DNA from: an uncultured Gemmatimonadales bacterium
Lineage (GTDB): Bacteria > Gemmatimonadota > Gemmatimonadetes > Gemmatimonadales > GWC2-71-9
Assembly: GCA_963779755.1 (NCBI GenBank)
Contig: CAVZZO010000003.1
Coordinates: forward strand, 352,001 to 416,000
Length of the DNA: 64,000 nucleotides
Reading direction: 5' to 3'
This document shows positions 1-64,000 of this stretch, in pieces. Numbering within the stretch: position 1 is the stretch's first letter; each line of letters starts with the position of its first letter. The notes beneath the pieces were generated by a model, which worked only from the letters and a program-made list of their open reading frames with translations, searched no databases and had not been told where the DNA came from. Both the position numbers and the translations under genes were made by a program.

Positions 1-1648
1 CATCTCGCAGCCGATCAGCACCACACCTGCCCGGGGTCGGCCCTCCTGGCCCGTCCTTCTGGTCGCCATCTGGGCAGCCGGCGCGCTCATTCTGCTGGGC
101 CGTCTGGGCGTAGGCGGCTTGGTGGTGGCCCGGCTGGCGCGCCGGGCCACCCCGCTGGATGTGCCGGAATGGACTCGTCCACTGGTGGAGGGAGCCGACC
201 GGCTGGGGCTGCCTCGGCTTCCCGCGCTCCTGATGAGCCATCGGCTCCCGATGCCGTTCGCCTGCGGGCTGTTCCGTCCCACCATCATCCTGCCTGCCGG
301 CGCCGACGAATGGGACGACCGGCGGCGCCGCGCGGTGCTCTGTCATGAGCTGGCCCACCTCCGCCGGCTCGACCTGCCGGTGAGTCTGCTGGGCCAGATC
401 GCCTGCGCCGTGCATTGGTTCAATCCGCTGGTGTGGATGGCCGTGCGCCGGATGCGTATCGAGAGCGAGCGGGCCTGCGACGACCTGGTGCTGGGTGCCG
501 GCACCCGGCCCTCGGAGTATGCCGACCATCTGCTGCAGATCGTCTGCCGTTCCGCCCGTACCCGGCCCCCCGCCGTGGTTCTGCCCATGGCCCAGCGCCG
601 GGAATTCGAGGGACGTATGCTCGCCATTCTGGAGCGCGATGCGCGCCGCGAGCCGCTCACCCGGCGGCGCGCGGCCGGTCTCGCCGCGCTGACACTGGTC
701 CTGGTGCTGCCGCTGGCCGCGCTGGCCCCCGCGACGGGATCCTCCGCCGCGAAGCTGCCGGAGCCGGCGTCCCGGAACACTTCAGAGACGGCGGAACCCC
801 TCCCCACGACCACCAACCGGGAGGTGCGGGTGGACTCGTCCACCTCTACCCCCAGCCATCGGGAGCAGGAGACCCGGACGGTGACCTCCAACTCAGCCGC
901 GCCGGCACCAACGCCCGCTCCCGCGCCTCAGCCCTGGGACGGGAAGATTCGCAACCTGGCCGCCGCCGCAGCCGACACGAACGATCCACGGGTGGTAACG
1001 GGGCTGCTCCACGCGCTGGAAGATTCCGTACCCGCGGTCCGCGCCAATGCGGCCTTTGCCCTGGGGGAACTCGCGATCCGGTCCGCCGCGGGCCCCATGG
1101 CAGCCCGCCTCCAGCGGGAATCGAACAGCCAGGTCCGCGACCGGATCATCTGGGCCCTGGGCCAGTTGGAAAGCCGCGACGCCGTGCCCGCGCTGCAGCA
1201 AGTCATTCAGCGGGATTCCAGCGAAGAGCTTCGCAGCAAAGCCGTGTGGGCCCTGGGGCAGATTCAAGATCCCGCGGCCCTCCCCGCCCTGATCACCGCC
1301 CTGGGCGATCGCTCGCCGGAGGTGCGCGGGAAGGCAGCCTGGGCGCTGGGCCAGCTGGAGCCTCGAACCGCCCCGAAGGAGCTGATCGCCGCGTTGCGGG
1401 ATGGCTCCGCCGAGGTGCGGCGGCAGGCCGCGTGGGCGCTGGGCCAGATCGAGGACACCGCGGCGGTCGCCGGACTCATGACCACGCTGGGCGACAGCGT
1501 GACCAAAGTCCGGCGCACGGCGCTCTGGGCACTGGGCCAGATGGAGAGCCCAGTCACCCAGCCGGCCCTGCTCCGGGCACTCAACGATCCGGACCCTGAA
1601 ATCCGCGCGGCCGCAGCCCACGCTCTGGGTAACACCGGCGGCAACTGA
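1..1648 (+). CDS. BlaR1/M56-family metallopeptidase with C-terminal HEAT repeats (5' end outside window)
   Basis: HELAH zinc motif, HWFNPLVW...ESERACDD M56 signature, repeated AxWALGQ HEAT units; frame is open upstream of the 119 ORF start. Confidence 0.85.
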   Translation, partial: ISQPISTTPARGRPSWPVLLVAIWAAGALILLGRLGVGGLVVARLARRATPLDVPEWTRPLVEGADRLGLPRLPALLMSHRLPMPFACGLFRPTIILPAGADEWDDRRRRAVLCHELAHLRRLDLPVSLLGQIACAVHWFNPLVWMAVRRMRIESERACDDLVLGAGTRPSEYADHLLQIVCRSARTRPPAVVLPMAQRREFEGRMLAILERDARREPLTRRRAAGLAALTLVLVLPLAALAPATGSSAAKLPEPASRNTSETAEPLPTTTNREVRVDSSTSTPSHREQETRTVTSNSAAPAPTPAPAPQPWDGKIRNLAAAAADTNDPRVVTGLLHALEDSVPAVRANAAFALGELAIRSAAGPMAARLQRESNSQVRDRIIWALGQLESRDAVPALQQVIQRDSSEELRSKAVWALGQIQDPAALPALITALGDRSPEVRGKAAWALGQLEPRTAPKELIAALRDGSAEVRRQAAWALGQIEDTAAVAGLMTTLGDSVTKVRRTALWALGQMESPVTQPALLRALNDPDPEIRAAAAHALGNTGGN

Positions 1649-1729
1649 CGGCTGAGAAACGGGACAACCCGTTCCTCACAGAGTATTCCCGTATTCCGTG
1701 ATGCTGAAATTTCAGCACCATCAGAGGAG

Positions 1730-3298
1730 ATGCTCATAATGCTCACCGCATCCAACAACTTCTTCGCGCTCACCGCAGGGCTGGCCCTCATGTGCAGCCT
1801 GCGGTCCGGCGGCACGGCAGATCAGGCTACCGTGCGCGCTCCCCGGAGCGACGAGGCGGAGCTGGCGCGTACCGTCCTGGCCGCCTCGCGCGGAGCTCCT
1901 CCCCTGCTCTGCGCGCTGGCCACTCGTGCGGTGGAGTCCCGCTACGGCCGCTGGAGCGGGTTCCCCCCGCCCGCCGGCGGCTCCGATACCCTCCCTGCGG
2001 TACGCTGGGCGCTGAGCGACGATCCGGGCGCCGCTGCCCTACCGGTCCTGGTGGCGGCCCTGAATGACGAGGATCCCTGCGCCCGCGGCCTAGCCGCGCG
2101 GCTGATCTCCCGGTCGGAGGATCCCGCGGCCGCGGCCGGCATGCTGCGGGCGCTCTCCTCCTCCACGCCGGGAACCCGGGTCGCGGGAGCCGTGGCGCTG
2201 GGAATGGCGGAGGTCCCCGGTGCGTTGCAGCCGCTCCTCAACCGGCTGGGCGACGGCGACGCCGCCGTGCGCGCCACCGCCGCCTGGGCGTTGGGAAACT
2301 ACGATTCCCTCCGTGCCGGACCGGCGCTGCGGATGCTTCTCCGGGATCCTGTCCCGATGGTGCGAGGCGCCGGGGCTCGCGCGCTGGGACGGCTGGAGGA
2401 CACCACGGCGGTCGAGGCGCTGGCGCGGCTGCTGCGCTCGGACTCGGATGAGCGCGTGCGTATCGCCGCCGCGGAGGCTCTGGGGCAGATCGAATCGCGC
2501 GCCGCGGTGGGGGCGCTGACGGACGCCCTCGCCGACCGGAGTGCGGATGTTCGCCGCACCTCCGCCTGGGCTCTGGGGCAGATCGAATCGCCCGATGGGG
2601 TGCCGGGACTGATCCACGCCCTGGACGATGCCGATCACGAGGTGCGCGAGACGGCGATCTGGGCGCTGGGCCAGATCGAAGACAAGACGGCGGTGCCGGC
2701 CCTCTCACAGCGGCTGCAGCGCGACAATTCGCCGACGGCGCGCAAGCAGGCGGCCTGGGCCCTGGGCCAGATCGAAGATCGGTCGGCGGCCGGCGCGCTG
2801 GGCCACGCGCTGCAGACCGACACCAATGCCGAGGTTCGCAAGACCGCCGCGTGGGCTCTGGGACAGATCGAAAGCAGAGATGCCGTTCCCGCGCTCTCCG
2901 CCGCCCTGCGAGACAGTTCGGCGCAGGTGCGGGCGACCTCCGCCTGGGCCCTGGGGCAGATCGAGCCGGATCACGCCCCCGACGGGCTGGTTCCCGCCTT
3001 GAAGGATGGCTCGGCCGATGTGCGCAAGAACGTCGCGTGGGCCCTCGGCCAGATCGAGGACCGCGGCACCATCCCCGCGCTCCGGGATGCGCTGAAAGAC
3101 TCCGATGGCGAGGTTCGCCGCACCGCGCTGTGGGCGCTCTCTCAGATGGACGACGACTCCGCACGGGAGATATTCGTCGACCAGCTCAAGAGCGATGACC
3201 CGCAAATCCGCGCGGCCGCTGCCCGGGCGCTGGGCCACGGCAGCGCCGGCCCGCGTCCCCGGCCGCATCCCCGGCCCCAGCCGCGTCCCTTCCCATGA
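1730..3298 (+). CDS. HEAT-repeat (PBS lyase-like) protein
   Basis: Many tandem VRxxAAWALGQIE repeats; exact start uncertain. Confidence 0.85.
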   Translation: MLIMLTASNNFFALTAGLALMCSLRSGGTADQATVRAPRSDEAELARTVLAASRGAPPLLCALATRAVESRYGRWSGFPPPAGGSDTLPAVRWALSDDPGAAALPVLVAALNDEDPCARGLAARLISRSEDPAAAAGMLRALSSSTPGTRVAGAVALGMAEVPGALQPLLNRLGDGDAAVRATAAWALGNYDSLRAGPALRMLLRDPVPMVRGAGARALGRLEDTTAVEALARLLRSDSDERVRIAAAEALGQIESRAAVGALTDALADRSADVRRTSAWALGQIESPDGVPGLIHALDDADHEVRETAIWALGQIEDKTAVPALSQRLQRDNSPTARKQAAWALGQIEDRSAAGALGHALQTDTNAEVRKTAAWALGQIESRDAVPALSAALRDSSAQVRATSAWALGQIEPDHAPDGLVPALKDGSADVRKNVAWALGQIEDRGTIPALRDALKDSDGEVRRTALWALSQMDDDSAREIFVDQLKSDDPQIRAAAARALGHGSAGPRPRPHPRPQPRPFP

Positions 3299-4032
3299 TC
3301 AGGGGCGCCTCAGGCCTCCGATGGCGAAGGGCGGCCCTGCTGGGCCTGCTGCTGCCCGCGCCCACCGCCGCCCAGCAGCCCCGGCTCCATTGTGGGCCCT
3401 GGGCGGTGGCCGGCGGCACTCACGACGGCACCCAGCGCTGGCGGCCGGCAGGGAGCGCCGTCAGGCCCCTGATCCTGCTGGTGACAAACGGTAACGGAGA
3501 AGCCGCCGACACCCTGTTCGCACGCTACCTGGCGAGCCAGGGATACGATGTACTCCGGGCGGGAGGCAGCCCGTCGCGCCTGAGCTCCCTGCTTCAACGC
3601 CTGGCGACACCGGGACAGTCGGCCGCCGGTGTGGCGGTGCTGGGATCAGGGAGCGGTGCCCAGGTGGCGGGTGTGATCGCGCGCCGAGTCGCGGCCGTGC
3701 GGGCGCTGGTGGAGATCGAACCCGCTGCCGGAAGCCCGCCGCTGCCGCCGAGGATCTCGCTGCTCCGCTTTCGGCGCCCCGGCTCGTCGCAAACGGTGAC
3801 GCCTCCCGGGACGGAACGCCTCGTCGTCGTCACCCCGTCGAACGGCCGTCCCCATCATGCCGGCGTGACGCACGCATTCCTGGATCGCGTTCTGCGCGGG
3901 CTGGGCGAGCCCCTGCCGGTGCTGGCCCAGCGGCTTCAGCGCGCCGGCCTCCAAGCCGGCGCTTCGGATGCCGTCCGCCGCGAGCCGGCCCCACAGACAC
4001 GGAGGGTGCTGCGAACGGCCGCACGGCAGTAG
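3295..4032 (+). CDS. Hypothetical exported protein, possibly degenerate alpha/beta-hydrolase fold
   Basis: ATGA overlap with upstream gene, signal-like N-terminus, YLASQGYDV and GSGSGA segments. Confidence 0.5.
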   Translation: MIRGASGLRWRRAALLGLLLPAPTAAQQPRLHCGPWAVAGGTHDGTQRWRPAGSAVRPLILLVTNGNGEAADTLFARYLASQGYDVLRAGGSPSRLSSLLQRLATPGQSAAGVAVLGSGSGAQVAGVIARRVAAVRALVEIEPAAGSPPLPPRISLLRFRRPGSSQTVTPPGTERLVVVTPSNGRPHHAGVTHAFLDRVLRGLGEPLPVLAQRLQRAGLQAGASDAVRREPAPQTRRVLRTAARQ

Positions 4033-4099
4033 ACTTCCCGGCACAGGCCGAGCCTCACCCCGCCGTTAACACGGCCGCGTCCCCGGCGTCACCTGAGCC

Positions 4100-4990
4100 A
4101 TGCGACCTTCAACAATCGCCCTCCTTTTCCTGATCGCAGCCGTAACGCCTGCCGGAGCCCAGCAACTCCCGCTGGGCGACGGCCACGTCTCCGACCATCC
4201 TGAAACCGGTTACGTATATGCGTGCCAGAGCAGCTTCCGGGTTGGCGGGGCCCGTCACGATGGACCCTGGATTCAGGATGCCCGCTGGGATCCCGCGGCG
4301 AAGCCGCACGTGAGCGGGCGGGTCATGTGGCCGCAGGCCAGCTTTGTGATGTCGTCTTCCCACGGCGACGCTCTGCTGATGGTTGAGGGCAACGGGCTGC
4401 CGGTGAATCAGCCGACGGGCACGTTCCCGATTTCCCCGAGTGACCCTGTCTACCGCTACGATACCAATCCCAACACAATTGCCGGGCAACACCTCGACTT
4501 CAGCATTCCCGCGGCGCCGGAACGGGCCGACCGGCCGAGTTGCCTCCCCATGGGCATGATCGGGTTCACCACCACCGGGGTCGCCATCTACAACGCCCTG
4601 GACGACGCCGGGCGCGATGCGGCCGCCCACGAAATCCAGGACCTGTGCGACGGCCATCCCCAGGCCCGGGGACAATACCATTACCACAGCAGCTCCCCTT
4701 GCCTCCCCGGGGCCGGAAGCGATTCCGTGGTGGGCTGGGCGCTGGACGGCTATCCCATCCTGGGGATGCGCGACGCCCGCGGGACTCTGCTGACCAATGC
4801 CCGCCTCGACGCGTGCCACGGCCGCGCCGAGTCGCTCACGGTGGATGGCCGGACCTACGACTACGCCTACCGCCTCACCCGGGAGTATCCTTATATGCTG
4901 GGGTGTTACCGGGGAACCGTGCCTTCGACTACTCTCCGGGCCATTCGCCGGGGGCTGGGTCCGCCGCGCCGCGGCGCGGGACACCCGTGA
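4100..4990 (+). CDS. YHYH-domain secreted protein
   Basis: Signal peptide, CDGHP...YHYH, GWALDGYPI and LDACHG motifs. Confidence 0.85.
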   Translation: MRPSTIALLFLIAAVTPAGAQQLPLGDGHVSDHPETGYVYACQSSFRVGGARHDGPWIQDARWDPAAKPHVSGRVMWPQASFVMSSSHGDALLMVEGNGLPVNQPTGTFPISPSDPVYRYDTNPNTIAGQHLDFSIPAAPERADRPSCLPMGMIGFTTTGVAIYNALDDAGRDAAAHEIQDLCDGHPQARGQYHYHSSSPCLPGAGSDSVVGWALDGYPILGMRDARGTLLTNARLDACHGRAESLTVDGRTYDYAYRLTREYPYMLGCYRGTVPSTTLRAIRRGLGPPRRGAGHP

Positions 4991-5037
4991 GAACGCTGCC
5001 CTGAGACCCCGACGTCGGCGGCAGAGCAATGCGACAC

Positions 5038-6546
5038 TTATCCTCGGCGGGTGCCGCCCAGAATGCCGCCCAGGATGCCGCGCATGATCTGGCGGCCGAC
5101 CTGGCTGCCGACGGTGCGCGCAGCCTGCTTGGCCATGGCCTCCACCATGCCCTGGCGGCGGCCGGTGCCCCAGAGAAGACTGTTGAGGCCGCCGCCCTGG
5201 TGTGGCTGGGATTTCCCCGCTTCCCCCCTGGGTCCCTGAGGGGCCGGGGCGGGAGCGGGCGCCCCTTCCGCGGCCGCCGCCCGGCGGCTCAGGATTTCAT
5301 AGGCCGATTCGCGGTTAACCGCGGTGTCGTACTTCCCTCCCACCGGGCTGCGTGAGCGTATGGCGGCACGTTCTTCGGTCGTGATCGACCCCATGCGGCA
5401 GCGCGGCGGACACATCAGGGTACGCTCGACCGGGAGTGGTATCCCCTTCTCCTGCAGGGTGGATACGAGGGCCTCCCCCACCCCGAGTTCCGCGATGACC
5501 CTGGCGACGTCGACCCCCGGATTGGCGGCGAAGGTCTCTGCGGCAGTACGGACCGCTTTCTGGTCTCGCGGGGTATAGGCCCGCAGGGCATGCTGGATCC
5601 GGTTGCCGAGCTGTCCCAGGATCTCGTTCGGTACGTCGTCCGGGAACTGGGAACAGAAATACACCCCTACGCCCTTGGAGCGGATGATGCGCACTACCTG
5701 CTCCACCCGCTGGCGCAGGGCGGGGGGCGCATCATCGAAGAGGAGATGTGCCTCATCGAAGATGAATATCATCTTCGGCCGTTCCAGGTCCCCGACTTCC
5801 GGGAGGTTCTCGAACAGCTCGGAGAGCAGCCACAGGAGAAAGCTGGAGTAGAGGTGCGGCTGGAGAACAAGCTGGTCGGCCGCGAGAATGCTGATGACGC
5901 CGCGGCCCGAGAGATCGGTGCGCATCAGGTCGGCCAGGTCCAGCGCCGGCTCGCCGAAGATGCCTTCCCCACCCTCCCGATCGAGGCCCAGCAGGGCGCG
6001 CTGGATGGCCCCGACGGACGCGGTGCTGACCAGGCCATAGCGGGTGCTGATCTCCTGTCGGTGCTCGGCCACGAAGCCCAGCAGGGCGCGGAGGTCGTCG
6101 AGATCGAGGAGCAGCAGACCCTGGTCGTCCGCCAGCTTGAAGCCGATCTCCAGCACGCCCTCCTGGGTGCCGTTGAGCTCGAGGATCCGGCTCAGCAGGG
6201 CCGGCCCCATTTCGCTCACCGTGGTTCGGACCGGGTGCCCCAGTTTGCCGAACAGGTCCCAGAAGAGGACGGGACTTCCTTCCGGGGCATACCCCTCAAT
6301 ACCAATCTGCTGCACCCGCTGCTGGATCTTCTCGTTGGCGGCCCCGGGCATGGCCAGTCCCGCGACATCGCCTTTCACGTCGGCCATGAAGACCGGAACC
6401 CCGAGCCGCGACAAGCCCTCGGCCAACAACAGCAGCGAGACGGTCTTGCCCGTTCCGGTGGCACCGGCCACCAGGCCGTGCCGGTTGGCATACCGGGCCA
6501 GCAGGTAGACCTGGTGTTCACCGTTGCCGAGGAGGATCTCGTTCAC
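5038..6546 (-). CDS. HerA-like ATPase, DUF853/YjgR family
   Basis: NRHGLVAGATGTGKT Walker A, FIFDEAHLLF Walker B, C-terminal RGILGGILG. Confidence 0.9.
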   Translation of the reverse strand: MNEILLGNGEHQVYLLARYANRHGLVAGATGTGKTVSLLLLAEGLSRLGVPVFMADVKGDVAGLAMPGAANEKIQQRVQQIGIEGYAPEGSPVLFWDLFGKLGHPVRTTVSEMGPALLSRILELNGTQEGVLEIGFKLADDQGLLLLDLDDLRALLGFVAEHRQEISTRYGLVSTASVGAIQRALLGLDREGGEGIFGEPALDLADLMRTDLSGRGVISILAADQLVLQPHLYSSFLLWLLSELFENLPEVGDLERPKMIFIFDEAHLLFDDAPPALRQRVEQVVRIIRSKGVGVYFCSQFPDDVPNEILGQLGNRIQHALRAYTPRDQKAVRTAAETFAANPGVDVARVIAELGVGEALVSTLQEKGIPLPVERTLMCPPRCRMGSITTEERAAIRSRSPVGGKYDTAVNRESAYEILSRRAAAAEGAPAPAPAPQGPRGEAGKSQPHQGGGLNSLLWGTGRRQGMVEAMAKQAARTVGSQVGRQIMRGILGGILGGTRRG

Positions 6547-6712
6547 AGCGGAACCTCTGCTTCAGGAGGTGATGGCCGAGCAGATCGCGGCAACCGGGTT
6601 TCCAGTTTCGGAGGACTGACCGCTGCCGGCGGACCGGAGGAGCCGGTGCGGTAGGATATGAGTATGGGCCCGGCAGGTCCAGTAGCTCGCGCCGGCGTTG
6701 GCCTGCTCCCCG

Positions 6713-7219
6713 TCAGCGGTCGGGGGGAGCTTCGGGCCAGACCGCATCCGGGCTCGCGGGCGGCGGTTGATTGGCGGACACGTTGTCGGCCCGGATCTCT
6801 GACATGAGGAAGTCTTCCGGCGCCACCGGCGAGCCGCACAACCGCCGCAGCATGGCCAGCTGGCCGACATGCGTCATGGCGTCGGCGAAAGGCCCCTGCA
6901 GCAGTTGTTCCTCCGTGGTGTCATGCAGCCGCCCCCCGCCGGCCAGCCGGCCCGAGAGATCGTCCAGCATCTGGTGGAATCGCGCGACCTCGGCATCCAG
7001 GTCCCGGAGCGGCTCCGGACGATACCGGCCGCCGGTGAAGCGGGTGAGGGCGTAACCCAGGACGCTAGTCATGTGCCTAACCAACTCCGACGGCGTGCGG
7101 ACCTGATGTCCTGCCGTGAAATCACCGAAGCCTACGGGAGCCCCGCGCAGGGCTTTCTGGGTCCGGTAGGCAAGCGCCGCCAGGAAGTGGCGCAGCATCT
7201 CGCGCCGGGCATCGGGCAT
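6713..7219 (-). CDS. DinB-like four-helix protein
   Basis: LRHFLAALAYR...DAMTHVGQLAMLRR motif; ATG at 7219 with upstream GGAG. Confidence 0.7.
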   Translation of the reverse strand: MPDARREMLRHFLAALAYRTQKALRGAPVGFGDFTAGHQVRTPSELVRHMTSVLGYALTRFTGGRYRPEPLRDLDAEVARFHQMLDDLSGRLAGGGRLHDTTEEQLLQGPFADAMTHVGQLAMLRRLCGSPVAPEDFLMSEIRADNVSANQPPPASPDAVWPEAPPDR

Positions 7220-7309
7220 GGTCGGTCTCCGATTGACGGCGGCCCCCGGGCAGCACCATTCGCTGCGGTCCCGCCGGGCCAATGGACAGCCGAGTTGGTA
7301 GCGCCGGGT

Positions 7310-7630
7310 TCAGTGCCGGGCTGCAGTCCGCCGCGCCTGCGCGGCCGCCCGTCGGCCCGCCGCCAGTGCCGACAACACCACCGTGCTCAACACCAGTGCC
7401 AGGCCGCCCAGGATAAAGACAAAGAGCAGCAGCATCCAGGCCGCCGACCAGTCGAGACTGCCCGCGAAGGTGGGCAACGCCGCCGTGACAATCAGCATTC
7501 CGGCGGCAACCGCGCGGATCACGTGCCATATCCGAGGAGCGCGGGCCTTTACTCTACCCGCAGCCACGGCATCATACACTCCGAGGGCGGCCAGCGCGGC
7601 CACGACCAGAATGGAAAACCAGGTGACCAT
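7310..7630 (-). CDS. Small membrane protein
   Basis: Three hydrophobic segments; GGAGGAG RBS upstream. Confidence 0.6.
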   Translation of the reverse strand: MVTWFSILVVAALAALGVYDAVAAGRVKARAPRIWHVIRAVAAGMLIVTAALPTFAGSLDWSAAWMLLLFVFILGGLALVLSTVVLSALAAGRRAAAQARRTAARH

Positions 7631-7821
7631 AGATATCTCCTCCGCGTGTGTTCCGGGGGGAGGGCCCGGCGTCCCCCCCAGTCAACCTTGGGAGCTGGCG
7701 CTGCGCTTGCCTCCGATCCGCTGCGCCGTATCACCCGCGGTGCGGCGAGCGCCACCGGGCGCGAGCCGCTTCCGCCCTCCACGCCGTCGGCGGCAGGGTC
7801 CCGGTAGATGGCGGGTCGCGA

Positions 7822-8163
7822 TCAGCCCCAGAAGATGCCCGTCGGGTCACGCTCCACCTCACGAAACAGAATTCCGAACGACCCGGCAACCGGCAGCGGC
7901 TCGTATGAATGCCATTTGAGATCGCTCCGCTGGCAGTACAGCTGCCATAGCTCGCGCGTGGCATTGTATCGGAACTTGGCCACCGCGTGCTCCAGCCACT
8001 CGCTCGGATCATTCCAGGCCGGTCTCACCTCGAACAGCACGACATCGCTCCCGGAAATTCGAAACCCATGGCGCAACTGATGCCGCACGCGCTGGGGGAC
8101 TCGGTCGCAGAACGCCGCAAGCTCCCGCTCGATCCGCTTGCGATCCAGATCGCGAATGGCCAT
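7822..8163 (-). CDS. DUF3024-family protein
   Basis: WQLYCQRSDLKWHSY...DPTGIFWG C-terminus; ATG at 8163 with GGAG RBS. Confidence 0.75.
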   Translation of the reverse strand: MAIRDLDRKRIERELAAFCDRVPQRVRHQLRHGFRISGSDVVLFEVRPAWNDPSEWLEHAVAKFRYNATRELWQLYCQRSDLKWHSYEPLPVAGSFGILFREVERDPTGIFWG

Positions 8164-8403
8164 GTAATCTCCGTGTGTGACAGGGGAGGCCAGGCGCCTC
8201 GCGAACGATCGGCGCTTCAGCGGCCCGGGGCCGCCTAGGCCCCCCGACGCCGTGGCCGGCGACGAGGAGAACTGCTGCACCAGCCCGGGCAGTGCAACCT
8301 TCCCAGGACTGGTCGCCGGCGGCCGCGGCGACGCGCCGAGGTCGACTCAGCGCCGTCCTGTGCGGGGGCGACGCCGGCACTGAACCGTTAGAGGCGCTCC
8401 CAC

Positions 8404-9093
8404 TCAGCCCTTGTCGCTACCGATGACTCGATAGATCCCGGCTCCGAGCACACCGCCAATGACCGGAGCCACCCAGAACAGCCACAGCTGCGAAATCGCC
8501 CAACCGCCGGCGAACACCGCCACGCCGGTGCTGCGCGCGGGGTTCACGGAAGTGTTGGTAACCGGGATGCTGATCAAGTGGATCAGGGTAAGGCACAACC
8601 CGATTGCGATCGGCGCGAAACCCTGTGGCGCCCGTTTGTCGGTAGCGCCAAGAATGACGAAGAGAAACATCATCGTCATGACCACCTCTGTTATCAGGGC
8701 GGCCAGCAGGCTGTACCCGCCTGGCGAATGGGCGCCGTACCCGTTCGACGCGAAGCCTGCAGATAGATCGAAACCTGCCTTACCGCTGGCGATGAGATAC
8801 AGAACACCACCCGCCGCGATGCCACCCGCGACCTGTGCAACGATGTAGGGTAGCAACTCCGTCGCCGGGAACCTACCACCGGCCCAGAGACCTACCGACA
8901 CCGCCGGGTTGAGGTGGCAGCCGGAGATGTGCCCGATGGCGAAGGCCATGGTGAGCAGGGTCAGGCCGAATGCCAGTGCGACGCCCAGCAGGCCGATGCC
9001 GACATTAGGGAACGCGGCGGCCAGAATGGCACTGCCGCACCCGCCAAGCACCAGCCAGAACGTTCCGATCAACTCCGCGCCATACCGTTTCAT
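8404..9093 (-). CDS. aqpZ: Aquaporin Z
   Basis: [12 protein letters not shown] and [13 protein letters not shown] motifs; [11 protein letters not shown] loop typical of AqpZ. Confidence 0.95.
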
Positions 9094-9609
9094 ACGCTAC
9101 TCCATTCTCATAGGAGGAGCAGGCAATCGAGCCTTTCGGCTCAGGGGACGCTTCGATCGGACTTCCCGACAGATCTCAGGTCGCGGCGCCGCCGTCACAC
9201 TCCGGGAGGACCATGAAAGACTCGCACCGCCGCCCGATCATCAGGTACCAACTGGCAGGCGCGGCAACGGACCTGAACGGCCACCATCCGTCCCACAAGA
9301 TTGGGCCGCGGCCGGGACTTGGCAACGGAGGGGCCGGCGAGCCGTCCCAAGCACTGGTGGGTCAGCCGGCGCTCGATGCCCGGAATGCGCGATGCACGCC
9401 GTCGGCGTCAGCTCCCACCATCGCTGACACGGTCAACCCCGTCGCCAGCCGCAACAGTCCGTGGAGCAGGGCCAGCAGCACAGCCAGCAGCAATGCGCCA
9501 CGAACCCGGTTGCCCACCCCCCATTGGTGACCTGTGCGGGCCACCTGCGCGGTTTCGCCAGGTTCGGCCGACTTGAACATGATGGTCGTGCTGATTCCGA
9601 TTGTCCGGG

Positions 9610-9996
9610 TTATTGGCCGGCAGGCGGTTGCCACAATTCTACCTTGTTTCCTTCTGGATCGATGACCCAGGCAAACGTCCCGTACTCGGACTCGTCGACC
9701 TTCTCGAGGACGTTGCAGCCTTCTTCGCGTAAGACTCTGACCAGAGCGTAGAGATCCTCTACCCGGTAGTTGACCATGAAGGTTGAGTTGCTGGGCGCAA
9801 ACTGGTCACCTTGTGCCGAACCAATAGACCACACGGTAGTTCCGGTAACCGGCTTACCTTCACCGTCGGTCCAGGTGAAAACCGTGCCGCCCCATTCCTG
9901 GACATCGATTCCCAGGTGCCGCTTGTACCACGCCTGGAGTGCCGGAGCGTCTTTGGCTTTGAAGAAGATGCCGCCAATGCCAGTGACCCGCTTCAT
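9610..9996 (-). CDS. VOC/glyoxalase-family protein
   Basis: RVTGIGGIFFK...YGTFAWVIDPEGNKVELWQP. Confidence 0.85.
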   Translation of the reverse strand: MKRVTGIGGIFFKAKDAPALQAWYKRHLGIDVQEWGGTVFTWTDGEGKPVTGTTVWSIGSAQGDQFAPSNSTFMVNYRVEDLYALVRVLREEGCNVLEKVDESEYGTFAWVIDPEGNKVELWQPPAGQ

Positions 9997-10494
9997 AGAG
10001 CCTCGGAGGTCGGGTGGTGGTGAGGGAGAGTGTATCGTCTGCCGCTGACGAAGTGCGCGAGTGCTGCGGCGCCCTGCCGACTTGCGTCAAGAACCTACGC
10101 TGCCGCAGCACGGCGGCTAGATCGCCGGGCCCTACTCCAATGGGTCGCAGCACCGGCCTGGAGAACGGTGCGCTTGATAGGCGACGCAGAAGACCTCCTG
10201 CCAAGTCGACATGGGCGCCCGTGACGCGGCAGTTGGCCTCAGAACGTAGCTGCGGCCGTTGGGTGCCAGAGAACTTCCCACAAGTGGCCATCTGGATCCC
10301 GACAATTGCCCGAGTAGATGCCCCACGGGCGCTTGCGGGGCGGCTCAGTACGGCTCGCGCCTGCCGCGACTGCACGCTCCAGCAGGGCGTCCACCTCTGC
10401 AGCGCTCTCCGCAAGGTACCCGAGACTGAACCCGTGGGGGCGATTCGGCGATGCCAGTGTCCTTCACCAGCTCGCGGCGTGGATACAACGCTAA

Positions 10495-10680
10495 CATGAG
10501 ACCACCCTGCATCTGAATCCTCGACGTCCAGCACCTTGCGAATCTCGACCTCCGCCTCGCCGTTGGAGGAGAGCTTCGGCGCGCGCTTCACCGACTCGAT
10601 CGCTTCTTCCAGCGACTTCACCTGAATGATCGAGCAACGAGCTCCGCACCCTGACCCTGGAAACGATCCGTCCTCGTGCA
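10495..10680 (-). pseudogene. YciI/DGPF-like C-terminal fragment
   Basis: IIQVKSLEEAIESVKRAP...EVEIR segment without an intact N-terminus. Confidence 0.45.
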
Positions 10681-10710
10681 CCGTAGGGGGGTCCGCAAAG
10701 GAGTGTCCCG

Positions 10711-11112
10711 ATGCGTATCACACTGCGACATGCTCGTCTGGCCGCCACCTGGGTGCTCGGCCTGTATCTGGGCTGGATCTACGTACACCAGGGTTGGATC
10801 AAATTCGATCCCAATGGATTCTGGACAACAGCGTTCGCTCGCTGGAACTATCCCGACTGGCTGCGCCTCCTGGTTGGCAGCATCGAGGTTGGCGGGGGAC
10901 TGTGTCTGATCGTCCCGTGGCTGGCGAGCTACGGAGCCATTGGCCTCCTGGCGGTCATGGGTGCTGCTTGGATCACTCGAGCGCAAGGTGCACACTGGGT
11001 TGACGTTGCGTGGATCACGGCCTACATGATCGGCCTTGCGTGGATCGCGGTGCAGTGGCGGGACTGGCGGCTTCGCCTGACGCCTCTCGGAAAGCGTGTC
11101 GCCGCTGGCTAA
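10711..11112 (+). CDS. DoxX-family membrane protein (cassette, opposite orientation)
   Basis: GWIKF...FARWNYP...VGSIEVGGG DoxX pattern; stop overlaps the attC TAAC at 11110. Confidence 0.75.
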   Translation: MRITLRHARLAATWVLGLYLGWIYVHQGWIKFDPNGFWTTAFARWNYPDWLRLLVGSIEVGGGLCLIVPWLASYGAIGLLAVMGAAWITRAQGAHWVDVAWITAYMIGLAWIAVQWRDWRLRLTPLGKRVAAG

Positions 11113-11256
11113 CGAAGTGCGCGAGAGCAGCGGTGCGATGTCCTGCGCCCTTCACAAGCCTGTGCTTCCAGAGCGAGACAGCTAGACCGCGGGGACATGC
11201 GTCGGTGGCCCATGCCGCCGGCCCGAGGGCCACGGCCTAGCAGCTCGACACGTGAG

Positions 11257-12072
11257 CTAGGGGCCACTTTGCTTTGCCGCTCGTGCTGTCCAAGCCCTCG
11301 CTGTCAGGACTATGGAGCCGTCCTCGTTGCGGGGCAACGTTGCTGCCAGCCGTCTCGCGAGGTCTTGCTGTTTCTGGGCGGCGAGTGAAGACAAATAACC
11401 CGGAGCCGGACCAGGCCCGCCAACGAAGGGGGTCCAGTAGTCAGCAAAGTCCTCGAAGCGCGTTGTAACCTCAAGCGCCTCCACCCCAACATGAGAGAAG
11501 CCCGCCTCCCGGAAAGCAGCTTCCAACGCGGAGCGGGAGCAGATCGGGAAGCGCTCCCCCTCATCGTGCTGACGAGCAGTAGGGTCAAGCTCGACTGCGG
11601 CGTCCCAGAACCGGCGGAGGAACTCCATCCCTCCGGCATAGTCCCAGACGCACGCGGCCACCAGGCCGTCTTCGGCTGCCAGTGACCTCATCTCTCGAAG
11701 GGCCGCCGTTGGATCCGGGAGGAAGTTCAAGACGAGAGAGGAAGCCACGACGTCGTAGCCAGCCGCTCTGGTCGGTAATTTGGCCGCAGTGGCAGTAAGG
11801 AACTGAACCCTTTGATCTGGAAGCGCGGCGCGAGCATGCTCGATAAACTGGTCGGACGCGTCCGTCGCCACCACGGAACCGGGGCGCCCCATCTCGAGTA
11901 TCGCCGAGGTCAGAGCCCCCGTGCCGCAGCCGACTTCGAGCCAATGGCGGCTCGGAGGCACGCCCAGCCACACCACGAAGGCGCGGGCCAACTCCCGACT
12001 CCACCGTCCCATGAAACGCTCATACGCACTCGCACTTTCCCAGACATCCCTGGGAGAATCGTGAGGCATCAT
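11257..12072 (-). CDS. Class I SAM-dependent methyltransferase (cassette)
   Basis: YERFMGRWS, WLEVGCGTG motif I, VWDYAGGM. Confidence 0.9.
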   Translation of the reverse strand: MMPHDSPRDVWESASAYERFMGRWSRELARAFVVWLGVPPSRHWLEVGCGTGALTSAILEMGRPGSVVATDASDQFIEHARAALPDQRVQFLTATAAKLPTRAAGYDVVASSLVLNFLPDPTAALREMRSLAAEDGLVAACVWDYAGGMEFLRRFWDAAVELDPTARQHDEGERFPICSRSALEAAFREAGFSHVGVEALEVTTRFEDFADYWTPFVGGPGPAPGYLSSLAAQKQQDLARRLAATLPRNEDGSIVLTARAWTARAAKQSGP

Positions 12073-12375
12073 GGTTTGTTGTAGCCGCCTAACGAAGTGC
12101 GCGTGAGCTGCGGCGCCGCAGAACGACGCGCTTGTTAGCCCGCACCGCGAACTGCTTACCACGGCTGCACGACCGAGCGACCGCGGACCTGGAGAGGGAA
12201 TGGCTATCCTCTCGGCTCATACCGCATCGCTACCGCCCCTGAGCAGTACTCCACCCGGCCTACGAGCCTCAAATCGATAACCTCCGACAGCCCCGCAAAC
12301 AAAGTCGGACCATGGCCCACGAGCCGTGAGTGCAACACGAACTTCGTTTATCCGCACCGCTAGTCCGACATCTTG

Positions 12376-12762
12376 TCAGCGAGCTTGCTTGGGCTGGAAC
12401 AATTCAACCGGATTCCCGGCTGGGTCTTCTATCAGGACTTGATCCCCGCCGATCCCCCTGATGCGATCGCTCCGAAACCGCACCCCCGCGGCGCGCAAGC
12501 GCGTGATCTCCGCCGCTAGGTCCTCGACGACCAGCTGAAAGCGGTTCCAGCCTCCCGGCTCTGGACGCCGGCCATCGGCCAAGACCTGACCACCTCCACC
12601 CGCACTATTCGGGGCGCTGAGGAGCAGTCGGAAACCCTCTCGGGAGAGCATTGCGAATGGAGGAGCGGGATGCATGTCAAGCTGGAATCCAAGCTGCTGG
12701 GTGTAAAAGACGATGGCCTCGTCGACATCCTCCACTATGTATCGTACGGTGATATCAGACAT
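12376..12762 (-). CDS. VOC/glyoxalase-family protein (cassette)
   Basis: VRYIVEDVDEAIVFY...PGGWNRF...DPAGNPVELFQP. Confidence 0.85.
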   Translation of the reverse strand: MSDITVRYIVEDVDEAIVFYTQQLGFQLDMHPAPPFAMLSREGFRLLLSAPNSAGGGGQVLADGRRPEPGGWNRFQLVVEDLAAEITRLRAAGVRFRSDRIRGIGGDQVLIEDPAGNPVELFQPKQAR

Positions 12763-12933
12763 CGGTTCTTCCAGGACCCGGGTAGTGCGGTTTGATGAGG
12801 TGCGTAACAGCGGCGGCGCGATGCCGCGCTCCTCCATCAAACCTACACTTCCGCAGCCCGGCGGCTAGGTGCCCGGGAAATGGACAAAGAGGCCGCGCGA
12901 CCGGCCCGCAGAACGACGCGCTTAGCCAGCAGC

Positions 12934-13455
12934 CTATTGACTAGGGACCAGAGACACTGGCGCCCATCGATGCTGGCGCGAACCTAGCAAGCCACCGATC
13001 AGAGCACCGACACCTACGAAAGTGGTTGCGCCGACGACCCACCGGCCATCCCTCTGGACCGGAGAATCCGGGTCATTGAATGCAATTGAACCGAGAACCA
13101 AGACCCCAGCCGCAATTCCGCCGCCGAGCAGTGCCCCTTTCCACGTTCCAGAGCCGCCGCTCACTGCGAGTTGCCGTAGCTTCTCAACCGAGGCCACTCG
13201 AATACTACCGGAATCGGGCCATGGACACTGCGGCTCCCGATACGGGCAGTAAGTCAGCGCAGTGTCACCAGCATTAAGGGGTATCACGAGACGTCCGATC
13301 ACCACGTCGGCATCAGGCGCTCGGAATCTGACCAGGCTGCCAGAAGGAAGGGGAAGGCGCTGAGGAGTCTGGGCGGCCACTATGCTGACGCAGGACAATG
13401 AGATCAAGCCCACTATGCAGGAACGCACCGAAGCCTCCGGAAAAGCCCTGGCCAA
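12934..13455 (-). CDS. Hypothetical exported glycine-zipper membrane protein (cassette)
   Basis: Signal-like start, YCxYxxPxC motif, GAxxG hydrophobic helices; paralog of 25600-26100. Confidence 0.6.
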   Translation of the reverse strand: MARAFPEASVRSCIVGLISLSCVSIVAAQTPQRLPLPSGSLVRFRAPDADVVIGRLVIPLNAGDTALTYCPYREPQCPWPDSGSIRVASVEKLRQLAVSGGSGTWKGALLGGGIAAGVLVLGSIAFNDPDSPVQRDGRWVVGATTFVGVGALIGGLLGSRQHRWAPVSLVPSQ

Positions 13456-13642
13456 ATCTGATTCCGGCCCATCCCCTGAGCGTGACCTCGCTGCGGGCTA
13501 ACGAAGTGCGTGTCAGCGGCGGCGCGATGCCCCGCCCTTTCACAATCCTACGCCTCCACAGCGCGACGCTGGATCCACGGGAGATGCCGCGCGCGGCCCC
13601 GGCACCGGCCTGCAGAACGACGCGCATGTTAGGCGGCGGCGT

Positions 13643-14014
13643 TCATCGAGTGAGGTTGGCAATGTTCTTCAGTACCGCGCCCCACGCGACCCCGAGCAAG
13701 CCGGCTAACATCAGGGCATACAGTTCAAGCATAAGCGCCCAGCGGCCCACTTGACGCGTCTTCCAGGAATACCATGAAATGGCAAATGGAAGGAGCAGGT
13801 ACAGGAAGAACCCCGCATCCATTGCCCTGGTCAGGCCATGTCGCCGAACATTAGGTGCTAGCCACGTTACCACGGCGAGAGGCGGCACTATGGCAAGGAT
13901 GAGCCACATTCCTTGCGACGGCGGAACCCCCAGGAGGGAATAGAGCATGCCGAACAGCAGACACGAGCCGGTGATGATGTACAGCTTGTACCGGGGTGTC
14001 TCGACCTCGTCCAT
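13643..14014 (-). CDS. Hypothetical membrane protein (cassette)
   Basis: Four hydrophobic segments, GGAGGAG RBS, fills the inter-attC space. Confidence 0.7.
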   Translation of the reverse strand: MDEVETPRYKLYIITGSCLLFGMLYSLLGVPPSQGMWLILAIVPPLAVVTWLAPNVRRHGLTRAMDAGFFLYLLLPFAISWYSWKTRQVGRWALMLELYALMLAGLLGVAWGAVLKNIANLTR

Positions 14015-14171
14015 TGCTCCTCCGTTCAGGCCGTCCGCCTAACGAAGTGCGCGTGTGCTGCGGCGCGAACCCAACTTCCTTCACAAACTTACGGTTCCGC
14101 AGCGCGGCCGCTAGATGCCGGGGAGAGGCACTACGCGGCCGCACCGCCGGCCCTGTCAGCTCGACGCGCTC

Positions 14172-14708
14172 ATGTACGCGGATCCTTTCGGGTTGAGAGG
14201 CTGTCCAGATGTTACGGGAACTGACCCGAATAGTCTAGACGATTGTCCGGAGCGATCCCCAGGTTACTATGCTGCTCGCATTGCCAAGGGTGAAGGTAGC
14301 AGGGTGTTGAATACGGCTTTGGGAGTACTCGCCACGATGGGTCAGGTGCTGGCGGAGCATACGACGGGGAGTGTCACAGTCGGTGAAGAAAGTATCGAGA
14401 CGGATGCCTATGGACTCACGGGTGGACTGGAAAATGGCAATACCAGAGTAGTGCAACGAGTCGGACTTCCCCAGATAGGAGGAAGCCTCGGATTCACTGT
14501 TGGGAATCCGGGTACTGGCGCCGTTGATTTTGGATGGAGCAAGCATCTCGGCATCACGATTCATACCGTGCCCAGTCCTGAAGGCGGCGGAATCTCTGGA
14601 ATCACCTTCAATCTCGGAATCGGCACACCGACCCTTATCGGCATCCAGGACCGGACAGTCGTGTCGCAACCGATTCCCAAATGCCTCGTCTCATGTGCAC
14701 ATGAGTAG
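14172..14708 (+). CDS. Orphan Rhs-type toxin C-terminal tip A (Gly-rich)
   Basis: Begins MYADPFGL, matching the YxDPxGL motif that ends the Rhs core; followed by an overlapping small gene. Confidence 0.7.
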   Translation: MYADPFGLRGCPDVTGTDPNSLDDCPERSPGYYAARIAKGEGSRVLNTALGVLATMGQVLAEHTTGSVTVGEESIETDAYGLTGGLENGNTRVVQRVGLPQIGGSLGFTVGNPGTGAVDFGWSKHLGITIHTVPSPEGGGISGITFNLGIGTPTLIGIQDRTVVSQPIPKCLVSCAHE

Positions 14709-14937
14709 TCTACTTGGGTGGTTTCTGGTTGCCGGGGGAATTTTCTACATCGGCGCTGCTGCGTTCGACTGGATTGGGCGAGCAGCAAGTGTGCCCATCG
14801 TGAAGTGGCTTATCCTGCCGCTCCGCATAGGTGAAATACGCTGGGTTGGTGGTGGCAATCGACGATTTGCCGCTACCCTCGGCATCTTTCTTCTAGTCAT
14901 CGGCTTGCTACTCGTCTTGTTCGGTCCTGAACGATAG
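14701..14937 (+). CDS. Putative two-TM immunity protein (Imm17-like)
   Basis: MSSLLGWFLVAGGIFYIGAAAFDW...; overlaps toxin stop; Imm17 resemblance is from recollection and needs an HMM check. Confidence 0.6.
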   Translation: MSSLLGWFLVAGGIFYIGAAAFDWIGRAASVPIVKWLILPLRIGEIRWVGGGNRRFAATLGIFLLVIGLLLVLFGPER

Positions 14938-14945
14938 GCTGCCGA

Positions 14946-15435
14946 AGGAGCCGGCCTCGTCTAGCCTGGGGCGCTCGCAGTGCCTCCGGGTTGTCGGGCC
15001 TGAGCTCCGAGGGGTCGGGTCTAGTTAGGAGCCTCGCGGGCTGCCGCGCGTGGCGGACCTCGGCCGGCGGAAAAGGAAAGTGGTGGGGGCCCCACGAGTT
15101 CAGCGGAACCCATCGGCTCCAGACCTGCCGCGAGCCGGCTCCCTCGTCGGGCGTCATGCGCCCACGGGAGCAGACGGGGTCACCCCACCGGCTCCAAGGT
15201 GCTACCCGGTCCTTCGATTGTCAAAGAGCGCCGCGTTCCGCGTGCCGGCGGGATCCTGGCACCACCCTCATAGGTCGTTGAGGCTCGGGGCCTCCCACAT
15301 CTTCATGGATGCTCTCCGATCCGCGGCCGGGCGGCCAGCAACACTCTGTGCGCGGAGCTCACCGAAGACGCCGGCGGCTCAAGGCAAATAGTGGGCGGCC
15401 CGGCCGCGCACGCGCGGCTCCCCACCGATCTCCGG
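14946..15435. ncRNA. Candidate bridge/seekRNA-encoding non-coding region of the IS110 element (copies at 23197-23687 and 29671-30156)
   Basis: Conserved, hairpin-rich, no credible ORF, downstream of the recombinase as in IS1111-type elements; contains GTCTAGTTA (15019-15027) matching the insertion junction. Confidence 0.55.
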
Positions 15436-16704
15436 CTATTCGCTCACCACCGGCTCTGCCCGATGCCGCTGCGCCTCCCAGCGCTCCCGCTCGAACGGCT
15501 GGCCCGAGTGGAGTACGGCCAGGAGGAGCGGCACCAGCTTGCGCGCCACCGCACAGACCGCCTTGGTCCGGAGCCCGCCATTGCGGGCCAGCAGGGCCTG
15601 ATAGTACGCGCGGTAGAGCCCCCGGGGCTGGCACCAGCGGCCGCCCAGGAGGAACAGCTGGCGGCGGAGCAGCGGCCGGCCCCGTTTGGACTGTTTGCGC
15701 CGCCCCTGCACGCTGCCGCTGGAACGCTCGACCAGATTCATGCCTGCGAGTTTCAGCACCTGGCGGGGATGAGTGAAGCGCTCCGGAGTGCCCAGCTCGG
15801 CCACAATCGTAGCCGCACAGGTGGCACTCACCTCGGGAATGGTGGTCAGCGCCTTGGCGGCGGGACACTGCTCCACCAAGGCGGCGATCTGCTGGTTCAA
15901 CACCGCGAGCTGCTCCCGCAGGAGGTCCCAGCGGGCCAGGAGCTGCTGGATCTCCAACCGCCGCTCGGGAGCGGCGTCGGCCAGGGCGACACTGGTGCGG
16001 GCGGACTCGCGCAGGACGTGGAGCCGCTCCGGGCCCACGTGGCCCCGCGAGACGGACCGCGCCAGGCGCGTCACCGCGGCCGGGGCGGCCGCCAGGAAGT
16101 CCTGCGGCAGCGGCCAACGCGCCAGCAGGGCGCGCGGGGTGGGCTTGCGCACCTGCGAGAAGTGCGTCAGGAACTCGGGCCAGGCCAGGTCGAGCAGGCT
16201 CTGGAGACGGTTCTTGAACCGGGTTTCCTCGACGGTTAACCGGTGCCGGTGGGTGGTGAGCAGCCGCAGCTCGAGATACGGGGGCTGCAGCGCCGGATAT
16301 CCCACGAAGATCCCCAGGCTCACCAGCTTGCAGATCTCGGCGGCATCCTTCGCGTCCGTCTTGTTGGGGCTGTTATCCTCCAGTTCCTTGGCCCGCTTGG
16401 TGTGGGCCGGCAGGATATTGACCAGCGCATAGCCGCGCGCCCGCAGGCACTCGGCAAACGTGAAGCCGTGATGGCCGGCGAACTCCAGCCCCACCAGCAT
16501 CTGTCCGGGCCGGATGCCGGGAAACCAGGCCGTCAACTGCGCCGCGGCGGCCTCGAAGCCCGCGCGGCTCACCGGCACCCGGACCGGCTTCGTGCGGCGC
16601 CCATCGGGGCCCTGAGCAACCAGCACGTGGACCCGCTTCGCGGTATCCACGCCTACGTGAACGGGGAACGTGCGGGTATAGGCAGACTTTTCGTCGGGGG
16701 TCAT
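15436..16704 (-). CDS. IS110-family recombinase/transposase
   Basis: DEDD residues in HVGVDTAK, GLEFAG and KTDAKDA; C-terminal SSGS serine motif and AVARKL; ATG at 16704 has GGAG RBS (ORF track extends to 16731). Confidence 0.95.
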   Translation of the reverse strand: MTPDEKSAYTRTFPVHVGVDTAKRVHVLVAQGPDGRRTKPVRVPVSRAGFEAAAAQLTAWFPGIRPGQMLVGLEFAGHHGFTFAECLRARGYALVNILPAHTKRAKELEDNSPNKTDAKDAAEICKLVSLGIFVGYPALQPPYLELRLLTTHRHRLTVEETRFKNRLQSLLDLAWPEFLTHFSQVRKPTPRALLARWPLPQDFLAAAPAAVTRLARSVSRGHVGPERLHVLRESARTSVALADAAPERRLEIQQLLARWDLLREQLAVLNQQIAALVEQCPAAKALTTIPEVSATCAATIVAELGTPERFTHPRQVLKLAGMNLVERSSGSVQGRRKQSKRGRPLLRRQLFLLGGRWCQPRGLYRAYYQALLARNGGLRTKAVCAVARKLVPLLLAVLHSGQPFERERWEAQRHRAEPVVSE

Positions 16705-16800
16705 GGCGCGGCTCCGGGTGGAGGGAATCACAGGAGTCGCGGAAGGAGCTACGGGCCGCGCAGCGGCGTCAAGCGGGTATAGATGTCTAGTTAAGCGACT

Positions 16801-17107
16801 ATGCTCGGGTTGCGTACTTCACGGGGAGGTCAAGACTCCGCTCTCTTCTGCGGGGAGGCTCGACTCGAGGCCGGGGTGCTCCTGCGGCGACTCCGGCGGG
16901 GCGAGAAGCTCGGGCTCCCGCACTCCCGACCGATACCGGGACTCGGCCGGCGGTGTCAAGAGTTGCGGATTCCCGACCAAGGACGCCACCTGGCGGATCA
17001 TCTATCGGCTCGATCGAGACGCAATCGTGATTGTGGAGGTCTTTGCGAAGAGCCAAGCGACTCCACAACAGGTCCTGGCCACGTGCGCGCGGCGGCCGAA
17101 CCACTAG
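16801..17107 (+). pseudogene. RelE/HigB (Gp49-like) toxin, frameshifted
   Basis: LHGEVKTP, ARLEAGVLLRRL...PHSRP and WRIIYRLDRDAIVIVEVFAK lie in different frames. Confidence 0.7.
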
Positions 17108-17136
17108 GATGCGGTGAGCCGCGGGGAGGATTGATC

Positions 17137-17277
17137 ATGAACAAACGGAAGCAGAAGCGGCTGGAAGCTGCCGGCTGGCGGGTGGGAACGACCACCGACT
17201 TCCTCGACCTCTCCCCTGAGGAGGCCGCCTTGGTGGAGCTGCGCCTGAAGCTGAGCGCGGCCCTCCGTCGAATCTGA
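17137..17277 (+). pseudogene. Truncated HigA/XRE antitoxin
   Basis: MNKRKQKRLEAAGWRVG...FLDLSPEE N-terminus ends before the HTH. Confidence 0.65.
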
Positions 17278-17446
17278 GTGGGTTGCTGGCTAACGAAGTG
17301 CGCGTGTGCTGCGGCGCGAACCTTCAGGTCTTCACAAACCTACGCGTCCTTATCCGTGCCACTAGGAGCCCGAGAGACTAGAGGAGACCGGCGCGACCGG
17401 CCCCGCAGAACGAAGCGCTAGTGAGGTGGCCCACTGCGGCCGCTCA

Positions 17447-17629
17447 CTACACTTCGTACGAGATCGGAAGGGCATGCAAGCACTCGGGGCAGAAATAGAT
17501 GCGGCGGGCGACGACAACCGAGCGGGCGCGCTTGTAGAAGATTCTGTCGAGCGAGGCATCACACGAGGGACATAGCGGGACCAGATCGCCCCTCTCCTCA
17601 TACGTGATTTTGGAATAGCGCTCCATCAT
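17447..17629 (-). CDS. Small zinc-ribbon protein (cassette)
   Basis: CPSC...CPEC pairs in 60 aa. Confidence 0.55.
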   Translation of the reverse strand: MMERYSKITYEERGDLVPLCPSCDASLDRIFYKRARSVVVARRIYFCPECLHALPISYEV

Positions 17630-17889
17630 GCCGCCCCCATCGTTAGAGCATGAAGTCAAGGAAGCCGAGGGATGGAACCGGGGCTCGAGCCCGACAAAGC
17701 AGGATGCCCTCCCTCCGGGGTGAGCCATTCCGCGCCACCTAACGAAGTGCACGTGTGCTGCCGCGCGAGCCTTCAGGTCTTCACAAACCTACGCGTCCTT
17801 AGCCGCACCGCCAGGGCCGGAGCGTGCGCCCGCGGCCCTCGCGACCGGCCCGCCTGCTGCAAACACTGGTTAGACCGCAGCGTCCGCCA

Positions 17890-17918
17890 TTGACAGATAG
17901 ACGCCAGCGGCGTATATT
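17890..17918 (+). promoter_or_regulatory. Sigma70-type promoter of TA cassette
   Basis: TTGACA-17 nt-TATATT immediately upstream of the toxin frame. Confidence 0.75.
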
Positions 17919-17923
17919 GACGC

Positions 17924-18235
17924 ACGGAACTGATCGAAACAGCGGTCTTTACCAAACAAGCGACCGCCGAATGGTCGGCGGAGGCGTACCGGGCTTTCCA
18001 GCTCTACCTGGTGCTCAACCCGGAGGCCGGGGCCGTCATTCCCGGCGCCGGCGGTCTACGAAAGGTCCGCTGGCGACTGCCAGGCCGGGGCAAGCGCGGT
18101 GGTGCCCGGGTGATCTACTACTACAAGAATGCCGCGGGCCGGATCTACCTCTTGTTCCTGTATCCGAAGCACGTGCGGAGTGATCTGAGCCCCGGGGAGC
18201 TGCGGACGCTCCGGGCTCTCGTGGAGTCGGAGTGA
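17924..18235 (+). CDS. RelE/HigB-family toxin
   Basis: xELIETAVF...NPEAGAVIPGAGGLRKVRW...GKRGGARVIYY; homologous start position is ACG. Confidence 0.8.
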   Translation, partial: TELIETAVFTKQATAEWSAEAYRAFQLYLVLNPEAGAVIPGAGGLRKVRWRLPGRGKRGGARVIYYYKNAAGRIYLLFLYPKHVRSDLSPGELRTLRALVESE

Positions 18236-18251
18236 TTCATTGACCGAGAGG

Positions 18252-18602
18252 ATGACCATGCGCAAGGACCTGTTCGACCAACTGCTGGCCAGCATCACGC
18301 AGATGAAGGAGATCGAGGCGGGCCGCCGGAAGCCCTCCCGGGTAACCCGCGGGGAGGACTTGCTGGCCAGCGAGCCCCCCGACGTCGCGGCCCTCCGTGC
18401 CCACTTTGGCTTGAGCCAGAGCAAGTTCGCGGCGCTACTTGGCATCAGCGTGGATACTCTGCAGAACTGGGAGCAGCATCGCCGCACGCCCGAGGGGCCT
18501 GCTCGGGTGCTTCTTCGTGTCGCCGCGACTCATCCGGAGGCGCTGCTTTCGATCTCCCAGAACCCCGCCCCCCGCCGTCGCGCCCGCAAAATAGCCGTCT
18601 AG
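18252..18602 (+). CDS. HigA/NadS-like HTH antitoxin
   Basis: LSQSKFAALLGISVDTLQNWEQHRRTPEGPA. Confidence 0.85.
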   Translation: MTMRKDLFDQLLASITQMKEIEAGRRKPSRVTRGEDLLASEPPDVAALRAHFGLSQSKFAALLGISVDTLQNWEQHRRTPEGPARVLLRVAATHPEALLSISQNPAPRRRARKIAV

Positions 18603-18806
18603 CCGCCTCGACCGACGCCACGGAGCGAGGTGCTGCGGTCTAACGAAGTGCGCGTGTGTTGCAGCGCGATCCCCACCTCCTTCACAAACCTACGTTTCCG
18701 CAGCGCGGCCGCTAGATCGACGGGAAATGCACCAACCGCCGGCAGCCCCCGGCCTGCAGAACGATGCTGCTTGTTAGGAGGCGCCCGGCGTATTACATTG
18801 CATGAC

Positions 18807-19028
18807 ATGAAAAGCTCAGCCCTGACCATCCGCCTCGATCCCGAATTGGAGCGAGAGCTCGCCCGGGTGGCGAAACGCTCCGGCCGTTCCCGCAGCCAGG
18901 TCGTCCGCGACGCCTTACGCCGTCAACTGGCGATCGCTCAATTCCAGGATCTCCGCCGCCGGATCATGCCGCTCGCTGAGGCTGCCGGCTACCTGACCGA
19001 TGAGGATGTCTTTCGCGACGTCTCGTGA
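18807..19028 (+). CDS. CopG/RHH antitoxin
   Basis: LTIRLDPEL...SRSQVVRDAL...GYLTDEDVF. Confidence 0.85.
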   Translation: MKSSALTIRLDPELERELARVAKRSGRSRSQVVRDALRRQLAIAQFQDLRRRIMPLAEAAGYLTDEDVFRDVS

Positions 19029-19426
19029 GAGTCTTCTTCGATACCAATGTGCTGGTGAGCGCATTGGCTACTCGGGGGCTATGCGCTGACCTCTTCCAAG
19101 CTACTCTGGCGGACCATGATCTTCTCATTGGCGAAACGGTCATCGCCGAACTCACGGACGTTCTCAAACGTAAATTCCACGCCAGTGCCGCGAACCTCGC
19201 TGAAATCGAAGCGCTCCTGCGTCGGCATGGCGAAGTCATTCACAGTGAGCGGCTACTGCAGGTGAGGATCCGTGATCCCAAAGATCGAGCGATTCTCGCG
19301 GAAGCCGTTGCTGGTCGGGCAGATATCCTGGTCACAGGGGACCGTGACCTTCTCTCCATCACCGCCCGCGCGCCGATACCAATTCGCTCGCCCAGGGAGT
19401 TTTGGGAGGCCCTCCGGTCGAAATAG
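19025..19426 (+). CDS. PIN-domain toxin
   Basis: VFFDTNVLVSA...RDPKD...ADILVTGDRDLL. Confidence 0.9.
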   Translation: MRVFFDTNVLVSALATRGLCADLFQATLADHDLLIGETVIAELTDVLKRKFHASAANLAEIEALLRRHGEVIHSERLLQVRIRDPKDRAILAEAVAGRADILVTGDRDLLSITARAPIPIRSPREFWEALRSK

Positions 19427-19577
19427 CTCCGATACTTAGCGCCTCCTAACGAACTGCGCGTGTGCTGCAGCGCGATCCCGACTTCCTTCACAAACCTACG
19501 TTTCCGCAGCGCCGCCGCTAGATGCCCGGGACATGCTCCGATGCCGGCAGCACCGGCCCGCCCATTGGAAACGCTAG

Positions 19578-19967
19578 TTAAACCGCCATCGGGCGGATGC
19601 TCGCCCGCACCCACTCCAAAAGCTGCTCCCGGCTCAGGCGGCCAGCCGCAACTCCCAGAATGACCTCTTCCGCCTTGTCCACCGAAGAAACCAGCTCCTG
19701 GCCATTGAGAACCAAGAAGACTTCCATAGCTGCGTGGCCGATCCGCTTGTTCCCGTCCACAAAGGGATGATTCTGGATCAGGCTAAACGCCAGGGCGGTC
19801 GCCTTGGCCGCGAGGTCCGGGTACAGGTCCTCTCCACCAAAGGTCATCCGTGGCTGGGCGAGCGCGGCCTCAAGCGCCCCGAGGTCCCGGATGCCAGAAG
19901 CGCCGCCGCTCTGATGGAGCAGACGGCGCTGAAGCTCAATCGCTTCGCCGAGTGTGAGGTACCGCAC
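19578..19967 (-). CDS. Doc/Fic-family toxin
   Basis: HPFVDGNKR motif. Confidence 0.9.
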   Translation of the reverse strand: MRYLTLGEAIELQRRLLHQSGGASGIRDLGALEAALAQPRMTFGGEDLYPDLAAKATALAFSLIQNHPFVDGNKRIGHAAMEVFLVLNGQELVSSVDKAEEVILGVAAGRLSREQLLEWVRASIRPMAV

Positions 19968-19968
19968 C

Positions 19969-20163
19969 CTAGGCGAGCCGGCGATACAGTTCGCTGTTCT
20001 TGCTCAGAACACGACGCGCAGCTTCCTCGAAGTCCTTCTCGGGGTTCGCGATGAAGTCACGCACCGCCGCCGCGGCCAGATCCGCCGGGGGAACGCGCAA
20101 CTCCGCGGCGGCCTCCCGGAGGCGCCGCTCGGCATCGTCAGGCAGTTGGATCGAAAGGGTCAT
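19969..20163 (-). CDS. Antitoxin partner of Doc
   Basis: 64 aa ending KNSELYRRLA, directly upstream of doc. Confidence 0.8.
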   Translation of the reverse strand: MTLSIQLPDDAERRLREAAAELRVPPADLAAAAVRDFIANPEKDFEEAARRVLSKNSELYRRLA

Positions 20164-20427
20164 AGAGCCTCCGCTCCAATTCTAGCCCATCCGGACGCTC
20201 CGGGCCAGTTCTGGCGGTTTAACGAAGTGCGCGTGTGCTGCGGCGCGATGCCCAGCACCCTCACAAACCTACGTTTCCACCGCGCGACCGCGAGACCACT
20301 GGGAAATGCCCCAAGCGGCCGCAGCGCCGGCCCGCCTGCTGCAAACACTTGTTAGAGGGCTTTGCCTTGCTCGTACAACGATATAGCGATAGATTACGCA
20401 GTCGTTGTACAGGCCTAGGAGGACAGA

Positions 20428-20634
20428 GTGTCTATCGTCAAAGTGTCGCCCAAGTACCAGGTGGTCATCCCGCAAAAGATCCGGGAAGCCCTCGGGATTG
20501 CTCCGGGCCAGAAGGTCCAGGCTATCCAGTACGGCGACCGGATCGAGTTCATCCCCGTGAAGCGGTTGCGGCAAATGCGTGGCTTTCTTGGGGGCATCGA
20601 CACTGAGGTGCCCCGCGAAGCGGACCGGGTGTGA
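20428..20634 (+). CDS. AbrB/MazE-family antitoxin
   Basis: VKVSPKYQVVIPQKIRE. Confidence 0.88.
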   Translation: MSIVKVSPKYQVVIPQKIREALGIAPGQKVQAIQYGDRIEFIPVKRLRQMRGFLGGIDTEVPREADRV

Positions 20635-21005
20635 ACGTCGTCGACTCGTCGGCCTGGCTCGAGTACTTCGCCGATGGCCCGAACGCAGCTTTCTTCGCTC
20701 CAGCCATTGAGCAGACGGCCAAGCTTCTCATCCCCACCGTGTGCCTCTATGAAGTCTTCAAACGGGTTCTCCTGCAGCGGGGGGAGGGCCCTGCCCTCCA
20801 AGCCATTGCCCTCATGCAGCAAGGTACCCTGGTGGACTTGGACGGCCCGATTGCCCTCACGGCGGCCCGCCTCAGCTCCGATCTCAAGCTGCCGATGGCT
20901 GACAGCATTGTTCTCGCAAGCGCTCGGCACCATGCAGCAACGGTCTGGACGCAGGATGTGGATTTTGAGAGCCTCCCCGACGGTCGATTTGCCCGGAAGA
21001 AGTAG
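20631..21005 (+). CDS. VapC PIN toxin
   Basis: NVVDSSAWLEYF...LPMADS...WTQD. Confidence 0.9.
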   Translation: MNVVDSSAWLEYFADGPNAAFFAPAIEQTAKLLIPTVCLYEVFKRVLLQRGEGPALQAIALMQQGTLVDLDGPIALTAARLSSDLKLPMADSIVLASARHHAATVWTQDVDFESLPDGRFARKK

Positions 21006-21157
21006 GGGCAAAGCTGGCTAACGAAGTGCGTTTCAGCGGCGGCGCGATGCTCCGCGCCTCTCACAATCCTACGCTTCCACAGCGCGACCGCTAGATCCCC
21101 GGGGATGCGCCAGCGGCCTGCAGCCTCGGCGCGCCCGCTGGAAACGCTAGTTAGGCC

Positions 21158-21451
21158 TCATTCCCGACGCAGCCAACGGCGGGGGTGCCGGCGCCCATGG
21201 ATGATCCCGAGGACAGAGATCACCGACGGAAATACCCGGTAGTAGACCGCATAGGGGAACCGATGCAAAAGGGCCCGCCGAACGTTCGGGCGGACCTCGG
21301 GGAAGGCTTCAGGATGCTGACGAATGGCAAGGAACTCGTCGTCCAGGGCTTCGACGAACTGTCGCGCCCGCTCTAGTGACTTACTGGCATACCAGATAGT
21401 GGCCTCGGCGAGCTCGGTGCTGGCCTGTGACCGAAGCCTAAGAGGGAGCAC
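21158..21451 (-). CDS. ParE/RelE-family toxin
   Basis: RRALLHRFPYAVYY...HGRRHP. Confidence 0.85.
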   Translation of the reverse strand: MLPLRLRSQASTELAEATIWYASKSLERARQFVEALDDEFLAIRQHPEAFPEVRPNVRRALLHRFPYAVYYRVFPSVISVLGIIHGRRHPRRWLRRE

Positions 21452-21669
21452 TACTTGAGGTGACGCTTAAGGTCCGCCTTGACCGCGTCCCAATCGCGCC
21501 CACCCTCGGGGTCCTTCTCGGCCTGCCCCGACCGACGGTCCAGCTCGGCGGCGAGTTCCGGGGACATCGGGGCCGCCTCCTCGGCCTCGAGACTGTCCCA
21601 GATAGCCTCAAGGAGGTCGAGGCGCTCCTGAGGAGTCAGCCGGGAGATATCGACTTTGGGGTGTGCCAT
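21451..21669 (-). CDS. Addiction-module antitoxin component
   Basis: LTPQERLDLLEAIWDSL...ELDRR...W. Confidence 0.85.
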   Translation of the reverse strand: MAHPKVDISRLTPQERLDLLEAIWDSLEAEEAAPMSPELAAELDRRSGQAEKDPEGGRDWDAVKADLKRHLK

Positions 21670-21853
21670 GCTTCAATCTCGGTCCGGGGCCCCAGGTAGG
21701 CAAGATCAGGGCAATGAGGCCTAACGAAGTGCGTGTAAGCGGCGGCGCGATGCCCCGCCCTCTCACAATCCTACGCTTCCACAGCGCGACCGCTAAATGC
21801 CCGGGAGATGCAACGACTCGCCGCAGCTCCGGCCCGCTCGCTGGAAACGCTAG

Positions 21854-22047
21854 TTAAGCGTCAGGGCGCGGGGATCTCAAGATCCCGGCAGATCTTGCGC
21901 GCCAGATGCTCATTTAGCTCGCGATGCCGAGGCACCGTCGTGGCCTTGCGGGCCGTCCGGTTGACATAAACCGAATGGGCGCCACCCTCCCGAAAGGAGT
22001 TGGCACCCATTGTCCTCAAGGTGCTTGATCAGATCGCGACGCTTCAC
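21854..22047 (-). pseudogene. HicA toxin with a 1-nt frameshift
   Basis: MKRRDLIKHL..GC then REGGAHSVYVN...TVPRHREL in another frame. Confidence 0.7.
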
Positions 22048-22265
22048 GCCGAGATACGCAGAGGCTCGCGGATTACCGCCTGGCCGGCGAGGGACTCCTC
22101 AGCGAGGGTGCGGTTGGCCTCCAGGACAAGGTGAATTGCCTCCTGGAGATTCTGCCGGGCCTCGTCGAGGGTTGCACCCTGGGTATTCGCGCCCGGCAGC
22201 TCCTCTACGAAACCGATATACCCCTCGGGAACCTCTTGGAAAACGGCCGTAAGCTGGAGCTGCAT
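22044..22265 (-). CDS. HicB-family antitoxin (short)
   Basis: VEELPGANTQGATLDEARQNLQEA. Confidence 0.85.
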   Translation of the reverse strand: MQLQLTAVFQEVPEGYIGFVEELPGANTQGATLDEARQNLQEAIHLVLEANRTLAEESLAGQAVIREPLRISA

Positions 22266-22447
22266 GGGGGCTCCTCCTTGGAGCCTGAAATATAGCGGCG
22301 ACCGGTCCCTGACGCTTAACGAAGTGCGCGTGTGCTGCGGCGCGAACCCGCGCTCCTTCACAAACCTACGTTTCCACAGCGCGACAGCTAGATCCCCGGG
22401 AGATGCGCCGCCAGCCCGCGCGACCGGCCCGTCAGAACGACGCGCTC

Positions 22448-22903
22448 ATGTACGCGGATCCTTTCGGGCTGCTTGCCCAGGATTGTTGTATCGAAACGGG
22501 GGATTGGCGAAAGGATAACCTGCTTCACCCTGCTGTCTACAGCGGCAAGAGAGACAACCCGATGCTGGGAGTAGCTGTGGGTCTCCTGGCCGTTGCAGGT
22601 GGGGCCGAACTGGCTGCTCCCAGGTTATTTGCCGCGGCCACCGCTGCTCTTCCTAAGGTACCGTTTGAGAAATTCCAGGACTGGGGACGAAATGTTGTCC
22701 AATGGGGCCGTGGGGCAGCGGGGGCAATTCAGCGGGTTTCTGAAGTGACGGCCGAGCAGGCCTCTAAATTGGATCCACAGAAAGTGAAGATGGCTCGCGA
22801 CTTCTACCAGAAAGCTGTTGATGCTGGCCGAGGGGGAGCCGCCGCACCCGAACGAGTAAAGCTGATGGAACGCATTTTAGACCTGCAGCAGAGAACCCAT
22901 TAG
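22448..22903 (+). CDS. Orphan Rhs-type toxin C-terminal tip B (DUF4951-like C-terminus)
   Basis: Begins MYADPFGL, hydrophobic middle, WGRGAAGA...RDFY...RVKLM; DUF4951 resemblance is from recollection. Confidence 0.7.
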   Translation: MYADPFGLLAQDCCIETGDWRKDNLLHPAVYSGKRDNPMLGVAVGLLAVAGGAELAAPRLFAAATAALPKVPFEKFQDWGRNVVQWGRGAAGAIQRVSEVTAEQASKLDPQKVKMARDFYQKAVDAGRGGAAAPERVKLMERILDLQQRTH

Positions 22904-22949
22904 TGGCTCGGTCCGGTCTATTCGAGCATTGCAACACGGAGGAAGAGCC

Positions 22950-23198
22950 ATGCTGGAAGCAGCGGTCACACTTCGGCTTACGAATAGATGCGAAACTGCG
23001 CGGAAGCTCGTGATTGAGCCATGGACCACCGAGTTTCGACTGCAACCTGGGCACACTTACGACTTGGTGATATCAGGGGACCTTGGCCTCCCCTTAGAGG
23101 TTGAGTTCGAGGACGACGAACTAACCGTATACACTTTCGATTCCGCCAATGCCTCCTTCAAGATTTCCGAAGGCGGGGCTGAACTTAAACCACTGTAG
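22950..23198 (+). CDS. Putative immunity protein B
   Basis: GGAGG RBS, small acidic protein after the toxin, IEPW motif shared with 40756-41010. Confidence 0.65.
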   Translation: MLEAAVTLRLTNRCETARKLVIEPWTTEFRLQPGHTYDLVISGDLGLPLEVEFEDDELTVYTFDSANASFKISEGGAELKPL

Positions 23199-23687
23199 GA
23201 GCCCGGCCCTGTCTAGCCTGGGGCGCTCGGGGCGCCTCCGGGTTGTCGGGCCTGAACTCCGAGGGGTCGGGTCTAGTTAGGAGCCTCGCGGGCTGCCGCG
23301 CGTGGCGGACCTCGGCCGGCGGAAAAGGAAAGTGGTGGGGGCCCCACGAGTTCAGCGGAACCCATCGGCTCCAGACCTGCCGCGAGCCGGCTCCCTCGTC
23401 GGGCGTCATGCGCCCACGGGAGCAGACGGGGTCACCCCACCGGCTCCAAGGTGCTACCCGGTCCTTCGATTGTCAAAGAGCGCCGCGTTCCGCGTGCCGG
23501 CGGGATCCTGGCACCACCCTCATAGGTCGTTGAGGCTCGGGGCCTCCCACATCTTCATGGATGCTCTCCGATCCGCGGCCGGGCGGCCAGCCATACTCTG
23601 TGCGCGGAACTCACCGAAGACGCCGGCGGCTCAAGGCAAATAGAGGGCGGCCCGGCCGCGCACGCGCGGCTCCCCCCCGGTCTCCGA

Positions 23688-24956
23688 CTATTCGATCACC
23701 ACCGGCTCTGCGTGATGCCGCTGGGTCTCCCAGCGCTCCCGGTCGAACGGCTGGCCCGACTGGAGCACGGCCAGGAGGAGCGGCACCAGCTTGCGGGCCA
23801 CCGCGCAGACCGCCTTGGTCCGGAGCCCCCCGTTACGGGCGAGCAGGGCCTGATAGTACGCGCGGTAGAGCCCCCGGGGCTGGCACCAGCGGCCGCCCAG
23901 GAGGAACAGCTGGCGGCGGAGCAGCGGCCGGCCCCGTTTGGACTGTTTGCGCCGCCCCTGCACGCTGCCGCTGGAACGCTCGACCAGATTCATGCCTGCG
24001 AGTTTCAGCACCTGGCGGGGATGAGTGAAGCGCTCCGGAGTGCCCAGCTCGGCCACAATCGTAGCCGCACAGGTGGCACTCACCTCGGGAATGGTGGTCA
24101 GCGCCTTGGCGGCGGGACACTGCTCCACCAAGGCGGCGATCTGCTGGTTCAACACCGCGAGCTGCTCCCGCAGGAGGTCCCAGCGGGCCAGGAGCTGCTG
24201 GATCTCCAACCGCCGCTCGGGAGCGGCGTCGGCCAGGGCGACACTGGTGCGGGCGGACTCGCGCAGGACGTGGAGCCGCTCCGGGCCCACGTGGCCCCGC
24301 GAGACGGACCGCGCCAGGCGCGTCACCGCGGCCGGGGCGGCCGCCAGGAAGTCCTGCGGCAGCGGCCAACGCGCCAGCAGGGCGCGCGGGGTGGGCTTGC
24401 GCACCTGCGAGAAGTGCGTCAGGAACTCGGGCCAGGCCAGGTCGAGCAGGCTCTGGAGACGGTTCTTGAACCGGGTTTCCTCGACGGTTAACCGGTGCCG
24501 GTGGGTGGTGAGCAGCCGCAGCTCGAGATACGGGGGCTGCAGCGCCGGATACCCCACGAAGATCCCCAGGCTCACCAGCTTGCAGATCTCGGCGGCATCC
24601 TTCGCGTCCGTCTTGTTGGGGCTGTTATCCTCCAGTTCCTTGGCCCGCTTGGTGTGGGCCGGCAGGATATTGACCAGCGCATAGCCGCGCGCCCGCAGGC
24701 ACTCGGCAAACGTGAAGCCGTGATGGCCGGCGAACTCCAGCCCCACCAGCATCTGTCCGGGCCGGACGCCGGGAAACCAGGCCGTCAACTGCGCCGCGGC
24801 GGCCTCGAAGCCTGCGCGGCTCACCGGCACTCGGACCGGCTTCGTCCGCCGGCCATCGGGGCCCTGGGCGACCAGGACGTGAACGCGCTTGGCGGTGTCC
24901 ACACCCACGTGGACGGGAAACCAGCGGGCGTAGGCGGACTTCTCATCGGGGGTCAT
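23688..24956 (-). CDS. IS110-family recombinase/transposase
   Basis: Near-identical to 15436-16704 with variant termini. Confidence 0.95.
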   Translation of the reverse strand: MTPDEKSAYARWFPVHVGVDTAKRVHVLVAQGPDGRRTKPVRVPVSRAGFEAAAAQLTAWFPGVRPGQMLVGLEFAGHHGFTFAECLRARGYALVNILPAHTKRAKELEDNSPNKTDAKDAAEICKLVSLGIFVGYPALQPPYLELRLLTTHRHRLTVEETRFKNRLQSLLDLAWPEFLTHFSQVRKPTPRALLARWPLPQDFLAAAPAAVTRLARSVSRGHVGPERLHVLRESARTSVALADAAPERRLEIQQLLARWDLLREQLAVLNQQIAALVEQCPAAKALTTIPEVSATCAATIVAELGTPERFTHPRQVLKLAGMNLVERSSGSVQGRRKQSKRGRPLLRRQLFLLGGRWCQPRGLYRAYYQALLARNGGLRTKAVCAVARKLVPLLLAVLQSGQPFDRERWETQRHHAEPVVIE

Positions 24957-25065
24957 AGCGCGGCTCCGGGTGGAAGGAATCACAGGAGTCGCGGAAGGAG
25001 CTACGGGCCGCGCCGCGGCGTCAAGCGGGTATAGATGTCTAGTTAGGCTTCACTGCGCATTCAAC

Positions 25066-25446
25066 TTATCCGAAGCGTTCTCTGAAGCCTTCCTGTGCCT
25101 CGCTGATAATAGGCAAGAGCTCGTGCTCGGCGACTTGAACAGTTTCGATACCAAGCCGCTCCGCCTCACTGGCTACGGACTGAGCTACCAGATCCTTCGG
25201 AAGAAGCAGGGTCTTTGGCCAGCGCCTCTTATGATCATGCGCCTCCTTCAGCAGACGCTTTGCCTCGAGCTGACTGGGCTCCGCCTGATCTACTGGAACG
25301 GGCGCGGAGCTGAGAATGAAGCAGCTCGCCGCGTCCATCAGTGCAAGAAAATGGAAATCCCCGTCCTGCTCTGTGCGGATGGGCTCCTTGTTCAGTTTGA
25401 ACCAGATCCAGGCTTGGTTGATTTCGAACTGATTTGGGTGGAGCAC
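25066..25446 (-). CDS. Hypothetical protein (cassette)
   Basis: ORF fills the cassette bounded by GTTAGGCTTCAC and GTGAAGCCTAAC. Confidence 0.65.
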   Translation of the reverse strand: MLHPNQFEINQAWIWFKLNKEPIRTEQDGDFHFLALMDAASCFILSSAPVPVDQAEPSQLEAKRLLKEAHDHKRRWPKTLLLPKDLVAQSVASEAERLGIETVQVAEHELLPIISEAQEGFRERFG

Positions 25447-25599
25447 TGGTGAACCTCTGGTGAAGCCTAACGAAGTGCGTTTCAGCGGCGGCGCGATGCC
25501 CCGCTCCTCCACAATCCTACGCTTCCACAGCGCGACCGCTAGATCCGGGGGCAATGCACCAACAGGCAGCAGCACCGGCCCGCCCGCTGGAAACGCTAG

Positions 25600-26100
25600 T
25601 TAGGGTCGCAGGCGCTCGACACCCAAGTGAACCGGTTTCCACGAGTCGAAACCGGTACCGATCAGCGCGCCGAGAGCACCCCACGTCAGGCCAGTACCGA
25701 TTATGGCTCCGGCTTCCCCCTGACCTGCAGGTCGCTGCTCCGCTGTGCCGACCACATAGACCAAGGCCAGGCCGGCGCCCACGAGCGCACCGATCACCGC
25801 TCCTCGCCGTGCTTGGTTGCCTTGGCGTACTTCGACGAGGCTCAACCCGGCCGCGGGCCGGCGAATGGTGTCCGCGGCCCCCCTCGCAGTGCACGCGGGA
25901 CTCGGGTAGCTGCAATACACGATAGTATCCGTCTGGGCACCGAGTGGCGACAGCAAACGCCCACGCGCTGGAGGAGCGAGGGACCACGTCAGACGCACCA
26001 CACTCCCAACGGGGAGAACGGCTAGGGAGTCCCTCTTCTGGGCACCGGCAATCGCTGGCCACAGAAGGAGCAGGGCGACTGCAAAGAAGGCATGCCGCAT
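25600..26100 (-). CDS. Hypothetical exported glycine-zipper membrane protein (cassette)
   Basis: Signal peptide MRHAFFAVALLLL; stop in attC TAA; duplicated at 37368-37868. Confidence 0.7.
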   Translation of the reverse strand: MRHAFFAVALLLLWPAIAGAQKRDSLAVLPVGSVVRLTWSLAPPARGRLLSPLGAQTDTIVYCSYPSPACTARGAADTIRRPAAGLSLVEVRQGNQARRGAVIGALVGAGLALVYVVGTAEQRPAGQGEAGAIIGTGLTWGALGALIGTGFDSWKPVHLGVERLRP

Positions 26101-26324
26101 GTGCCGGGCCCGTGGAAGGAGACCTTCTGCCACTACTTGTTCTCCGTCCTCCAGCCGTGACCTAGTCGACTTGCTGCGCCCTAACGAAGTGCGTTTCAGC
26201 GGCGGCGCGATGCCCCGCTCCCTCACAATCCTACGCTTCCACAGCGCGGCCGCTAGATGTTTGGAGTTGCGCCAGGCGGCAGCAGCCCCGGCCCGTCCGC
26301 TGGAAACGCTAGTTACGCAGCAGC

Positions 26325-26537
26325 CTAAAGGTCGTTCGGAGTGAGCCCGGTATGCTTCGAGATTCGGGCGAGCATTCTGGGACCGATCTCCTCTTGGTCA
26401 TGGAAGGCAAAGACGAAGTCAGGCCAGCCTGCCCGACTCAACGTCCGGTGGGAGCCGGATTCGCGCTTGACAGACCAGCCGATCCGGAGAAGAGCCGCCA
26501 AGACCCGTCGGGCCTTGGCAGCTCCCCAGCTACTCAT
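26325..26537 (-). CDS. HicA-family toxin
   Basis: LLRIGWSVKRESGSH...H...IGPRMLARI. Confidence 0.85.
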   Translation of the reverse strand: MSSWGAAKARRVLAALLRIGWSVKRESGSHRTLSRAGWPDFVFAFHDQEEIGPRMLARISKHTGLTPNDL

Positions 26538-26740
26538 GCGGCCTGAAAGCTAAGGTTCAGGAGTTCGGGGACAGCCTCGCCATGCTCCAAGCGTTCGGCC
26601 AAGGAACGCAAGGCCAGGGCTTGGACCCTCGCCACGGCGTCAGGCCGCGTGACCCCGTAGGCCATCACGCCCGGGAGGTCCTGGACCTCCGCAAGCCAAC
26701 GGCCATCAGTCTCCTGTTCGACCTCGATACGGAGAATCAC
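26534..26740 (-). CDS. HicB-family antitoxin (short)
   Basis: EQETDGRWLAEVQDLPGVMAYG. Confidence 0.85.
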   Translation of the reverse strand: MILRIEVEQETDGRWLAEVQDLPGVMAYGVTRPDAVARVQALALRSLAERLEHGEAVPELLNLSFQAA

Positions 26741-26943
26741 GGCGTTCCTCCAAGGCTAGTTTGCTTGGCCCAAATCTAACTGGGAAGCGGCCTTGCTGCG
26801 TAACGAAGTGCGCGTGTGCTGCAGCGCGATCCCGACTTCCTTCACAAACCTACGTTTCCGCAGCGCGGCCGCTAGATCCCTCGGAGATGCCCCACCCGGC
26901 GGCAGCACCGGCCTGCAGAACGACGCGCTTGTTACACAGCACC

Positions 26944-27213
26944 CTAGAGGTCTTGGATCAGCCGCTCGTACTCGTCGTGGGAGCCAATCCAAAACCAAAG
27001 AATGAGCTCGCCCTCGCGCACGCCAAGAGCGCGATACCCCAGACTGACCCGGGCGGAGTAGATCGGCTGTGTGGCGTGGACTGGCTTGAAATGCAGGCTT
27101 GGGTGCTGCGGGTCGTCACGGAATTGCTGATAGGCCTTGCGGGCTCGCTCCTGCACATGGACCGGTAAGGCCCCGAACGCCTTCCGGAACCGGGCCGTGG
27201 TCCTGGAGATCAA
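26944..27213 (-). CDS. RelE/ParE-like toxin
   Basis: HPSLHFK...YSARVSLGYRALG...WFWIGSHDEY. Confidence 0.85.
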   Translation of the reverse strand: MISRTTARFRKAFGALPVHVQERARKAYQQFRDDPQHPSLHFKPVHATQPIYSARVSLGYRALGVREGELILWFWIGSHDEYERLIQDL

Positions 27214-27428
27214 AGCCGGTCGGGATCTAGAGCCTCTGATCGGCCGGCCCGATGCTCCTCCAGGGCCTCCTGGGCCAGCCTCTGCAGCTGATCTCCAGAG
27301 GCACCCAAGAGGGCTTCCCACCGCGCATCGGCGGCCAATTCTTCCAGGATCGCGGCGGCAAGCTCGTCCTGGTCCTTGGGGGGGAGCCGGGAGGCCACTT
27401 CAAAGGCCTTCTTCAGGTTACGGGTCAT
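27210..27428 (-). CDS. Antitoxin
   Basis: 72 aa acidic protein overlapping the toxin start. Confidence 0.75.
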   Translation of the reverse strand: MTRNLKKAFEVASRLPPKDQDELAAAILEELAADARWEALLGASGDQLQRLAQEALEEHRAGRSEALDPDRL

Positions 27429-27611
27429 GCTGGATGATATGGCAAAGGAGAGCGGCGCGCTAGCCGCGCCTCAGTGCTGTGTAACGAAGTGCGCGTGTGC
27501 TGCAGCGCGGTCCTTCAGGATTTCACAAACCTACGCTTCCACAGCCGCGCCGCCAGGAGGCCGGAGTGTGGGCCAGGGGCCTGCGCGACTGGCCTGCAGA
27601 ACGACGCGCTT

Positions 27612-27825
27612 GTTATATGGCGAAACGCTCTCGGCCTCAACCGGAACCGGGGCCAAATGCCTGGGCCGCCTCACGGAGACCGGGGCGCCGGCACCTGTTG
27701 GAACTTCTGCCGCGCTTTGATGCATGGCGGCCCGAACAGCGCCCTCAAGGAACTTGGGCGGCCACCACCAGATGCTGTTGTACATCAAAAGAGAACGAGC
27801 AGTCCAGCCCGTTCGACCATATAAC
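27612..27825 (-). other. ORF-less cassette family C (copies 41627-41840, 51256-51469, 51596-51809)
   Basis: ~210 bp between attC sites, ends GTTATATGG and CCATATAAC, no ORF stopping within the cassette. Confidence 0.8.
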
Positions 27826-27952
27826 GAAGTGCGCGTGTGCTGCAGCGCGATCCCTCAGGTTCTCACAAACCTACGCTTCCACAGCCGCGGCGCCAGGAGG
27901 CCCGGGCGAGGGCCGGCGGTCCGCGCGACCGGCCTGCAGAACGACGCGCTTG

Positions 27953-28357
27953 TTAGGTTGCTGCAGGATGCCCGCTGCGCCGGCGCCATTCAAAGACGAC
28001 GACCAGGGCGAGAACGAGCAGAATGGGAGCCGTCAGTACCCCTGGGGTATAGCCTCCTTGCTGCCAGGACCACAACGGATGACCGACGCCGTTGATGACT
28101 TCGATGGTCACCCAGAACGTGACAATCGCTCCCGTCCCACGCCAGCCGCGCCTCACGGGCCAGATAAAGCACCAAACCCCAAAAGCAACGAGGGCGACAT
28201 TGAGGACCGCAAACCCGACCTGCCGGTTGCTCGACACTAAGCCGGTGAGAATGCGGGCTGGCGGGAAGGAGTCGTAGAGCTTGCCCAGATATTCCTCGAC
28301 CGAGTGCGCTGCCTGGCCAAGTACCAGTGCTCCAAACGCCAAGTGAAAGCGAGACAT
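27953..28357 (-). CDS. HXXEE-domain membrane protein (cassette)
   Basis: HSVEE motif and YTPGVLTA; stop in attC TAA. Confidence 0.85.
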   Translation of the reverse strand: MSRFHLAFGALVLGQAAHSVEEYLGKLYDSFPPARILTGLVSSNRQVGFAVLNVALVAFGVWCFIWPVRRGWRGTGAIVTFWVTIEVINGVGHPLWSWQQGGYTPGVLTAPILLVLALVVVFEWRRRSGHPAAT

Positions 28358-28501
28358 GCTTGGCAGCAACCTAACGAAGTGCGCGTGTGCTGCAGCGCGG
28401 TCCTTCAGGTTCTCACAAACCTACGTTTCCTTAGCCGCGCCGCCAGGAGGCTCGGCCGATGCCAGGCAGCCAGCGCGACCGGCCTGCAGAACGACGCGCT
28501 T

Positions 28502-28797
28502 GTTAGCAACCAGCTGCGCACGGCGGCCTAGGCTAGCCCGGAGCCCGCGCCCCGAAGCCCTGGCCGCCCGCTGGGAACGGTGCGGCGCGGGGACGGCCCG
28601 GTGGCGTGGAACTCTCACGGCACCTGCCCTGCCCCGACCGCGCCGGGCTCCAGAAGCCCTGGGCGGCGGATTCGTTTGAGCCTTTCTGCACGGAGGCGGG
28701 GCCGCCCGCAAGGAGTTGCTCTCGGGTTCCTGAGCTCCGCGGCCCTCATGGGGCCCACCAAAGAGACCCGCTGCGGTGCCTCGCTTGTGTTGCTAAC
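28502..28797 (-). other. ORF-less cassette family B (copies 39083-39376, 39503-39799, 41967-42263; variants 43182-43482, 46306-46612)
   Basis: ~295 bp, ends GTTAGCAAC and GTTGCTAAC, very GC-rich, no credible ORF. Confidence 0.8.
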
Positions 28798-28922
28798 GAA
28801 GTGCGCGTGTGCTGCAGCGCGATCCCTCAGGATTTCACAAACTTACGCTTCCACAGCCGCGCCGCCAGGAGGCCGGAGCATGGGCCCGCGGCCCGCGCGA
28901 CGGCCTGCAGAACGACGCGCTC

Positions 28923-29377
28923 ATGTACGCGGATCCTTTCGGGCTGCCTGCCCAGGATTGTTGTATCGAAACGGGGGATTGGCGAAAGGATAACCTGCTT
29001 CACCCTGCTGTCTACAGCGGCAAGAGAGACAACCCGATGCTGGGAGTAGCTGTGGGTCTCCTGGCCGTTGCAGGTGGGGCCGAACTGGCTGCTCCCAGGT
29101 TATTTGCCGCGGCCACCGCTGCTCTTCCTAAGGTACCGTTTGAGAAATTCCAGGACTGGGGACGAAATGTTGTCCAATGGGGCCGTGGGGCAGCGGGGGC
29201 AATTCAGCGGGTTTCTGAAGTGACGGCGAGCAGGCCTCTAAATTGGATCCACAGAAAGTGAAGATGGCTCGCGACTTCTACCAGAAAGCTGTTGATGCTG
29301 GCCGAGGGGGAGCCGCCGCACCCGAACGAGTAAAGCTGATGGAACGCATTTTAGACCTGCAGCAGAGAACCCATTAG
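28923..29377 (+). pseudogene. Toxin tip B, frameshifted copy
   Basis: Same as 22448-22903 apart from a 1-nt deletion near 29227 and a substitution near the start. Confidence 0.75.
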
Positions 29378-29423
29378 TGGCTCGGTCCGGTCTATTCGAG
29401 CATTGCAACACGGAGGAAGAGCC

Positions 29424-29672
29424 ATGCTGGAAGCAGCGGTCACACTTCGGCTTACGAATAGATGCGAAACTGCGCGGAAGCTCGTGATTGAGCCATGGAC
29501 CACCGAGTTTCGACTGCAACCTGGGCACACTTACGACTTGGTGATATCAGGGGACCTTGGCCTCCCCTTAGAGGTTGAGTTCGAGGACGACGAACTAACC
29601 GTATACACTTTCGATTCCGCCAATGCCTCCTTCAAGATTTCCGAAGGCGGGGCTGAACTTAAACCACTGTAG
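29424..29672 (+). CDS. Putative immunity protein B (copy)
   Basis: Identical protein to 22950-23198. Confidence 0.65.
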   Translation: MLEAAVTLRLTNRCETARKLVIEPWTTEFRLQPGHTYDLVISGDLGLPLEVEFEDDELTVYTFDSANASFKISEGGAELKPL

Positions 29673-30156
29673 GAGCCCGGCCCTGTCTAGCCGGGGCGCT
29701 CGGGGCGCCTCCGGGTTGTCGGGCCTGAACTCCGAGGGGTTGGGTCTAGTTAGGAGCCTCGCGGGCTGCCGCGCGTGGCGGACCTCGGCCGGCGGAAAAG
29801 GAAAGTGGTGGGGGCCCCACGAGTTCAGCGGAACCCATCGGCTCCAGACCTGCCGCGAGCCGGCTCCCTCGTCGGGCGTATGCGCCCACGGGAGCAGACG
29901 GGGTCACCCCACCGGCTCCAAGGTGCTACCGGTCCTTCGATTGTCAAAGAGCGCCGCGTTCCGCGTGCCGGCGGGATCCTGGCACCACCCTCATAGGTCG
30001 TTGAGGCTCGGGGCCTCCCACATCTTCATGGATGCTCTCCGATCGCGGCCGGGCGGCCAGCAACACTCTGTGCGCGGAGCTCACCGAAGACGCCGGCGGC
30101 TCAAGGCAAATAGAGGGCGGCCTGGCCGCGCACGCGCGGCTCCCACCGATCTCCGG

Positions 30157-31422
30157 CTATTCGCTCACCACCGGCTCTGCGTGATGCCGCTGCGCCTCCC
30201 AGCGCTCCCGCTCGAACGGCTGGCCCGAGTGGAGTACGGCCAGGAGGAGCGGCACCAGCTTGCGCGCCACCGCACAGACCGCCTTGGTCCGGAGCCCGCC
30301 ATTGCGGGCCAGCAGGGCCTGATAGTACGCGCGGTAGAGCCCCCGGGGCTGGCACCAGCGGCCGCCCAGGAGGAACAGCTGGCGGCGGAGCAGCGGCAGG
30401 CCCCGTTTGGACTGTTTGCGCCGCCCCTGCACGCTGCCGCTGGAACGCTCGACCAGATTCATGCCTGCGAGTTTCAGCACCTGGCGGGGATGAGTGAAGC
30501 GCTCCGGAGTGCCCAGCTCGGCCACAATCGTAGCCGCACAGGTGGCACTCACCTCGGGAATGGTGGTCAGCGCCTTGGCGGCGGGACACTGCTCCACCAA
30601 GGCGGCGATCTGCTGGTTCAACACCGCGAGCTGCTCCCGCAGGAGGTCCCAGCGGGCCAGGAGCTGCTGGATCTCCAACCGCCGCTCGGGAGCGGCGTCG
30701 GCCAGGGCGACACTGGTGCGGGCGGACTCGCGCAGGACGTGGAGCCGCTCCGGGCCCACGTGGCCCCGCGAGACGGACCGCGCCAGGCGCGTCACCGCGG
30801 CCGGGGCGGCTGCCAGGAAGTCCTGCGGCAGCGGCCAACGCGCCAGCAGGGCGCGCGGGGTGGGCTTGCGCACCTGCGAGAAGTGCGTCAGGAACTCGGG
30901 CCAGGCCAGGTCGAGCAGGCTCTGGAGACGGTTCTTGAACCGGGTTTCCTCGACGGTTAACCGGTGCGGTGGGTGGTGAGCAGCCGCAGCTCGAGATACG
31001 GGGGCTGCAGCGCCGGATATCCCACGAAGATCCCCAGGCTCACCAGCTTGCAGATCTCGGCGGCATCCTTCGCGTTCGTCTTGTTGGGGCTGTTATCCTC
31101 CAGTTCCTTGGCCCGCTTGGTGTGGGCCGGCAGGATATTGACCAGCGCATAGCCGCGCGCCGCAGGCACTCGGCAAACGTGAAGCCGTGATGGCCGGCGA
31201 ACTCCAGCCCCACCAGCATCTGTCCGGGCCGGACGCCGGGAAACCAGGCCGTCAACTGCGCCGCGGCGGCCTCGAAGCCTGCGCGGCTCACCGGCACTCG
31301 GACCGGCTTCGTCGCCGGCCATCGGGGCCCTGGGCGACCAGGACGTGAACGCGCTTGGCGGTGTCCACACCCACGTGGACGGGAAACCAGCGGGCGTAGG
31401 CGGACTTCTCATCGGGGGTCAT
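30157..31422 (-). pseudogene. IS110 recombinase, frameshifted copy
   Basis: Homologous to the other two copies but split across frames. Confidence 0.85.
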
Positions 31423-31508
31423 AGCGCGGCTCCGGGTGGAAGGAATCACAGGAGTCGCGGAAGGAGCTACGGGCCGCGCCGCGGCGTCAAGCGGGTATAG
31501 ATGTCTTG

Positions 31509-31934
31509 TTAGACAGTGCCCCGTACCTCCTGAACGCGTCCACCTACGACCGGGTCATATGGAGAAGGACACGGACATCTTGAGCCGGGCGGGCACGTGT
31601 TGCGTGTTAGCATCGCCGGTTGAAACCGGCAAGTCCTGATAGATGCAGCAGCTGCAGCCCCGAACCTGGCATCGGAAGCACTCAGAACCCGCACTGACGC
31701 GCTGTCCACGGACCCGCTTGAATCGACAATGAAGGCCAAGGAGACGGTCCCAGATACTCGGGCAACTCGTAAGGAAGGTGGATAGACGGGCTCTACGCAG
31801 CTGATGTAACGCGGGAGGCTATCGAGAGTTGAACCATCTAGGGCGGTGGCCGGCTGGTGCTTGCCAGCCCCAGGGATCCCGTTGGTAGCACAGGCTGCGA
31901 GGAGTAAGAACGCCACAGCTGTACTTCCTCTCAT
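31509..31934 (-). CDS. TonB C-terminal-domain lipoprotein (cassette; C-terminus possibly frameshifted)
   Basis: LAAC lipobox, PVYPPSLR...GTVSLAFIVDSSG...RFQPA. Confidence 0.7.
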   Translation of the reverse strand: MRGSTAVAFLLLAACATNGIPGAGKHQPATALDGSTLDSLPRYISCVEPVYPPSLRVARVSGTVSLAFIVDSSGSVDSASVRVLSASDARFGAAAAASIRTCRFQPAMLTRNTCPPGSRCPCPSPYDPVVGGRVQEVRGTV

Positions 31935-32101
31935 GCGTCTGCTCCTAGTGGCGTGGCACTGGCTAACGAAGTGTGCGTCAGCGGCGGCGCGATGCCCCGC
32001 TCCTTCACAATCCTACGCTTCCACAGCGCGACCGCTAGAGGCCTGGGAGATGGGCCAACGGGCGGCGCGACCGGCCCGTCTGCTGGACGCACTTGTTAGA
32101 C

Positions 32102-33183
32102 GGCGCGGATTCATATACTAAGTGCAACAACGGAAGGCGACGAAAGCGGTGATCTGACAGCAAGTAGACTTCTCTGTCCGCCAAGACAAGGAAGCCGACC
32201 ATGAACTACCGCCAGATCACCGCCGCTGAACGGTACCCCTCGGCCTGCTTCGCCGACAGGGGCTGACGGCGGCAGCCATCGCGCGCCTCCTCGGTCGCCA
32301 CCGCAGCACCATCGGCCGCGAGGTCCGGCGCAACCGCACCCACCACGACGGGGGCTACCGCCCCCAGCTCGCCGACTGGTACGCGCGGGGCCGGCGGAGC
32401 CACTCGCGCCGCAACACCCGGTTCACCGCCACGGATTGGGCGGAGGTGGAACGCCTGGTGCGCGAGGACTGGAGCCCCGAACAGATCGCCGGCCGCCTCG
32501 CCGCGGACGGACACCTCGCCATCAGTCACGAGACGATCTATCGGTACGTCTGGGCGGACCGCGCGGACGGCGGCACGCTCTACCAGCACCTCCGCGGCGC
32601 CCGCAAGCAGCGCCGCAAACGGTACGGGCGCTACGACAGCGGGGCCGCCTGGCCGGGAAGCGGATGATCACGGAGCGGCCTGCGATCATCGAAGGCCGCA
32701 GCCAGGTCGGTCACTGGGAAGGCGACACCGTCCTCGGCGCGGGACAGGCCGGCCCCTGCGTGCTGACGCTGGTGGAACGGAAGACCGGCTATCTGATGCT
32801 CGGCCAACTCCACCAGCGGACGACCACCGCCGTCACGCGCCGGGCGACGCAGCTGATTCATCGGGAAGCTCGCCCGGTGCGCCCATCACCGTGGACAACG
32901 GCACCGAGTTCCATGACTACGCGGCGATCGAACGGGAGACCGCCACGCGCTTCTACTTCGCCACGCCGCACCACAGCTGGGAGCGCGGAACCAACGAGAA
33001 CACCAACGGCCTGCTGCGGCAGTACCTCCGAAAGGCCACTCTATGGCGCACCTCACCCAGGCCGCGTGTGATCGCCTCGCCGCAAACTCAACCGCCGCCC
33101 CGGAAGCGCCTCCTCTACCGCACCCCGGAGGAATGCTATGCACGATGAGGCTCAGTGTTGCACTACAAACTTGATATCAGACC
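32102..33183 (+). mobile_element. IS30-family element with frameshifted transposase (32201-33148)
   Basis: WSPEQI, ISHETIY, GHWEGDTV, DNGTEF, SWERGTNENTNGLLRQY motifs; imperfect 27-bp terminal IRs ending AGTGCAAC. Confidence 0.88.
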
Positions 33184-33211
33184 GCTACTTGGCCGGAACT
33201 GAAGTTGGCCT

Positions 33212-33735
33212 CTACCGTGCCTTGGTTACATAGATGCGCTGGACTGTCTCTCTCGGCAGCCAGTGAATTGACTCGTCTTTGAACCGTATCTGAACCGCTT
33301 TCCGGGTGCTACCGTCCTCAAACACGTGGCTATTCGCGAAACCAGTTACGGTACCAATGAACGACTTGTCGGTCGTCAGGTATAGTTCCGTACCCACCAG
33401 AGGTTTGCAACGAGCTGCTGCCACTGGGGCCCGAGGGGGCGATGACGGGGGCTTCTGGTGTGGCTGGGATGCCGCGGGAGAAGGTCCGCTGGTTTGGACC
33501 AGCTAAGTTGGGCTTCGCAGCCGTCTGGTTGCCGGAGGACCGATGGGGAATTGAGTACGGGTGTTCCGCCACCAGGTAAGGCCCTCAACAGCATGATGAG
33601 CAAGAGTCCGCCTAGGACCACGATGGCGAAAGGTGACAAGGGCTTCTTGTGCGGAGCCTGTTTGCCGCACTGAGGGCAAACCTTTGCATCAGATCTGATT
33701 GAAGCACCGCATTCGCTACAAGGGCGAAGCGCCAT
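33212..33735 (-). pseudogene. Zinc-ribbon membrane-anchored protein split into two frames
   Basis: MALRPCSECG...CPQCG plus TM, continued by ORF 33212-33424. Confidence 0.55.
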
Positions 33736-33892
33736 CAGGTCCCCCCTGTTGCATGGTCAGCGGCAACGAAGTGCGCGTGTGCTGCAGCGCGATCCCTCAG
33801 GTTTTCACAAACTACGCTTCCACAGCCGCGCCGCTAGGTGGCCCGAGCGTGGGTCTACAGCCCGCGCGACCGGCCTGCAGAACGACGCGCTT

Positions 33893-34199
33893 GTTAGCTG
33901 CCGGCCGAGAGGACGCTACCTCTTCCGGCTGGGGACCCACGCTCGGAGGCACGGCCGCCGGCCGGAAGCCCAGCGGGGCGGAGGAAGATCGGATGCCTCC
34001 GAACCAGCTTGGGGCCTTCCGTGCCCCGAACGCCTCGCGGCCAGGAGTCTTGGGCGGCCCGGCGGAGTGTTCGATGCGACCCGCGCAAGGAGGCCGGTGC
34101 CGCCTCACGACGATCAAGCAGTTGAGGAAGCCCGGCGGCACCATCAGGAGCCCACCAAGAGATGAGCAACGGACAGCTTGGCTGGCTCGTGCAGCTAAC
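33893..34199 (-). other. ORF-less cassette family A (copies/variants 35914-36240, 36365-36690, 38082-38407, 41193-41500, 47848-48170, 49334-49637, 49766-50092, 52395-52769)
   Basis: ~305-375 bp, ends GTTAGCTGC and GCAGCTAAC, conserved GAGCCCACCAAGAGATCAGCA block; indels between copies do not preserve frame. Confidence 0.8.
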
Positions 34200-34314
34200 G
34201 AAGTGCGTTTCAGCGGCGGCGCGATGCCCGCTCCCCGACCGACGCTTCCGCAGTGCGACCGCACACGCCCGGGGATGCCCATCGGATAGACTGGCTCGTC
34301 CGCTGGAAACGCGA

Positions 34315-34816
34315 GTTAGACAGCGCAATCCAATGGGGACGAGCAATGACTTGGGCCCCTCGGTGCCGTGTTCTCGTGGTCCTTGCCGGTGCGAAATGAC
34401 TGAAAGTCCCGCAACTCACGCCGCTCATTCTCCTGTAGCTGGACGAGTTCTCTTACTCGCCAGATGGCCGATCTGCGGCCGTATCACCGTTAGCGGAAAC
34501 CTCGCCGTTGATGGAGGTCGATGACCAAGCTTCTCACCCTGTTCTCTCGAGGGGATCCTCAGTCGAGCCGATATATTTGCTCTGCCAAGCAACGACATAG
34601 CCCCATTCGCGATTCTTCATTATGAGAAGCAGAGAGAAGTACAGGTACTCCTGATCTCTTCTTTGCTGATCGACATCAGGAACAGCTCGTACTTTTGTGA
34701 CCGAAGGACACATACCGGGTCAAGGATGCGATTCCTGGCGCGTCCTCAAGGTGGATGCGGTCGGAGCGTGGCAGCGTGCTGTGGCTCTCTTGGCTCGAGA
34801 CGCTTCCCCCGCTGGC
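34315..34816 (-). pseudogene. Degraded copy of the 43968-44455 cassette gene
   Basis: Same sequence as 43956-44420 with many indels. Confidence 0.6.
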
Positions 34817-34947
34817 TAACGAAGTGCGCGTGTGCTGCAGCGCGATCCCTCAGGTTCTCACAAACCTACGCTTCCACAGCCGCGGCGCCAGGAGGCCCGG
34901 GCGAGGGCCGGCGGTCCGCGCGACCGGCCTGCAGAACGACGCGCTTG

Positions 34948-35352
34948 TTAGGTTGCTGCAGGATGCCCGCTGCGCCGGCGCCATTCAAAGACGACGACCA
35001 GGGCGAGAACGAGCAGAATGGGAGCCGTCAGTACCCCTGGGGTATAGCCTCCTTGCTGCCAGGACCACAACGGATGACCGACGCCGTTGATGACTTCGAT
35101 GGTCACCCAGAACGTGACAATCGCTCCCGTCCCACGCCAGCCGCGCCTCACGGGCCAGATAAAGCACCAAACCCCAAAAGCAACGAGGGCGACATTGAGG
35201 ACCGCAAACCCGACCTGCCGGTTGCTCGACACTAAGCCGGTGAGAATGCGGGCTGGCGGGAAGGAGTCGTAGAGCTTGCCCAGATATTCCTCGACCGAGT
35301 GCGCTGCCTGGCCAAGTACCAGTGCTCCAAACGCCAAGTGAAAGCGAGACAT
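34948..35352 (-). CDS. HXXEE-domain protein, copy 2
   Basis: Identical protein to 27953-28357. Confidence 0.85.
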   Translation of the reverse strand: MSRFHLAFGALVLGQAAHSVEEYLGKLYDSFPPARILTGLVSSNRQVGFAVLNVALVAFGVWCFIWPVRRGWRGTGAIVTFWVTIEVINGVGHPLWSWQQGGYTPGVLTAPILLVLALVVVFEWRRRSGHPAAT

Positions 35353-35507
35353 GCTTGGCAGCAACCTAACGAAGTGCGCGTGTGCTGCAGCGCGATCCCT
35401 CAGGTTTGCACAGTCCTACGCTTCCTTAGCCGCGCCGCTAGGAGGCCCGAGCGAGGGCCGGCGACCCGCGCGACCGGCCTGCAGAACGACGCGCGTGTTA
35501 GACAGCG

Positions 35508-35750
35508 CTATCGCTGACCTTTGCGTTGTAGCACCCAAATGGCAATCAGGCACACTGGAGGAATCAAGAGGATTGCGGCGCCGCCAGTGAGGCCGGCCGG
35601 GTCGACACTGACTCCGCTCAGCCCGGGACCACTTGAGGGGAGATTGCTGAGCATGTTGATTGCACCAATGAGAATGGCACCTCCTGAGATCAGTACCCAG
35701 GCAACGCTCAGCCATACAATGCGGGATCTCGGCCAGGCACCGATCTTCAT
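35508..35750 (-). CDS. Small two-TM membrane protein (cassette)
   Basis: AGGAGG RBS, fills the cassette. Confidence 0.65.
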   Translation of the reverse strand: MKIGAWPRSRIVWLSVAWVLISGGAILIGAINMLSNLPSSGPGLSGVSVDPAGLTGGAAILLIPPVCLIAIWVLQRKGQR

Positions 35751-36817
35751 GACTTGCCTCCTATTGATGCTCCGCGCTGGCTAACGGTCTGCGTTTCAGC
35801 GGCGGCGCGATGCCCCGCTCCCTCATAATCCTACGCTTCCTTACCGCGACCGCTAGATGTCCGAGCAATGCACCAGCGGCCTGCAGCACCGTGCCCGGCC
35901 GCTGCAAACGCTTGTTAGCTGCCGGCCGCAATGACATTCTCGGTTGCGATGACGCTGCCGGCAGGTGCGGAGTCCCCACCCCGGGAGGCCCGGCCGCCCC
36001 CTCGGAGCTCCGGCGGGGCGGAAGATCGCTGGACGCTTGTCCACCGGGAACGACGCTGACCCTGCCCCGACCGCCCCGCGGGGAGGGGCCCCGGGCGGCA
36101 TGGCGGAGCCTGCCAGACGACCCGCGCAAGGAGGCCGGTGCCGCCTCACCTCCGCCAACCAGCTGAGGAACTCCGGCGGCACCACCAGGAGCCCACCAAA
36201 AGATCAGCACTGGGAGGCCCGGCTGGCGCGTGCAGCTAACGAAGTGCGTTTGAGCGGCGGCGCAATGCCCCGCGCTCTCACAAACCTACGCTTCCACAGT
36301 GCGGCCGCTAGATGCCGAGAACGGGCCAGCGGGCCGCGCCCCGGCCCGCCCGCTGGAAACGCTAGTTAGCTGCCGGCCGCATTGACATTCTCGGCTGCGA
36401 TGACGCTACCGGCAGGCCGGGGCCCCCACGCCGGGAGGCCCGGCCGCCCTCTCGGAGCTCCGGCGGGGCGGAGGATCGGCGGGCGCTGCCCAACGGGTAC
36501 GACGCTGACCCTGCCCCGACCGCCCCGCAGCAACGAGTTCTGGGCGGCATAGCGGAGCCTTCCAGACGACCCGCGCAAGGAGGCCGGTGCCGCCTCACCT
36601 CGACCAACCAACAGAAGGAGCTCCGGCGGCACCACCAGGAGCCCACCAAGAGATCAGCACTGGGCAGCCCGGCTGGCTCGTGCAGCTAACGAAGTGCGCG
36701 TGTGCTGCAGCGCGATCCCTCAGGTTCTCACAAACCTACGCTTCCACAGCCGCGCCGCTAGGAGGCCCGGGCGAGGGCCGGCGGTCCGCGCGACCGGCCT
36801 GCAGAACGACGCGCTTG

Positions 36818-37222
36818 TTAGGTTGCTGCAGGATGCCCGCTGCGCCGGCGCCATTCAAAGACGACGACCAGGGCGAGAACGAGCAGAATGGGAGCCGTCA
36901 GTACCCCTGGGGTATAGCCTCCTTGCTGCCAGGACCACAACGGATGACCGACGCCGTTGATGACTTCGATGGTCACCCAGAACGTGACAATCGCTCCCGT
37001 CCACGCCAGCCGCGCCTCACGGGCCAGATAAAGCACAAAACCCCAAAAGCAACGAGGGCGACATTGAGGACCGCAAACCCGACCTGCCGGTTGCTCGACA
37101 CTAAGCCGGTGAGAATGCGGGCTGGCGGGAAGGAGTCGTAGAGCTTGCCCAGATATTCCTCGACCGAGTGCGCTGCCTGGCCAAGTACCAGTGCTCCAAA
37201 CGCCAAGTGAAAGCGAGACATG
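36818..37222 (-). pseudogene. HXXEE-domain protein, copy 3, frameshifted
   Basis: Split into ORFs 36818-37036 and 36973-37233. Confidence 0.75.
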
Positions 37223-37367
37223 CTTGGCAGCAACCTAACGAAGTGCGTTTCAGCGGCGGCGCGATGCCCCGCTCCTCCACAATCCTACGCTTCCACAGCG
37301 CGACCGCTAGATCCGGGGGCAATGCACCAACAGGCAGCAGCACCGGCCCGCCCGCTGGAAACGCTAG

Positions 37368-37868
37368 TTAGGGTCGCAGGCGCTCGACACCCAAGTGAAC
37401 CGGTTTCCACGAGTCGAAACCGGTACCGATCAGCGCGCCGAGAGCACCCCACGTCAGGCCAGTACCGATTATGGCTCCGGCTTCCCCCTGACCTGCAGGT
37501 CGCTGCTCCGCTGTGCCGACCACATAGACCAAGGCCAGGCCGGCGCCCACGAGCGCACCGATCACCGCTCCTCGCCGTGCTTGGTTGCCTTGGCGTACTT
37601 CGACGAGGCTCAACCCGGCCGCGGGCCGGCGAATGGTGTCCGCGGCCCCCCTCGCAGTGCACGCGGGACTCGGGTAGCTGCAATACACGATAGTATCCGT
37701 CTGGGCACCGAGTGGCGACAGCAAACGCCCACGCGCTGGAGGAGCGAGGGACCACGTCAGACGCACCACACTCCCAACGGGGAGAACGGCTAGGGAGTCC
37801 CTCTTCTGGGCACCGGCAATCGCTGGCCACAGAAGGAGCAGGGCGACTGCAAAGAAGGCATGCCGCAT
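37368..37868 (-). CDS. Copy of the 25600-26100 glycine-zipper protein
   Basis: Identical protein and same attC variant. Confidence 0.7.
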   Translation of the reverse strand: MRHAFFAVALLLLWPAIAGAQKRDSLAVLPVGSVVRLTWSLAPPARGRLLSPLGAQTDTIVYCSYPSPACTARGAADTIRRPAAGLSLVEVRQGNQARRGAVIGALVGAGLALVYVVGTAEQRPAGQGEAGAIIGTGLTWGALGALIGTGFDSWKPVHLGVERLRP

Positions 37869-38534
37869 GTGCCGGGCCCGTGGAAGGAGACCTTCTGCCA
37901 CTACTTGTTCTCCGTCCTCCAGCCGTGACCTAGTCGACTTGCTGCGCCCTAACGACCTGCGTTTCAGCGGCGGCGCGATGCCCCGCCCTTTCACAATCCT
38001 ACGCTTCCACAGCGCGGCCGCTAGATGTCCGAGCAATGCATCAGCGGGCGGCAGCACCGTGCCCGGCCGCTGCAAACGCTTGTTAGCTGCCGGCCGCAAT
38101 GACATTCTCGGCTGCGATGACGCTGCCGGCAGGTGCGGAGCCCCCGCGCCGGGAGGCCCGGCCGCCCACTCGAAGCCCCGGCGGGGCGGCAGATCGCTGG
38201 ACGCTGTCCACCGGGAATGAAGCTGACCCTGCCCCGACCGCCCCGCGCCGCGGTGCCTTGGGCGGCATGACGGAGCCTACCAGACGACCCGCGCACGGAG
38301 TCAGGTGCCGCCTCGGCTCCGCCAACCAACTGAGGAGCTCCGGCGGCACCACCAGGCGCCTACCAAGAGATCAGCACTGGGCGGCCCGGCTGGCGCGTGC
38401 AGCTAACGAAGTGCGCGTGTGCTGCAGCGCGATCCCTCAGGTTCTCACAAACCTACGCTTCCACAGCCGCGGCGCCAGGAGGCCCGGGCGAGGGCCGGCG
38501 GTCCGCGCGACCGGCCTGCAGAACGACGCGCTTG

Positions 38535-38939
38535 TTAGGTTGCTGCAGGATGCCCGCTGCGCCGGCGCCATTCAAAGACGACGACCAGGGCGAGAACGAG
38601 CAGAATGGGAGCCGTCAGTACCCCTGGGGTATAGCCTCCTTGCTGCCAGGACCACAACGGATGACCGACGCCGTTGATGACTTCGATGGTCACCCAGAAC
38701 GTGACAATCGCTCCCGTCCCACGCCAGCCGCGCCTCACGGGCCAGATAAAGCACCAAACCCCAAAAGCAACGAGGGCGACATTGAGGACCGCAAACCCGA
38801 CCTGCCGGTTGCTCGACACTAAGCCGGTGAGAATGCGGGCTGGCGGGAAGGAGTCGTAGAGCTTGCCCAGATATTCCTCGACCGAGTGCGCTGCCTGGCC
38901 AAGTACCAGTGCTCCAAACGCCAAGTGAAAGCGAGACAT
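38535..38939 (-). CDS. HXXEE-domain protein, copy 4
   Basis: Identical protein to 27953-28357. Confidence 0.85.
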   Translation of the reverse strand: MSRFHLAFGALVLGQAAHSVEEYLGKLYDSFPPARILTGLVSSNRQVGFAVLNVALVAFGVWCFIWPVRRGWRGTGAIVTFWVTIEVINGVGHPLWSWQQGGYTPGVLTAPILLVLALVVVFEWRRRSGHPAAT

Positions 38940-39927
38940 GCTTGGCAGCAACCTAACGAAGTGCGCGTGTGCTGCAGCGCGATCCTTCAGGATTTCACAA
39001 ACCTACGCTTCCTTAGCCGCGCCGCCAGGAGGCCTAGGAAGGGCCGGCGGACCGCGCGACCGGCCTGCAGAACGACGCGCTTGTTAGCAACCAGCTGCGC
39101 ACGGCGGCCTAGGCTAGCGCGGAGCCCGCGCGCGAAGCCCTGGCCGCCGCTGGGAACGGTGCGGCGCGGGGACGGCCCGGTGGCGTGGAACTCTGACGGC
39201 ACCTGCCCTGCCCCGACCGCGCCGGGCTCCAGAAGCCCTGGGCGGCGGATTCGTTTGAGCCTTTCTGCACGGAGGCGGGGCCGCCCGCAAGGAGTTGCTC
39301 TCGGGTTCCTGAGCTCCGCGGCCCTGATGGGGCCCACCAAAGAGACCCGCTGCGGTGCCTCGCTTGTGTTGCTAACGAAGTGCGCGTGTGCTGCAGCGCG
39401 ATCCTTCAGGATGTCACAAACCTACGCTTCCTTAGCCGCGCCGCCAGGAGGCTCGGTCGATGCCAGGCAGCCAGCGCGCCCGGCCTGCAGAACGACGCGC
39501 TTGTTAGCAACCAGCTGCGCACGGCGGCCTAGGCTAGCCCGGAGCCCGCGCCCCGAAGCCCTGGCCGCCCGCTGGGAACGGTGCGGCGCGGGGACGGCCC
39601 GGTGGCGTGGAACTCTCACGGCACCTGCCCTGCCCCGACCGCGCCGGGCTCCAGGAGCCCTGGGCGGCGGATTCGTTTGAGCCTTTTTGCACGGAGGGCG
39701 GGGCCGCCCGCAAGGAGCTGCTCTCGGGTTCCTGAACTCCGCGGCCCTCATGGGGCCCACCAAAGAGACCCGCTGCGGTGCCTCGCTTGTGTTGCTAACG
39801 AAGTGCGTTTCAGCGGCGGCGCGATGCCCCAGCCCTTTCACAATCCTACGCTTCCACAGCGCGACCGCTAGATGCCGGGGCTAGGCACCAAAAGGCAGCA
39901 GCCTCGGCCCGTCCGCTGGAAACGCTA

Positions 39928-40144
39928 GTTACAAGGCAGCGCGCTCTCGCCCGCGAGCGGGACCGAACCAAGATCGCTGGGCCGCCGCAAGGAGCGTTGG
40001 GCGCCGGCACCCGCCCGAACCTTCCCGATGCGCTTTGATGCCGGGCGGCCCGAACAGCGCCCTCACGGAGCTTTGGCGGCCACCACCAGATGCTTCTCAC
40101 AACGGCAAAGAATCAAGAACAGTCCGGCTTGCCTGCCGTGTAAC
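39928..40144 (-). other. ORF-less cassette family D (copies 46740-46951, 48991-49207; variants 42836-43053, 43614-43828)
   Basis: ~215 bp, ends GTTACA and TGTAAC, shares GGCCACCACCAGATGCT with family C. Confidence 0.8.
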
Positions 40145-40270
40145 GAAGTGCGCGTGTGCTGCAGCGCGATCCTTCAGGATGTCACAAACCTACGCTTCCT
40201 TAGCCGCGCCGCCAGGAGGCTCGGTCGATGCCAGGCAGCCAGCGCGACCGGCCTGCAGAACGACGCGCTT

Positions 40271-40594
40271 GTTATGTGGCAACCACGCGGGCCGACGCTC
40301 CACACCGCGCGGCGATCTCTTCGGCCGCCTCGCAGAGCCCAGGGCGACTCCCAGGCCCGCATGCCCGGCCGCGTCAGAGCACTGAGGGCGCCGGCGCGAT
40401 GATCACACCCGAAAATGCTTGGGACCTTGCCCTGCCGGCGCCCATACGGGGCCGCGGCGCCACCACTGGATCGGAGCCCGCTGGGAATCCTGGCGGCCAG
40501 CGCCACAGCGGATCACAAAAGGCCACAAGCGAGGAGCCGTTCTGACTGCTGTACAGAAAGACCCAGGAACAGTCCGGCTTCCTTGCCACATAAC
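40271..40594 (-). other. ORF-less cassette family E (copy 42390-42709)
   Basis: Ends GTTATGTGGCAA and TTGCCACATAAC; shares GAACAGTCCGGC with family D. Confidence 0.78.
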
Positions 40595-40755
40595 GAAGTG
40601 CGTTTCAGCGGCGGCGCGATGCCCCGCTCCTACATGATCCTACGCTTCCATAGCGCGACCGCTAGATCCTCCGGAGATGAACCACGAGGCCGCAGCCCCG
40701 GCCCGCCCGCTGGAAACGCTAGTTAGACAGCAGGCAAGTGAGAGGCCGAGAAGCT

Positions 40756-41010
40756 TCATTCCGATTTCAGCTCAGTGCCGCCACGAAATGCCTTGAGCTC
40801 GGCGCCAGGAGTATCGAACGCGGAGATGGTGATCTCGGAACCCTGGAGCTCAATCAGCAGCGGCGTACCGGGAGTTCCGGTGACCTCAACTTCGAGATCA
40901 CCGTGTGAACCGATCGTGTATTCACCTGTCCAAGGCTCAAGGATCACCTTGCGGGCCTCGTCGTCAAGGTTCGCCAGTCGGAGCCGGAAGGTGATCGGTT
41001 TACTGGACAT
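40756..41010 (-). CDS. Orphan homolog of immunity protein B, as a normal cassette
   Basis: LRLANLDDEARKVILEPWTGEY...GGTELK aligns with LRLTNRCETARKLVIEPWTTEF...GGAELK. Confidence 0.75.
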   Translation of the reverse strand: MSSKPITFRLRLANLDDEARKVILEPWTGEYTIGSHGDLEVEVTGTPGTPLLIELQGSEITISAFDTPGAELKAFRGGTELKSE

Positions 41011-43967
41011 AGCGGGCCGTTCCACGTTGGCAATTGGCTACAATGCGAAGGGTCCTGCTGGCTAACGAAGTGCGCGTGTGCTGCAGCGCGATCCCTCAGG
41101 TTTTCACAAACCTACGCTTCCACAGCCGCGCCGCTAGGTGGCCCGAGCGTGGGTCTACAGCCCGCGCGACCGGCCTGCAGAACGACGCGCTTGTTAGCTG
41201 CCGGCCGAGAGGACGCTACCTCTTCCGGCTGGGGACCCACGCTCGGAGGCACGGCCGCCGGCCGGAAGCCCTAGCGGGGCGGAGGAAGATCGGATGCCTC
41301 CGAACCAGCTTGGGGCCTTCCGTGCCCCGAACGCCTCGCGGCCAGGAGTCTTGGGCGGCCCGGCGGAGTGTTCCATGCGACCCGCGCAAGGAGGCCGGTG
41401 CCGCCTCACGACGATCAAGCAGTTCAGGAAGCCCGGCGGCACCATCAGGAGCCCACCAAGAGATCAGCAACGGACAGCTTGGCTGGCTCGTGCAGCTAAC
41501 GAAGTGCGCGTGTGCTGCAGCGCGGTCCTTCAGGATTTCACAAACCTACGCTTCCACAGCCGCGCCGCCAGGAGGCCGGAGTGTGGGCCAGGGGCCTGCG
41601 CGACTGGCCTGCAGCACGACGCGCTTGTTATATGGCGAAACGCTCTCGGCCTCAACCGGAACCGGGGCCAAATGCCTGGGCCGCCTCACGGAGACCGGGG
41701 CGCCGGCACCTGTTGGAACTTCTGCCGCGCTTTGATGCATGGCGGCCCGAACAGCGCCCTCAAGGAACTTGGGCGGCCACCACCAGATGCTGTTGTACAT
41801 CAAAAGAGAACGAGCAGTCCAGCCCGTTCGACCATATAACGAAGTGCGCGTGTGCTGCAGCGCGATCCTTCAGGATGTCACAAACCTACTCTTCCTTAGC
41901 CGCGCCGCCAGGAGGCTCGGTCGATGCCAGGCAGCCAGCGCGCCCGGCCTGCAGAACGACGCGCTTGTTAGCAACCAGCTGCGCACGGCGGCCTAGGCTA
42001 GCCCGGAGCCCGCGCCCCGAAGCCCTGGCCGCCCGCTGGGAACGGTGCGGCGCGGGGACGGCCCGGTGGCGTGGAACTCTCACGGCACCTGCCCTGCCCC
42101 GACCGCGCCGGGCTCCAGGAGCCCTGGGCGGCGGATTCGTTTGAGCCTTTTTGCACGGAGGGCGGGGCCGCCCGCAAGGAGCTGCTCTCGGGTTCCTGAA
42201 CTCCGCGGCCCTCATGGGGCCCACCAAAGAGACCCGCTGCGGTGCCTCGCTTGTGTTGCTAACGAAGTGCGCGTGTGCTGCAGCGCGATCCCTCAGGATT
42301 CCACAAACCTACGTTTCCTTAGCCGCGCCGCTTGGAGGCCTCAGGAAGGGCCGGCGGCCCGCGCGACCGGCCTGCAGAACGACGCGCTTGTTATGTGGCA
42401 ACCACGCGGGCCGACGCTCCACACCGCGCGGCGATCTCTTCGGCCGCCTCGCGGAGCCCAGGGCGACTCCCAGGCCCGCATCCCGGCCGCGTCAGAGCAC
42501 GAGGGCGCCGGCGCGATGATCACACCCGAAAGTGCTTGGGACGTAGCCCTGCCGGCGCCCATACGGGGCCGCGGCGGCACCACTGGATCGGAGCCCGCGA
42601 GGAATCCGGGCGGCCAGCGCCGACGATAACAAAGCACGAGGAACCAGGAGCCGGCAGCTTCCTCAACAGAAAAGGAACCAGGAACAGTCCGGCGTCCTTG
42701 CCACATAACGAAGTGCGTTTCAGCGGCGGCGCGATGCCCCACTCCCTCACAATCCTACGCTTCCACAGCGCGACCGCTAGACCGCCGGGAGATCCCCAAG
42801 CGGCGGCAGCACCGGCCCGCTCGCTGGAAACGCTAGTCAGCCGCAACGCGCTCTCCGCCACGTGCGGAGCGGAGCCAAGATCCCTGGGCCGCCTCACGGA
42901 GATCGGGGCGCGGCACCGGTTAGAACTTCTGACGCGCTTTGATGTGCTGCGGCCGGAAAAGAGCCCTCACGGAGCTACGGCGGCCACCGCCAGATGCTTA
43001 TCACGAACGGAAGCGAATCATAGGAACAGTCCTCGGCTTGCTTGCGGTGTAACGAAGTGCGCGTGTGCTGCAGCGCGAACCCTCAGGTTTTCACAAACCT
43101 ACGCTTCCATAGCCGCGCCGCTAGGAGGCTTCGGGTCGATGCCAGGCAGCCCGCGCGACCGGCCTGCAGAACGACGCGCTTGTTCAGAGACCGGCTGCGC
43201 ACGGCGGCCTGAGCTAGATCGGAGCCCGCGCCCCGAAGCATTGGCCGCCCGCTGGGAACGGTGCGGCGCGGGGACGGCCCGGTGGCGTGGAAAACGCCGG
43301 GCACCTGCCCTGCCCCGACCGCGCCGGGCTCCAGGAGCCCTGGGCGGCGGAATCGCTTTGAGCCTTTTTCCACGGGGGGCTGGGCCGCTCGCAAGGAGCT
43401 GCTCTCGGATTCCTGAAATCGGCGGCCCGCCTGGGGCCGCCTCAAAGAAGACCCGCAGCCGTGCCTGGCTTGTGTTGCTAACGAAGTGCGTTTGAGCGGC
43501 GGCGCGATGCCTCAGGCCCTCACAAACCTACGTTTCCACAGCCGCGACCGCTAGGAGGGCCGGGAGATGCCCCAAGCGGCCGGCAGCGGCCGGCCCGCTA
43601 GCTGGAAACGCTAGTTACAGCTGCAACGCGCTCTCCGCCACGTGCGGAGCGGAGCCAAGATCCCTGGGCCGCCTCACGGAGATCGGGGCGCCGGCACCGG
43701 TTAGAACTTCTGATGCGCTTTGATGTGCGGCGGCCGGAAAAGCGCCCTCGCTGGAGCTCCGGCGGCCACCACCAGATGCTTTTCACAACAGAAGAGAAAG
43801 GAACAGTCCGGCTTGCTTGCGGTGTAACGAAGTGCGTTTCAGCGGCGGCGCGATGCCCCGCTCCCTCACAATCCTACGCTTCCGCAGCGCGACCGCTAGA
43901 TGCCCGGGGATGCACGATCAGAGAGCAGCCCCGGGCTCGTCCGCTGGAAACGCTAGTTAGACAGCGG

Positions 43968-44455
43968 CTAAATCCAATGGGGACGAGCAATGACTTCGGG
44001 CCCCCTCGGTGCCGTGTTCTCGTGGTCCTTGCCGGTGCGAAATGACTGAAAGTCCCGCAACTCACGCCGCTCATTCTCCTGTAGCTGGACGAGTTCTCTT
44101 ACTCGCCAGAAGATGGCCCATCCTGCGGCCGTATCACCGTTAGCGGCAAACCTCGCCGTTGATGGAGGTCGATGACCAAGCTTCTCATCCTGTCTCTTCT
44201 CGAGGGCATCCTCAGTCGAGCCCATATATTTGCCCTGCCAAGCAACGACATAGCCCCATTCTGCGAGATCCTCATTATGAGAAGCATAGAGAAGTAACAG
44301 GTACGTCCTGATCTCTTCTTCTGCTCATCGACATCCCGGAACAGCTCGTACTTTTGTGACCCGAAGGACACATACCCGGTCAAGGATGCGATTCCTGGCG
44401 CGTCCTCAAGGTGGATGCGGGGTACCGGAGCCAGGATGGCAAAATCCACTGCCAT
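43968..44455 (-). pseudogene. Hypothetical protein MAVDFAILAPVP..., frameshifted
   Basis: GGAGAGG RBS; ORF continues in another frame (43968-44225). Confidence 0.6.
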
Positions 44456-44647
44456 GACCTCTCCTTCTTGGCTTCTGAAAGAACGTGATCCCACACCGCT
44501 GGCTAACGAAGTGCGTTTCAGCGGCGGCGCGATGCCCCGCTCCCTCACAATCCTACGCTTCCACAGCGCGGCCGCTAGATGTTTGGAGTTGCGCCAGGCG
44601 GCAGCAGCCCCGGCCCGTCCGCTGGAAACGCTAGTTACGCAGCAGCC

Positions 44648-45068
44648 TGAAGGTCGTTCGGAGTGAGCCCGGTATGCTTCGAGATTCGGGCGAGCATTCT
44701 CTCGTTCGATGCCATTTCCTCTTGGTCAGTGGAAGGCAAAGACGAAGTCAGGCCAGCCTGCCCGACTCAACGTCCGGTGGGAGCCGGATTCGCGCTTGAC
44801 AGACCAGCCGATCCGGAGAAGAGCCGCCAAGACCCGTCGGGCCTTCGGCAGCTCCCCAGCTACTCATGCGGCCTGAAAGCTAAGGTTCAGGAGTTCGGGG
44901 ACAGCCTCGCCATGCTCCAAGCGTTCGGCCAAGGAACGCAAGGCCAGGGCTTGGACCTCGCACGGCGTCAGGCCGCGTGACCCCGTAGGCCATCACGCCC
45001 GGGAGGTCCTGGACCTCCGCAAGCCAACGGCCATCAGTCTCCTGTTCGACCTCGATACGGAGAATCAC
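44648..45068 (-). pseudogene. Second copy of the hicBA cassette, with indels
   Basis: Matches 26325-26740. Confidence 0.8.
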
Positions 45069-45259
45069 GGCGTTCCTCCAAGGCTAGTTTGCTTGGCCCA
45101 AATCTAACTGGGAAGCGGCCTTGCTGCGTAACGAAGTGCGTTTCAGCGGCGGCGCGATGCCCCGCCCTTTCACAATCCTACGCTTCCTTACCGCGACCGC
45201 TAGATCCCCGGGAAATGCGCCAGCAGGCTGCAGCCCCGGCCCGCCCGCTGGAAACGCTA

Positions 45260-45596
45260 GTTAAATGGCAGCCGTCCACGAGAGGTGATCGATTCCGTTC
45301 CCCGATCTCCCCAACGCACGACTCCCCGGCCTTTTACCCCGCTAGCGGAGGACTGTGGCTCCGAGCGCTTGGATTTTGGATCTGGGCAACCCAGCCTGGG
45401 AGCAGACGTCTCTACGCGCCCCCTGAGCCCGCTACGAGATCCGGGGCCCGCTGAGCGCCCGCCGGAATGCACTAATCCAGGATTCCACCTGCGCTCGTGC
45501 CAAAGGCCTCATTCCTGAGCCGCCCAGTTGGCCGGGCCTTCCTCCGAAAGGAGCACCTCCTGGATCAGCCAAGGACGGCCGGCACGTCCATTTAAC
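45260..45596 (-). other. ORF-less cassette family F (copy 51937-52266)
   Basis: Ends GTTAAATGG and CCATTTAAC; no credible ORF. Confidence 0.75.
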
Positions 45597-45742
45597 GAAG
45601 GGCGTTTCAGCAGCGGCGCGATGCCCCGCACCCTCAGCAATCCTACGCTTCCACAGCGCGAGCGCTAGATGCTTGGGAGACGCACCCAGTGGCGGCGGCA
45701 CCGGCCCGGCTGCTGCAAACACTGTTAGACAGCACTGCGCGA

Positions 45743-46164
45743 CTATCCGGTCTCAAAGGATATACCCGAGAAGTCGGGGGTCCGGTTGATCAGCGACTGG
45801 AAGCTCGCATCGCCCTCTACCACCGAAGCCCAGTCCTCATTGGCCGGGAAATCCATCGACGAGTGGTCCACTTCCACTATTCCTGGCGCAGGTCCAAAGC
45901 CCAACTCCACTACGAGGCGACCAATGAGCGCGTCCTGGGCCTGCGGAGCTTCGCTTTCGCGATCAGAGAATTGCCGGACTATAAGCAATGTCGCGTAGCC
46001 CTCATCTTCTTGGATCTGAACCGAAGCGAAGGTAGCAATCTGAGACTTCCCGCCGGAGTGCACCAGAACACGCGCCAGGTCGGCCACGGATCTAAGTGCG
46101 CCGGATTGAGGCCGTGGCGTTCAAGAGCTAACAGGAACTCAGGCCTAGCCCGAAATGCTTCCAT
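45743..46164 (-). pseudogene. Hypothetical protein, apparently frameshifted (cassette)
   Basis: Overlapping minus-strand ORFs 45979-46164 and 45743-46087 together fill the cassette. Confidence 0.45.
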
Positions 46165-49100
46165 TGGTGCTGGCTAAACGAAGTGCGCGTGCGCTGCAGC
46201 GCGAACCCTCAGGTTTTCACAAACCTACGCTTCCACAGCCGCGCCGCTAGGAGGCTGTCGGGTGGGTCGGCGGCCCGCGCGACCGGCCTGCAGAACGACG
46301 CGCTTGTTAGCAACCGGCTGCGATGACGCCGCCTGAGCCACATCGGAGCCCCGCCCGGAGCATTGGCCGCCCGAGCGGAACCTCGCGGCGCGGCGGCCTA
46401 GCCGGTGGTCGGGACAACGCCCGGGACCTACCCGCCCCGACCGCGCCGATCTCCAGGAGAGCTGGGCGGCGGAACCGCACCTCAGCGATTCCACGGCGCC
46501 TGGGTGCTGGGCCGTCTTGCGGTGCTCCGAAATCTCCTGGAAATCAGGCGGCCCGCCAGGAGCCGCCTCAAAGAAAGCACCCGGACAGCCCTGGCTGGCT
46601 CGTGTTGCTAACGAAGTGCGTTTCAGCGGCGGCGCGATGCCCCAGCCCTTTCACAATCTACGCTTCCACAGCGCGACCGCTAGATGCCGGGGCGAGGCAC
46701 CAAAAGGCAGCAGCCTCGGCCCGTCCGCTGGAAACGCTAGTTACAAGGCAGCGCGCTCGCGAGCGGGACCGAACCAAGATCGCTGGGCCGCCGCAAGGAG
46801 CGTTGGGCGCCGGCACCCGCCCGAACCTTCCCGATGCGCTTTGATGCCGGGCGGCCCTAACAGCGCCCTCACGGAGCTTTGGTTGGCCACCACCAGATGC
46901 TTCTCACAACGGCAAAGAATCAAGAACAGTCCGGCTTGCCTGCCGTGTAGCGAAGTGCGCCTCAGCTGCGGCGAAGAACCTGACTTCCTTCACAAACCTA
47001 CGTTTCCGCAGCGCGGCCGCTAGATCAGCGGGAGATGCGCCAAGCGGTCTCGCACCGGCCCGTCAGATGGAGGCGCTAGTTAGGCCGTGGCTCCGCGCGT
47101 TAATAGCCTTTCGGTTGCCATGCCGATGATCGTATCACGATTCGTGCAGGCTTCACACCGTCGCCCGACACCATAACGGTAAGGAAAACCACCCTGCTTT
47201 TCGAAGAGATCGTTATAGCGATACGGCAGTCCTTGTACATGGGGAATGAACGTGACTGTCTAGTCCTGAAGGATATCAAGTAGAGGAAATACCGCACCCC
47301 TCGAGCGAGATCCTGGGGTCGGTAGGCTCAGAACCGCTGACAGAAACCCCGTTAGGATACTTCACTATACTGGGACCTAACGGCATGCCCGGCATCGTCG
47401 AGATCTGAAAGTTGGTAAGGTAGGCCCGGCACGCCTTAGCTAGACGGAAGGACTTAGAGCTCTGACCTTGACTCGGAGATAGATCCCTGCCGCTGGAAGG
47501 CCCGTGGTTCTCCGGGTCAGTGTGATGAGACTTTCACATTCCCGGAATGTCAGGTTGAGCTATGAGCGCAACCACCATAGCCAGCACCTGGCTCGGCACG
47601 CAAAGCAATGAGGAAGCTGCAGAGGACGACAAGAAATGTCGGGAGAAGCTGGGCGAACGAAGCTGCTTGCTTAGGAGCGATCACGGTCTCGGATGATCTT
47701 GGCCTCTCCCACGGCCTAACGGTCTGCGTTTCAGCGGCGGCGCGAGGCCCCGCTCTCTCATAATCCTACGCTTCCTTAGCGCGATCGCTAGATGCCTGGG
47801 CAAGGCACCGGCGGGCTGCAGCACCGTGCCCGCCCGCTGAAACGCTTGTTAGCTGCCGGCCGCAATGCCATTCTCGGCTGCGATGACGCTGCCACAGGTG
47901 CGGAGCCCCCAGCCGGGAGACCCGGCCGCCCGCTCGGAGCTCGGCGGGGCGGCAGACGCTGGACGCTAGTCCACCGGGAACGACGCTGACCTTGCCCCGA
48001 CCGCCCCGCGGGGAGGGGCCTCGGGCGGCATGGCGGAGCCTGCTAGACGACCCGCGCAAGCAGGCCGGTGCCGCCTCACCAGCGCCAACCAGCTGAGGAG
48101 CTCCGGCGGCACCACGAGGAGCCCACCAAGAGATCAGCACTGGGCGGCCCGGCTGGCGCGTGCAGCTAACGAAGTGCGCGTGTGCTGCAGCGCGATCCCT
48201 CAGGTTCTCACAAACCTACGCTTCCATAGCGCGCCGCCAGAAGGCCGCATGGCACCAACTGGCCGCAGCACCGGCCTGCAGAACGACGCGCTCGTTAGGC
48301 CGCAACGCGGGCACGGCCCGGAAACTCGACCTGCGAGTCTAGAGCTCCACGAATACCCGCGTGGCGGAATACATCAATGCTGCCGCCTCGCCGCATTGGC
48401 TTGAGAACTGGTCCACCCTACTGCCGAAACCCAGCTTCTCATAGAATTGACGGCTGTTGACCATTTCGGAAAATGCTATGAGGAGATCTCGAAGCTGGCG
48501 GACGCTGGACCATCGAACTGGCTAACCTGAGGGAACCACCCATCTGAGGCATGTCGCAAGCGCGCGCGGCAATGTAGTAGAAGCATCTGTGTGAAGCTGC
48601 ACTTCGAACCTTGCCTCATTCGAGCAGGCGTCGAGCGTCCTAACTCCTACCATTGCACCTCGCCTCTGGAAGTCCAGGCCACGGCTCGTCGAAACAGCGA
48701 ATCAGCTGTTCAGGCGCTCATCGACCTCCTCTCCGAGATCTCGCTGACCCTTCCCGAGAGCCAGAAAAGTCGCATACCTGGACGTGCATGCTCAGCTTGC
48801 GGATCGCAGACCCAAGGTAGTCATAAAGCTCCATCTGGTTCCGTGGGTATAGTGGCGCCTAACGAAGTGCGTTTCAGCGGCGGCGCGATGCCCCAGCCCT
48901 TACACAATCCTACGCTTCCACAGCGCGACCGCTAGATCCGGGGCTAGGCACCAAAAGGCAGCAGCCTCGGCCCGTCCGCTGGAAACGCTAGTTACAAGGC
49001 AGCGCGCTCTCGCCCGCGAGCGGGACCGAACAAAGATCGCTGGGCCGCCGCAAGGAGCGTTGGGCGCCGGCACCCGCCCGAACCTTCCCCATGCGCTTTG

Positions 49101-50231
49101 ATGCCGGGCGGCCCGAACAGCGCCCTCACGGAGCTTGGGCGGCCACCACCAGATGCTTCTCATAACGGCAAAGAATCAAGAACAGTCCGGCTTGCCTGCG
49201 GTGTAACGAAGTGCGCGTGTGCTGCAGCGCGATCCCTCAGGTTTTCACAAACCTACGCTTCCACAGCCGCGCCGCTAGGTGGCCCGAGCGTGGGTCTACA
49301 GCCCGCGCGACCGGCCTGCAGAACGACGCGCTTGTTAGCTGCCGGCCGAGAGGACGCTACCTCTTCCGGCTGGGGACCCACGCTCGGAGGCACGGCCGCC
49401 GGCCGGAAGCCCTGGCGGGGCGGAGGAAGATCGGATGCCTCCAACCAGCTTGGGGCCTTCCGTGCCCCGAACGCCCCGCGCCAGGAGTCTTGGGCGGCCC
49501 GGCGGAGTGTTCCATGCGACCCGCGCAAGGAGGCGGTGCCGCCTCACGACATCAAGCAGTTCAGGAAGCCCGGCGGCACCATCAGGAGCCCACCAAGAGA
49601 TCAGCAACGGACAGCTTGGCTGGCTCGTGCAGCTAACGGTCTGCGTTTCAGCGGCGGCGCGATGCCCCGCTCCCTCATAATCCTACGCTTCCTTACCGCG
49701 ACCGCTAGATGTCCGAGCAATGCACCAGCGGCCTGCAGCACCGTGCCCGGCCGCTGCAAACGCTTGTTAGCTGCCGGCCGCAATGACATTCTCGGTTGCG
49801 ATGACGCTGCCGGCAGGTGCGGAGTCCCCACCCCGGGAGGCCCGGCCGCCCCCTCGGAGCTCCGGCGGGGCGGAAGATCGCTGGACGCTTGTCCACCGGG
49901 AACGACGCTGACCCTGCCCCGACCGCCCCGCGGGGAGGGGCCCCGGGCGGCATGGCGGAGCCTGCCAGACGACCCGCGCAAGGAGGCCGGTGCCGCCTCA
50001 CCTCCGCCAACCAGCTGAGGAACTCCGGCGGCACCACCAGGAGCCCACCAAAAGATCAGCACTGGGAGGCCCGGCTGGCGCGTGCAGCTAACGAAGTGCG
50101 CGTGTGCTGCAGCGCGATCCCGACTTCCTTCACAAACCTACGTTTCCGCAGCGCGGCCGCTAGATCCCTCGGAGATGCCCCACCCGGCGGCAGCACCGGC
50201 CTGCAGAACGACGCGCTTGTTACACAGCACC

Positions 50232-50501
50232 CTAGAGGTCTTGGATCAGCCGCTCGTACTCGTCGTGGGAGCCAATCCAAAACCAAAGAATGAGCTCGCC
50301 CTCGCGCACGCCAAGAGCGCGATACCCCAGACTGACCCGGGCGGAGTAGATCGGCTGTGTGGCGTGGACTGGCTTGAAATGCAGGCTTGGGTGCTGCGGG
50401 TCGTCACGGAATTGCTGATAGGCCTTGCGGGCTCGCTCCTGCACATGGACCGGTAAGGCCCCGAACGCCTTCCGGAACCGGGCCGTGGTCCTGGAGATCA
50501 A
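50232..50501 (-). CDS. RelE/ParE-like toxin, copy 2
   Basis: Identical to 26944-27213. Confidence 0.85.
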   Translation of the reverse strand: MISRTTARFRKAFGALPVHVQERARKAYQQFRDDPQHPSLHFKPVHATQPIYSARVSLGYRALGVREGELILWFWIGSHDEYERLIQDL

Positions 50502-50716
50502 AGCCGGTCGGGATCTAGAGCCTCTGATCGGCCGGCCCGATGCTCCTCCAGGGCCTCCTGGGCCAGCCTCTGCAGCTGATCTCCAGAGGCACCCAAGAGG
50601 GCTTCCCACCGCGCATCGGCGGCCAATTCTTCCAGGATCGCGGCGGCAAGCTCGTCCTGGTCCTTGGGGGGGAGCCGGGAGGCCACTTCAAAGGCCTTCT
50701 TCAGGTTACGGGTCAT
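50498..50716 (-). CDS. Antitoxin, copy 2
   Basis: Identical to 27210-27428. Confidence 0.75.
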   Translation of the reverse strand: MTRNLKKAFEVASRLPPKDQDELAAAILEELAADARWEALLGASGDQLQRLAQEALEEHRAGRSEALDPDRL

Positions 50717-50901
50717 GCTGGATGATATGGCAAAGGAGAGCGGCGCGCTAGCCGCGCCTCAGTGCTGTGTAACGAAGTGCGTTTCAGCGGCGGCGCGATG
50801 CCCCGCTCCCTCACAATCCTACGCTTCCACAGCGCGACCGCTAGATGCCGGGGGGATGCACCATCAGGCAGCAGCCCCGGCCCGCTCGCTGGAAACGCTA
50901 G

Positions 50902-51105
50902 TTATACGGAACCGCGACGGACCTCTTCGAGCACATCGCGGGCTCGACCATAATCTTCCTCGGCGACTACCCATACGCTGAACGGGTTCCCGTGAATGCC
51001 GGACAGAGCCTCGCCGCGTACGACGGCCGGAATACCCGCAGCCTCAAGGGCCAGCTTCAGGCTGTATGCATCTGTCGCCACTGATGACCGGAGTAGTTCA
51101 CGCAT
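50902..51105 (-). CDS. DUF2007-like small protein (cassette)
   Basis: LKLALEAAGIPAVVRGE...VWVVAEEDYGRARDVL; stop in attC TAA. Confidence 0.7.
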   Translation of the reverse strand: MRELLRSSVATDAYSLKLALEAAGIPAVVRGEALSGIHGNPFSVWVVAEEDYGRARDVLEEVRRGSV

Positions 51106-52762
51106 CCGTATTGCCTGGGTGCCGTATAACGAAGTGCGCGTGTGCTGCAGCGCGGTCCTTCAGGATTTCACAAACCTACGCTTCCACAGCCGCGCCGCCA
51201 GGAGGCCGGAGTGTGGGCCGGGGCCTGCGCGACTGGCCTGCAGAACGACGCGCTTGTTATATGGCGAAACGCTCTCGGCCTCAACCGGAACCGGGGCCAA
51301 ATGCCTGGGCCGCCTCACGGAGACCGGGGCGCCGGCACCTGTTGGAACTTCTGCCGCGCTTTGATGCATGGCGGCCCGAACAGCGCCCTCAAGGAACTTG
51401 GGCGGCCACCACCAGATGCTGTTGTACATCAAAAGAGAACGAGCAGTCCAGCCCGTTCGACCATATAACGAAGTGCGCGTGTGCTGCAGCGCGGTCCTTC
51501 AGGATTTCACAAACCTACGCTTCCACAGCCGCGCCGCCAGGAGGCCGGAGTGTGGGCCAGGGGCCTGCGCGACTGGCCTGCAGAACGACGCGCTTGTTAT
51601 ATGGCGAAACGCTCTCGGCCTCAACCGGAACCGGGGCCAAATGCCTGGGCCGCCTCACGGAGACCGGGGCGCCGGCACCTGTTGGAACTTCTGCCGCGCT
51701 TTGATGCATGGCGGCCCGAACAGCGCCCTCAAGGAACTTGGGCGGCCACCACCAGATGCTGTTGTACATCAAAAGAGAACGAGCAGTCCAGCCCGTTCGA
51801 CCATATAACGAAGTGCGTTTCAGCGGCGGCGCGATGCCCCGCCCTTTCACAATCCTACGCTTCCTTACCGCGACCGCTAGATCCCCGGGAAATGCGCCAG
51901 CAGGCTGCAGCCCCGGCCCGCCCGCTGGAAACGCTAGTTAAATGGCAGCCGTCCACGAGAGGTGATCGATTCCGTTCCCCGATCTCCCCAACGCACGACT
52001 CCCCTACCCCGCTCGCGGAGGACTGTGGCTCCGAGCGCTTGGACTTCGGATCTGGGCAACCCAGCCTGGGAGCGACGTCTCTACGCGCCCCCTGAGCCCG
52101 CTACGAGATCCGGGGCCCGCTGAGCGCCCGCCGGAATGCACTAATGCAGGGGTTCTACCTGCGCTCGTGCCAAAGGCCGCATTCCTGAGCCGCCCAGTTG
52201 GCCGGGCCTTCCTCCGAAAGGAGCACCTACTGGATCAGCCAAGGACGGCCGGCACGTCCATTTAACGAAGTGCGTTTCAGCGGCGGCGCGATGCCCCGCT
52301 CCCTCACAATCCTACGCTTCCTTACCGCGACCGCTAGATGTCCGAGAAATGCACCAGCGGGCTGCAGCACCGTGCCCGCCCGCTGCAAACGCTTGTTAGC
52401 TGCCGGCCGCAATGACAATTTCGGGTGCGATGACGCTGCCGGTATGTGCGGAGCCCCCGCGCCGGGAGACTACGGGCCGCACGGCGCGCTGCAACCGGCA
52501 GAAGCCGGCGCCGTCGGCGGCCAGCTGACGCGCTAGGAGAAGGCAGCGACGCTCTCCGAACCCGCTCGGACTGCACCTTCCTTGCCATGGAGCCGCCCCG
52601 CGGAGAGAAACCTTGGGCGGCATCGCGGAGCCTTCCAGGCGACCCGCCGCAAGGAGGCCTGGTGCCGCCTCACCGCTACCAACGCAACTGCAGAGTTCCG
52701 GCGGCACCACCAGAGCGCTCTCACCAAGAGATCAGCACTGGAGCGGCCCGGCTGGCGCGTGC

Positions 52763-52800
52763 AGCTAACTATGAATTCGATTGCGCGCATGGGCAGGGGG
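52763..52800 (-). other. Putative attI site, crossover G/TT at 52769/52768
   Basis: The last cassette end GCAGCTAAC is followed by unique TATGAATTCG instead of the attC GAAGTGCG; full extent unknown. Confidence 0.75.
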
Positions 52801-52969
52801 TCGGCGCCTGAGATGTCTTTCTAACCAGGCAGGCTCTGCCGCAATCAAGCACCCATCGACGTAGCACTTAGGCCCTTGGTTGATCTTTGCTGTCGTTCCG
52901 GAAAAGCGCAAGAGGTGTCGATGTAGGAGGCCCGGAGTCTCTGTTACAGGTAACAGCGCCCTCCTCCTG

Positions 52970-53071
52970 GCGCTGTCCTCTGCACGACCCTCCCAGCGCC
53001 ATCCTCTGCACGACCCTCCCAGCGCTGTCCTCTGCACGACCCTCCCAGCGCCGTCCTCGGCGACCCTCCCA
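52970..53071. repeat. 26-bp tandem repeat, about 4 units
   Basis: GCGC(TG/CA)TCCTCTGCACGACCCTCCCA at 52970, 52996, 53022 and a shorter unit at 53048. Confidence 0.9.
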
Positions 53072-53143
53072 ACGCTGTCTTCGCACCGCGGTCCTCTTTT
53101 GCACTGCCCTCCTAGGTGTGCCCCATCCCCCCCCTCCCCGCCG

Positions 53144-54136
53144 CTACGCCCGGTCCATCGGGCTCCGCACCCCCAGCCCACCCCGCTGCAGGACATGGGT
53201 ATAGATCATCGTGGTGCTGACGTCCCGATGGCCCAGCAGCTCCTGCACGGTCCGGATGTCATACCCATCCTCCAGCAGGTGGGTCGCGAAGCTGTGCCGC
53301 AGGGTGTGGCAGCTCGCCCGCTTGGTGAGGCCCGCCGCCTGGACCGCCTTGCGCATGGCGCGCTGCAGCAGACTATGGTGCACGTGGGTCCGCCCCTGCC
53401 CTCCCGTCTCCGGCTCGACCACCATGATCCTCCTCCCGGGGAAGAGATACTGCCAACGCCACTCCCGCGATGCCGCCGGGTACTTGCGCCGCAACGCGAA
53501 CGGCAGCGGCGCCACCCCCAGCCCCTCACTCAGGTCGCGCTGATGCCGCAACCGCAGCTGCGCGAGGTACTGCGTGAGTTCGTCCCGAAGGCTCATGGGC
53601 AGCATGGTACTGCGGTCCTTGGCCCCCTTGCCGCTCCGGACCATGACCTGGCTCATGGTGAAATCCAGGTCCTGCACCCGCAGCCGCAGGCACTCGGTCA
53701 GCCGCAGACCACTCCCATAGAGCAGGCTGGCCATCAGCCGGCACCGCCCCCGCAGCTGCCGCAGCACCAGCCGAACTTCCTCCCGGCTCAGCACCACCGG
53801 CAATCGATGCGGCCGCTTGGCCCACACGATCTGTTCCACCTGCGCCAGCTCCCGCCCCAGGACCTCCCGGTAAAGAAAGACCAGCGCCGAGAGCGCCTGG
53901 TTCTGGGTGCTCGCCGCCACCCGCCCCCGCAGCGCCAGGTCGGTCAGAAAGTCTCCCACCTCCCGCTCGGCCAGATCGGCCGGGTGGCGCTTGCCGTGGA
54001 AGAGGACAAAACGCCGGATCCAGTGCACGTAGGAACGCTCGGTCCGGGGGCTGTAGTGCCGGGCACGAATGGCCTGCCGGACCAGGGGCAGGAGCCGGGG
54101 ACGCGCCCGCACGGGCGGCTGCAGGGCGGAATCCAT
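53144..54136 (-). CDS. intI: Integron integrase
   Basis: [12 protein letters not shown]-terminus, [34 protein letters not shown] and the IntI-specific insertion [10 protein letters not shown]...WRWQYLFP. Confidence 0.97.
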
Positions 54137-54317
54137 GCGCCAACCTATAACGAGGCAGGGCAAGCCTCGGCCTGATTGGAGCGCAGCCGGGCACGGAAAA
54201 GCGCGGGGCAGCTCGGGAGGGGGGATTCAGCGGGTCCCTGCGCCGTCTTCCCGCCTTCCCGCCTTCCCGCCTACCTTTGGATCACACCATTGCCAGGTCC
54301 CGCGCCCGGAGGTCGTC

Positions 54318-55235
54318 GTGCTCCGCTTCCACCGATTTGCTGCACTGCTCCTGGCCTCCGCCGGCATGCTGGCCGGGCCGCCTGCCTCGGCGCAAGTCGC
54401 CTCGCCCCGGGCCGCCGACTCGCTCCTGGTCTCCACCCACTGGCTGGCCGACCACCTGCACGATCCCGGTCTCATCGTCCTGGAGGCCGGCCGCAGCCGG
54501 ACCGACTACGATGCCGGGCATCTGCCGGGCGCCCGCTTCGTCCCGGTTTCCGCCTTCGTGGTTACCCGCGACAGCCTGCCCAACGAGATGCCCGCCCCCG
54601 CCGGTCTCGATTCGCTGCTGTCCGCCCTCGGCCTCAGCGCCGATTCGCGGATCGTGATCTACGGCGAGCCGCTCTGGGCCGCCCGGCTGTTTGTAACCCT
54701 GGATTATGCGGGACTCGCCGGACACGCGGCGCTCCTCAATGGCGGCCGCGAAGGGTGGACGCTCGAAGGCCACCGGCTGGAAGGTGACGTCCCGTCCTGG
54801 TCTCCCACAACGCTGCACGCCCAACCGCAGTCCGGCCTGGTGGTCGATGCCGCCTGGGTGCACCAGCACCTGCACGACGGCACCGTCGCCCTGCTCGACG
54901 CGCGCCCCGCCGACGACTACAGCGGCAAGGTGGCCGGCAACGGGGTGAACCGGCCAGGACACATACCGGGAGCCGCCAATATCTTCTGGCAGACGACCCT
55001 GGAAGGTGAGCCCCCGCTGGTCCGACCGCAGGCGACCCTTGATTCGATGTTCCACGCCGCCGGAGTCGCGCCGGGCGACACGGTCGTGACGTATTGCCGG
55101 ACCGGGGTCCAGGCGAGTTTTCTGTATTTTGTCGCCCGGTACCTGGGATACCCTACCCGGCTGTACGACGGGTCGTACATCGACTGGAGCCGGAGAAGCG
55201 ATCTGCCTGTGGAGGGGATGAAGAGTGAGAGGTGA
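54318..55235 (+). CDS. Exported tandem-domain rhodanese/sulfurtransferase
   Basis: Signal peptide, GHLPGA/GHIPGA, YCRTG active loop, LYDGSYIDW. Confidence 0.9.
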   Translation: MLRFHRFAALLLASAGMLAGPPASAQVASPRAADSLLVSTHWLADHLHDPGLIVLEAGRSRTDYDAGHLPGARFVPVSAFVVTRDSLPNEMPAPAGLDSLLSALGLSADSRIVIYGEPLWAARLFVTLDYAGLAGHAALLNGGREGWTLEGHRLEGDVPSWSPTTLHAQPQSGLVVDAAWVHQHLHDGTVALLDARPADDYSGKVAGNGVNRPGHIPGAANIFWQTTLEGEPPLVRPQATLDSMFHAAGVAPGDTVVTYCRTGVQASFLYFVARYLGYPTRLYDGSYIDWSRRSDLPVEGMKSER

Positions 55236-55340
55236 GGCGTAAGGCGTAAGAGGAAAGAGGTAAGAGGTAAGACGTGCCAAAGGAAACCGCCTTACGCCTC
55301 ACGTCTCACGCCTCACGCCTCACGTCTCACGTCTTACCTC
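55232..55340. repeat. Inverted arrays of 7-mer repeats between convergent genes (hairpin or bidirectional terminator-like)
   Basis: GTGAGGC/GTAAGAG-type units followed by complementary GCCTCAC/GTCTCAC units. Confidence 0.65.
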
Positions 55341-55344
55341 TGAA

Positions 55345-55833
55345 TCATTGCCCCCCCGACGGCGGCGCCAGGTTGCCGCAGGCGATGACGGTGTTGCGGT
55401 TCTCCGCCGACGCCAGCACCTGGACGGCGAAGTTCCCATAGGACGGAATGTCGCGGGAGAGCATCGTGGTCTGGGTCACCTTGCCCTTGTCGTCCACCTG
55501 CAGGGGCTGGTACGCCGTCGAGTCGCCCAGCATCCCGCTGGTGCTGCCGCAGCGCCCATAGTACACCCCCCAGGGATGCACGCCGCCCGGCGTGGCGTTG
55601 GCCAGGTTGATGGTCACCCTGGTCTGCTGTCTCTGGTCCGGTACGGGCGCCATCCAGGCGTTCCCGTGGATCTGGACCACCCCACTGAGATCCGATGGCG
55701 TTGCCACGTTGGCAGTCCACCGCGCGCTGAGGGGATATTCACTGGTCGTGATCTCTACTGCCTTGTTTCCGGCGCAACCCGCTGCCAGTGGAAGGGTCGC
55801 CAGCAGCAGGACGCCAACCATTCGATTTCGCAT
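55345..55833 (-). CDS. Hypothetical lipoprotein, Cu/Zn-SOD-like fold without obvious His ligands
   Basis: LAAGC lipobox, HPWGVYYGRCG and VIACGNL. Confidence 0.6.
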   Translation of the reverse strand: MRNRMVGVLLLATLPLAAGCAGNKAVEITTSEYPLSARWTANVATPSDLSGVVQIHGNAWMAPVPDQRQQTRVTINLANATPGGVHPWGVYYGRCGSTSGMLGDSTAYQPLQVDDKGKVTQTTMLSRDIPSYGNFAVQVLASAENRNTVIACGNLAPPSGGQ

Positions 55834-56105
55834 GCCTGGTCTCCTCCGCATGTTGAGAGAGTGTCGGCCTGAAGCCGAACTGGAAAAGTATTGCCTCTAA
55901 ATAAGATAGGAGCCTAGGTTGAGAAATCCCGTGAGGTGGCTCACCCCGCGGTGCGAGGCTGTCCAGGGTTGTCGCGATTGCCTGGAGAATCGCCTGCGCT
56001 CGTAAAACGGCTCCTCCGTGGCCGAGATCTGCACAAGCGTGAAGAGGGTTCGTGGTACGGCGGCCATGGTTGACGGATGAGGACCGGCGTTGCAGGTTGG
56101 ATAGC

Positions 56106-56708
56106 ATGAGTAGACCGATCGGTCTGGCCCGGGAGAGCGCCTCCCGCAAGCGGCTCCTGGAGGCCGGCCTCGAACTGTTCCTGGCGCAAGGGTATAACGA
56201 TACCGGGGTGCAGGACGTACTCCGCGCCACCGACCTCCCCAAGGGCTCGTTCTATCATCACTTCGCCAGTAAGGAGGCGTTCGGGCTTTTGGTGGTGGAC
56301 CGGTACGTGGAGGAGGTGCATGCGGAGCTCGACCGTGTCCTGGGCGATCCGTCCCGTAAGCCGCTAGCCCGGGTGCGGCATTTCTTCGAGCGGACCCGGG
56401 CCACCTACGCCTCGCAGGGCTACCGCGGTTGCCTCTTCGGCGCTCTGGGGCAGGAGCTGTCGGGAGTAAGCGAGGCGTTCCGGCGGAAGGTGGAGAGCTG
56501 CCTGGCGCGGATCGTCGAGCGGCTGGCCGGCTGCCTCGAGTTGGCACGGGAGGCCGGCGATCTTCCGCCCGGCACCGACACCCGGGGGCTCGCCGATCTG
56601 CTGGTGAACTGCTGGGAAGGAGCGGCGCTCCGCTCCCGTCTGCTCCGCAGCCCCGCCCCGCTCGAGGCCATGCTCAATTTCTGTTTCTCGGCCATCGCGA
56701 CCGACTAG
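56106..56708 (+). CDS. TetR-family regulator, NemR-like
   Basis: KGSFYHHFASKEAFG HTH, GCLFGALGQE, WEGAALR. Confidence 0.88.
   Translation: MSRPIGLARESASRKRLLEAGLELFLAQGYNDTGVQDVLRATDLPKGSFYHHFASKEAFGLLVVDRYVEEVHAELDRVLGDPSRKPLARVRHFFERTRATYASQGYRGCLFGALGQELSGVSEAFRRKVESCLARIVERLAGCLELAREAGDLPPGTDTRGLADLLVNCWEGAALRSRLLRSPAPLEAMLNFCFSAIATD
56111..56126. promoter_or_regulatory. Putative NemR-like operator 1
   Basis: TAGACCGATCGGTCTG palindrome, repeated at 57866-57881. Confidence 0.7.
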
Positions 56709-57814
56709 TGGACTGTACCAGTTGAACGTTAAGCGACGTGGATGCGGTGAGCGGGATCATCGTACTTCCACCGAATCGGTCGCGGGTCGCGGTTGTACTG
56801 CCGAATGTACTTCCTGATGCGGCGGGCGAGGTCTTTGGTGGAGGTGAAGACGCCCCGATGAATCAGATCGCGTTCGATTTTGGCGAACCAGAGCTCCACT
56901 TGATTCAACCAAGAGCTGTAGGTCGGAGTGAAGTGCAACTGCACGCGCGGATGCTCGGCCAGGAATTCCGCGACGCGTTGCGTTTTATGCACCGACAAGT
57001 TGTCGCAGATGATGTGCACCTCACGCCGCGCCGGCACGCGCGTCAGGAGATCGGCCAGAAACGCAATGAAGGCCTGGCTCGTGTGGCGCTCGGCAGTCTG
57101 GCCGATCACCAGGCCCGTCCGCGTCTCGAGGGCGGCGAACAGCGACAGCGTGCCGTGGCGGACGTATTCAAACCCATGGCGTTCCGCGCGGCCGGGCGAC
57201 AGCGGCAGCATCGGATCCTTGCGCTCGAGGGCCTGGATCGCCGTCTTCTCATCCACACAGAAAACGGCGGCATGCTGCGGCGGATGCAAGTAGAGCCCGA
57301 TCACATCCGCCGCTTTGGTCTCGAAGTCGGGATCGTTCGACGCCATATAACGCTCCATCCGGTGCGGCTGAATCCCGTGCTTCCTCCAGACCCGTGCGAC
57401 CGTCATGTGCGGCAGCTTGAGGCGCTTCGCCAGTCGCCGGGTGCTCCAATGCGTCGACCCGTCCGGCGGGGCCGTGCGCGTCGCATCGAGAATGCGTGCT
57501 TCCAGCTGGGGAGTCCGGACTCGGACGGGACGCCCCGCGTGCCGCACGTACAGCCCGGCCAGGCGCGCCTCCACAAACCGGCGCTTCCACTTACTGATGA
57601 ACGGTTCCGAGCGCCCCGTGCGTGCGGCGATGTCGCGGTAGGTCAGGCCCGCCGCCAACAGCAGCAACACACGCGCGACCATAGCATCCTGGGCGCGCCC
57701 CGTCCGACTGCGCGTCCGACGCTCCAACTCGGCGCGCTCGGCGGGGGTCAGCACGAGTGGTTGAGTTTCCATGCCCACCAATCTAACACTAAACACTTAT
57801 CTGGTACAGTCCAC
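56708..57814 (-). mobile_element. IS630-family element (transposase ORF 56729-57796)
   Basis: Perfect IRs GTGGACTGTACCAG, TA duplication at 56706-56707 and 57815-57816; DEK, DNL and SWLNQVE motifs. Confidence 0.95.
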
Positions 57815-57823
57815 TAGGGCATC

Positions 57824-57853
57824 GGCCGCCCCCCGAGGGGACGGCCCCTTTTT
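57824..57853 (+). terminator. Rho-independent terminator, originally directly after tetR
   Basis: GGCCG-CCCC/GGGG-CGGCC stem followed by a T-run. Confidence 0.6.
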
Positions 57854-57865
57854 ATTCACCACGAC

Positions 57866-57881
57866 TAGACCGATCGGTCTG
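57866..57881. promoter_or_regulatory. Putative NemR-like operator 2
   Basis: Identical 16-mer just upstream of the AGGAGG RBS of 57902. Confidence 0.7.
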
Positions 57882-57901
57882 GTCCCCACAAGGAGGTCAC
57901 C

Positions 57902-58474
57902 ATGCGGGTCCCCGTATTCGCTTCTCCGGGCAGGTGGGCCGCGGCCCTGGTTTCCCTGCTCACGGCTGTCCCCGTCACGGTGCACGCCCAGGCAGCGCGG
58001 GCCGATACCGCCGCGCTTATCGCCAGCGCCCTCCGCGCGGCCCCGGCCGGACTCGCCCGGCACGCGACAGTAGTGGACCTTCAGCAGAAGGTGCTGCGCC
58101 AGGGCGAGTCGGAGTGGATGTGCCTGCCGGACGACCCGGCCCAGCCCGGCGATGCTCCCATGTGCCTGGACCAGCCGTGGGTCAGCTTCATCGGCGCGTA
58201 TTTGGCCAAGCGGCCGCCGGCAATCTCGCGGGTCGGCTTCGGCTACATGCTCCAGGGCGACCTGCCGGTGAGCAATACCGATCCGTTCGCGACCGGTCCC
58301 ACAGAGGAGAACCAGTGGATCGATAACTCGGGGCCGCACGTCATGATTCTCCTGCCGGACCCCGCGGCACTTGCCGGGCTGCCCACCGACCCGGCGAACG
58401 GGGGCCCCTGGGTGATGTGGAAGGGCACACCCTACGCCCACATCATGGTGCCGGTCCCCCGCCGCGGCGAGTGA
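57902..58474 (+). CDS. Conserved hypothetical secreted protein
   Basis: AGGAGG RBS, signal peptide, PMCLD, YMLQGD, GPHVMI, TPYAHIMVP. Confidence 0.75.
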   Translation: MRVPVFASPGRWAAALVSLLTAVPVTVHAQAARADTAALIASALRAAPAGLARHATVVDLQQKVLRQGESEWMCLPDDPAQPGDAPMCLDQPWVSFIGAYLAKRPPAISRVGFGYMLQGDLPVSNTDPFATGPTEENQWIDNSGPHVMILLPDPAALAGLPTDPANGGPWVMWKGTPYAHIMVPVPRRGE

Positions 58475-58655
58475 AGGCACGAAAGCAAGCGAGGGACTCG
58501 GACCCCCAGCGCCGAGTCCCTCGTGAGAAGTGCAGCCGTTACAGCAGGGGGGCTCGAACCGGCAGGTCCGAGCCCCGCAGCAGGAATGAACTGACCATAG
58601 CAGGGGTGGGACTCGAACCGCAGGTCCGAGTCCCCCGTGGGAATCCGAATGACCA

Positions 58656-58729
58656 TAGCAGGGGTGGGACTCGAACCCACGACCCCGGCATTATGAGTGC
58701 CGTGCTCTAACCACCTGAGCTACCCTGCC
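58656..58729 (-). tRNA. tRNA with CAT anticodon, most likely elongator tRNA-Met
   Basis: GGCAGGGTAGCTCAGGTGGTTAGAGCACGGCACTCATAATGCCGGGGTCGTGGGTTCGAGTCCCACCCCTGCTA cloverleaf; CCA not encoded; Ile2 not excluded. Confidence 0.92.
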
Positions 58730-58816
58730 ACAAACAGGGACCAGGAAACAGGGACCCTTCCCTGTTCCCTTTCCCCGTATTTTCGGCCCAATCCTACCCC
58801 GTTCGCCGAGGAACGG

Positions 58817-60402
<1,586 letters not shown>

Positions 60403-60581
60403 TCAGAGAATCGGATGTAATCCGCAGAGTACGCAGATTACGCAGATGTGTTCGTTCGGCATCCCAACGCACACCCGTTGGCTCCTGCCTGCTGCCTTAG
60501 ACCGTCATCGAGCGTGCCAGAGGCACTCCGTACTTCCGTGCCTTCGTGTCGCGGTTCAGGATTCGGAGAACGGGCACGAAC

Positions 60582-61313
60582 CTAGTCGCCTGCCGGAACC
60601 CCGTCAACGCGCTCGGCGAACGTCTTCAGCACCGCATGACACCGCTCTGCCAGCGCTTCACGGTCGTCGTAGTCCAGGCCGCCGGTTTCGATCGGCGCGC
60701 CGAAGAAGACGTCGATCGGCCGGCGGCGGATCCGCAGCGAGCCCGGCGGCAGGACCTGATAGGTCCCCGCGATGAAGACCGGCACCACGGGTACGCCCGC
60801 CGCGATCGCCAGGACGAACGGCCCCTTCTTGAGCGCATGCAGCTTGCCGTCGCGGCTCCGCGTCCCCTCGCCGAAGACGATCGCCGAGGTGCCGGCCTGC
60901 AGCCGCCCGGCTGCCGCATCGTAGGCTTCGAACGCCTTCTGCAGTTTCTGCCGGTCGATGGGAATGTGGCCCGCCGAGGCCATGGCCCAGCCGAAGACCG
61001 GAACCTTGAGCAGCTCGCGCTTCGCCAGAAACCGGACGTTGACCGGCAGCACCGCGACCAGCACCCAGATATCCACGAACGAGACATGGTTGGACACGAA
61101 GACGCAGGGCCGGCCGGGCACCTGTTCCATCCCGTGAGTGCGCACCCGCAGGCCGTGCGCCGCCAGCAGCTGGCTGCCCCACCAGTGCGCTACCTTGCCG
61201 TAGATGCCGTCGGGCTTCTGCCGGATGCCGAACAGCGAGGCCACGATGGCCCAGCCGCCGTAGAGCACGGTGAGCGCCGCCAGGCTCAGGCTGTACCAGA
61301 GTGCGCCGATCAT
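60582..61313 (-). CDS. plsC: 1-acyl-sn-glycerol-3-phosphate acyltransferase
   Basis: NHVSFVD and EGTRS motifs. Confidence 0.9.
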   Translation of the reverse strand: MIGALWYSLSLAALTVLYGGWAIVASLFGIRQKPDGIYGKVAHWWGSQLLAAHGLRVRTHGMEQVPGRPCVFVSNHVSFVDIWVLVAVLPVNVRFLAKRELLKVPVFGWAMASAGHIPIDRQKLQKAFEAYDAAAGRLQAGTSAIVFGEGTRSRDGKLHALKKGPFVLAIAAGVPVVPVFIAGTYQVLPPGSLRIRRRPIDVFFGAPIETGGLDYDDREALAERCHAVLKTFAERVDGVPAGD

Positions 61314-62302
61314 CGGAAGTGATCGTAGCCGGTGAGCTGCACCGGCGCCCCCTCGCGCAGAAAGAGCGCTCCCGTCCCCGCCTCCACCCGGCCGATCCGG
61401 GTGAGGGCCATGCCGCAGTCGGCGGCGAACCTCGCCGCCTCCGCCTCGTCGAATCCGGCAGGCATCGCCGCCAGCAGCTCATAGTCCTCGCCGCCGCCGG
61501 CGGCGAATTCCTCGGCGGCGATACCCTGCCAGTCCGCCTCACCGGCGCAGGCCGGATCCGCCGGGACCCGCTCCAGGTTGATGACCAGCCGCGCGGCCGA
61601 CGCCGCGGCGAGATGGCCGGCATCGCCCGCCAGGCCGTCGCTCAGGTCGAGCATGGCGTGGGCCCCGTGCCCCGCCAGCCAGCGGCCGGCGGCGATGCGT
61701 GGCACCGGCCGCGCGAACCGCTCCCGCGCGTCCTCGTCCGGATCGCGGCCCGCCAGCCAGGCGGAGAGCGCCGCCCGTGCGCCACCCAGCTGCCCCGTCA
61801 CCCAGATGCCGTCGCCCGGCGCGGCACCGGTGCGGGTCACCGGCCGCTCCGCCCTTCCCAGGACGGTGACATCGATCGCCCAGGCCGGCCCGCGGGAGAG
61901 GTCGCCGCCCCGGATGGTCGTGCCGGCTTCGCGCGCCATCGCGCCCGCGCCCCGCATCAGGGCCACCAGGTCCTGGGCGGCGGCATCCAGCGGCGTTGCC
62001 ACCGCGCACAATACTGCGAGCGGCAGCGCGCCCTCGGCGGCCAGGTCGGAGAGGGCGGATGCCACCGCCCGCCACCCGATCTCCTCCAGGCTCAGCCACT
62101 CGCACCGGAAGTGCACGCCCTCCACGGAAAGATCGCAACTCAGCGCCAGGATCCCCCGCTCCACTTCGATCAGCGCGCAGTCGTCGCCGATCCCGCTATC
62201 TCCCAGCACACCCACGATGTCCCGGATGCGATCGAACTCTATGCCCGGGCCCAGGGCAATCGTCCGGCCGTCCTGCCGTCTTGCCGTCTCCCCGCCCTTC
62301 AC
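61310..62302 (-). CDS. thiL: Thiamine-monophosphate kinase
   Basis: GIGDDCA, EGVHF, LSDLAAEGA, GGD, DLSDGL, GGEDYEL. Confidence 0.93.
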   Translation of the reverse strand: MKGGETARRQDGRTIALGPGIEFDRIRDIVGVLGDSGIGDDCALIEVERGILALSCDLSVEGVHFRCEWLSLEEIGWRAVASALSDLAAEGALPLAVLCAVATPLDAAAQDLVALMRGAGAMAREAGTTIRGGDLSRGPAWAIDVTVLGRAERPVTRTGAAPGDGIWVTGQLGGARAALSAWLAGRDPDEDARERFARPVPRIAAGRWLAGHGAHAMLDLSDGLAGDAGHLAAASAARLVINLERVPADPACAGEADWQGIAAEEFAAGGGEDYELLAAMPAGFDEAEAARFAADCGMALTRIGRVEAGTGALFLREGAPVQLTGYDHFR

Positions 62303-63870
62303 GGCTCCACCGCATCCCGCCGGAATCGGGTCAGCCCCTGATCGGTGGCGATCCAGAGGAAATCACCGTCCACCGCCACGTCCTGCACCAGGCCGGGATA
62401 GTCGGTGCCGCCCAGCAGCGGCCGGATGGGCGGCGAGTCGAGGCGCACGAACGCCACTGCCTGCTGCCCCGCCACCCAGAAGCCCCGCGGACCCAGCGTC
62501 ATGCGCTTGAGCGGGCCCAGCACGGTGGAGAGCGGGGGGCCCAGCGTCCATACGCTGTCGCCCGGGGCGCGCCAGAGGAGCTGGTTCTCGGTGAGCGCCA
62601 CCAGGGTGTCCGCGTCCCAGGCGAGGCCGATCACCGGATCGCGCAAGCTGGGCCGCGCGGCACCGGCCGGCAGGCGCAGCTGGTCCTTGCCGGGAAGGCC
62701 GGCATAGACGCCGTGCGGCGTCCCCACCCAGAGCGTATCGAGGCCCGAAGACCAGAGGAGCGCAAACGCGGCATCCACGAAGCTGGTCGCGATCGGGGCC
62801 GCCCGGTTGCTGTCGTCCAGGACAACGATGCCGTGCGCGGTCCCCGCCGCCAGCCTGCCGCGGGAGACCGTCACCGAGAAGACCCGGCTGTCGGGCAGGC
62901 CGCGGCCCTGGTCGTAGAGGGTAACGTCGCCGCTCTGCGATTCGACCCGCGCCAGCCCCGCATTGGTGGCGGCCCAGAGGTCCTGGCCCCGGGTGGCCAT
63001 TTCCCGCACCTGGGTGAACGGCAGGCCGGTCGCCGGGGGGCCCTGGATCCAGTCGAAACGATCGAGTTCGCGGGTCGCCAGCGTAAGCGCGGGATTGTCG
63101 CGCGCCGTCCCGTCGGTCGCGACCCAGATGCCGTCCGGCGCCTCCAGCAGCGCTCCCGCCACCTGGCCCGGCAACCCGAAGGTCAGCCGCTCCGGCACCG
63201 CCGCGCCATCCGGCAGGTAGAGCAGTCCCACGCCGTAGGTACCCAGATACCAACCCAGCCCGGTGAAGCCGCGGGCCGCCGAGGTGTAGCGGGCCATGCG
63301 CAGGCGCTGATCCATGAGGATGCCCGCGCTATTGGCCTGCAGCACCGGATTCGCCTGGATGGCCTGCTGCACCGACGTTGGCGTGAGCGCCCGCCTGGGC
63401 GGGGCGGCCGGCACTGCGATCCCACCGCCGCGTGGCACGGTCATCCAGCCGTCGGCGGTGCGCAGGAAAAGCCCCTGGTAGGGTGCATCCAGGTCGAACG
63501 CGATGCCCTGCACCGCGCTGGAGACCGTGCCCGATTGCCAGAGTTGGATCCCGGGATCGAAGTGCACCCAACCCTCGAGACGGCCCAGCCAGAGGGTGTT
63601 GTCCAGCGGGTCCACCAGGGCGGTGAATACGCGGCCCAGCAGCCCCGGCTGGTCGGGAAGGTAGGGGCCTTCCCACTGCCGGAACTGCGGCTTCCAGATG
63701 AGGAGCTGGCTGGTGGTGGTGGCGTAGACCCGCTCGTTGCCGGCAGCGACCGAGGTGATATGGGTGAAGTCGCCGATCACTACCCGGTCGCGGGGCGACC
63801 AGTCGCGGAGCTGGGCGGTGAGCGGGGCGGCCAGCAGGAGCCCGGCGGCGACGAGGAGGGTGAGGCGCAT
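62299..63870 (-). CDS. Secreted beta-propeller-like hypothetical protein
   Basis: Signal peptide, repeated WxAT/WVGT strands, GLPDSRV. Confidence 0.7.
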   Translation of the reverse strand: MRLTLLVAAGLLLAAPLTAQLRDWSPRDRVVIGDFTHITSVAAGNERVYATTTSQLLIWKPQFRQWEGPYLPDQPGLLGRVFTALVDPLDNTLWLGRLEGWVHFDPGIQLWQSGTVSSAVQGIAFDLDAPYQGLFLRTADGWMTVPRGGGIAVPAAPPRRALTPTSVQQAIQANPVLQANSAGILMDQRLRMARYTSAARGFTGLGWYLGTYGVGLLYLPDGAAVPERLTFGLPGQVAGALLEAPDGIWVATDGTARDNPALTLATRELDRFDWIQGPPATGLPFTQVREMATRGQDLWAATNAGLARVESQSGDVTLYDQGRGLPDSRVFSVTVSRGRLAAGTAHGIVVLDDSNRAAPIATSFVDAAFALLWSSGLDTLWVGTPHGVYAGLPGKDQLRLPAGAARPSLRDPVIGLAWDADTLVALTENQLLWRAPGDSVWTLGPPLSTVLGPLKRMTLGPRGFWVAGQQAVAFVRLDSPPIRPLLGGTDYPGLVQDVAVDGDFLWIATDQGLTRFRRDAVEP

Positions 63871-63900
63871 TGCGGAAATATAGGGGCGGGCGGGAAGTAA

Positions 63901-63983
63901 GGGCGACGCATGCGTCGCCCCCGGCATGCGTCGCCCCCGCATGCGTCGCCCCGGCGTGCGTCGCCCCGGCGTGCGTCGCCCCC
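63901..63983. repeat. Short palindromic REP-like repeat cluster
   Basis: GGGCGACGCATGCGTCGCCC followed by repeated TGCGTCGCCCC half-units. Confidence 0.7.
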
Positions 63984-64000
63984 TACTCCGCCGGCTGCTC

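Follow-up and report, generated by a model that had tools for sequence, protein, structure and literature searches.

IS110-family units with built-in Rhs tip cargo and predicted guide loops at attC sites of a chromosomal integron

We identified three copies of a ~2.6-kb unit, named E1, E2, and E3, in a 64-kb stretch of DNA (hereafter the window). They interrupt three different attC sites of a chromosomal integron that has over 50 such sites. Each unit would be one IS110-family element whose DEDD recombinase is ~420 aa long and whose bridge RNA is encoded 3' of the recombinase gene; one of the two unit ends would consist of the first 10 nt of an Rhs C-terminal tip, starting four codons upstream of DPFGL. 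As this unit end would be the tip start, the tip and the next gene, a presumed immunity gene, would be built-in cargo, placed between this end and the bridge RNA. We conclude that this is most likely an IS110-family unit for the RNA-guided replacement of Rhs tips, with attC as a second landing or storage site.

Three units inserted in attC sites of one integron

The 22-nt end CATGTACGCGGATCCTTTCGGG has exactly three exact matches in the window, at 14171, 22447, and 28922 (0 expected in 100 shuffles), and the recombinase-side end, GGGTATAGATGT, also has exactly three, at 16775, 25027, and 31493. The outer boundaries of the units were identical when the three were aligned with their flanks (Table 1). 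The exact end matches and the alignment confirm the common layout and ends described in an earlier note on this DNA. That note had placed the first unit at 14171-16788; its start and layout hold, but the unit proper ends at 16786, and 16787-16788 is the second copy of the core CT. This core is duplicated around E1 (14169-14170 and 16787-16788), and likewise at E2 and E3. The flanks of E1 and E2 read ..GACGCGCT / unit / CTAGTTA(A/G)GC, with the variant CTTGTTAGAC on the right of E3, while unoccupied attC ends of the same array read GACGCGCT[T/A/C]GTTAG. Because the unoccupied ends match the joined flanks, the unit plus one CT is the insertion, and its removal restores an attC, as the note had claimed. 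The joined-flank pattern has 31 matches at up to 3 mismatches (0.59 expected), and one repeat family of the attC 5' part has 52 copies. This pattern and the repeat families were used instead of an attC regular expression (RYYYAAC..GTTRRRY within 170 nt), which returned only 2 sites.

Table 1 Features of the three units and of the host array in the window
Feature	Position	Strand	Basis or remark
Interrupted attC, proximal part (R''..L')	14037..14170	+	attC repeat family member; ends GACGCGCT; core CT 14169-14170
Unit E1, cargo A, 2616 nt	14171..16786	+	exact ends, alignment
Tip-start end of E1 (donor LD/'RE')	14171..14192	+	encodes (L)MYADPFG; first 10 nt precede D codon
Cargo A toxin-tip ORF P0001, 178 aa	14172..14708	+	starts MYADPFGL; no Pfam/NCBIfam family
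Cargo A small gene P0006, 78 aa, hydrophobic	14701..14937	+	presumed immunity, from position; overlaps tip stop
Non-coding region, predicted bridge RNA	14938..15435	-	~490 nt, downstream of recombinase
Target module M2 (predicted)	14959..14995	-	RTG ACAACCCGG, LTG GCUAGAC, hairpin GGCGC/GCGCC; Rhs AAC AAC CCG G sense
Target module M1 (predicted)	15019..15053	-	RTG ACGCGC, LTG CCUAACUAGAC; matches both halves of attC site
Donor-binding loop (predicted)	15265..15306	-	AGAUGU, hairpin, CUAUGAG; complement of end ACATCT; tip-side end + core
IS110-family recombinase P0004, 431 aa	15436..16731	-	PF01548+PF02371, NF033542
Recombinase-side end of E1 (donor RD/'LE'), GGGTATAGATGT	16775..16786	+	exact repeat, donor-loop match
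Core CT second copy + attC R' box (AGTTAAGC)	16787..16796	+	flank comparison with unoccupied attC
Unit E2, cargo B, 2592 nt	22447..25038	+	exact ends, alignment
Cargo B tip ORF P0002, 151 aa	22448-22903	+	DUF4951, Pfam match
Cargo B small gene P0003	22929-23198	+	conserved pair with L030
E2 non-coding region	23199-23687	-	aligned with E1
E2 module M2 (predicted)	23211-23247	-	aligned with E1
E2 module M1 (predicted)	23271-23305	-	aligned with E1
E2 donor loop (predicted)	23517-23558	-	aligned with E1
E2 recombinase	23688-24983	-	aligned with E1
Unit E3, cargo B, decayed, 2583 nt	28922..31504	+	inserted at CT/TGTTAGAC attC
E3 tip ORF, frameshifted	ends 29261	+	alignment
E3 small gene, intact	29403-29672	+	alignment
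E3 recombinase, in pieces	30157-30873 and 30957-31412	-	broken frame
Integron integrase of host array (context)	53144..54163	-	TIGR02249, 448 bits, cut-off 265

E2 and E3 carry a common cargo (B), and that of E1 (A) is different. The alignment bears out that cargoes A and B differ on a near-identical backbone: E1/E2 identity begins only at the non-coding region, from ~14941 in E1, and extends to the right end. The backbone of E3 is a mosaic, E2-like, then E1-like, then E2-like, which supports the earlier view of the cargo as exchangeable; homologous recombination within the common backbone would reassort it between copies. E3 has decayed, with 8 one-base deletions in its backbone, a broken recombinase frame, and a frameshifted tip (alignment column 415).

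In all three units, the tip starts with MYADPFGL, so that the motif of the Rhs core/tip junction, including the DPxGL of the Rhs core end, stands at the start of the unit ORF. No Rhs core with RHS repeats is found in the 64-kb window, and its tips are orphan tips, with no Rhs core attached. An HMM scan of the cargoes, which the earlier note took for toxin-immunity modules, identified the tip of cargo B as DUF4951 but placed the tip of cargo A in no Pfam or NCBIfam family; the small gene of cargo A has only a weak DUF4395 match, below the cut-off. The cargo A tip has 16 relatives at E<=1e-3, the close ones being 159-187 aa long; one starts with Rhs core-end residues, VNLYAYAGNNPVTFSDPFGL, and the match to a 1953-aa RHS_repeat protein is limited to the first ~60 residues. 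The cargo B pair resembles one at the related locus L030 (44% identity for the toxin, 42% for the small gene), which is fused there to an Rhs core end. This pair and the cargo A relative with core-end residues support the reading of the cargo as an Rhs-type tip with a partner gene. Word-based searches, which give weak evidence here, found no longer proteins containing cargo A or B. The tips are presumably toxic and the small genes protective.

The recombinase (431 aa from a GTG or 422 aa from an ATG) matches PF01548 (DEDD_Tnp_IS110, E 1.8e-24), PF02371 (Transposase_20, E 1.5e-16), and NF033542, 'IS110 family RNA-guided transposase' (195 bits, cut-off 140), in agreement with the assignment made in the earlier note. 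Across 33 aligned relatives, residues D29, E83, D126, D129, and S338 do not vary. As in IS110 elements, a short core is repeated at both junctions and terminal inverted repeats are lacking: the best exact inverted match between the ends is 5 nt, a length reached by 486-490 of 500 shuffles. The closest plasmid-borne relatives, among 72,556 plasmid records, are Priestia/Bacillus IS110 elements with at most 34% identity.

The IS1111-attC group (ISKpn4, ISPst6, and ISPa25; Tetu & Holmes 2008, Post & Hall 2009, via PMC11187229) likewise has an RNA-guided DEDD recombinase and a long non-coding region downstream of the gene, and is described as inserting in one orientation with one attC end as the site (PMC11187229). 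Both the downstream non-coding region and the insertion at attC are found in our units. However, transposases of this group are given as 330-350 aa (PMC11187229) and IS1111 subterminal inverted repeats as 7-17 bp (PMC11208160), whereas the units have recombinases of 422-431 aa, no subterminal inverted repeats, coding cargo, and a second target module. Given the length, the lack of repeats, and the low identity to plasmid-borne relatives, membership in the IS1111-attC group was rejected.

Predicted guide loops in the non-coding region

New in this analysis are putative bridge-RNA-like guide loops in the non-coding region: a donor loop, an attC module, and an Rhs core-end module. They were assigned by the rules of IS621, in which LTG has the same sense as LT plus core and RTG is complementary to core plus RT (Durrant et al. 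2024, PMC11208160). As described for IS621, the units have a two-base core at both junctions, LTG/LDG in the sense of the left halves, RTG/RDG complementary to the right halves, and guides in internal loops closed by a distal hairpin. Unlike in IS621, the RNA would lie 3' of the gene, with the donor loop first and at least two target modules in tandem, and one half of the donor lies in the coding sequence of the cargo. At the level of sequence, the region thus has loops that can pair with the target and donor halves as well as with the core, and we infer that a bridge RNA is transcribed from it. It should be noted that the basis of the RNA model is covariation, and that the elements compared are related and not independent of one another. 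No Rfam family was detected at E<=1 over 14000-17000, single-sequence folding energies were no better than those of shuffles (z 0.25 and -0.32), and MFE folding of 520-nt stretches gave no informative structure.

The predicted donor loop would read both unit ends. At ~130-200 nt beyond the recombinase stop is a motif, (a/g)UGA-AGnnGU, that is complementary to the recombinase-side end. The two vary together, the end/guide pairs being ACATCT/AGAUGU, ACCTCT/AGAGGU (L006), ACGTCT/AGACGU (L021, L031), ACCCCT/AGGGGU (L036), ACACCT/AGGUGU (L011), and ACATTT/AAAUGU (L014); the complement is exact in 15/18 elements. On the tip side, the predicted LDG CUAUG-AG matches ..CATG plus the core at the tip-start end and covaries in relatives: ..ATG occurs with AUGAG (window, L008, L031), ..GTG with GUGAG (L001, L002, L004, L006, L032), and ..TTG-AC with UUGAC (L015, L017), the donor arm of L001 having a mismatch. 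Since the loop covaries with both ends, including the toxin-tip end, the cargo lies inside the mobile unit, a claim of the earlier note that is further supported by three independent attC insertions with common ends. The units would form circles and recombine, with GATAGATGT-CT-CATGTACGCGG as the predicted donor junction and GGGTATAGATGT-CT-CATGTACGCGG as the predicted circle junction.

Module M1 is predicted to read the attC site CCTAACT-AG-CGCGT (in recombinase orientation), which would account for the three insertions; in the window, its LTG CCUAACUAGAC matches over 11 nt and its RTG ACGCGC over only 6 nt. Module M2, which is conserved in the family and matches the Rhs core end, is predicted to read the last Rhs core codons (N-N-P) and the tip start, and the window copies may use it. 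The fit is poor in the closest Rhs-embedded relatives, L001 and L032: their flanks do not match their own M1, the M2 LTG matches over 7 nt (L001) and 5 nt (L032) and the RTG at 7 of 10. Target guides of L014, L019, and L025 match over 9-11 nt. In L031, at a site that is neither Rhs nor attC, the LTG matches over 10 nt and the RTG ACGCAG pairs with C+TGCGT.

Among relatives, RTGs match the sense strand of the adjacent Rhs core end, codon variants included: GAUCCGG occurs with GAT CCG, GAUCCCG/GACCCCG with GAT CCC, ACAACCCGG with AAC AAC CCG, and ACAAUCCGG with AAT CCG. The best RTG match falls in the same conserved context in 10/12 elements, and per-element shuffle p-values are mostly weak (0.007 to 0.79). 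An own-versus-other control could not discriminate for RTGs because relatives share the same Rhs core end. Core-spanning own matches of at least 9 nt were found in 5/13 elements, compared with 4/156 cross pairs. In the module structure, 82.7% of cells are paired across 11 aligned modules versus 22-52% when slid, and 17 module cells changed on both sides, a number reached by 0/500 shuffles. The subfamily L024/L028/L029, in which the core register is not settled, was left out of the guide tables.

Relatives at the Rhs core/tip junction and competing explanations

We collected 37 related loci, mostly from Gemmatimonadota MAGs; most are MAG contigs, some with frameshifts. A DPxGL match was found 1.3-2.0 kb past the recombinase in 21/22 assessable loci, with only the core motif in L005 and no match in range in L012. 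Tip starts of the form xxxxDPFGL lie at the far end in 20/22 assessable loci; 12 of these 20 tips form an in-frame fusion with an Rhs core end, and 5 tips are directly followed by the end of another element. The cargo tip of L001, for example, is the C-terminus of a 1563-aa RHS_repeat protein. Toxin-related Pfam matches were obtained for 6/37 tips (PT-TG, Tox-REase-9, Ribonuclease, DUF4329, DUF2380, and DUF4951) and family matches for 4/17 downstream genes (Barstar, Imm-NTF2-2, DUF4304, and Imm32, the latter below the cut-off), with a Ribonuclease tip/Barstar pair in L029. A tip start abuts the recombinase-side end in 13/23 assessable loci, and an older tip is often displaced behind that other end. 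In these genomes, the unit would thus enter at the core/tip junction, its tip becoming fused in frame and the old tip being pushed behind the recombinase-side end. The earlier note had proposed an RNA-guided shuttle in integron arrays: the IS110 unit with cargo at attC stands, but as relatives occupy exactly the Rhs core/tip junction and have their cargo tip in frame with the core, the integron is probably a secondary habitat.

Movement of tips by homologous recombination, as in the published episomal-circle model (Jackson et al. 2009, PMC2935791), is an unlikely alternative that nevertheless ranks second. Tips would integrate through the DPFGL-coding stretch, and the IS110 element would be only a neighbour or the supplier of circles. 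Several observations fit this model: tip starts share ~25 nt, the mosaic backbones show that homologous recombination acts on the copies, the recombinase-side junction of L032 looks like an intact circle junction (tip start-AG-end), and the Rhs-side junction in the AG-core subfamily is without the donor core, carrying AC, GC, or GT instead of AG. In that subfamily, the first core position may escape exchange, or the junction may have another origin. Campbell-type homologous integration at Rhs loci was nonetheless placed behind the main explanation, as the target guides fit the Rhs junction: RTG/LTG are complementary to the Rhs core end and the resident tip start, their register is correct, the loop that holds them is conserved, and they follow synonymous codon differences. 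Moreover, the sequence beside the recombinase-side end in L001 and the tip start of the unit itself differ in the 8 core-proximal nt; a crossover further inside would not produce this. The attC and L031 insertions offered no homology to recombine with.

It is very improbable that the recombinase and non-coding region (1.85 kb) alone make up the mobile element and that the tip and small gene are resident DNA beside which it landed. Typical IS110 elements are given as 1.0-1.6 kb (10.64898/2026.08.14.744561), and the start of E1/E2 identity would fit such a boundary, but at three attC the site is restored only by the joint removal of tip, small gene, and backbone, and no attC lies between cargo and non-coding region. 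In addition, three states of the tip-side end are each matched by the donor-loop arm, and in L031 both target guides match flanks outside the tip. Movement of the units as cassettes by IntI, or a segmental duplication in the array, is the least probable explanation, since, even though an integron integrase belongs to the array and many of its cassettes occur as duplicates with 98-100% identity, the units split attC between L' and R' with no attC of their own to bound them, the three copies have different flanking cassettes and differing cargo, and related units occur outside integrons.

Relation to known systems and significance

RNA-guided tip replacement by an IS110 unit can be set beside two described systems. 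Expanded, cargo-bearing IS110 loci were reported in an August 2026 preprint (Hu et al., bioRxiv 10.64898/2026.08.14.744561); as in our units, these IS110 loci exceed 2 kb with genes, show tandem or nested insertions, and have more than one guide loop. Their cargo is described as mostly plasmid-derived or resistance genes gained through half-matches, whereas the cargo type and position of our units are fixed across the clade and the first codons of the cargo are the donor end. The terms toxin, integron, attC, Rhs, and IS1111 are absent from the main text of that preprint. In the Rhs displacement model (Jackson et al. 2009, PMC2935791), a new tip and the gene behind it are joined to the core, and the previous tip is moved downstream, where such tips form strings, an arrangement shared by our loci. 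That model assumed episomal circles and pointed to the lack of an integrase moving with Rhs; here, by contrast, a predicted RNA-guided, site-specific recombinase accompanies each tip, and the displaced tips have no core sequence, beginning exactly four codons upstream of DPFGL.

A literature search, with subscription journals and supplements outside its range, found no paper joining 'bridge RNA' with 'Rhs'. For IS110 with Rhs and toxin, and for IS110 with 'polymorphic toxin', no title or abstract opening among the matches listed describes such a unit. One of these papers mentions only IS110 transposases near WXG toxins.

We tentatively propose, as a possibility short of our main conclusion, that these elements form a clade of bridge-RNA elements with a toxin domain as their own end, whose two kinds of target module let them alternate between an expression site, in frame at the Rhs core/tip junction, where the toxin would be replaced and immunity added, and a storage site at attC of an integron. 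Such units would provide a natural bridge-RNA donor site within coding sequence, where insertion yields an in-frame fusion, and several target modules in one RNA. They would also connect integron arrays with polymorphic toxin loci, both of which generate diversity. How tips are attached and displaced has been an open question since the 2009 model (PMC2935791), and a tip-carried recombinase with predicted guides reading the Rhs core end bears on this exchange. As the relatives sit where tips join Rhs genes, the units may explain how Rhs toxins are exchanged; if the proposed mechanism is true, it would be a case of RNA-guided, in-frame replacement of protein domains in nature and would supply the missing recombinase behind Rhs C-terminal displacement.

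Three cargo-bearing units in an integron array

The two end motifs occur exactly three times each and nowhere else in the window, and an alignment of the three units (E1, E2 and E3), taken with 70 nt of flank, gave identical outer boundaries. The units share a near-identical backbone made up of a ~490-nt non-coding region, a minus-strand ORF of 431 aa, and the end GGGTATAGATGT. A ~770-nt cargo (cargo A) is found in E1, and a different one (cargo B) is common to E2 and E3. The end-motif counts and the alignment thus bear out the shared ends and layout that an earlier note had described, as well as the unrelated cargos on one backbone.

The joined flank pattern GACGCGCT-AGTTAGGC had 31 matches at up to 3 mismatches versus 0.59 expected in the window, whose G+C is 58-74%, and unoccupied attC sites in the array terminate in GACGCGCT[T/A/C]GTTAG. 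The units are placed between GACGCG-CT and [A/T]GTTAG, with CT on either side. Since their left flanks are diverged attC sites and their right flanks are unrelated, these are three separate insertions of a whole 2.6-kb unit. The claim that the entire cargo-bearing unit is the piece inserted in attC therefore held as well. Relative to E1 and E2, the E3 backbone has eight one-base deletions, seven of them of a C in a C run; its tip has one further one-base deletion, and its recombinase is in pieces. These deletions could be decay or a long-read homopolymer or assembly error.

Main features of the window
Feature	Position	Strand	Basis or remark
Unit E1	14171-16786		cargo A
Unit E2	22447-25038		cargo B
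Unit E3	28922-31504		cargo B
Cassette array	~10,000-52,500		one repeat family, 52 copies of the attC 5' part
Integron integrase	53144-54163	-	TIGR02249
IS630-like DDE_3 transposase	56729-57796	-	HTH domains; just outside the integron
HerA-like ATPase	5038-6546	-

The 3' end of the integrase gene points toward the cassette array rather than diverging from it, and the two are separated by ~600 nt that contain no attC; short direct repeats occupy 52960-53080. Between 27800 and 42600, many cassettes recur as 3-5 copies that are 98-100% identical (repeat families D9, D11, D12, and D14-D17); the array has been expanding through duplication. Elsewhere, direct repeats with a 93-nt period (1230-1545 and 2457-3150) lie within long plus-strand ORFs (2-1648 and 1730-3298), which suggests a repeat protein.

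The recombinase contains both IS110 domains and passes the NCBI 'IS110 family RNA-guided transposase' model. The ORFs of both cargos, each a putative Rhs C-terminal toxin tip followed by a small, presumed immunity gene, begin at unit base 2 with MYADPFGL; the tip end supplies an ATG to these orphan tips in attC, and no Rhs core was found within the window. The small gene products have 78 aa in cargo A (hydrophobic, overlapping the tip stop) and 89 aa in cargo B. The cargo B tip matches DUF4951, and this tip and its small gene share 44% and 42% identity, respectively, with a pair attached to an Rhs core end in a related locus (L030). No family match was obtained for the cargo A tip in Pfam and NCBIfam scans. 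Its relatives at E<=1e-3 numbered 16 among 1.84 billion representatives; close ones are 159-187 aa long, one begins with core-end residues, and a 1953-aa RHS_repeat protein matches over the first ~60 residues only.

Related elements and their loci

Of 8000 scored candidates, 492 were relatives of the recombinase at E<=1e-3; those listed (120) have lengths of 396-434 aa and identities of 63-98%. A profile built from 33 relatives led to 37 loci when one genome per species was searched. According to the record titles, 35 are in Gemmatimonadota-lineage MAGs and two in other phyla (L002 and L006). The tips of the relatives (148-197 aa) are very diverse. Toxin-related Pfam families were matched by 6 of the 37 tips, and 4 of 17 downstream genes matched Barstar (after a Ribonuclease tip), Imm-NTF2-2, DUF4304, or Imm32 (the last below the cut-off).

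Loci were oriented with the recombinase forward and are described in IS621 terms as LT-core-[RD ... LD]-core-RT, where RD is the recombinase-side end, LD the far end, and LT and RT the target halves. Tip starts were scanned for as DP[FLIVMWY]G[LMIV] on the strand opposite the recombinase. Of the 22 loci that extend 2 kb or more past the recombinase, 21 have a DPxGL match 1.3-2.0 kb beyond it, L012 being the one without a match in range. Twenty matches are xxxxDPFGL tip starts, and the L005 match is the preceding core motif only. Twelve tips form an in-frame fusion with the end of an Rhs core (..DPIGLAGGxNxYxYAGGDP or ..GNNP; 10 by pattern, L017 and L036 by eye), and five directly precede the end of another element (L007, L015, L019, L020, and L024). 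L031 sits elsewhere, and L010 and L022 were left out of both the fused and element-adjacent classes. A second tip start abuts RD in 13 of the 23 loci with enough sequence on that side. The spacing is constant: the unit end lies 10 nt ahead of the D codon, and the two core bases come next. For the 16 locus elements in which both ends could be placed, unit length is 2.25-3.5 kb.

In L001, a 1563-aa RHS_repeat protein has the cargo tip as its C-terminus. The flanks of L006 run gcctaact-AG up to one boundary and AG-cgcc... from the other, then ggcgcgatccGTTAGGC ~115 nt on; because they spell a split attC, L006 repeats the window's situation. L032 also harbors repeated modules of core end plus tip (9249, 10509, and 11762; ..NNPVAWSDPYGL) that are without an element and stand beside element-borne tips, so that one Rhs locus holds two orphan kinds. 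At L015 8684, L019 9216, and L020 ~5285, the tip-side end directly meets an element end that belongs to another subfamily (the ACCCCT type of L036): arrays are built of elements from different subfamilies.

Predicted guides in the non-coding region

Non-coding regions aligned from the window and six close loci show conserved blocks between short variable stretches, of which three kinds match junctions as described for IS621 in the consulted parts of PMC11208160. Near the 5' end, AGAUGU of a predicted donor loop complements RD (ACATCT) and tracks RD across six RD types. Of 18 elements, 15 have the exact complement, and L001 has a mismatch; L012 and L032 lie outside the search range, the L032 motif being visible in a separate motif listing. 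The hairpin pairing is kept despite two-sided changes (GGAGGC/GCCUC, GGCC/GGCC, and GGGC/GCCC, read by eye). After the hairpin, CU[A/G]UG-AG or UUG-AC repeats the last LD bases and the core, and the LD-matching arm occurs in three states (ATG, GTG, and TTG). As LD is the tip start, for the predicted RNA the tip counts as the element's end.

Predicted target modules near the 3' end each comprise a closing stem, a guide (RTG), a distal hairpin, and a second guide (LTG). In 11 aligned modules, 82.7% of cells are paired versus 22-52% with the partner slid, and 17 cells changed on both sides, a value reached by 0 of 500 shuffles; folding energies of the predicted RNA were no better than shuffles. 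The LTG repeats LT, the core, and 2-4 nt of RD, with match lengths of 11 nt for the window, 9 nt for L014 and L019, 11 nt for L025, and 10 nt for L031. Matches of at least 9 nt for an element's own LTG occurred in 5 of 13 elements, as opposed to 4 of 156 cross pairs. The RTG complements the second base of the core together with RT. In Rhs-embedded elements it reads as the sense strand of the final Rhs core codons, differences in spelling included (GAUCCGG, GAUCCCG, GACCCCG, ACAACCCGG, and ACAAUCCGG). Ten of 12 elements have their best RTG match within one and the same conserved context. Shuffle p-values for individual elements range from 0.007 to 0.79; the RTG argument therefore rests on position and covariation, not on single matches.

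The window units carry two modules. In M1 (RTG ACGCGC, LTG CCUAACUAGAC), the two guides spell the two sides of the attC site. The homologous M1 of L031 (ACGCAG, CCCUCACACG) spells that locus's own, different flanks on both sides, so that at this third kind of site the tip falls within the inserted DNA. M2 (RTG ACAACCCGG, LTG GCUAGACA) is a block retained at 85-92% identity in L002, L008, and L031; its RTG perfectly matches 9 nt of the L002 Rhs core end, and its LTG plus the bases around it has 10 nt in common, as read by eye, with the RD-side junction of L001. Extra copies of such modules are present in L002, L008, and L025. The closest Rhs-embedded relatives, L001 and L032, have poor guide matches; M1 of L001 predicts an attC-like site, yet L001 is located in an Rhs gene. 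Two or three modules with the same Rhs-core RTG and different LTGs were observed at L025 2765-3500, L002 1800-1930, and L008 5500-5620.

Relation to known elements and proposed mechanism

By its recombinase domains the window element is a member of the IS110 family, and it would work like IS110/IS1111 elements. It differs from the IS1111-attC group in recombinase length (330-350 aa in the consulted parts of PMC11187229 versus 422-431 aa here) and in its absence of subterminal repeats, and its recombinase is at most 34% identical to any plasmid-borne relative; these three features place it outside that group. Cargo-bearing IS110 loci were described in an August 2026 preprint (10.64898/2026.08.14.744561), the main text of which does not mention toxins, Rhs, integrons, or attC. 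Rhs C-terminal displacement was described in 2009 under a recombination model, without a recombinase in the consulted parts of that article (PMC2935791). No paper uniting cargo-bearing IS110, Rhs displacement, and attC was found in a search covering the main texts of openly available articles. The observation is confirmed, and the earlier reading of a shuttle for toxin-immunity modules in integron arrays is supported and widened.

Circle excision and the guide mechanism are established for IS621 and ISEc11, and we infer them for the window units. By analogy, the unit would excise as a circle joined ..GATAGATGT-CT-CATGTACGCGG.., with the donor loop holding the circle junction. A target module would then bind attC (M1) or the junction of Rhs core and resident tip (M2 here, and one or several modules in relatives), and exchange at the core would insert the unit. 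At an Rhs gene, the new tip would join in frame, since the codon that follows ..NNP or ..GDP begins with the two core bases. Insertion would also bring in a new downstream gene, and the old tip would move behind the recombinase, giving tip-gene-element strings such as those seen in L015, L017, L019, L024, and L032.

The AC-core subfamily shows the expected AC at both junctions. For the AG-core subfamily, the junction on the RD side is AG, and the one on the Rhs side is AC in 10 of 12 cases, GC once, and GT once. This fits if the differing core base, as we infer, keeps to the left neighbour or segregates after heteroduplex, and it is a weak point of the scheme. Cargo exchange would need no special step, as tandem arrays would flank every cargo with backbone on both sides; the E3 backbone is a mosaic of E1-like and E2-like segments. 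Multiple LTGs per element would permit landing beside several kinds of resident tip.

Follow-up and report, generated by a model that had tools for sequence, protein, structure and literature searches.

Elements inserted in an integron attC array

The window analysed here (64 kb of contig CAVZZO010000003.1) contains an attC array of 52 repeat copies with an integrase gene at its end. Three IS110 elements (hereafter referred to as E1, E2 and E3) lie within this array, with the coordinates (14171-16788, 22447-25040 and 28922-31506, flanking dinucleotide included), ends and layout of the initial annotation, all of which were reproduced. Contig C1 contains a second attC region, with a fourth full copy (hereafter referred to as E4) and one fragment.

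14037..14170: attC split by E1; its terminal bases resume past the element, at 16789
14171..16786: element E1, cargo A, of 2616 nt, bordered by CT at 16787-16788; splits an attC
16705..16786: short recombinase-side end of E1, terminating in GGGTATAGATGT, the left donor arm
22447..25038: element E2, cargo B, intact, in an attC
28922..31504: element E3, cargo B, in an attC; tip and recombinase frameshifted
53144-54163, minus strand: array-terminal tyrosine integrase, in the same orientation as most cassette ORFs
C1:684203-686787: element E4, cargo B, fourth full copy, second attC region
C1:673507-673643: right-end fragment, 137 nt, second attC region

Each of the four full units was flanked by CT and split an attC. 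Excision in silico of the unit and one CT restored the attC, as initially described, yielding sites of 139-142 nt with the attC ends of the array; the bottom strand of the restored attC folded into a long hairpin for E1 and E3, and the ends were unpaired in the minimum-energy fold for E2. The backbones of E1-E4 were 94-97% similar to each other, with a GC content of 70%, versus 55-56% for the cargo. Only two types of cargo were present among the four copies, A in E1 and B in E2, E3 and E4, and these two types had their first 25 nt in common and nothing more, in agreement with the earlier description of unrelated cargos on a near-identical backbone. By comparison with E2, E3 had nine small deletions (seven of single bases in runs) and E4 had eight (five of single bases in runs), which may correspond to read errors or decay. 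The cassette ORFs were on the minus strand in 27 cases and the plus strand in 13, with a further 11 short ORFs, and the attC-borne tips faced against the majority. A search of Rfam over positions 14000-17000 gave no match.

Recombinase and insertion junctions

15436..16704, minus strand: IS110 DEDD/serine recombinase of E1, 422 aa
23688..24956, minus strand: recombinase of E2, intact

The assignment of the minus-strand gene to the IS110 recombinases was upheld by matches to PF01548 (DEDD, RuvC-like; E value 1.7e-24) and PF02371 (serine; E value 1.4e-16), and by the catalytic residues D20/E74/D117/D120 and S329, which were intact in E1 and E2. The junction tables of the elements and their relatives (see below) indicated recombination at a short core without target duplication: the left junction carried the two bases of the target and the right junction the two bases of the donor. 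Target and donor core bases differed in 17 of 20 Rhs insertions, and the “duplication” of CT at attC is therefore a coincidence of matching cores. As in IS1111 elements, the long non-coding region was 3' of the recombinase gene (about 490 nt downstream, versus 82 nt upstream). The sub-terminal inverted repeats of IS1111 elements, reported as 11-13 bp, or 7-17 (Durrant 2024, PMC11208160), were absent, the best candidate being 6-7 nt long with one mismatch. The target defining the IS1111-attC group, attC, was the insertion site for 4/4 copies in this genome and for 1/45 evaluable relatives.

Toxin tips and neighbouring genes

14171..14192, plus strand: cargo-side end, right donor arm; also the (L)MYADPFG codons of the Rhs motif, in phase with the recombination core
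14172..14708, plus strand: tip A, 178 aa, glycine-rich; putative toxin from its place after DPxGL
14701..14937, plus strand: hydrophobic ORF of only 78 aa that overlaps the stop of tip A; probably an immunity gene
22448..22903, plus strand: tip B, 151 aa, DUF4951; homologues terminate RHS-repeat proteins
22950..23198, plus strand: acidic ORF of 82 aa; ribosome-binding site present; probable immunity protein, modelled as binding to tip B

The 22-nt end previously noted is present, but it is itself protein-coding: its translation from the core reads L-M-Y-A-D-P-F-G-L, and the variable Rhs tip begins at DPxGL (Poole 2011). From this end, the layout of the element is core, xx-[FY]-x-DPFGL, tip and small gene. 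The Pro codon of DPFG was CCT in 35/42 element tips versus 1/29 displaced tips (see below); judging from this codon choice, the DPFG codons belong to the element and not to the target.

A HMMER search identified 101 homologues of tip B, located at the ends of long proteins; RHS repeats were recognized in 7 of the 16 homologous proteins scanned, and the four closest homologues inspected started at DPFGL. A word-indexed search for longer relatives of this tip returned none. Tip B is thus linked through its homologues to the Rhs-CT domains (variable domains starting at DPxGL, C-terminal in RHS-repeat proteins). Tip A, which matched no Pfam family, resembles them in motif and position only, and its position suggests a role as a toxin. 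In a model of the complex between tip B and the product of the neighbouring gene, the score was 0.76, versus 0.19 for the best of three controls, contacts agreed by 100% between runs, and the pLDDT of the partner was at least 89; the mark used for such models was reached by 116/157 solved pairs and 2/215 mismatched pairs. The modelling thus supports the binding of the small acidic protein to tip B, and the earlier reading of the cargo as an Rhs tip with a probable immunity gene is in keeping with this model and with the homologues of tip B. A search for homologues of the small gene recovered none except itself. Folding of tip B from its sequence alone gave a poor model (pLDDT 52), for which there was no match at an E value of 0.001, the top row being the Acinetobacter protein 2mmb. 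Atlas matches for both tips, to be taken as leads only, reached 0.82 for polymorphic-toxin clusters and 0.90 for unnamed clusters.

Across the family, we counted 64 distinct tips of 139-185 aa (chosen as longer than 100 aa), forming 52 clusters. The exchangeability of the cargo, as initially proposed, was supported. Ten of the 64 tips had a Pfam match (E value 0.01), and 54/64 had none. The families recognized included phage lysozyme, M23, HNH, ribonuclease, DUF4329, PT-TG and DUF4951, with weak matches to CHAP and M15.

Donor and target loops in the non-coding region

14951..15005, minus strand: target loop a of E1; guides ACAACCCGG and AGCC, corresponding to Rhs Asn-Asn-Pro-Val-Ala codons
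15011..15064, minus strand: target loop b of E1; guides ACGCGC and CTAGTTAG, corresponding to the attC site of the host array
15218..15224, minus strand: conserved TTGACA-like hexamer, between the target loops and the donor loop
15257..15306, minus strand: donor loop of E1; left and right donor guides flank a hairpin; covaries with the element ends
23203..23316, minus strand: target loops a and b of E2
29677..29789, minus strand: target loops a and b of E3

The non-coding region would encode an RNA with guides covarying with the DNA sites, as in IS110 elements. On the recombinase strand, the donor loop comes first, followed by tandem target modules. The donor guide agreed with the element end for 34/35 AGATGT ends and 18/18 AGAGGT ends, and the right donor guide shifted along with CACG, CATG and TT-core ends. 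A covariance model of the target loop, built from 32 modules, detected exactly two target loops in each window element. Across 75 other loci, the model gave 125 matches, 118 of which were within the non-coding region of 59 loci, with one target loop in 12 loci, two in 36, three in 10 and four in one. Both stems of the target loop covaried, with 95.6% of cells paired and 150 double changes in an alignment fitted to the model. The model missed the target loops of a lineage about 40% identical (five loci; see below), and these loops were taken by eye. The TTGACA-like hexamer is possibly the promoter of a separate target RNA; a sigma-70 scan gave no full promoter match.

The best loop matched its own site at a mean of 8.38/13 positions, versus 7.18 ± 0.28 for permuted sites (0/2000 permutations) and 5.15 for random DNA (n = 29, after exclusion of three loci whose junctions were damaged and of two window copies that were duplicates), although the permutation and Fisher values are overstated because related elements are not independent. 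A poor match to the own site (4-6/13) was obtained for 7/31 rows, four of which were stacked sites, and the model overlooks some loops. In this genome, the attC class best matching the guides was occupied at 3/3 sites, versus 1/55 of the other attC sites; with loop b spelling attC, these counts bear out the view of attC as a guide-matched target. The genome no longer had an intact site perfectly matching the 13-nt sequence of loop b, and all 16 sites with one mismatch were within arrays. The 12-nt loop b guide had 505 genomic sites at two mismatches or fewer, 33 of them in arrays, and the Rhs 14-mer had eight non-array sites at one mismatch or fewer, all empty. As hundreds of near-match sites are empty, the short guides are insufficient and further specificity determinants are likely; guide pairing by itself does not account for specificity. 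Loop a matched the seven host Rhs sites scored at 5-10/13 positions, and this poor match may be the reason for which E1-E4 are all in attC.

Relatives and their insertion sites

The relatives studied were the best 80 of 151 metagenome loci and 43 genome loci, mostly from named Gemmatimonadota, and further loci came from a scan of 401 genomes of the host phylum, nine of which gave matches (G000 among them). A single-protein scan of genome contigs detected no relatives, and these were recovered by an alignment scan. We considered 45 of the 137 non-self loci (at least 38% identity) to be evaluable, as they were distinct, near full length and accompanied by 2 kb of downstream DNA. On a second reading of the 26 loci initially scored without DPxG, several proved to have a variant motif or a partial recombinase. 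A DPxG tip, 880-2000 nt away from the recombinase, was present in 42/45 evaluable relatives and absent from 3/45. The 42 tip carriers were inserted in frame in an Rhs core (19), directly behind the end of another element (9), in a GCCCTAAC repeat (5), in attC (1), at bare NP/DP (2) or elsewhere (6). An integrase search of the loci with the GCCCTAAC site found no integrase.

In Rhs genes, the insertion point was the NP/DP|V codon, and the old tip was displaced downstream with its immunity gene. The displaced tip carried no core remnant, and the crossover was at one fixed base. Twenty loci had a core to the left of the element and a displaced tip to its right; removal of the element in silico restored the old tip in frame at 17 of them, the three failures being one base short in two cases and having an upstream stop in the third. 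The open frames running from the core to the cargo tip exceeded 950 codons in all six loci examined, and the two scanned both had RHS repeats.

These sites bear on the initial proposal of an attC-targeting element chiefly storing and spreading toxin-immunity modules through integron arrays. This proposal accords with the presence of all four full copies of this genome in attC, with the fit of loop b to attC and the filling of its best sites, and with repeated attC insertions in relatives L029, L067, L106 and L145. We nevertheless consider it improbable, and it was not sustained as a description of the family in the main: 19/45 evaluable relatives were in frame in Rhs cores versus 1/45 in attC, a loop for Rhs was kept in the same RNA in every window copy, the element end is phased to Rhs codons, and insertion disrupts attC and leaves the tip opposed to most cassette ORFs.

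The cargo travels with the unit, as near-identical whole units were found at different sites. The unit of L055, in an Rhs gene, and that of L049, at a non-Rhs site, were 95% alike over 2771 nt, and another unit had identical copies inside a core and behind another element. The placement of the cargo inside the mobile unit, proposed initially, is supported by these units and by the tips of 42/45 relatives, although a cargo-less subgroup also exists. This subgroup (four loci, L083, L084, L087 and L088) was inserted in tRNA-like genes, and it was nested among tip-bearing elements in a quick, unfinished tree with a midpoint root. No carrier was found among viral contigs, in which there was one relative (33% identity), or plasmid records (35 records, all below 60%, and at 31-33% among the matches listed).

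A plain IS110 element might instead have captured neighbouring rhs tips incidentally, excising with them through a half-match to a sequence resembling its end, with the in-frame pattern resulting from homologous recombination at DPxG. Cargo-laden IS110 loci (10.64898/2026.08.14.744561) and half-match excision (10.64898/2026.08.31.748434) have been reported, the right donor arm is short, and a similar end is present in the cargo-less subgroup. This scenario is nonetheless very unlikely, given that both the codons of the end and the guide covarying with it are its own, that a target loop spells Rhs codons, that the crossover is at a single fixed base with no core remnant on the displaced tip, that two lineages about 40% identical behave in the same way, and that the cargo-less subgroup is nested within the tip bearers (quick tree). 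The same mechanics could also operate without any functional swap, the Rhs motif serving as a safe repeat, the fused tip being neither made nor delivered, and the cargo being kept by its immunity gene or by neutrality. Several insertions are in orphan or broken modules (host module R1, L061, L102 and L127), which favours this reading, but we find it hardly credible in view of the open frames of 139-185 aa kept by the 64 distinct tips (chosen as longer than 100 aa), the fusion of tips to long cores and the recognizable catalytic families among the tips.

Proposed mechanism of tip exchange

On the basis of sequence comparisons, we consider it probable (about 0.8) that these are IS110-family bridge-recombinase elements for RNA-guided in-frame exchange of Rhs tips, with attC as a programmed second target. 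The element would excise as a circle uniting its two ends, as is known for IS110 elements, which also recombine at the core under RNA guidance (Durrant 2024, PMC11208160; Siddiquee 2024, PMC11187229). The recombinase and the bridge RNA would then join this circle to the Rhs motif, between the second and third bases of the Val/Ile/Ala codon, which would place the incoming tip in the reading frame of the Rhs core and push the old tip downstream together with its immunity gene. The fused Rhs protein would presumably be secreted with its new tip (type II secretion genes flank the host rhs genes), the cell being protected by the immunity gene of the cargo, and excision would revert the swap. The second target loop would direct the same unit to non-coding repeats, attC among them, at which the tip would be silent and copies could multiply. 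For E1-E4, attC looks like a parking site, since the tip has no Rhs core there and is opposed to most cassette ORFs. The benefit to the element may be that the toxin gene in which it inserts stays functional, and the carrier may be armed against kin without the new immunity gene. This tip-exchange model does not account for the capture of new tips.

Comparison with known systems

The only solved relatives found were the structures of IS621 and ISCro4 (PDB 8wt6, 9t56). These elements (Durrant 2024, PMC11208160) have in common with those described here the DEDD and serine domains, a two-base core and a hairpin splitting the donor and target guides. As far as compared, the present elements differ from them in having an RNA 3' of the gene, with a donor loop followed by one to four separate target loops, in the unequal target and donor core bases of 17/20 Rhs insertions, and in a protein-coding end fused in frame to the target gene. 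The IS1111-attC group, including ISKpn4 and ISPst6 (Siddiquee 2024, PMC11187229; Post and Hall 2009 and Tetu and Holmes 2008, as reference entries), shares the downstream non-coding region and guided insertion near one attC end. By contrast with the published accounts of ISKpn4 and ISPst6, the elements studied here lack the 11-13-bp sub-terminal inverted repeat, carry toxin cargo and have attC as one of several programmed targets.

In the displacement of Rhs tips proposed by Jackson (2009), joining also occurs at DPxGL, with downstream shunting of the old tip along with its immunity gene (see also Koskiniemi 2014, as cited elsewhere). That exchange was attributed to homologous recombination involving core fragments that vary in length, through a circular, episomal tip carrier that was proposed but not identified, whereas the exchange described here involves one base, no core fragment and a linked recombinase with site guides. 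The expanded set of cargo-bearing IS110 loci (10.64898/2026.08.14.744561) also has passenger genes inside the element boundaries and small elements moving whole; its cargo consists mainly of resistance genes and, as far as compared, in-frame fusion is found only here. The main text of that preprint mentions none of rhs, toxin, attC and integron, and the main text of a 2026 bridge-RNA survey mentions none of rhs, toxin and attC. Searches for IS110 with Rhs, judged by titles and the openings of abstracts, and for bridge RNA with Rhs, toxin or cargo, among the matches listed, in literature other than subscription papers and preprint supplements, found no such element described. The same was true of searches for IS1111, attC or seekRNA and for Rhs displacement with insertion sequences (preprint supplements may list such elements), and of those for several target loops, a bridge recombinase with a polymorphic toxin or Gemmatimonadota Rhs. 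The IS110 chemistry is known, but in-frame exchange of Rhs tips is without a described counterpart in the literature searched, and both several target loops per donor loop and a coding end fused in frame are absent from the bridge-RNA papers searched. These two features are relevant to site choice by bridge recombinases and to multiplexed or in-frame genome writing. The elements offer a concrete, site-specific tip carrier, with predicted junctions and guides that can be tested in a plasmid assay.

A second lineage and stacked insertions

The host Rhs cluster comprised four long genes (1394-1665 aa), orphan modules and flanking type II secretion genes. None of the four full copies of the E1-E4 lineage in this genome was inside an rhs gene, and the cluster contained a second IS110 element, 41% identical and with the same layout. 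This element was inserted in an orphan module, between the second and third bases of the NPV Val codon. Its own tip continued the frame of the core fragment, and the old tip lay past its far end. One rhs locus in each of G153 and G294 consisted of a core, an element of one lineage, an element of the other lineage and the old tip. By eye, the right target guide of the lineage about 40% identical fitted the end of the other lineage at three loci, and its own end fitted loop a of the first lineage. These reciprocal matches suggest that each insertion creates a site for the other lineage.

It is somewhat probable that this is a dedicated RNA-guided system of toxin diversification, with two lineages that target each other's ends and stack in turn. 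Given an array of target loops, one recombinase could reach non-coding parking sites as well as the Rhs motif and the codon variants of that motif, and with alternate stacking, each arrival would put a new warhead in frame, the earlier tips and immunity genes being retained behind it. If true, this reading would amount to natural programmable exchange of protein domains, and to a site-specific version of the circular Rhs tip carrier proposed in 2009.

No circle or empty-site joints were detected in the contigs of three runs, the coverage of which was too sparse for this count to weigh either way. Donor-type end-core-end junctions were present in two stacked loci (L041 and L132), and the first and last bases of one metagenome contig (L036) coincided with the two ends of the element.

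Targets of the recombinase relatives

GCCCTAAC is a third programmed target, used at five of the loci holding relatives of the window recombinase (L021, L030, L037, L049 and L052). Two direct repeats of 10 nt, spaced about 22 nt apart, lie in front of it, and defence-like genes adjoin it; no match to an integrase was found in these five loci. The elements with tips in L060, L047 and L073 lie outside Rhs and attC sites (two of them at ORF starts); each site used matches one of the element's own loops, and these are natural off-target insertions. The insertion in L065 lies a few bases from the usual attC position, and one target loop fits the shifted site. A cargo-less subgroup (L083, L084, L087 and L088), with the core TT, occupies tRNA-like genes and has an end similar to that on the cargo side of the window element E1.

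Second IS110 lineage and the host Rhs cluster

The window lineage and the second IS110 lineage are stacked in alternation at one rhs locus in each of two other genomes, G153 (L178-L181) and G294 (L183-L185), and the target guide of either lineage matches the end of the other in these stacks. The second lineage is also present in the host genome:

G000:C3:1485500-1548500, Rhs cluster (L161-L164)
G000:C3:1486022-1488851, second-lineage element (L161, L009), recombinase 41% identical

This element has entered an orphan Rhs module in frame and carries its own tip and an immunity-like gene, together with two target-like loops identified by eye. The cluster contains four long rhs genes and no fewer than six orphan tips. 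Interspersed among them are genes for type II secretion (GspD, E, F and G) and sigma-54-type regulators, which suggests that the Rhs proteins are type II-secreted.

One motif of the non-coding region is conserved in both lineages and may mark the start of a separate target-loop RNA:

15218-15224, minus strand, TTGACA-like hexamer between donor loop and target loops

Integron array and neighbouring genes

10000-54163, large integron array
about 52960-53070, four 24-nt tandem repeats
G000:C1:673507-673643, lone recombinase-side end (137 nt), then attC end
119-3298, fusion of a BlaR1/M56 peptidase with HEAT repeats, then second HEAT-repeat protein

The attC-like repeats of the array number 52-55, each about 140 nt long; many of its cassettes are duplicated, and its integrase has the same orientation as the majority of cassette ORFs. 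The lone end on contig C1 is the remnant of a fifth insertion. The second HEAT-repeat protein is encoded by 93-nt repeats.

Follow-up and report, generated by a model that had tools for sequence, protein, structure and literature searches.

The 22 nt that terminate three IS110-family insertion sequences in an integron of an uncultured Gemmatimonadales bacterium are probably the right end of an RNA-guided element that always carries an Rhs toxin tip with its immunity gene, and that would exchange toxins in frame on insertion. The computational comparisons behind this reading cover the window, i.e. the whole 64,000-nt stretch of DNA analysed, and 37 related loci (numbered with the prefix L), mostly from Gemmatimonadota MAGs, with transposase identities of 37-74%. 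Polymorphic toxins such as Rhs gain diversity when their C-terminal tips are exchanged, for which homologous recombination with orphan modules is the accepted mechanism. The elements described here would form a clade of RNA-guided recombinases with the swap point built into their own end and the replacement tip and immunity gene carried along. They would thus provide a site-specific, mobile route for toxin replacement and for the building of orphan arrays, and would show an IS110 element producing, in nature, a designed in-frame protein fusion. Two gene-shuffling systems would also be tied together, since integron attC sites serve as targets for the same elements.

Three cargo-bearing elements in attC sites

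The window carries 53 attC-type repeats, from position 10034 onward, and a candidate intI ORF for a tyrosine recombinase. Three IS110-family units of about 2.6 kb (E1, E2 and E3, Table 1) are inserted in attC sites of this large integron at ...GCGCT/TGTTA, where the slash marks the insertion point. Each has the order left end, transposase, 490-nt non-coding region (NCR), immunity gene, toxin tip and right end. The intact attC, ...GACGCGCT/TGTTAG, has a single CT, and each of the three element copies has CT on both sides, the occupied sites reading ...GCGCT-CATG... on one side and ...GATGTCT-(A/T)GTTA on the other. No terminal inverted repeats were found; as in the IS110 family, there is a CT core without target duplication. 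The E1 transposase matches PF01548 (DEDD, RuvC-like; 1.8e-24), PF02371 (Tnp; 1.5e-16) and NF033542 (195.2 bits, cut-off 140). In the elements, 490 nt of non-coding sequence lie downstream of the transposase gene versus 57-62 nt upstream. A tblastn search of 72,556 plasmids for ISKpn4/ISPst6-like relatives of the transposase gave nothing above 33% identity among these plasmid records.

E2 and E3 carry the same cargo and E1 a different one. E3 is similar to E2 throughout (97.7% in BLAST of the regions, 98.7% in a later comparison), with 25 substitutions and nine 1-nt deletions, and its toxin and transposase frames are broken. Between E1 and E2, apart from attC similarity ahead of the elements, BLAST found in common only 14172-14192 (22448-22468 in E2) and a 1.85-kb block of 97% identity (E1 14946-16793, E2 23197-25045), the right-hand limit of the element lying 5 nt inside that block. 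Cargo A of E1 (14193-14945) and cargo B of E2 (22469-23196) therefore have only the end in common. The 20-mer ATGTACGCGGATCCTTTCGG has three matches on the + strand, starting at 14172, 22448 and 28923, and such matches occur in 0 of 100 shuffles.

The cargo A toxin ORF has no Pfam or NCBIfam match. Among 1.84 billion representatives it has 16 relatives, which align from DPFGL on, some of them with Rhs core ends; they read ...NNPVxFSDPFGL followed by the same CP..DDCP..GYYA linker, and one is a protein of 1953 aa. The 78-aa ORF behind the toxin is a putative immunity gene by its position, with DUF4395, below threshold, as its only domain hit. Toxin B matches DUF4951 (PF16309, 32.7 bits versus a cut-off of 27.3); no longer relatives of it were seen among 6837 candidates, which is weak evidence by the search's own grading. 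Small ORFs follow the tip ORFs of the window. The tips have the orphan form, i.e. they start with xxxDPFGL, diverge after the L and have only seven core codons. No RHS/YD repeats were detected in the ORFs of the window with Pfam and NCBIfam, and the 64,000 nt contain no YD-like motif and no rhs gene.

Table 1. Coordinates of the elements and their parts in the window
Feature	Position	Strand	Remarks
CT core dinucleotide, attC/right-end junction of E1	14169..14170		second copy 16787-16788
E1	14171..16788		
E1 right-end terminus, 22 nt	14171..14192	+	reads as the final 7 Rhs core codons, MYADPFG
Cargo A toxin tip ORF, 178 aa	14172..14708	+	no RBS; from translation
Cargo A putative immunity gene, 78 aa, hydrophobic	14701..14937	+	ATG overlaps toxin stop
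E1 non-coding region	14946..15435	-	downstream of transposase; presumed bridge/seek RNA, three loops
Loop b	14951..15002	-	stem GGCCC/GGGCC, 5' strand GACAACCCGGA, apical hairpin, 3' strand CCAGGCTAGAC
Loop a, 3' strand CCTAACTAGAC	15019..15029	-	RTG plus handshake-like
CTATGAG, RDG-like	15268..15274	-	complement of right-end CT-CATG, one G-U
Conserved block ATGAAGATGTGGG	15294..15306	-	AGATGT is the sense of the left-end terminus; putative donor guide, LDG-like
IS110-family transposase of E1, 431 aa from GTG	15436..16731	-	relatives begin at ATG at 16704
E1 left end	16732..16788	-	terminus ...TATAGATGTCT read on + strand; same in L001, L002, L006, L032
E2	22447..25040	-	right end 22447-22468, NCR 23197-23687, transposase 23688-24983
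Toxin B (E2), 151 aa	22448-22903	+	DUF4951
Immunity B (E2)	22950-23198	+	own RBS GGAGGAAG
E3	28922..31506	-	copy of E2 in a third attC
Candidate intI ORF	53144-54163	-	PF00589 and PF13495

The right end and the Rhs core/tip junction

The 21-22 nt end, C-ATG TAC GCG GAT CCT TTC GGG, is present at 14171, 22447 and 28922 and reads directly as M-Y-A-D-P-F-G. The codon after GGG is TTG in E1 and CTG in E2 and E3, and since these are synonymous Leu codons, the protein motif DPFGL is one codon longer than the nucleotide identity. No RBS lies ahead of the three ATGs, where the preceding 25 nt are attC sequence (...cgacgcgctc) with no purine-rich run. The preliminary description had proposed that the terminal 22 nt are the sole sequence common to the two cargos, that they read MYADPFG with divergence from the next Leu codon, and that the ATGs at the three insertion sites lack an RBS; the comparisons with BLAST and shuffles, the TTG and CTG codons and the attC sequence upstream bear out all three points.

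The ATG of the window is the M variant of a position that in Rhs proteins reads V-(T/M)-(F/Y)-x-DPFGL, with a core-attached NNPVMFSDPFGL in L008 and AVMFSDPFGL in L031, and it need not be a start codon. Over its 22 nt the end has three mismatches to the Rhs boundary CACGTTCACGGATCCTTTCGGG of L001 and L032; exact copies of the window sequence were found neither in 185,579 species genomes (19-mer) nor in the 37 related loci (21-mer). It is very improbable that the MYADPFG reading is incidental, with cargo ORFs that begin at the ATG as independent toxin-antitoxin-like genes stabilising the IS, and with an end conserved only for the recombinase. An ATG is indeed present, immunity B has its own RBS and the donor guide appears to read CT-CATG, but the ATG has no RBS, the end is homologous to Rhs core ends in both nucleotide and protein sequence, relatives that are fused to Rhs cores have ACG (Thr) at the ATG codon, and the Leu is maintained by a synonymous codon.

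The related loci contain 41 transposase 3' ends, of which 35 are accompanied by a tip (a reverse-strand, DPFGL-initiated ORF of at least 100 aa, seen 1148-2026 nt past the transposase 3' end), three are not, and three lie on sequence too short to judge. The 35 of 38 assessable elements include clades at 37-42% transposase identity, and the distance of the tip is regular. Six IS-proximal tips are continuous upstream with long RHS-repeat ORFs of 1073 to 1876 aa, four of them running into ORFs of 1564-1876 aa and two into the end of the locus; RHS_repeat is above the cut-off in all six. TIGR03696, the curated Rhs core-end model, stops exactly at the L of DPFGL in the four relatives scanned (4/4). 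At 21 junctions in 17 loci the left end abuts another xxxDPFGL tip, in one register, 12 nt before the GAT (D). A Pfam match was obtained for 8 of 55 tips, among them Tox-REase-9, Ribonuclease and PT-TG. The view that the element end coincides with the boundary between Rhs core and tip and shares its frame with the cargo had been put forward from the window alone and is now supported by homology beyond the motif itself, and the search for rhs genes followed by an NCR and IS110 was positive in relatives, in the six core-fused tips and the 21 junctions. Because the window has no rhs gene and its 19-mer is absent from the 185,579 species genomes, the in-frame step is seen only in these relatives of 37-74% identity. 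Tandem RE/LE junctions in L001, L007 and L024 resemble circle junctions but are chromosomal.

Most relatives target rhs genes and not attC, but cargo is also held in other targets, namely in the attC sites of L006 and L022 and in a palindromic repeat of L031, and therefore the tip lies inside the mobile unit. A cargo-less IS that targets the Rhs boundary or attC would make the adjacent tip a resident of the site, with the window units stemming from one joint mobilisation of IS and orphan tip. This we consider unlikely. Such an IS would be in keeping with guide-like segments that match Rhs boundary codons on both sides and with a right-end junction that in rhs loci is indistinguishable from native Rhs sequence; the available part of a preprint (bioRxiv 10.64898/2026.08.14.744561) reports expanded IS110 loci in which a single canonical boundary is matched, and an IS landing beside a resident tip could in principle yield fusions. 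It fits poorly with a tip found inside the inserted unit at every non-rhs target (the window with its two cargos, L006, L022 and L031), with the regular tip distance in the distant clades, and with the related loci, in which the NCR is never joined straight to an Rhs core and the space between NCR and immunity gene holds no core remnant.

We also regard as improbable that tips swap only by homologous recombination between conserved rhs core ends, with the IS110 copies as passengers. Against it stand the very short 22 nt, the fixed nucleotide register in which the left end meets tips at the 21 junctions, the guides that match the tip-side flanks, and the attC copies, which prove that tip and IS transposed as one unit; in its favour, the identity between cargos A and B stops exactly where rhs paralogues usually diverge, and, according to the available part of PMC3967940, an orphan Rhs tip is able to undergo recombination with the main gene. 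Hardly plausible at all is an assembly artefact, in which IS and rhs repeats would have been misjoined in both the MAGs and the window. Most related loci are short MAG contigs whose repeats are open to misassembly, and each of the nine E2/E3 indels is a 1-nt deletion on the E3 side, which can result from sequencing error, but architecture and register recur in more than 30 contigs from many independent assemblies, some of 0.35-2.6 Mb, and the three window copies sit in different attC flanks with 1-3% divergence.

Guide-like segments and a model of toxin exchange

From its sequence, the NCR resembles a bridge RNA, with a single donor loop and a pair of target-type loops. NCR blocks are conserved in an alignment of eight elements. 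The best exact complement of the left-end start falls in the AGATGT block in 16 of 20 elements, with compensatory variants between this block and the left end in L006, L011 and L021, and the third base (A or G) of the CTATGAG-type segment tracks CATG versus CACG right ends in all seven subclade elements (7/7). The 3' strand of loop a corresponds to the attC flank (CCTAACT), the core (AG) and the first two bases of the left end; its junction-spanning exact matches are 11 nt in E2 and 9 nt in E1, lengths attained with 1 and 2 of 1000 shuffled flanks, respectively. Of 18 elements, 5 have junction-spanning exact guide matches of at least 9 nt, none of which was equalled in more than 25 of 1000 shuffles, and 10 have short exact guide/flank matches or none. 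Further matches between guides and flanks occur in L010, L022 (an 11-nt attC match) and L031, and guide-like segments in some relatives match Rhs boundary codons. The insertion sites of L001 and L032, the closest rhs-located relatives, are unexplained by their own loop a.

The loop b architecture, which resembles the IS621 TBL, is present in 16 elements; its hairpin is perfect in 12 and has one mismatch in E1's own. The type of the 5' strand equals the Rhs core type in 9 of 9 elements, and loop b may be an Rhs-type guide pair retained in the attC-resident copies. Its target reading is ambiguous because GGGTTGT, which lies within the right end, likewise has ACAACCCG of this loop as its reverse complement. 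The 3' strand of loop b, or the second RTG-like strand of other elements, was considered as a right-end donor guide and dropped, as it has no match to right ends. RNAalifold on the loop b alignment returned the closing stem only and not the proposed apical hairpin, the 3' NCR fold showed no extra stability over shuffles (z = -0.56), MFE folds of long NCR pieces gave inconsistent structures, and Rfam had no family match in 13900-17500 at E up to 1.

In the mechanism that we propose, the right end is homologous to the final seven Rhs core codons (V-T/M-F/Y-x-D-P-F-G), with the crossover dinucleotide (CT or GT) located 12 nt upstream of the GAT codon of DPxGL, and an rhs boundary would be expected to have the form AACAACCCG-(C/G)T-10 nt-GATCC. 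With the right end itself corresponding to the Rhs core/tip junction, insertion at that junction would swap toxins in frame: at the same rhs position the element's tip would become fused in frame to the Rhs shell, and the resident tip would be displaced past the left end as an orphan. The donor loop would read the left end and the right-end CT-CATG. In the window copies loop a would read the attC flank, which would account for the three attC insertions, and these copies would have been retargeted to attC. New tips could be picked up if an rhs boundary lying upstream served as a surrogate right end. We infer that the RNA is transcribed and used and that in-frame insertion events created the fusions; the attC-resident copies are presumably silent. 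As suggested earlier, tips may be captured by cutting within rhs genes, with the attC copies possibly acting as a silent archive.

As a whole, the picture of this IS110 clade as an RNA-programmed toxin exchanger, with a donor loop and two target loops (one for attC, one for the Rhs junction), silent parking in attC, later in-frame splicing into Rhs that displaces the old tip, and pickup of tips via an upstream rhs boundary, is tentative and rather doubtful in its full extent. If it is true, orphan-tip arrays in these bacteria were built by transposition and not by homologous recombination, one vehicle links integrons and polymorphic-toxin loci, and a second target loop in a bridge RNA would be of interest for recombinase engineering.

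Relation to known systems

Some integrative elements duplicate the 3' part of their target (tRNA or protein-gene att), so that the gene is intact after insertion. Here, the rebuilt part is a different toxin, so that the function of the protein would be changed, and the recombinase is apparently RNA-guided. In titles and the opening parts of abstracts on IS110 or bridge RNA together with Rhs, polymorphic toxins or integrons, no such element was found; one preprint, in its available part, places IS110 transposases near WXG toxins and says nothing further.

With IS110 elements of the IS621 type, the window elements have in common the DEDD and Tnp domains and the CT core on both sides without duplication. 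As described in the available part of PMC11208158, they also appear to have in common an NCR arranged as stem, 5' strand, stem-loop and 3' strand, with loops that match target or donor on opposite strands and are followed by handshake bases; GT cores are tolerated by that system (PMC11208158, same part). They differ from it in having the RNA region downstream of the transposase, apparently two target-type loops and not one, toxin-immunity cargo between RNA region and right end, and a right end that consists of coding sequence from the family of the target gene. The IS1111-attC group (ISPst6, ISKpn4, ISPa25) likewise inserts in one orientation at one attC end and has its NCR downstream of tnp, and the inverted repeats of the IS1111 family are subterminal, 11-13 bp long and extended by 7 bp and 3 bp (both from the available part of PMC11187229). 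In contrast, the elements described here carry cargo, most relatives are in rhs and not in attC, and subterminal inverted repeats of the IS1111 type are absent, the best local alignment of the two ends being 8 nt with a mismatch and no terminal pair occurring among 314 inverted repeats. The expanded IS110 elements of bioRxiv 10.64898/2026.08.14.744561 also have passenger genes and flexible (half-match) use of boundaries, but in the available text their cargo is mainly resistance genes, the terms Rhs, toxin, attC and integron have 0 occurrences, and no fusion in frame with a target gene is described. Known Rhs orphan tips are, like those of the window, DPxGL-initiated tips with an immunity gene and without a core or start signal, and lie downstream of a full rhs gene (PMC3967940, available part). 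Whereas their known route is homologous recombination, here a gene for an apparently RNA-guided recombinase and the element ends bound each module, and modules are found in integron attC sites as well.

Tip-carrying units in the attC array

The window is GC-rich and contains a long integron cassette array, in which a repeat search of the window finds 53 attC-type repeats starting at about 10034. The 20-mer ATGTACGCGGATCCTTTCGG is present at 14172, 22448 and 28923 (matches in 0 of 100 shuffles), and pairwise BLAST combined with reading of the junctions recognises three inserted units, E1, E2 and E3. An intact attC ends in ...GACGCGCT^TGTTAG, and an occupied one reads ...GCGCT-CATGTACGCGGATCC...(2.6 kb)...TATAGATGTCT-(A/T)GTTA. 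E1 and E2 have in common a 21-22 nt end and a 1.85-kb block (97%), with no similarity in between; E2 and E3 are the same unit at 98.7% identity. E3 differs from E2 by 25 substitutions and nine 1-nt deletions, and its toxin and transposase frames are disrupted. All nine indels between the two are single-base deletions in E3, which could be decay or sequencing error.

On the minus strand, E1 consists of a 57-nt left end (the transposase-side terminus), a 431-aa transposase ORF and a 490-nt non-coding region (NCR). The ORF matches PF01548 and PF02371, and it scores 195 bits (cut-off 140) with NF033542, the NCBIfam entry “IS110 family RNA-guided transposase”. The plus strand of the unit carries a small ORF and the ORF of an Rhs C-terminal toxin (tip), the latter starting inside the right end. 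Neither subterminal inverted repeats at the unit ends nor an Rfam match for the E1 region were found. According to the preliminary description, the 22-nt right end reads M-Y-A-D-P-F-G, is the sole sequence common to cargos A and B, and has no ribosome-binding site before its ATG at the three insertion sites; BLAST and the junctions bear this out, and no purine-rich stretch precedes the ATG at any of the three units. The next codon is Leu for both cargos, TTG versus CTG.

Transcription of the integrase-like gene runs in the direction of the cassettes, with the array on the far side of the stop codon, and the scanned cassette ORFs are on the minus strand, as this gene is; the usual layout is divergent.

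Features of the window and of related loci (L001-L037; ^ marks a junction)
Feature	Sequence	Position	Strand	Details
E1	window	14171-16788		CT each side
E2	window	22447-25040		CT each side
E3	window	28922-31506		CT each side
Cargo A (E1)	window		+	tip 178 aa, no family match; 78-aa hydrophobic ORF overlaps tip stop
Cargo B (E2/E3)	window		+	tip 151 aa, DUF4951 32.7 bits (cut-off 27.3); 82-aa ORF with GGAGGAAG ribosome-binding site
Linker of tip A	window	14196-14350		residues 9-60
Loop b	window	14951-15002		closing stem GGCCC/GGGCC, 5' strand, apical hairpin (NNCGA loop), 3' strand ending (AG/AC)AC
HEAT-repeat ORFs, two neighbouring	window	2-3298		93-nt periodicity (repeat family D20); first with BlaR1 M56 peptidase domain
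Cassette array	window	10034-52500
Repeated cassettes	window	27822-28121, 34817-35116, 36687-36986, 38404-38703		repeat families D9, D11, D14, D15; 4-5 copies each, 99-100% identity
Tyrosine-recombinase (integrase-like) gene	window	53144-54163	-	PF00589 + PF13495
IS630-like DDE_3 transposase ORF	window	56729-57796	-	past integrase side of array
Second-clade IS110	L001	5802-6529
Second-clade IS110	L007	3121-4041
Second-clade IS110	L015	10797-11960
Second-clade IS110	L019	11457-12647
Second-clade IS110	L020	5416-6582
Second-clade IS110	L036	8001-9212
Second-clade IS110	L037	8001-8474
Tip-fused ORFs	L001, L002, L021, L025			1591, 1564, 1630 and 1876 aa
Tip-fused ORFs reaching sequence edge	L029, L019			at least 1365 and at least 1073 aa
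Unit in attC	L006			GGCCTAACT^AG...
Unit in attC	L022			intact neighbouring attCs read G(C/T)CTAAC^GCC.CGGCG
Unit in long palindromic repeat	L031	6020-6116, 8914-8935		nested palindrome, outer arms CCGTCCCGAACGCA / TGCGTTCGGGACGG
N-N-P codons of right end	L002	2663-2710		ACAACCCG
Separated tips	L018, L036	10612, 10850		one MAG contig

IS110 relatives and the Rhs core/tip boundary

Transposase relatives in the protein collection form at least 120 clusters (63-98% identity), few of them named, and the names are Gemmatimonadetes or Gemmatimonadales. No plasmid record exceeds 33% transposase identity, so the element is probably not close to plasmid-borne attC-targeting IS. Alignment of 28 transposase clusters gave 37 loci, most of them MAG contigs, whose titles are Gemmatimonad- in 35 cases, Gammaproteobacteria in one and Chloroflexi in one. 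With the transposase set on the + strand and a second clade of 37-42% identity included, 41 transposase 3' ends were counted, 35 of which have a tip ORF 1148-2026 nt downstream (an ORF of 100 aa or more on the minus strand, beginning with DP(F/Y/L/S/W)G(L/I/M/V) or DAFGL). Three lack a tip, all of them transposase fragments, and at the remaining three the contig ends too early for a call; no cargo-less member was seen among these 41 ends of 37 loci. Pfam matches are found in 8 of 55 tips: PT-TG, DUF4329, DUF2380, Tox-REase-9, Ribonuclease, DUF4951 and a weak M91. The left ends of the second, distant clade (...GGGGTCT^ or ...GAGGTGT^) likewise adjoin xxxDPFGL tips in the same register, and this clade has its own downstream tips.

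Tip A was searched against 1.84 billion representative proteins, among which it has 16 relatives. The short ones start at DPFGL or slightly upstream, and several include the preceding end of the Rhs core, ...RNRYYDP..GRFTQEDPIGLAGG.N.Y....NP..F.DPFGL; one of the 16 has a length of 1953 aa. In all four relatives scanned, the last position (76/76) of the Rhs-associated core profile TIGR03696 falls exactly on the L of DPFGL. On the 3' side of DPFGL is a common linker, CP...DDCP..GYYA..G.G, followed by divergence. The same linker is seen in tips with unrelated C-terminal domains (protein relatives P0008 and P0010-P0016), and in these alignments it behaves like a pre-toxin module.

At the nucleotide level, the window end CATGTACGCGGATCCTTTCGGG and the CACGTTCACGGATCCTTTCGGG of L001 and L032 differ at 3 of 22 positions, and GATCCTTTCGGGTTG stands unchanged before five different tips (E1, L001, L002, L006, L032); wobble positions of the boundary vary in other subclades. 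The ATG of the window is ACG (Thr) in most relatives; it is also found in L008 and L031, within ...V-M-F-S-DPFGL, the L008 copy being core-attached. At the right ends of L001, L002, L006 and L032, the N-N-P codons 5' of the crossover and the G-L-C codons (CGGGTTGT) that follow DPF are reverse complements of each other; the Rhs boundary is thus enclosed in an 8-bp inverted repeat whose arms stand about 24 nt apart.

Six tips run upstream into long ORFs, and all six ORFs have RHS_repeat above cut-off; the tip of L029 is a Ribonuclease domain. The rhs genes linked to IS110 that the preliminary description had suggested looking for are therefore present in relatives. At 21 left-end junctions from 17 loci the pattern is ...TAGATGT(C/G)T, 10 nt, GATCC.TT.GG..., so that the left end meets a second tip 12 nt ahead of the Asp codon of that tip, in frame every time. 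Several loci (L018, L024, L007, L001) hold chains of units, in which the right end of one abuts the left end of the next. A tip is also present in the three relatives with a non-rhs target (L006, L022 and L031). A Rhs core joined directly to the NCR was never found in the related loci, nor was a core remnant at the cargo side of the NCR, where the NCR alignments stop at the cargo; judged from these comparisons, the tip is inside the mobile unit. Upstream of two separated tips, in L018 and L036, is a shared stretch of about 75 nt; its last 27 nt are a core remnant (GIAGGDPV) with a stop codon ahead of it, and this stretch may be the interior junction of a composite cargo.

The NCR as a predicted guide RNA

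The NCR was read against the IS621 scheme, and the guide assignments made in this way are short matches. In IS621 (PMC11208158), a target or donor loop begins with a stem, after which come the left guide and, beyond a stem-loop, the right guide with its handshake bases. The left guide base-pairs to the left half-site on its bottom strand, and the right guide to the top strand across the core and the right half-site; GT cores are tolerated. The putative left guide of the donor loop is a conserved block, (A/G)TGAAGATGTG(T), in the sense of the left-end terminus. In 16 of 20 elements the left-end start finds its best exact complement in this block, and left end and block change in step in L006 (ACCTCT / AGAGGT), L011 (ACACCT / AGGTGT) and L021 (ACGTCT / AGACGT); the correspondence is imperfect in L001, L014 and L025. 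The putative right guide, the 3' strand CTATGAG in the window, is located after a hairpin with a CCCGA loop and is complementary to CT-CATG, one G-U pair included. Within the subclade, elements with CATG ends (window, L008, L031) have ATG-AG here and those with CACG ends (L001, L002, L006, L032) have GTG-AG, in 7 of 7 cases, a correspondence at one position with few independent changes. Read in this way, the donor loop would recognise no more than about six of the 22 nt that make up the end.

Loop a, a presumed target-type loop near the NCR 3' end, carries CCTAACTAGAC, corresponding to attC flank, core and the first two left-end bases. E2 is matched exactly over 11 nt and E1 over 9 nt; of 1000 shuffled flanks, 1 and 2, respectively, did as well. 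Similar junction-spanning matches of 9-11 nt (at most 25/1000 shuffles) are found in L014, L019 and L025, where the flank is Rhs boundary codons, and by eye in L010, L022 and L031; in L022, 11 nt of the other attC half-site are matched as well. Exact matches are no longer than 6 nt in 10 of the 18 elements. The loop-a strand of L031, CCCTCACAC, matches the flank of its host palindrome.

Loop b, also presumed target-type, is found in 16 elements; its hairpin is perfect in 12 and differs in sequence (GGCGC/GCGCC, GAGCC/GGCTC, AGCC/GGCT, GGTC/GGCC), and its closing stem changes from CG to UA in two. In association with Rhs cores ending in ...NNP the 5' strand is ACAA(C/T)CCGG (4/4), and with those ending in ...GDP it is GATCCGG (5/5), which is essentially a single phylogenetic split. 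The window copies retain a Rhs-type loop b despite their attC location, and its 3' strand in the window, AGGCTAGACA, is identical to the left-end junction of L001. What loop b would read is ambiguous, since its ACAACCCG is equally the reverse complement of GGGTTGT within the right end. By MFE, the 3' NCR does no better than shuffles (z = -0.56), and RNAalifold recovered the closing stem only.

Proposed mechanism and comparison with known systems

The unit limits, the cargos and targets, the architecture throughout the family and the matches between guides and flanks can be read directly from the sequences compared here; that the guide RNA is made and used, and that the tip-core fusions arose by insertion, we infer. 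We propose that the element, of the IS110 family, has one donor loop and two loops of the target type, and that its right end is the Rhs core/tip junction. By inserting into an rhs gene at the corresponding position, it would join the carried tip to the shell and displace the resident tip, and loop a would steer the window lineage to attC. The attC copies, which have no core, no ribosome-binding site and a strand opposite to that of the scanned cassette ORFs, are presumably unexpressed. New tips may be acquired by use of an upstream rhs boundary as a surrogate right end; such uptake would account for 21 identical nt with a synonymous change at the Leu codon right after them, and agrees with the half-match boundary use in expanded IS110 loci described in a 2026 preprint (bioRxiv 10.64898/2026.08.14.744561).

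A published description of IS110 elements with Rhs tips was not found in literature searches covering mainly open-access journals and the main texts of preprints; the same preprint treats cargo-bearing IS110 elements, and its text contains none of the words Rhs, toxin, attC or integron. The window element would work in a manner like IS621-type bridge recombination. It would also work like the IS1111-attC group, yet lacks the inverted repeats by which IS1111 is recognised. Compared with classical Rhs orphan arrays, it would yield look-alikes through a different route.

Follow-up and report, generated by a model that had tools for sequence, protein, structure and literature searches.

A long, three-domain candidate guide RNA encoded 3′ of an IS110-family transposase gene and apparently aimed at attC-like sites

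IS110-family RNA-guided recombinases are under development as programmable genome-insertion tools. The bridge RNA of IS621 is reportedly about 177 nt long. Published bridge RNAs span 150-250 nt, and those of IS621 carry their guides in internal loops, with a left guide of top-strand sense that includes the core and a right-donor guide of 4-7 nt that is antisense to the core and the left end (PMC11208160). The IS1111 subgroup is recognized by criteria that include subterminal inverted repeats of 7-17 bp, a transposase of 330-350 aa, and the motif GL-P----S(t)G (PMC11187229). Its seekRNAs, as described for ISKpn4, ISPst6, and ISPa25, are encoded downstream of the transposase gene and are retargeted naturally through changes in a few loop bases, and some IS110-type elements also carry a 3′ non-coding region (PMC11187229). 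A further relevant system is ISPpu9, an IS110-family element followed by the RNA-gene module ssr9; this module is delimited by end-like sequences and occurs once, several times, or alone (PMC12288879).

In the present work, we describe an insertion sequence whose 3′ non-coding region we regard, with good confidence, as the template of a bridge- or seek-type guide RNA for the IS110-family recombinase encoded next to it, transcribed in the sense of the transposase gene (minus strand). As read from its sequence and its relatives, this would be a long, three-domain, 3′-encoded bridge-type RNA found in a Gemmatimonadota-like clade and directed to attC-like sites at their R′ end. The mechanism is already known in kind, and the RNA is an unusually long relative of the bridge and seek RNAs described in 2024. 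Searches of the literature on IS110 bridge RNAs and attC, and on Gemmatimonadota integrons, returned no description of this lineage.

The insertion sequence and its attC-like setting

The window, i.e. the whole 64-kb stretch of DNA analysed, contains three copies of one element with ~97% mutual identity (14946-16796, 23197-25048, and 29671-31511). Comparison of the copies and of the points where their flanks diverge places copy 1 at 14959-16790 on the minus strand, with the hexamer CTAGAC (element sense) at each end (16790-16785 and 14964-14959); because one of these hexamers is the target's own, the exact boundary inside it is ambiguous. Copy 2 (23211-25042, minus strand) has an intact transposase, 98% identical in amino acids to that of copy 1, and its guide segment at 23271-23281. 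Copy 3 (29685-31508, minus strand) has a transposase frame that is broken several times, its guide segment at 29744-29754, and GTCTTG as its left junction. Copies 2 and 3 have in common about 900 bases of the upstream cassette at 96.7% identity (22230-23217 versus 28705-29691), and their downstream neighbours differ. The common cassette means that the window holds two independent insertions, and the left-hand (+ strand) flanks provide two independent cases, not three; copies 2 and 3 represent a duplication of cassette plus insertion sequence, rather than a separate transposition event. The left-hand flanks of copies 1 and 2 are only ~65% alike across ~37 nt, which would fit two related, short attC-like sites.

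An attC-like array extends over positions 7075-48857, with 17 RYCTAAC and 17 GTTAGRY motifs on the + strand at a typical spacing of ~130 nt. No integron integrase was found among the window ORFs scanned; the array may be integrase-less, or its integrase may sit outside the window. On its two sides lie a gene for a HerA-like helicase (5038-6546, minus strand; PF05872, E 5e-217) and a tRNA gene (58656-58729, minus strand). Three cassette ORFs of 178, 151, and 112 codons (14172-14708, 22448-22903, and 28923-29261) share the start MYADPFGL and diverge completely thereafter. This arrangement of a conserved DPxGL-type junction and a variable tail presumably recalls orphan polymorphic-toxin tips. Every copy of the insertion sequence is placed at the 3′ (far) end of one such MYADPFGL cassette, the C-terminal parts of these ORFs being unrelated.

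The transposase gene (15436-16704, minus strand) encodes a protein of 422 aa with a DEDD/RuvC-like N-terminal domain and a Transposase_20 C-terminal domain bearing the SSG serine motif, both domains being features of the IS110 family. It matches PF01548 (E 1.7e-24) and PF02371 (E 1.4e-16), scores 195.3 bits against the NCBIfam model NF033542, 'IS110 family RNA-guided transposase' (cutoff 140), and is a homologue of the structurally solved IS621 transposase, with which it aligns over both domains, including the serine motif (E 1.4e-20). Other features of the family are also present, namely no terminal inverted repeats, a short core at both junctions, and site-specific insertion. Between the left end (70 nt) and the right end (110 nt), the longest exact inverted repeat, only exact matches being counted, is 6 nt, a length reached by 468 of 500 shuffles. 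With the IS4321 transposase (plasmid R751), used as a stand-in for the IS1111 subgroup in the protein comparison, only residues 259-404, i.e. the C-terminal ~150 aa, can be aligned, at 24% identity, and the motif reads GMNLVERSSG, not GL-P----S(t)G. Of the five IS1111 characters compared, four (subterminal repeats, protein length, motif, and full-length relatedness) are absent, and one, the long downstream non-coding region, is present (477 nt versus 84 nt upstream, and ~380-510 nt in the relatives of all clades). The element belongs to the IS110 family and, judged by these five characters, is not IS1111-type, and the IS1111-type label of the first-pass annotation has to be dropped.

A tblastn search of 72,556 plasmids returned 247 records, all below 60% identity, the best being IS110-family genes of Priestia and Bacillus at 32.7%; the ten commonest organism names among the 247 records include no enterobacterial genus.

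The 3′ non-coding region and its fold

The stretch singled out in the first-pass annotation is the 3′ non-coding part of this insertion sequence, since the transposase gene, on the minus strand, ends at 15436. It comprises 477 nt (14959-15435, minus strand), which we propose as the guide-RNA template. It had been described as ~490 nt conserved in all three copies, and this description is accurate: the copies agree at 466, 465, and 464 of the 477 columns (~97%), copy 3 having five single-base indels. The sequence details given at the time were also recovered, namely CCGAGGGGTCGG at 15007-15018, ACATCTTCATG at 15297-15307, and the variation GGCGC/GTGCC versus GGCGC/GCGCC between copies.

The relatives considered are 44 loci from a single scan of a genome collection. 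In the five closest (L001, L002, L007, L009, and L034), the whole non-coding region can be aligned at 67-72% identity. An nhmmer profile of its first ~215 nt, which we call Domain 1, is found after the transposase gene in 34 of the 44 loci and in all three window copies; 23 of these 34 sequences built the profile and therefore match it by construction. Rfam 15 was searched both at gathering and at permissive thresholds; only a tRNA matched in the window, and the best matches within 14800-16900 have E values of 8-9, far under the gathering scores. A scan of the region found no promoter. A terminator-like hairpin on the minus strand (15095-15083) is not kept in the relatives.

Open frames of 86-113 aa overlap the region, with up to 120 codons open in copies 1 and 2, and could point to a small protein, but long open frames are expected in G+C-rich DNA. 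Four overlapping ORFs have no Pfam match, the set of open frames varies among relatives, and indel lengths, both between relatives and in copy 3, are not divisible by three. We therefore rejected a coding role for 14959-15435, which we consider next to inconceivable.

Domain 1 (15213-15427, minus strand) folds into four helices, P1-P4, and a hairpin, with an internal loop that would bind the donor. RNAalifold on 27 sequences gave four helices with 18 pairs, 11 of which show compensatory changes. Over these sequences, 95.5% of the cells are paired, versus 80.9% after shuffling, and 65 cells are altered on both sides, versus 17.8; neither figure is attained by any of 500 shuffles, and slid controls yield 36-47%. 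The octamer UUUGACAA (15218-15225, minus strand), at the 3′ margin of the domain, is nearly invariant in the 27 aligned relatives. It includes a perfect TTGACA (15224-15219), and a conserved -10 is absent outside the closest clade (c1); the octamer might be either an RNA motif or a -35-like element. Its conservation exceeds what the neighbouring helix requires.

Domain 2 (15080-15192, minus strand) consists of an invariant closing stem, GGUGGGG/CCCCACC, around a three-hairpin junction, and in our model it is likely a scaffold. It is followed by what we interpret as a target-binding module (15013-15059, minus strand). Here an outer helix of GGUC (15059-15056) and GACC (15016-15013) encloses an internal loop whose 5′ side is 13 nt long (15055-15043), and the inner hairpin AGCC-CGCGA-GGCU (15042-15030) separates this from the 3′ side of the loop. 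For Domain 2 and the module together, the fold of six sequences contains 45 pairs, 14 with compensatory changes (89.8% paired versus 84.7%, a value reached by 0 of 500 shuffles). Among 17 modules from 12 elements, which have the inner hairpin in common, one pair of the outer helix is U-A in nine and C-G in seven. Finally, direct reading defines a 3′ terminal unit (14959-15001, minus strand) made of AGGCCCGACAACCCGGAGG, a hairpin (14984-14970), and CC-AGGCU-AGAC (14969-14959). In copy 1 only, one position of this right-end hairpin is an A.C mismatch when read on the minus strand and would be a G.U pair on the plus strand; the hairpin pairs perfectly in copies 2 and 3 and in the relatives. The first-pass annotation had suspected that the length of the region leaves room for more than one guide loop, and further structured domains are indeed present.

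As for the strand, the transposase sense is favoured by the surplus of G.U over A.C cells (30 versus 5 and 19 versus 8), a count that is biased because the structures were predicted on the strand later favoured. The fold energy of the single sequence is unremarkable and does not separate the strands (z -1.43 for minus, -2.19 for plus).

We also considered that the region might work as DNA, through transposase binding sites or subterminal repeats. The right end needs to be recognized as DNA anyway, and ACCCGCTTGACGCC at the left end and ACCCGGAGGCGCC near the right end show a weak direct similarity, the longest exact match being 7 nt, as found in 258 of 500 shuffles. However, compensatory changes that keep Watson-Crick and G.U pairs, in helices 100-270 nt apart, and an excess of G.U over A.C are signatures of RNA, and the inverted terminal repeats are not above chance. 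A function as DNA instead of RNA is therefore very improbable in our estimation, and we retain the reading as a guide RNA.

Guide segments and their DNA partners

In element orientation, the right end closes in ...GCGCCCCAGGCTAGAC, and CTAGAC is found at both junctions. The contigs of three relatives start exactly at AGACATCT, as expected of a repeat boundary. The left end, AGACATCTATACCC (16775-16788, minus strand), holds ACATCT (16786-16781). On the + strand, the right-hand flanks of all three copies begin with the attC R′ consensus GTTRRRY (GTTAAGC, GTTAGGC, GTTAGAC), and all three copies lie, in one orientation, directly 5′ of AGTTAAGC, AGTTAGGC, or TGTTAGAC, at an R′ core. The occupied sites, whose left parts are short and atypical, are in register with 17 other R′-like sites.

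The junction sequence also occurs inside the element, as the first-pass annotation had noticed at 15019: GTCTAGTTA is present five times in the window, versus 0.04 expected (0 of 100 shuffles reaching five), at the internal positions 15019, 23271, and 29744 and at the junctions 16785 and 25037, the third junction being GTCTTGTTA. A second GTCTAG, at 14959, had been listed along with it; this one exists, but it is not an internal guide, being the right end with the shared core.

The internal match belongs to CCUAACUAGAC (15019-15029, read 15029-15019 on the minus strand), which occupies the 3′ side of the module's internal loop, after the inner hairpin (15042-15030) and before the second strand of the outer helix (15016-15013). 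Being of one sense with the left flank and the core, it pairs with the + strand GTCTAGTTAGG of an attC R′ end. It is equal to the left flank followed by AGAC, giving an 11-nt match for copy 2 and a 9-nt match for copy 1. In 17 representatives, we compared the seven nucleotides before the module core with the left flank of the same element, both segments being read off by hand. The sum of contiguous matches is 44, versus 13.9±5.1 for shuffles, and the sum of identities is 73, versus 44.6±5.1, with none of 20,000 shuffles reaching either observed value. The guide position is equal to the element's own left flank in L006 (ACGAAACAC), L012 (AATTCACAC), L029 (AATTTACAC), L024 (ACGACAGACCT), L026 (TCTAACAC), L015 (ACGTAAC), and, by eye against the module listing, the L021 clade (AGTTA). 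Nine of the 17, all retained in the test, show only 0-2 contiguous matches: L007 (with 6/7 identical), L001, L034, L016, L019, L020, L013, L004, and L008.

A second segment, AGAUGU (15297-15302, read 15302-15297 on the minus strand), lies on the 5′ side of the internal loop of Domain 1, just 3′ of helix P4 and in the most conserved block of the domain, GUGAAGAUGUGU. Compared with ACATCT in the top strand of the left end, it is complementary at 6/6 positions in 17 of 20 elements, and at at least 5/6 in all 20. In L007 and L024, which belong to different clades, the left end is ACCTCT (A to C) and the RNA reads AGAGG(U/G) (U to G), i.e. two compensatory changes. Natural covariation thus supports the interpretation of CCUAACUAGAC as a left-target guide and of AGAUGU as a right-donor guide. 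The first-pass annotation had proposed a guide that specifies the attC site, had noted that the ACATCT segment at ~15297 resembles both element ends, and had named covariation of loop bases with target and donor as a check. The segment at 15019-15029 behaves as such an insertion-site guide, being the complement of the attC R′ core and four bases, the ACATCT segment corresponds to the second guide, for the left end, and both co-vary with their partners.

In the definitions set for IS621, the bottom strand is the partner of the left guide and the top strand that of the right guide, so the polarities found here fit only a minus-strand RNA. Taken with the covariation of the helices, this supports the prediction that the region acts as a folded RNA of the minus strand, in the same sense as the transposase. 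Strand and loop, which had been left unassigned, can thus be given as the minus strand and the 3′ side of an internal loop.

The guide RNA might also be limited to the last ~240 nt (Domain 2 and the module, 15195-14959), with Domain 1 a separate entity; it could be a structure of the 3′ UTR, an RNA that regulates or binds the transposase or has another regulatory role, or it could carry an internal promoter. Such a length would agree with known bridge RNAs of ~150-250 nt (PMC11208160) and with the processed seekRNAs of 74-96 nt that are the predominant bound forms (PMC11187229), and six members of the clade have CAnnTT-like hexamers 17 nt on from the invariant TTGACA (15224-15219). But the promoter scan was negative, no -10 is conserved beyond the c1 clade, and it is Domain 1 that carries the segment complementary to, and co-varying with, the left end. 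We consider this shorter guide RNA unlikely and keep Domain 1 as part of the predicted guide RNA.

Other guides were looked for by eye. For the right target, three places yielded no guide, namely the module loop on its 5′ side, the hairpin loops of Domain 2, and the 3′ loop side of Domain 1; the only matches there are G+C-rich or palindromic (GCCGGC, GGAGCCGG) and occur without tracking flanks. In the first of these places, the sequence does not follow the right flank. Likewise, no left-donor guide separate from the right end itself was found. The right end shares with the guide module the form hairpin-CC-5 nt-AGAC, and it might possibly serve as a self-templated left-donor guide. The variable segment of Domain 1 (~15355-15330) was also tried as a guide and rejected, as an own-versus-other comparison revealed no association with left flank or right end, whichever sense was taken (observed 85 versus 85.0, 83 versus 79.7, 51 versus 49.2, and 52 versus 50.6; p 0.57, 0.12, 0.23, and 0.31); the duplicates L027 and L028 were left out of the flank set, and L026, L027, and L028 out of the right-end set.

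Compared with IS621, the arrangement is similar in that both guides lie in internal loops, the left guide is of top-strand sense with the core included, and the right-donor guide, 6 nt here, is antisense to the core and the left end (PMC11208160). Unlike in IS621, the RNA is encoded 3′ and not 5′ of the gene, the two guides are ~270 nt apart in separate domains, and the loop sides are swapped, with the right-donor guide on the 5′ side and the left-target guide on the 3′ side. The 477-nt region also exceeds the 150-250 nt of published bridge RNAs (PMC11208160), and has over twice the length of the long seekRNA, 154 nt (PMC11187229). With the IS1111 seekRNAs, it shares the position downstream of the transposase gene, the order of the segments (the one complementary to the top strand 5′ of the one complementary to the bottom strand), and natural retargeting through a few loop bases, and the element resembles the attC-targeting ISKpn4, ISPst6, and ISPa25 in taking one attC end as its target, in a fixed position and orientation (PMC11187229). 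It differs from IS1111 elements in having no subterminal inverted repeats and a transposase of 422 aa instead of 330-350 aa (PMC11187229), which aligns with that of IS4321 only in its C-terminal part and lacks their motif. The protein thus appears IS110-like, as judged by the transposase comparisons, while the position of the RNA and the order of its guides appear IS1111-like, as judged by the 3′ placement and the loop sides.

The mechanism that we propose would begin with an RNA that is produced from this region and bound by the recombinase. The internal loop of Domain 1 would offer AGAUGU to the left end as the right-donor guide, Domain 2 (15192-15080) would act as a scaffold, and the 3′ module (15059-15013) would present CCUAACUAGAC on the 3′ side of its internal loop as the left-target guide. 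This guide, the complement of the attC R′ core GTTAGG and of CTAG, would pair, at the insertion site, with the strand that is the bottom one in element sense, and close in the AC core; the right half of the target would presumably be read as well. The complex of recombinase and RNA would then bring the circular donor junction and the attC R′ end together, and strand exchange would take place at AC. The left-target guide terminates in AC and the right-donor guide begins opposite AC, and AC is probably the exchanged crossover dinucleotide. Seven empty attC R′ ends in the window (21147, 25596, 36362, 37364, 40719, 43953, and 47076) match eight guide bases (CTAGTTAG; CUAACUAG), and all seven have CG just before the match, where occupied sites have GT (+ strand, i.e. 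AC in element sense); they appear to be natural near-miss sites.

Repeated modules and retargeting in the clade

Hundreds of transposase relatives exist at 62-76% identity, and the few that are named are Gemmatimonadota. Most have one conserved 28-nt left flank with the motif GGGCACAACCCGAACGGATCGG... (L001, L004, L010, L012, L013, L015, L016, L019, L021, L024, L025, L027, L028, L029, and L034). Its reverse complement reads as the codons (N/S/T)(Y/F)(S/T)DPFGL(C) with third-position (wobble) variation, which indicates that the family mostly targets a coding motif, and this DPFGL motif is the same as the one that begins the cassette ORFs of the window. The window lineage and L007 have a CCUAAC guide and are sited at GCCTAAC sites. 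We interpret the switch from DPFGL-motif sites to GCCTAAC sites, on the evidence of these guides and flanks, as a natural retargeting of a five-base address. In L012, L013, L014, L021, and others with the DPFGL target, a conserved CGAUCCGG is found on the 5′ side of the module loop, antisense to CGGATCG, a stretch of the left flank situated 9-15 nt from the core; it might serve as an additional, top-strand guide to that flank.

Six relatives (L006, L012, L029, L024, L014, and L011) have two guide modules with different five-base addresses, of ACGAA and AATTC types. The modules of L006 are at 4112-4143 and 4227-4258; its flank agrees with the first module, that of L012 with the second. In other relatives, the 3′ unit (AGGCCCGACAACCCGGAGG, hairpin, and GCUAGAC) or its end part is doubled in tandem (L002 ~1800-1920, L009 ~4190-4292, and L007 ~4210-4300), or the AGGCCCGACAACCCGGAGG motif alone is found beyond the first GCTAGAC (L001 and L034), so that the right ends of these five are uncertain. 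These observations recall ISPpu9 and its downstream ssr9 module; unlike in our proposal, the small RNA of ISPpu9 is reported to be dispensable for transposition (PMC12288879). The tandem 3′ units here are only 40-60 nt.

The repeated units bear on another origin for the internal GTCTAGTTAGG, namely that a shorter ancestral element ended at 15019, that the 60 bases down to 14959 are captured flank, and that the match is a fossil, left from what was once an end or a target copy. Elements of the L019 and L021 clades terminate exactly at a module core, the 3′ unit is duplicated in L002 and L009, its motif AGGCCCGACAACCCGGAGG alone is found past GCTAGAC in L001 and L034, and ISPpu9 is a published IS110 element with a separately mobile downstream module (PMC12288879). 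Moreover, the right flanks in the c1 clade have NN-GGCC at seven of nine junctions, which the RNA immediately past the guide core mimics, in a stretch paired within the outer helix. However, real flanks lack what is constant in the module, namely the preceding GAGGCYCC, the following YCGRCC, and the compensated helix and hairpin, so the module match is not a copied flank; the variable five nucleotides follow the element's own flank across clades with different targets, and an RNA fold would not survive in a fossil. We judge a mere relic to be improbable and CCUAACUAGAC to be a guide, though the two are not exclusive, since a captured end may have turned into a guide.

A more speculative extension, which we put forward tentatively and think more likely wrong than right, is that the guide RNA of this clade is built of repeated cassette-like modules, each with a hairpin, CC, five variable bases, and the core. 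It would be a natural multi-address bridge RNA whose placement and guide order are of IS1111 type and whose recombinase is of IS110 type. The right end would itself be one such module, internal modules would be spare addresses, one RNA could serve two target variants, and a swap of five bases would have moved the window lineage from the ...Y.DPFGL motif to attC ends. If the right end is indeed its own module, the DNA half-site and its guide would be one sequence and could never drift apart.

In published accounts, whether the RNA lies 5′ or 3′ is bound up with the split between IS110 and IS1111. The known design space is widened by the present element, because it joins an IS621-like recombinase of 422 aa to a 3′ RNA of more than twice the usual length, with guides in separate domains and a repeated 5-nt address module, and its clade offers a natural retargeting series. 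It would also represent a second, apparently independent insertion-sequence lineage aimed at integron attC sites, which bears on the disruption and rearrangement of cassette arrays.
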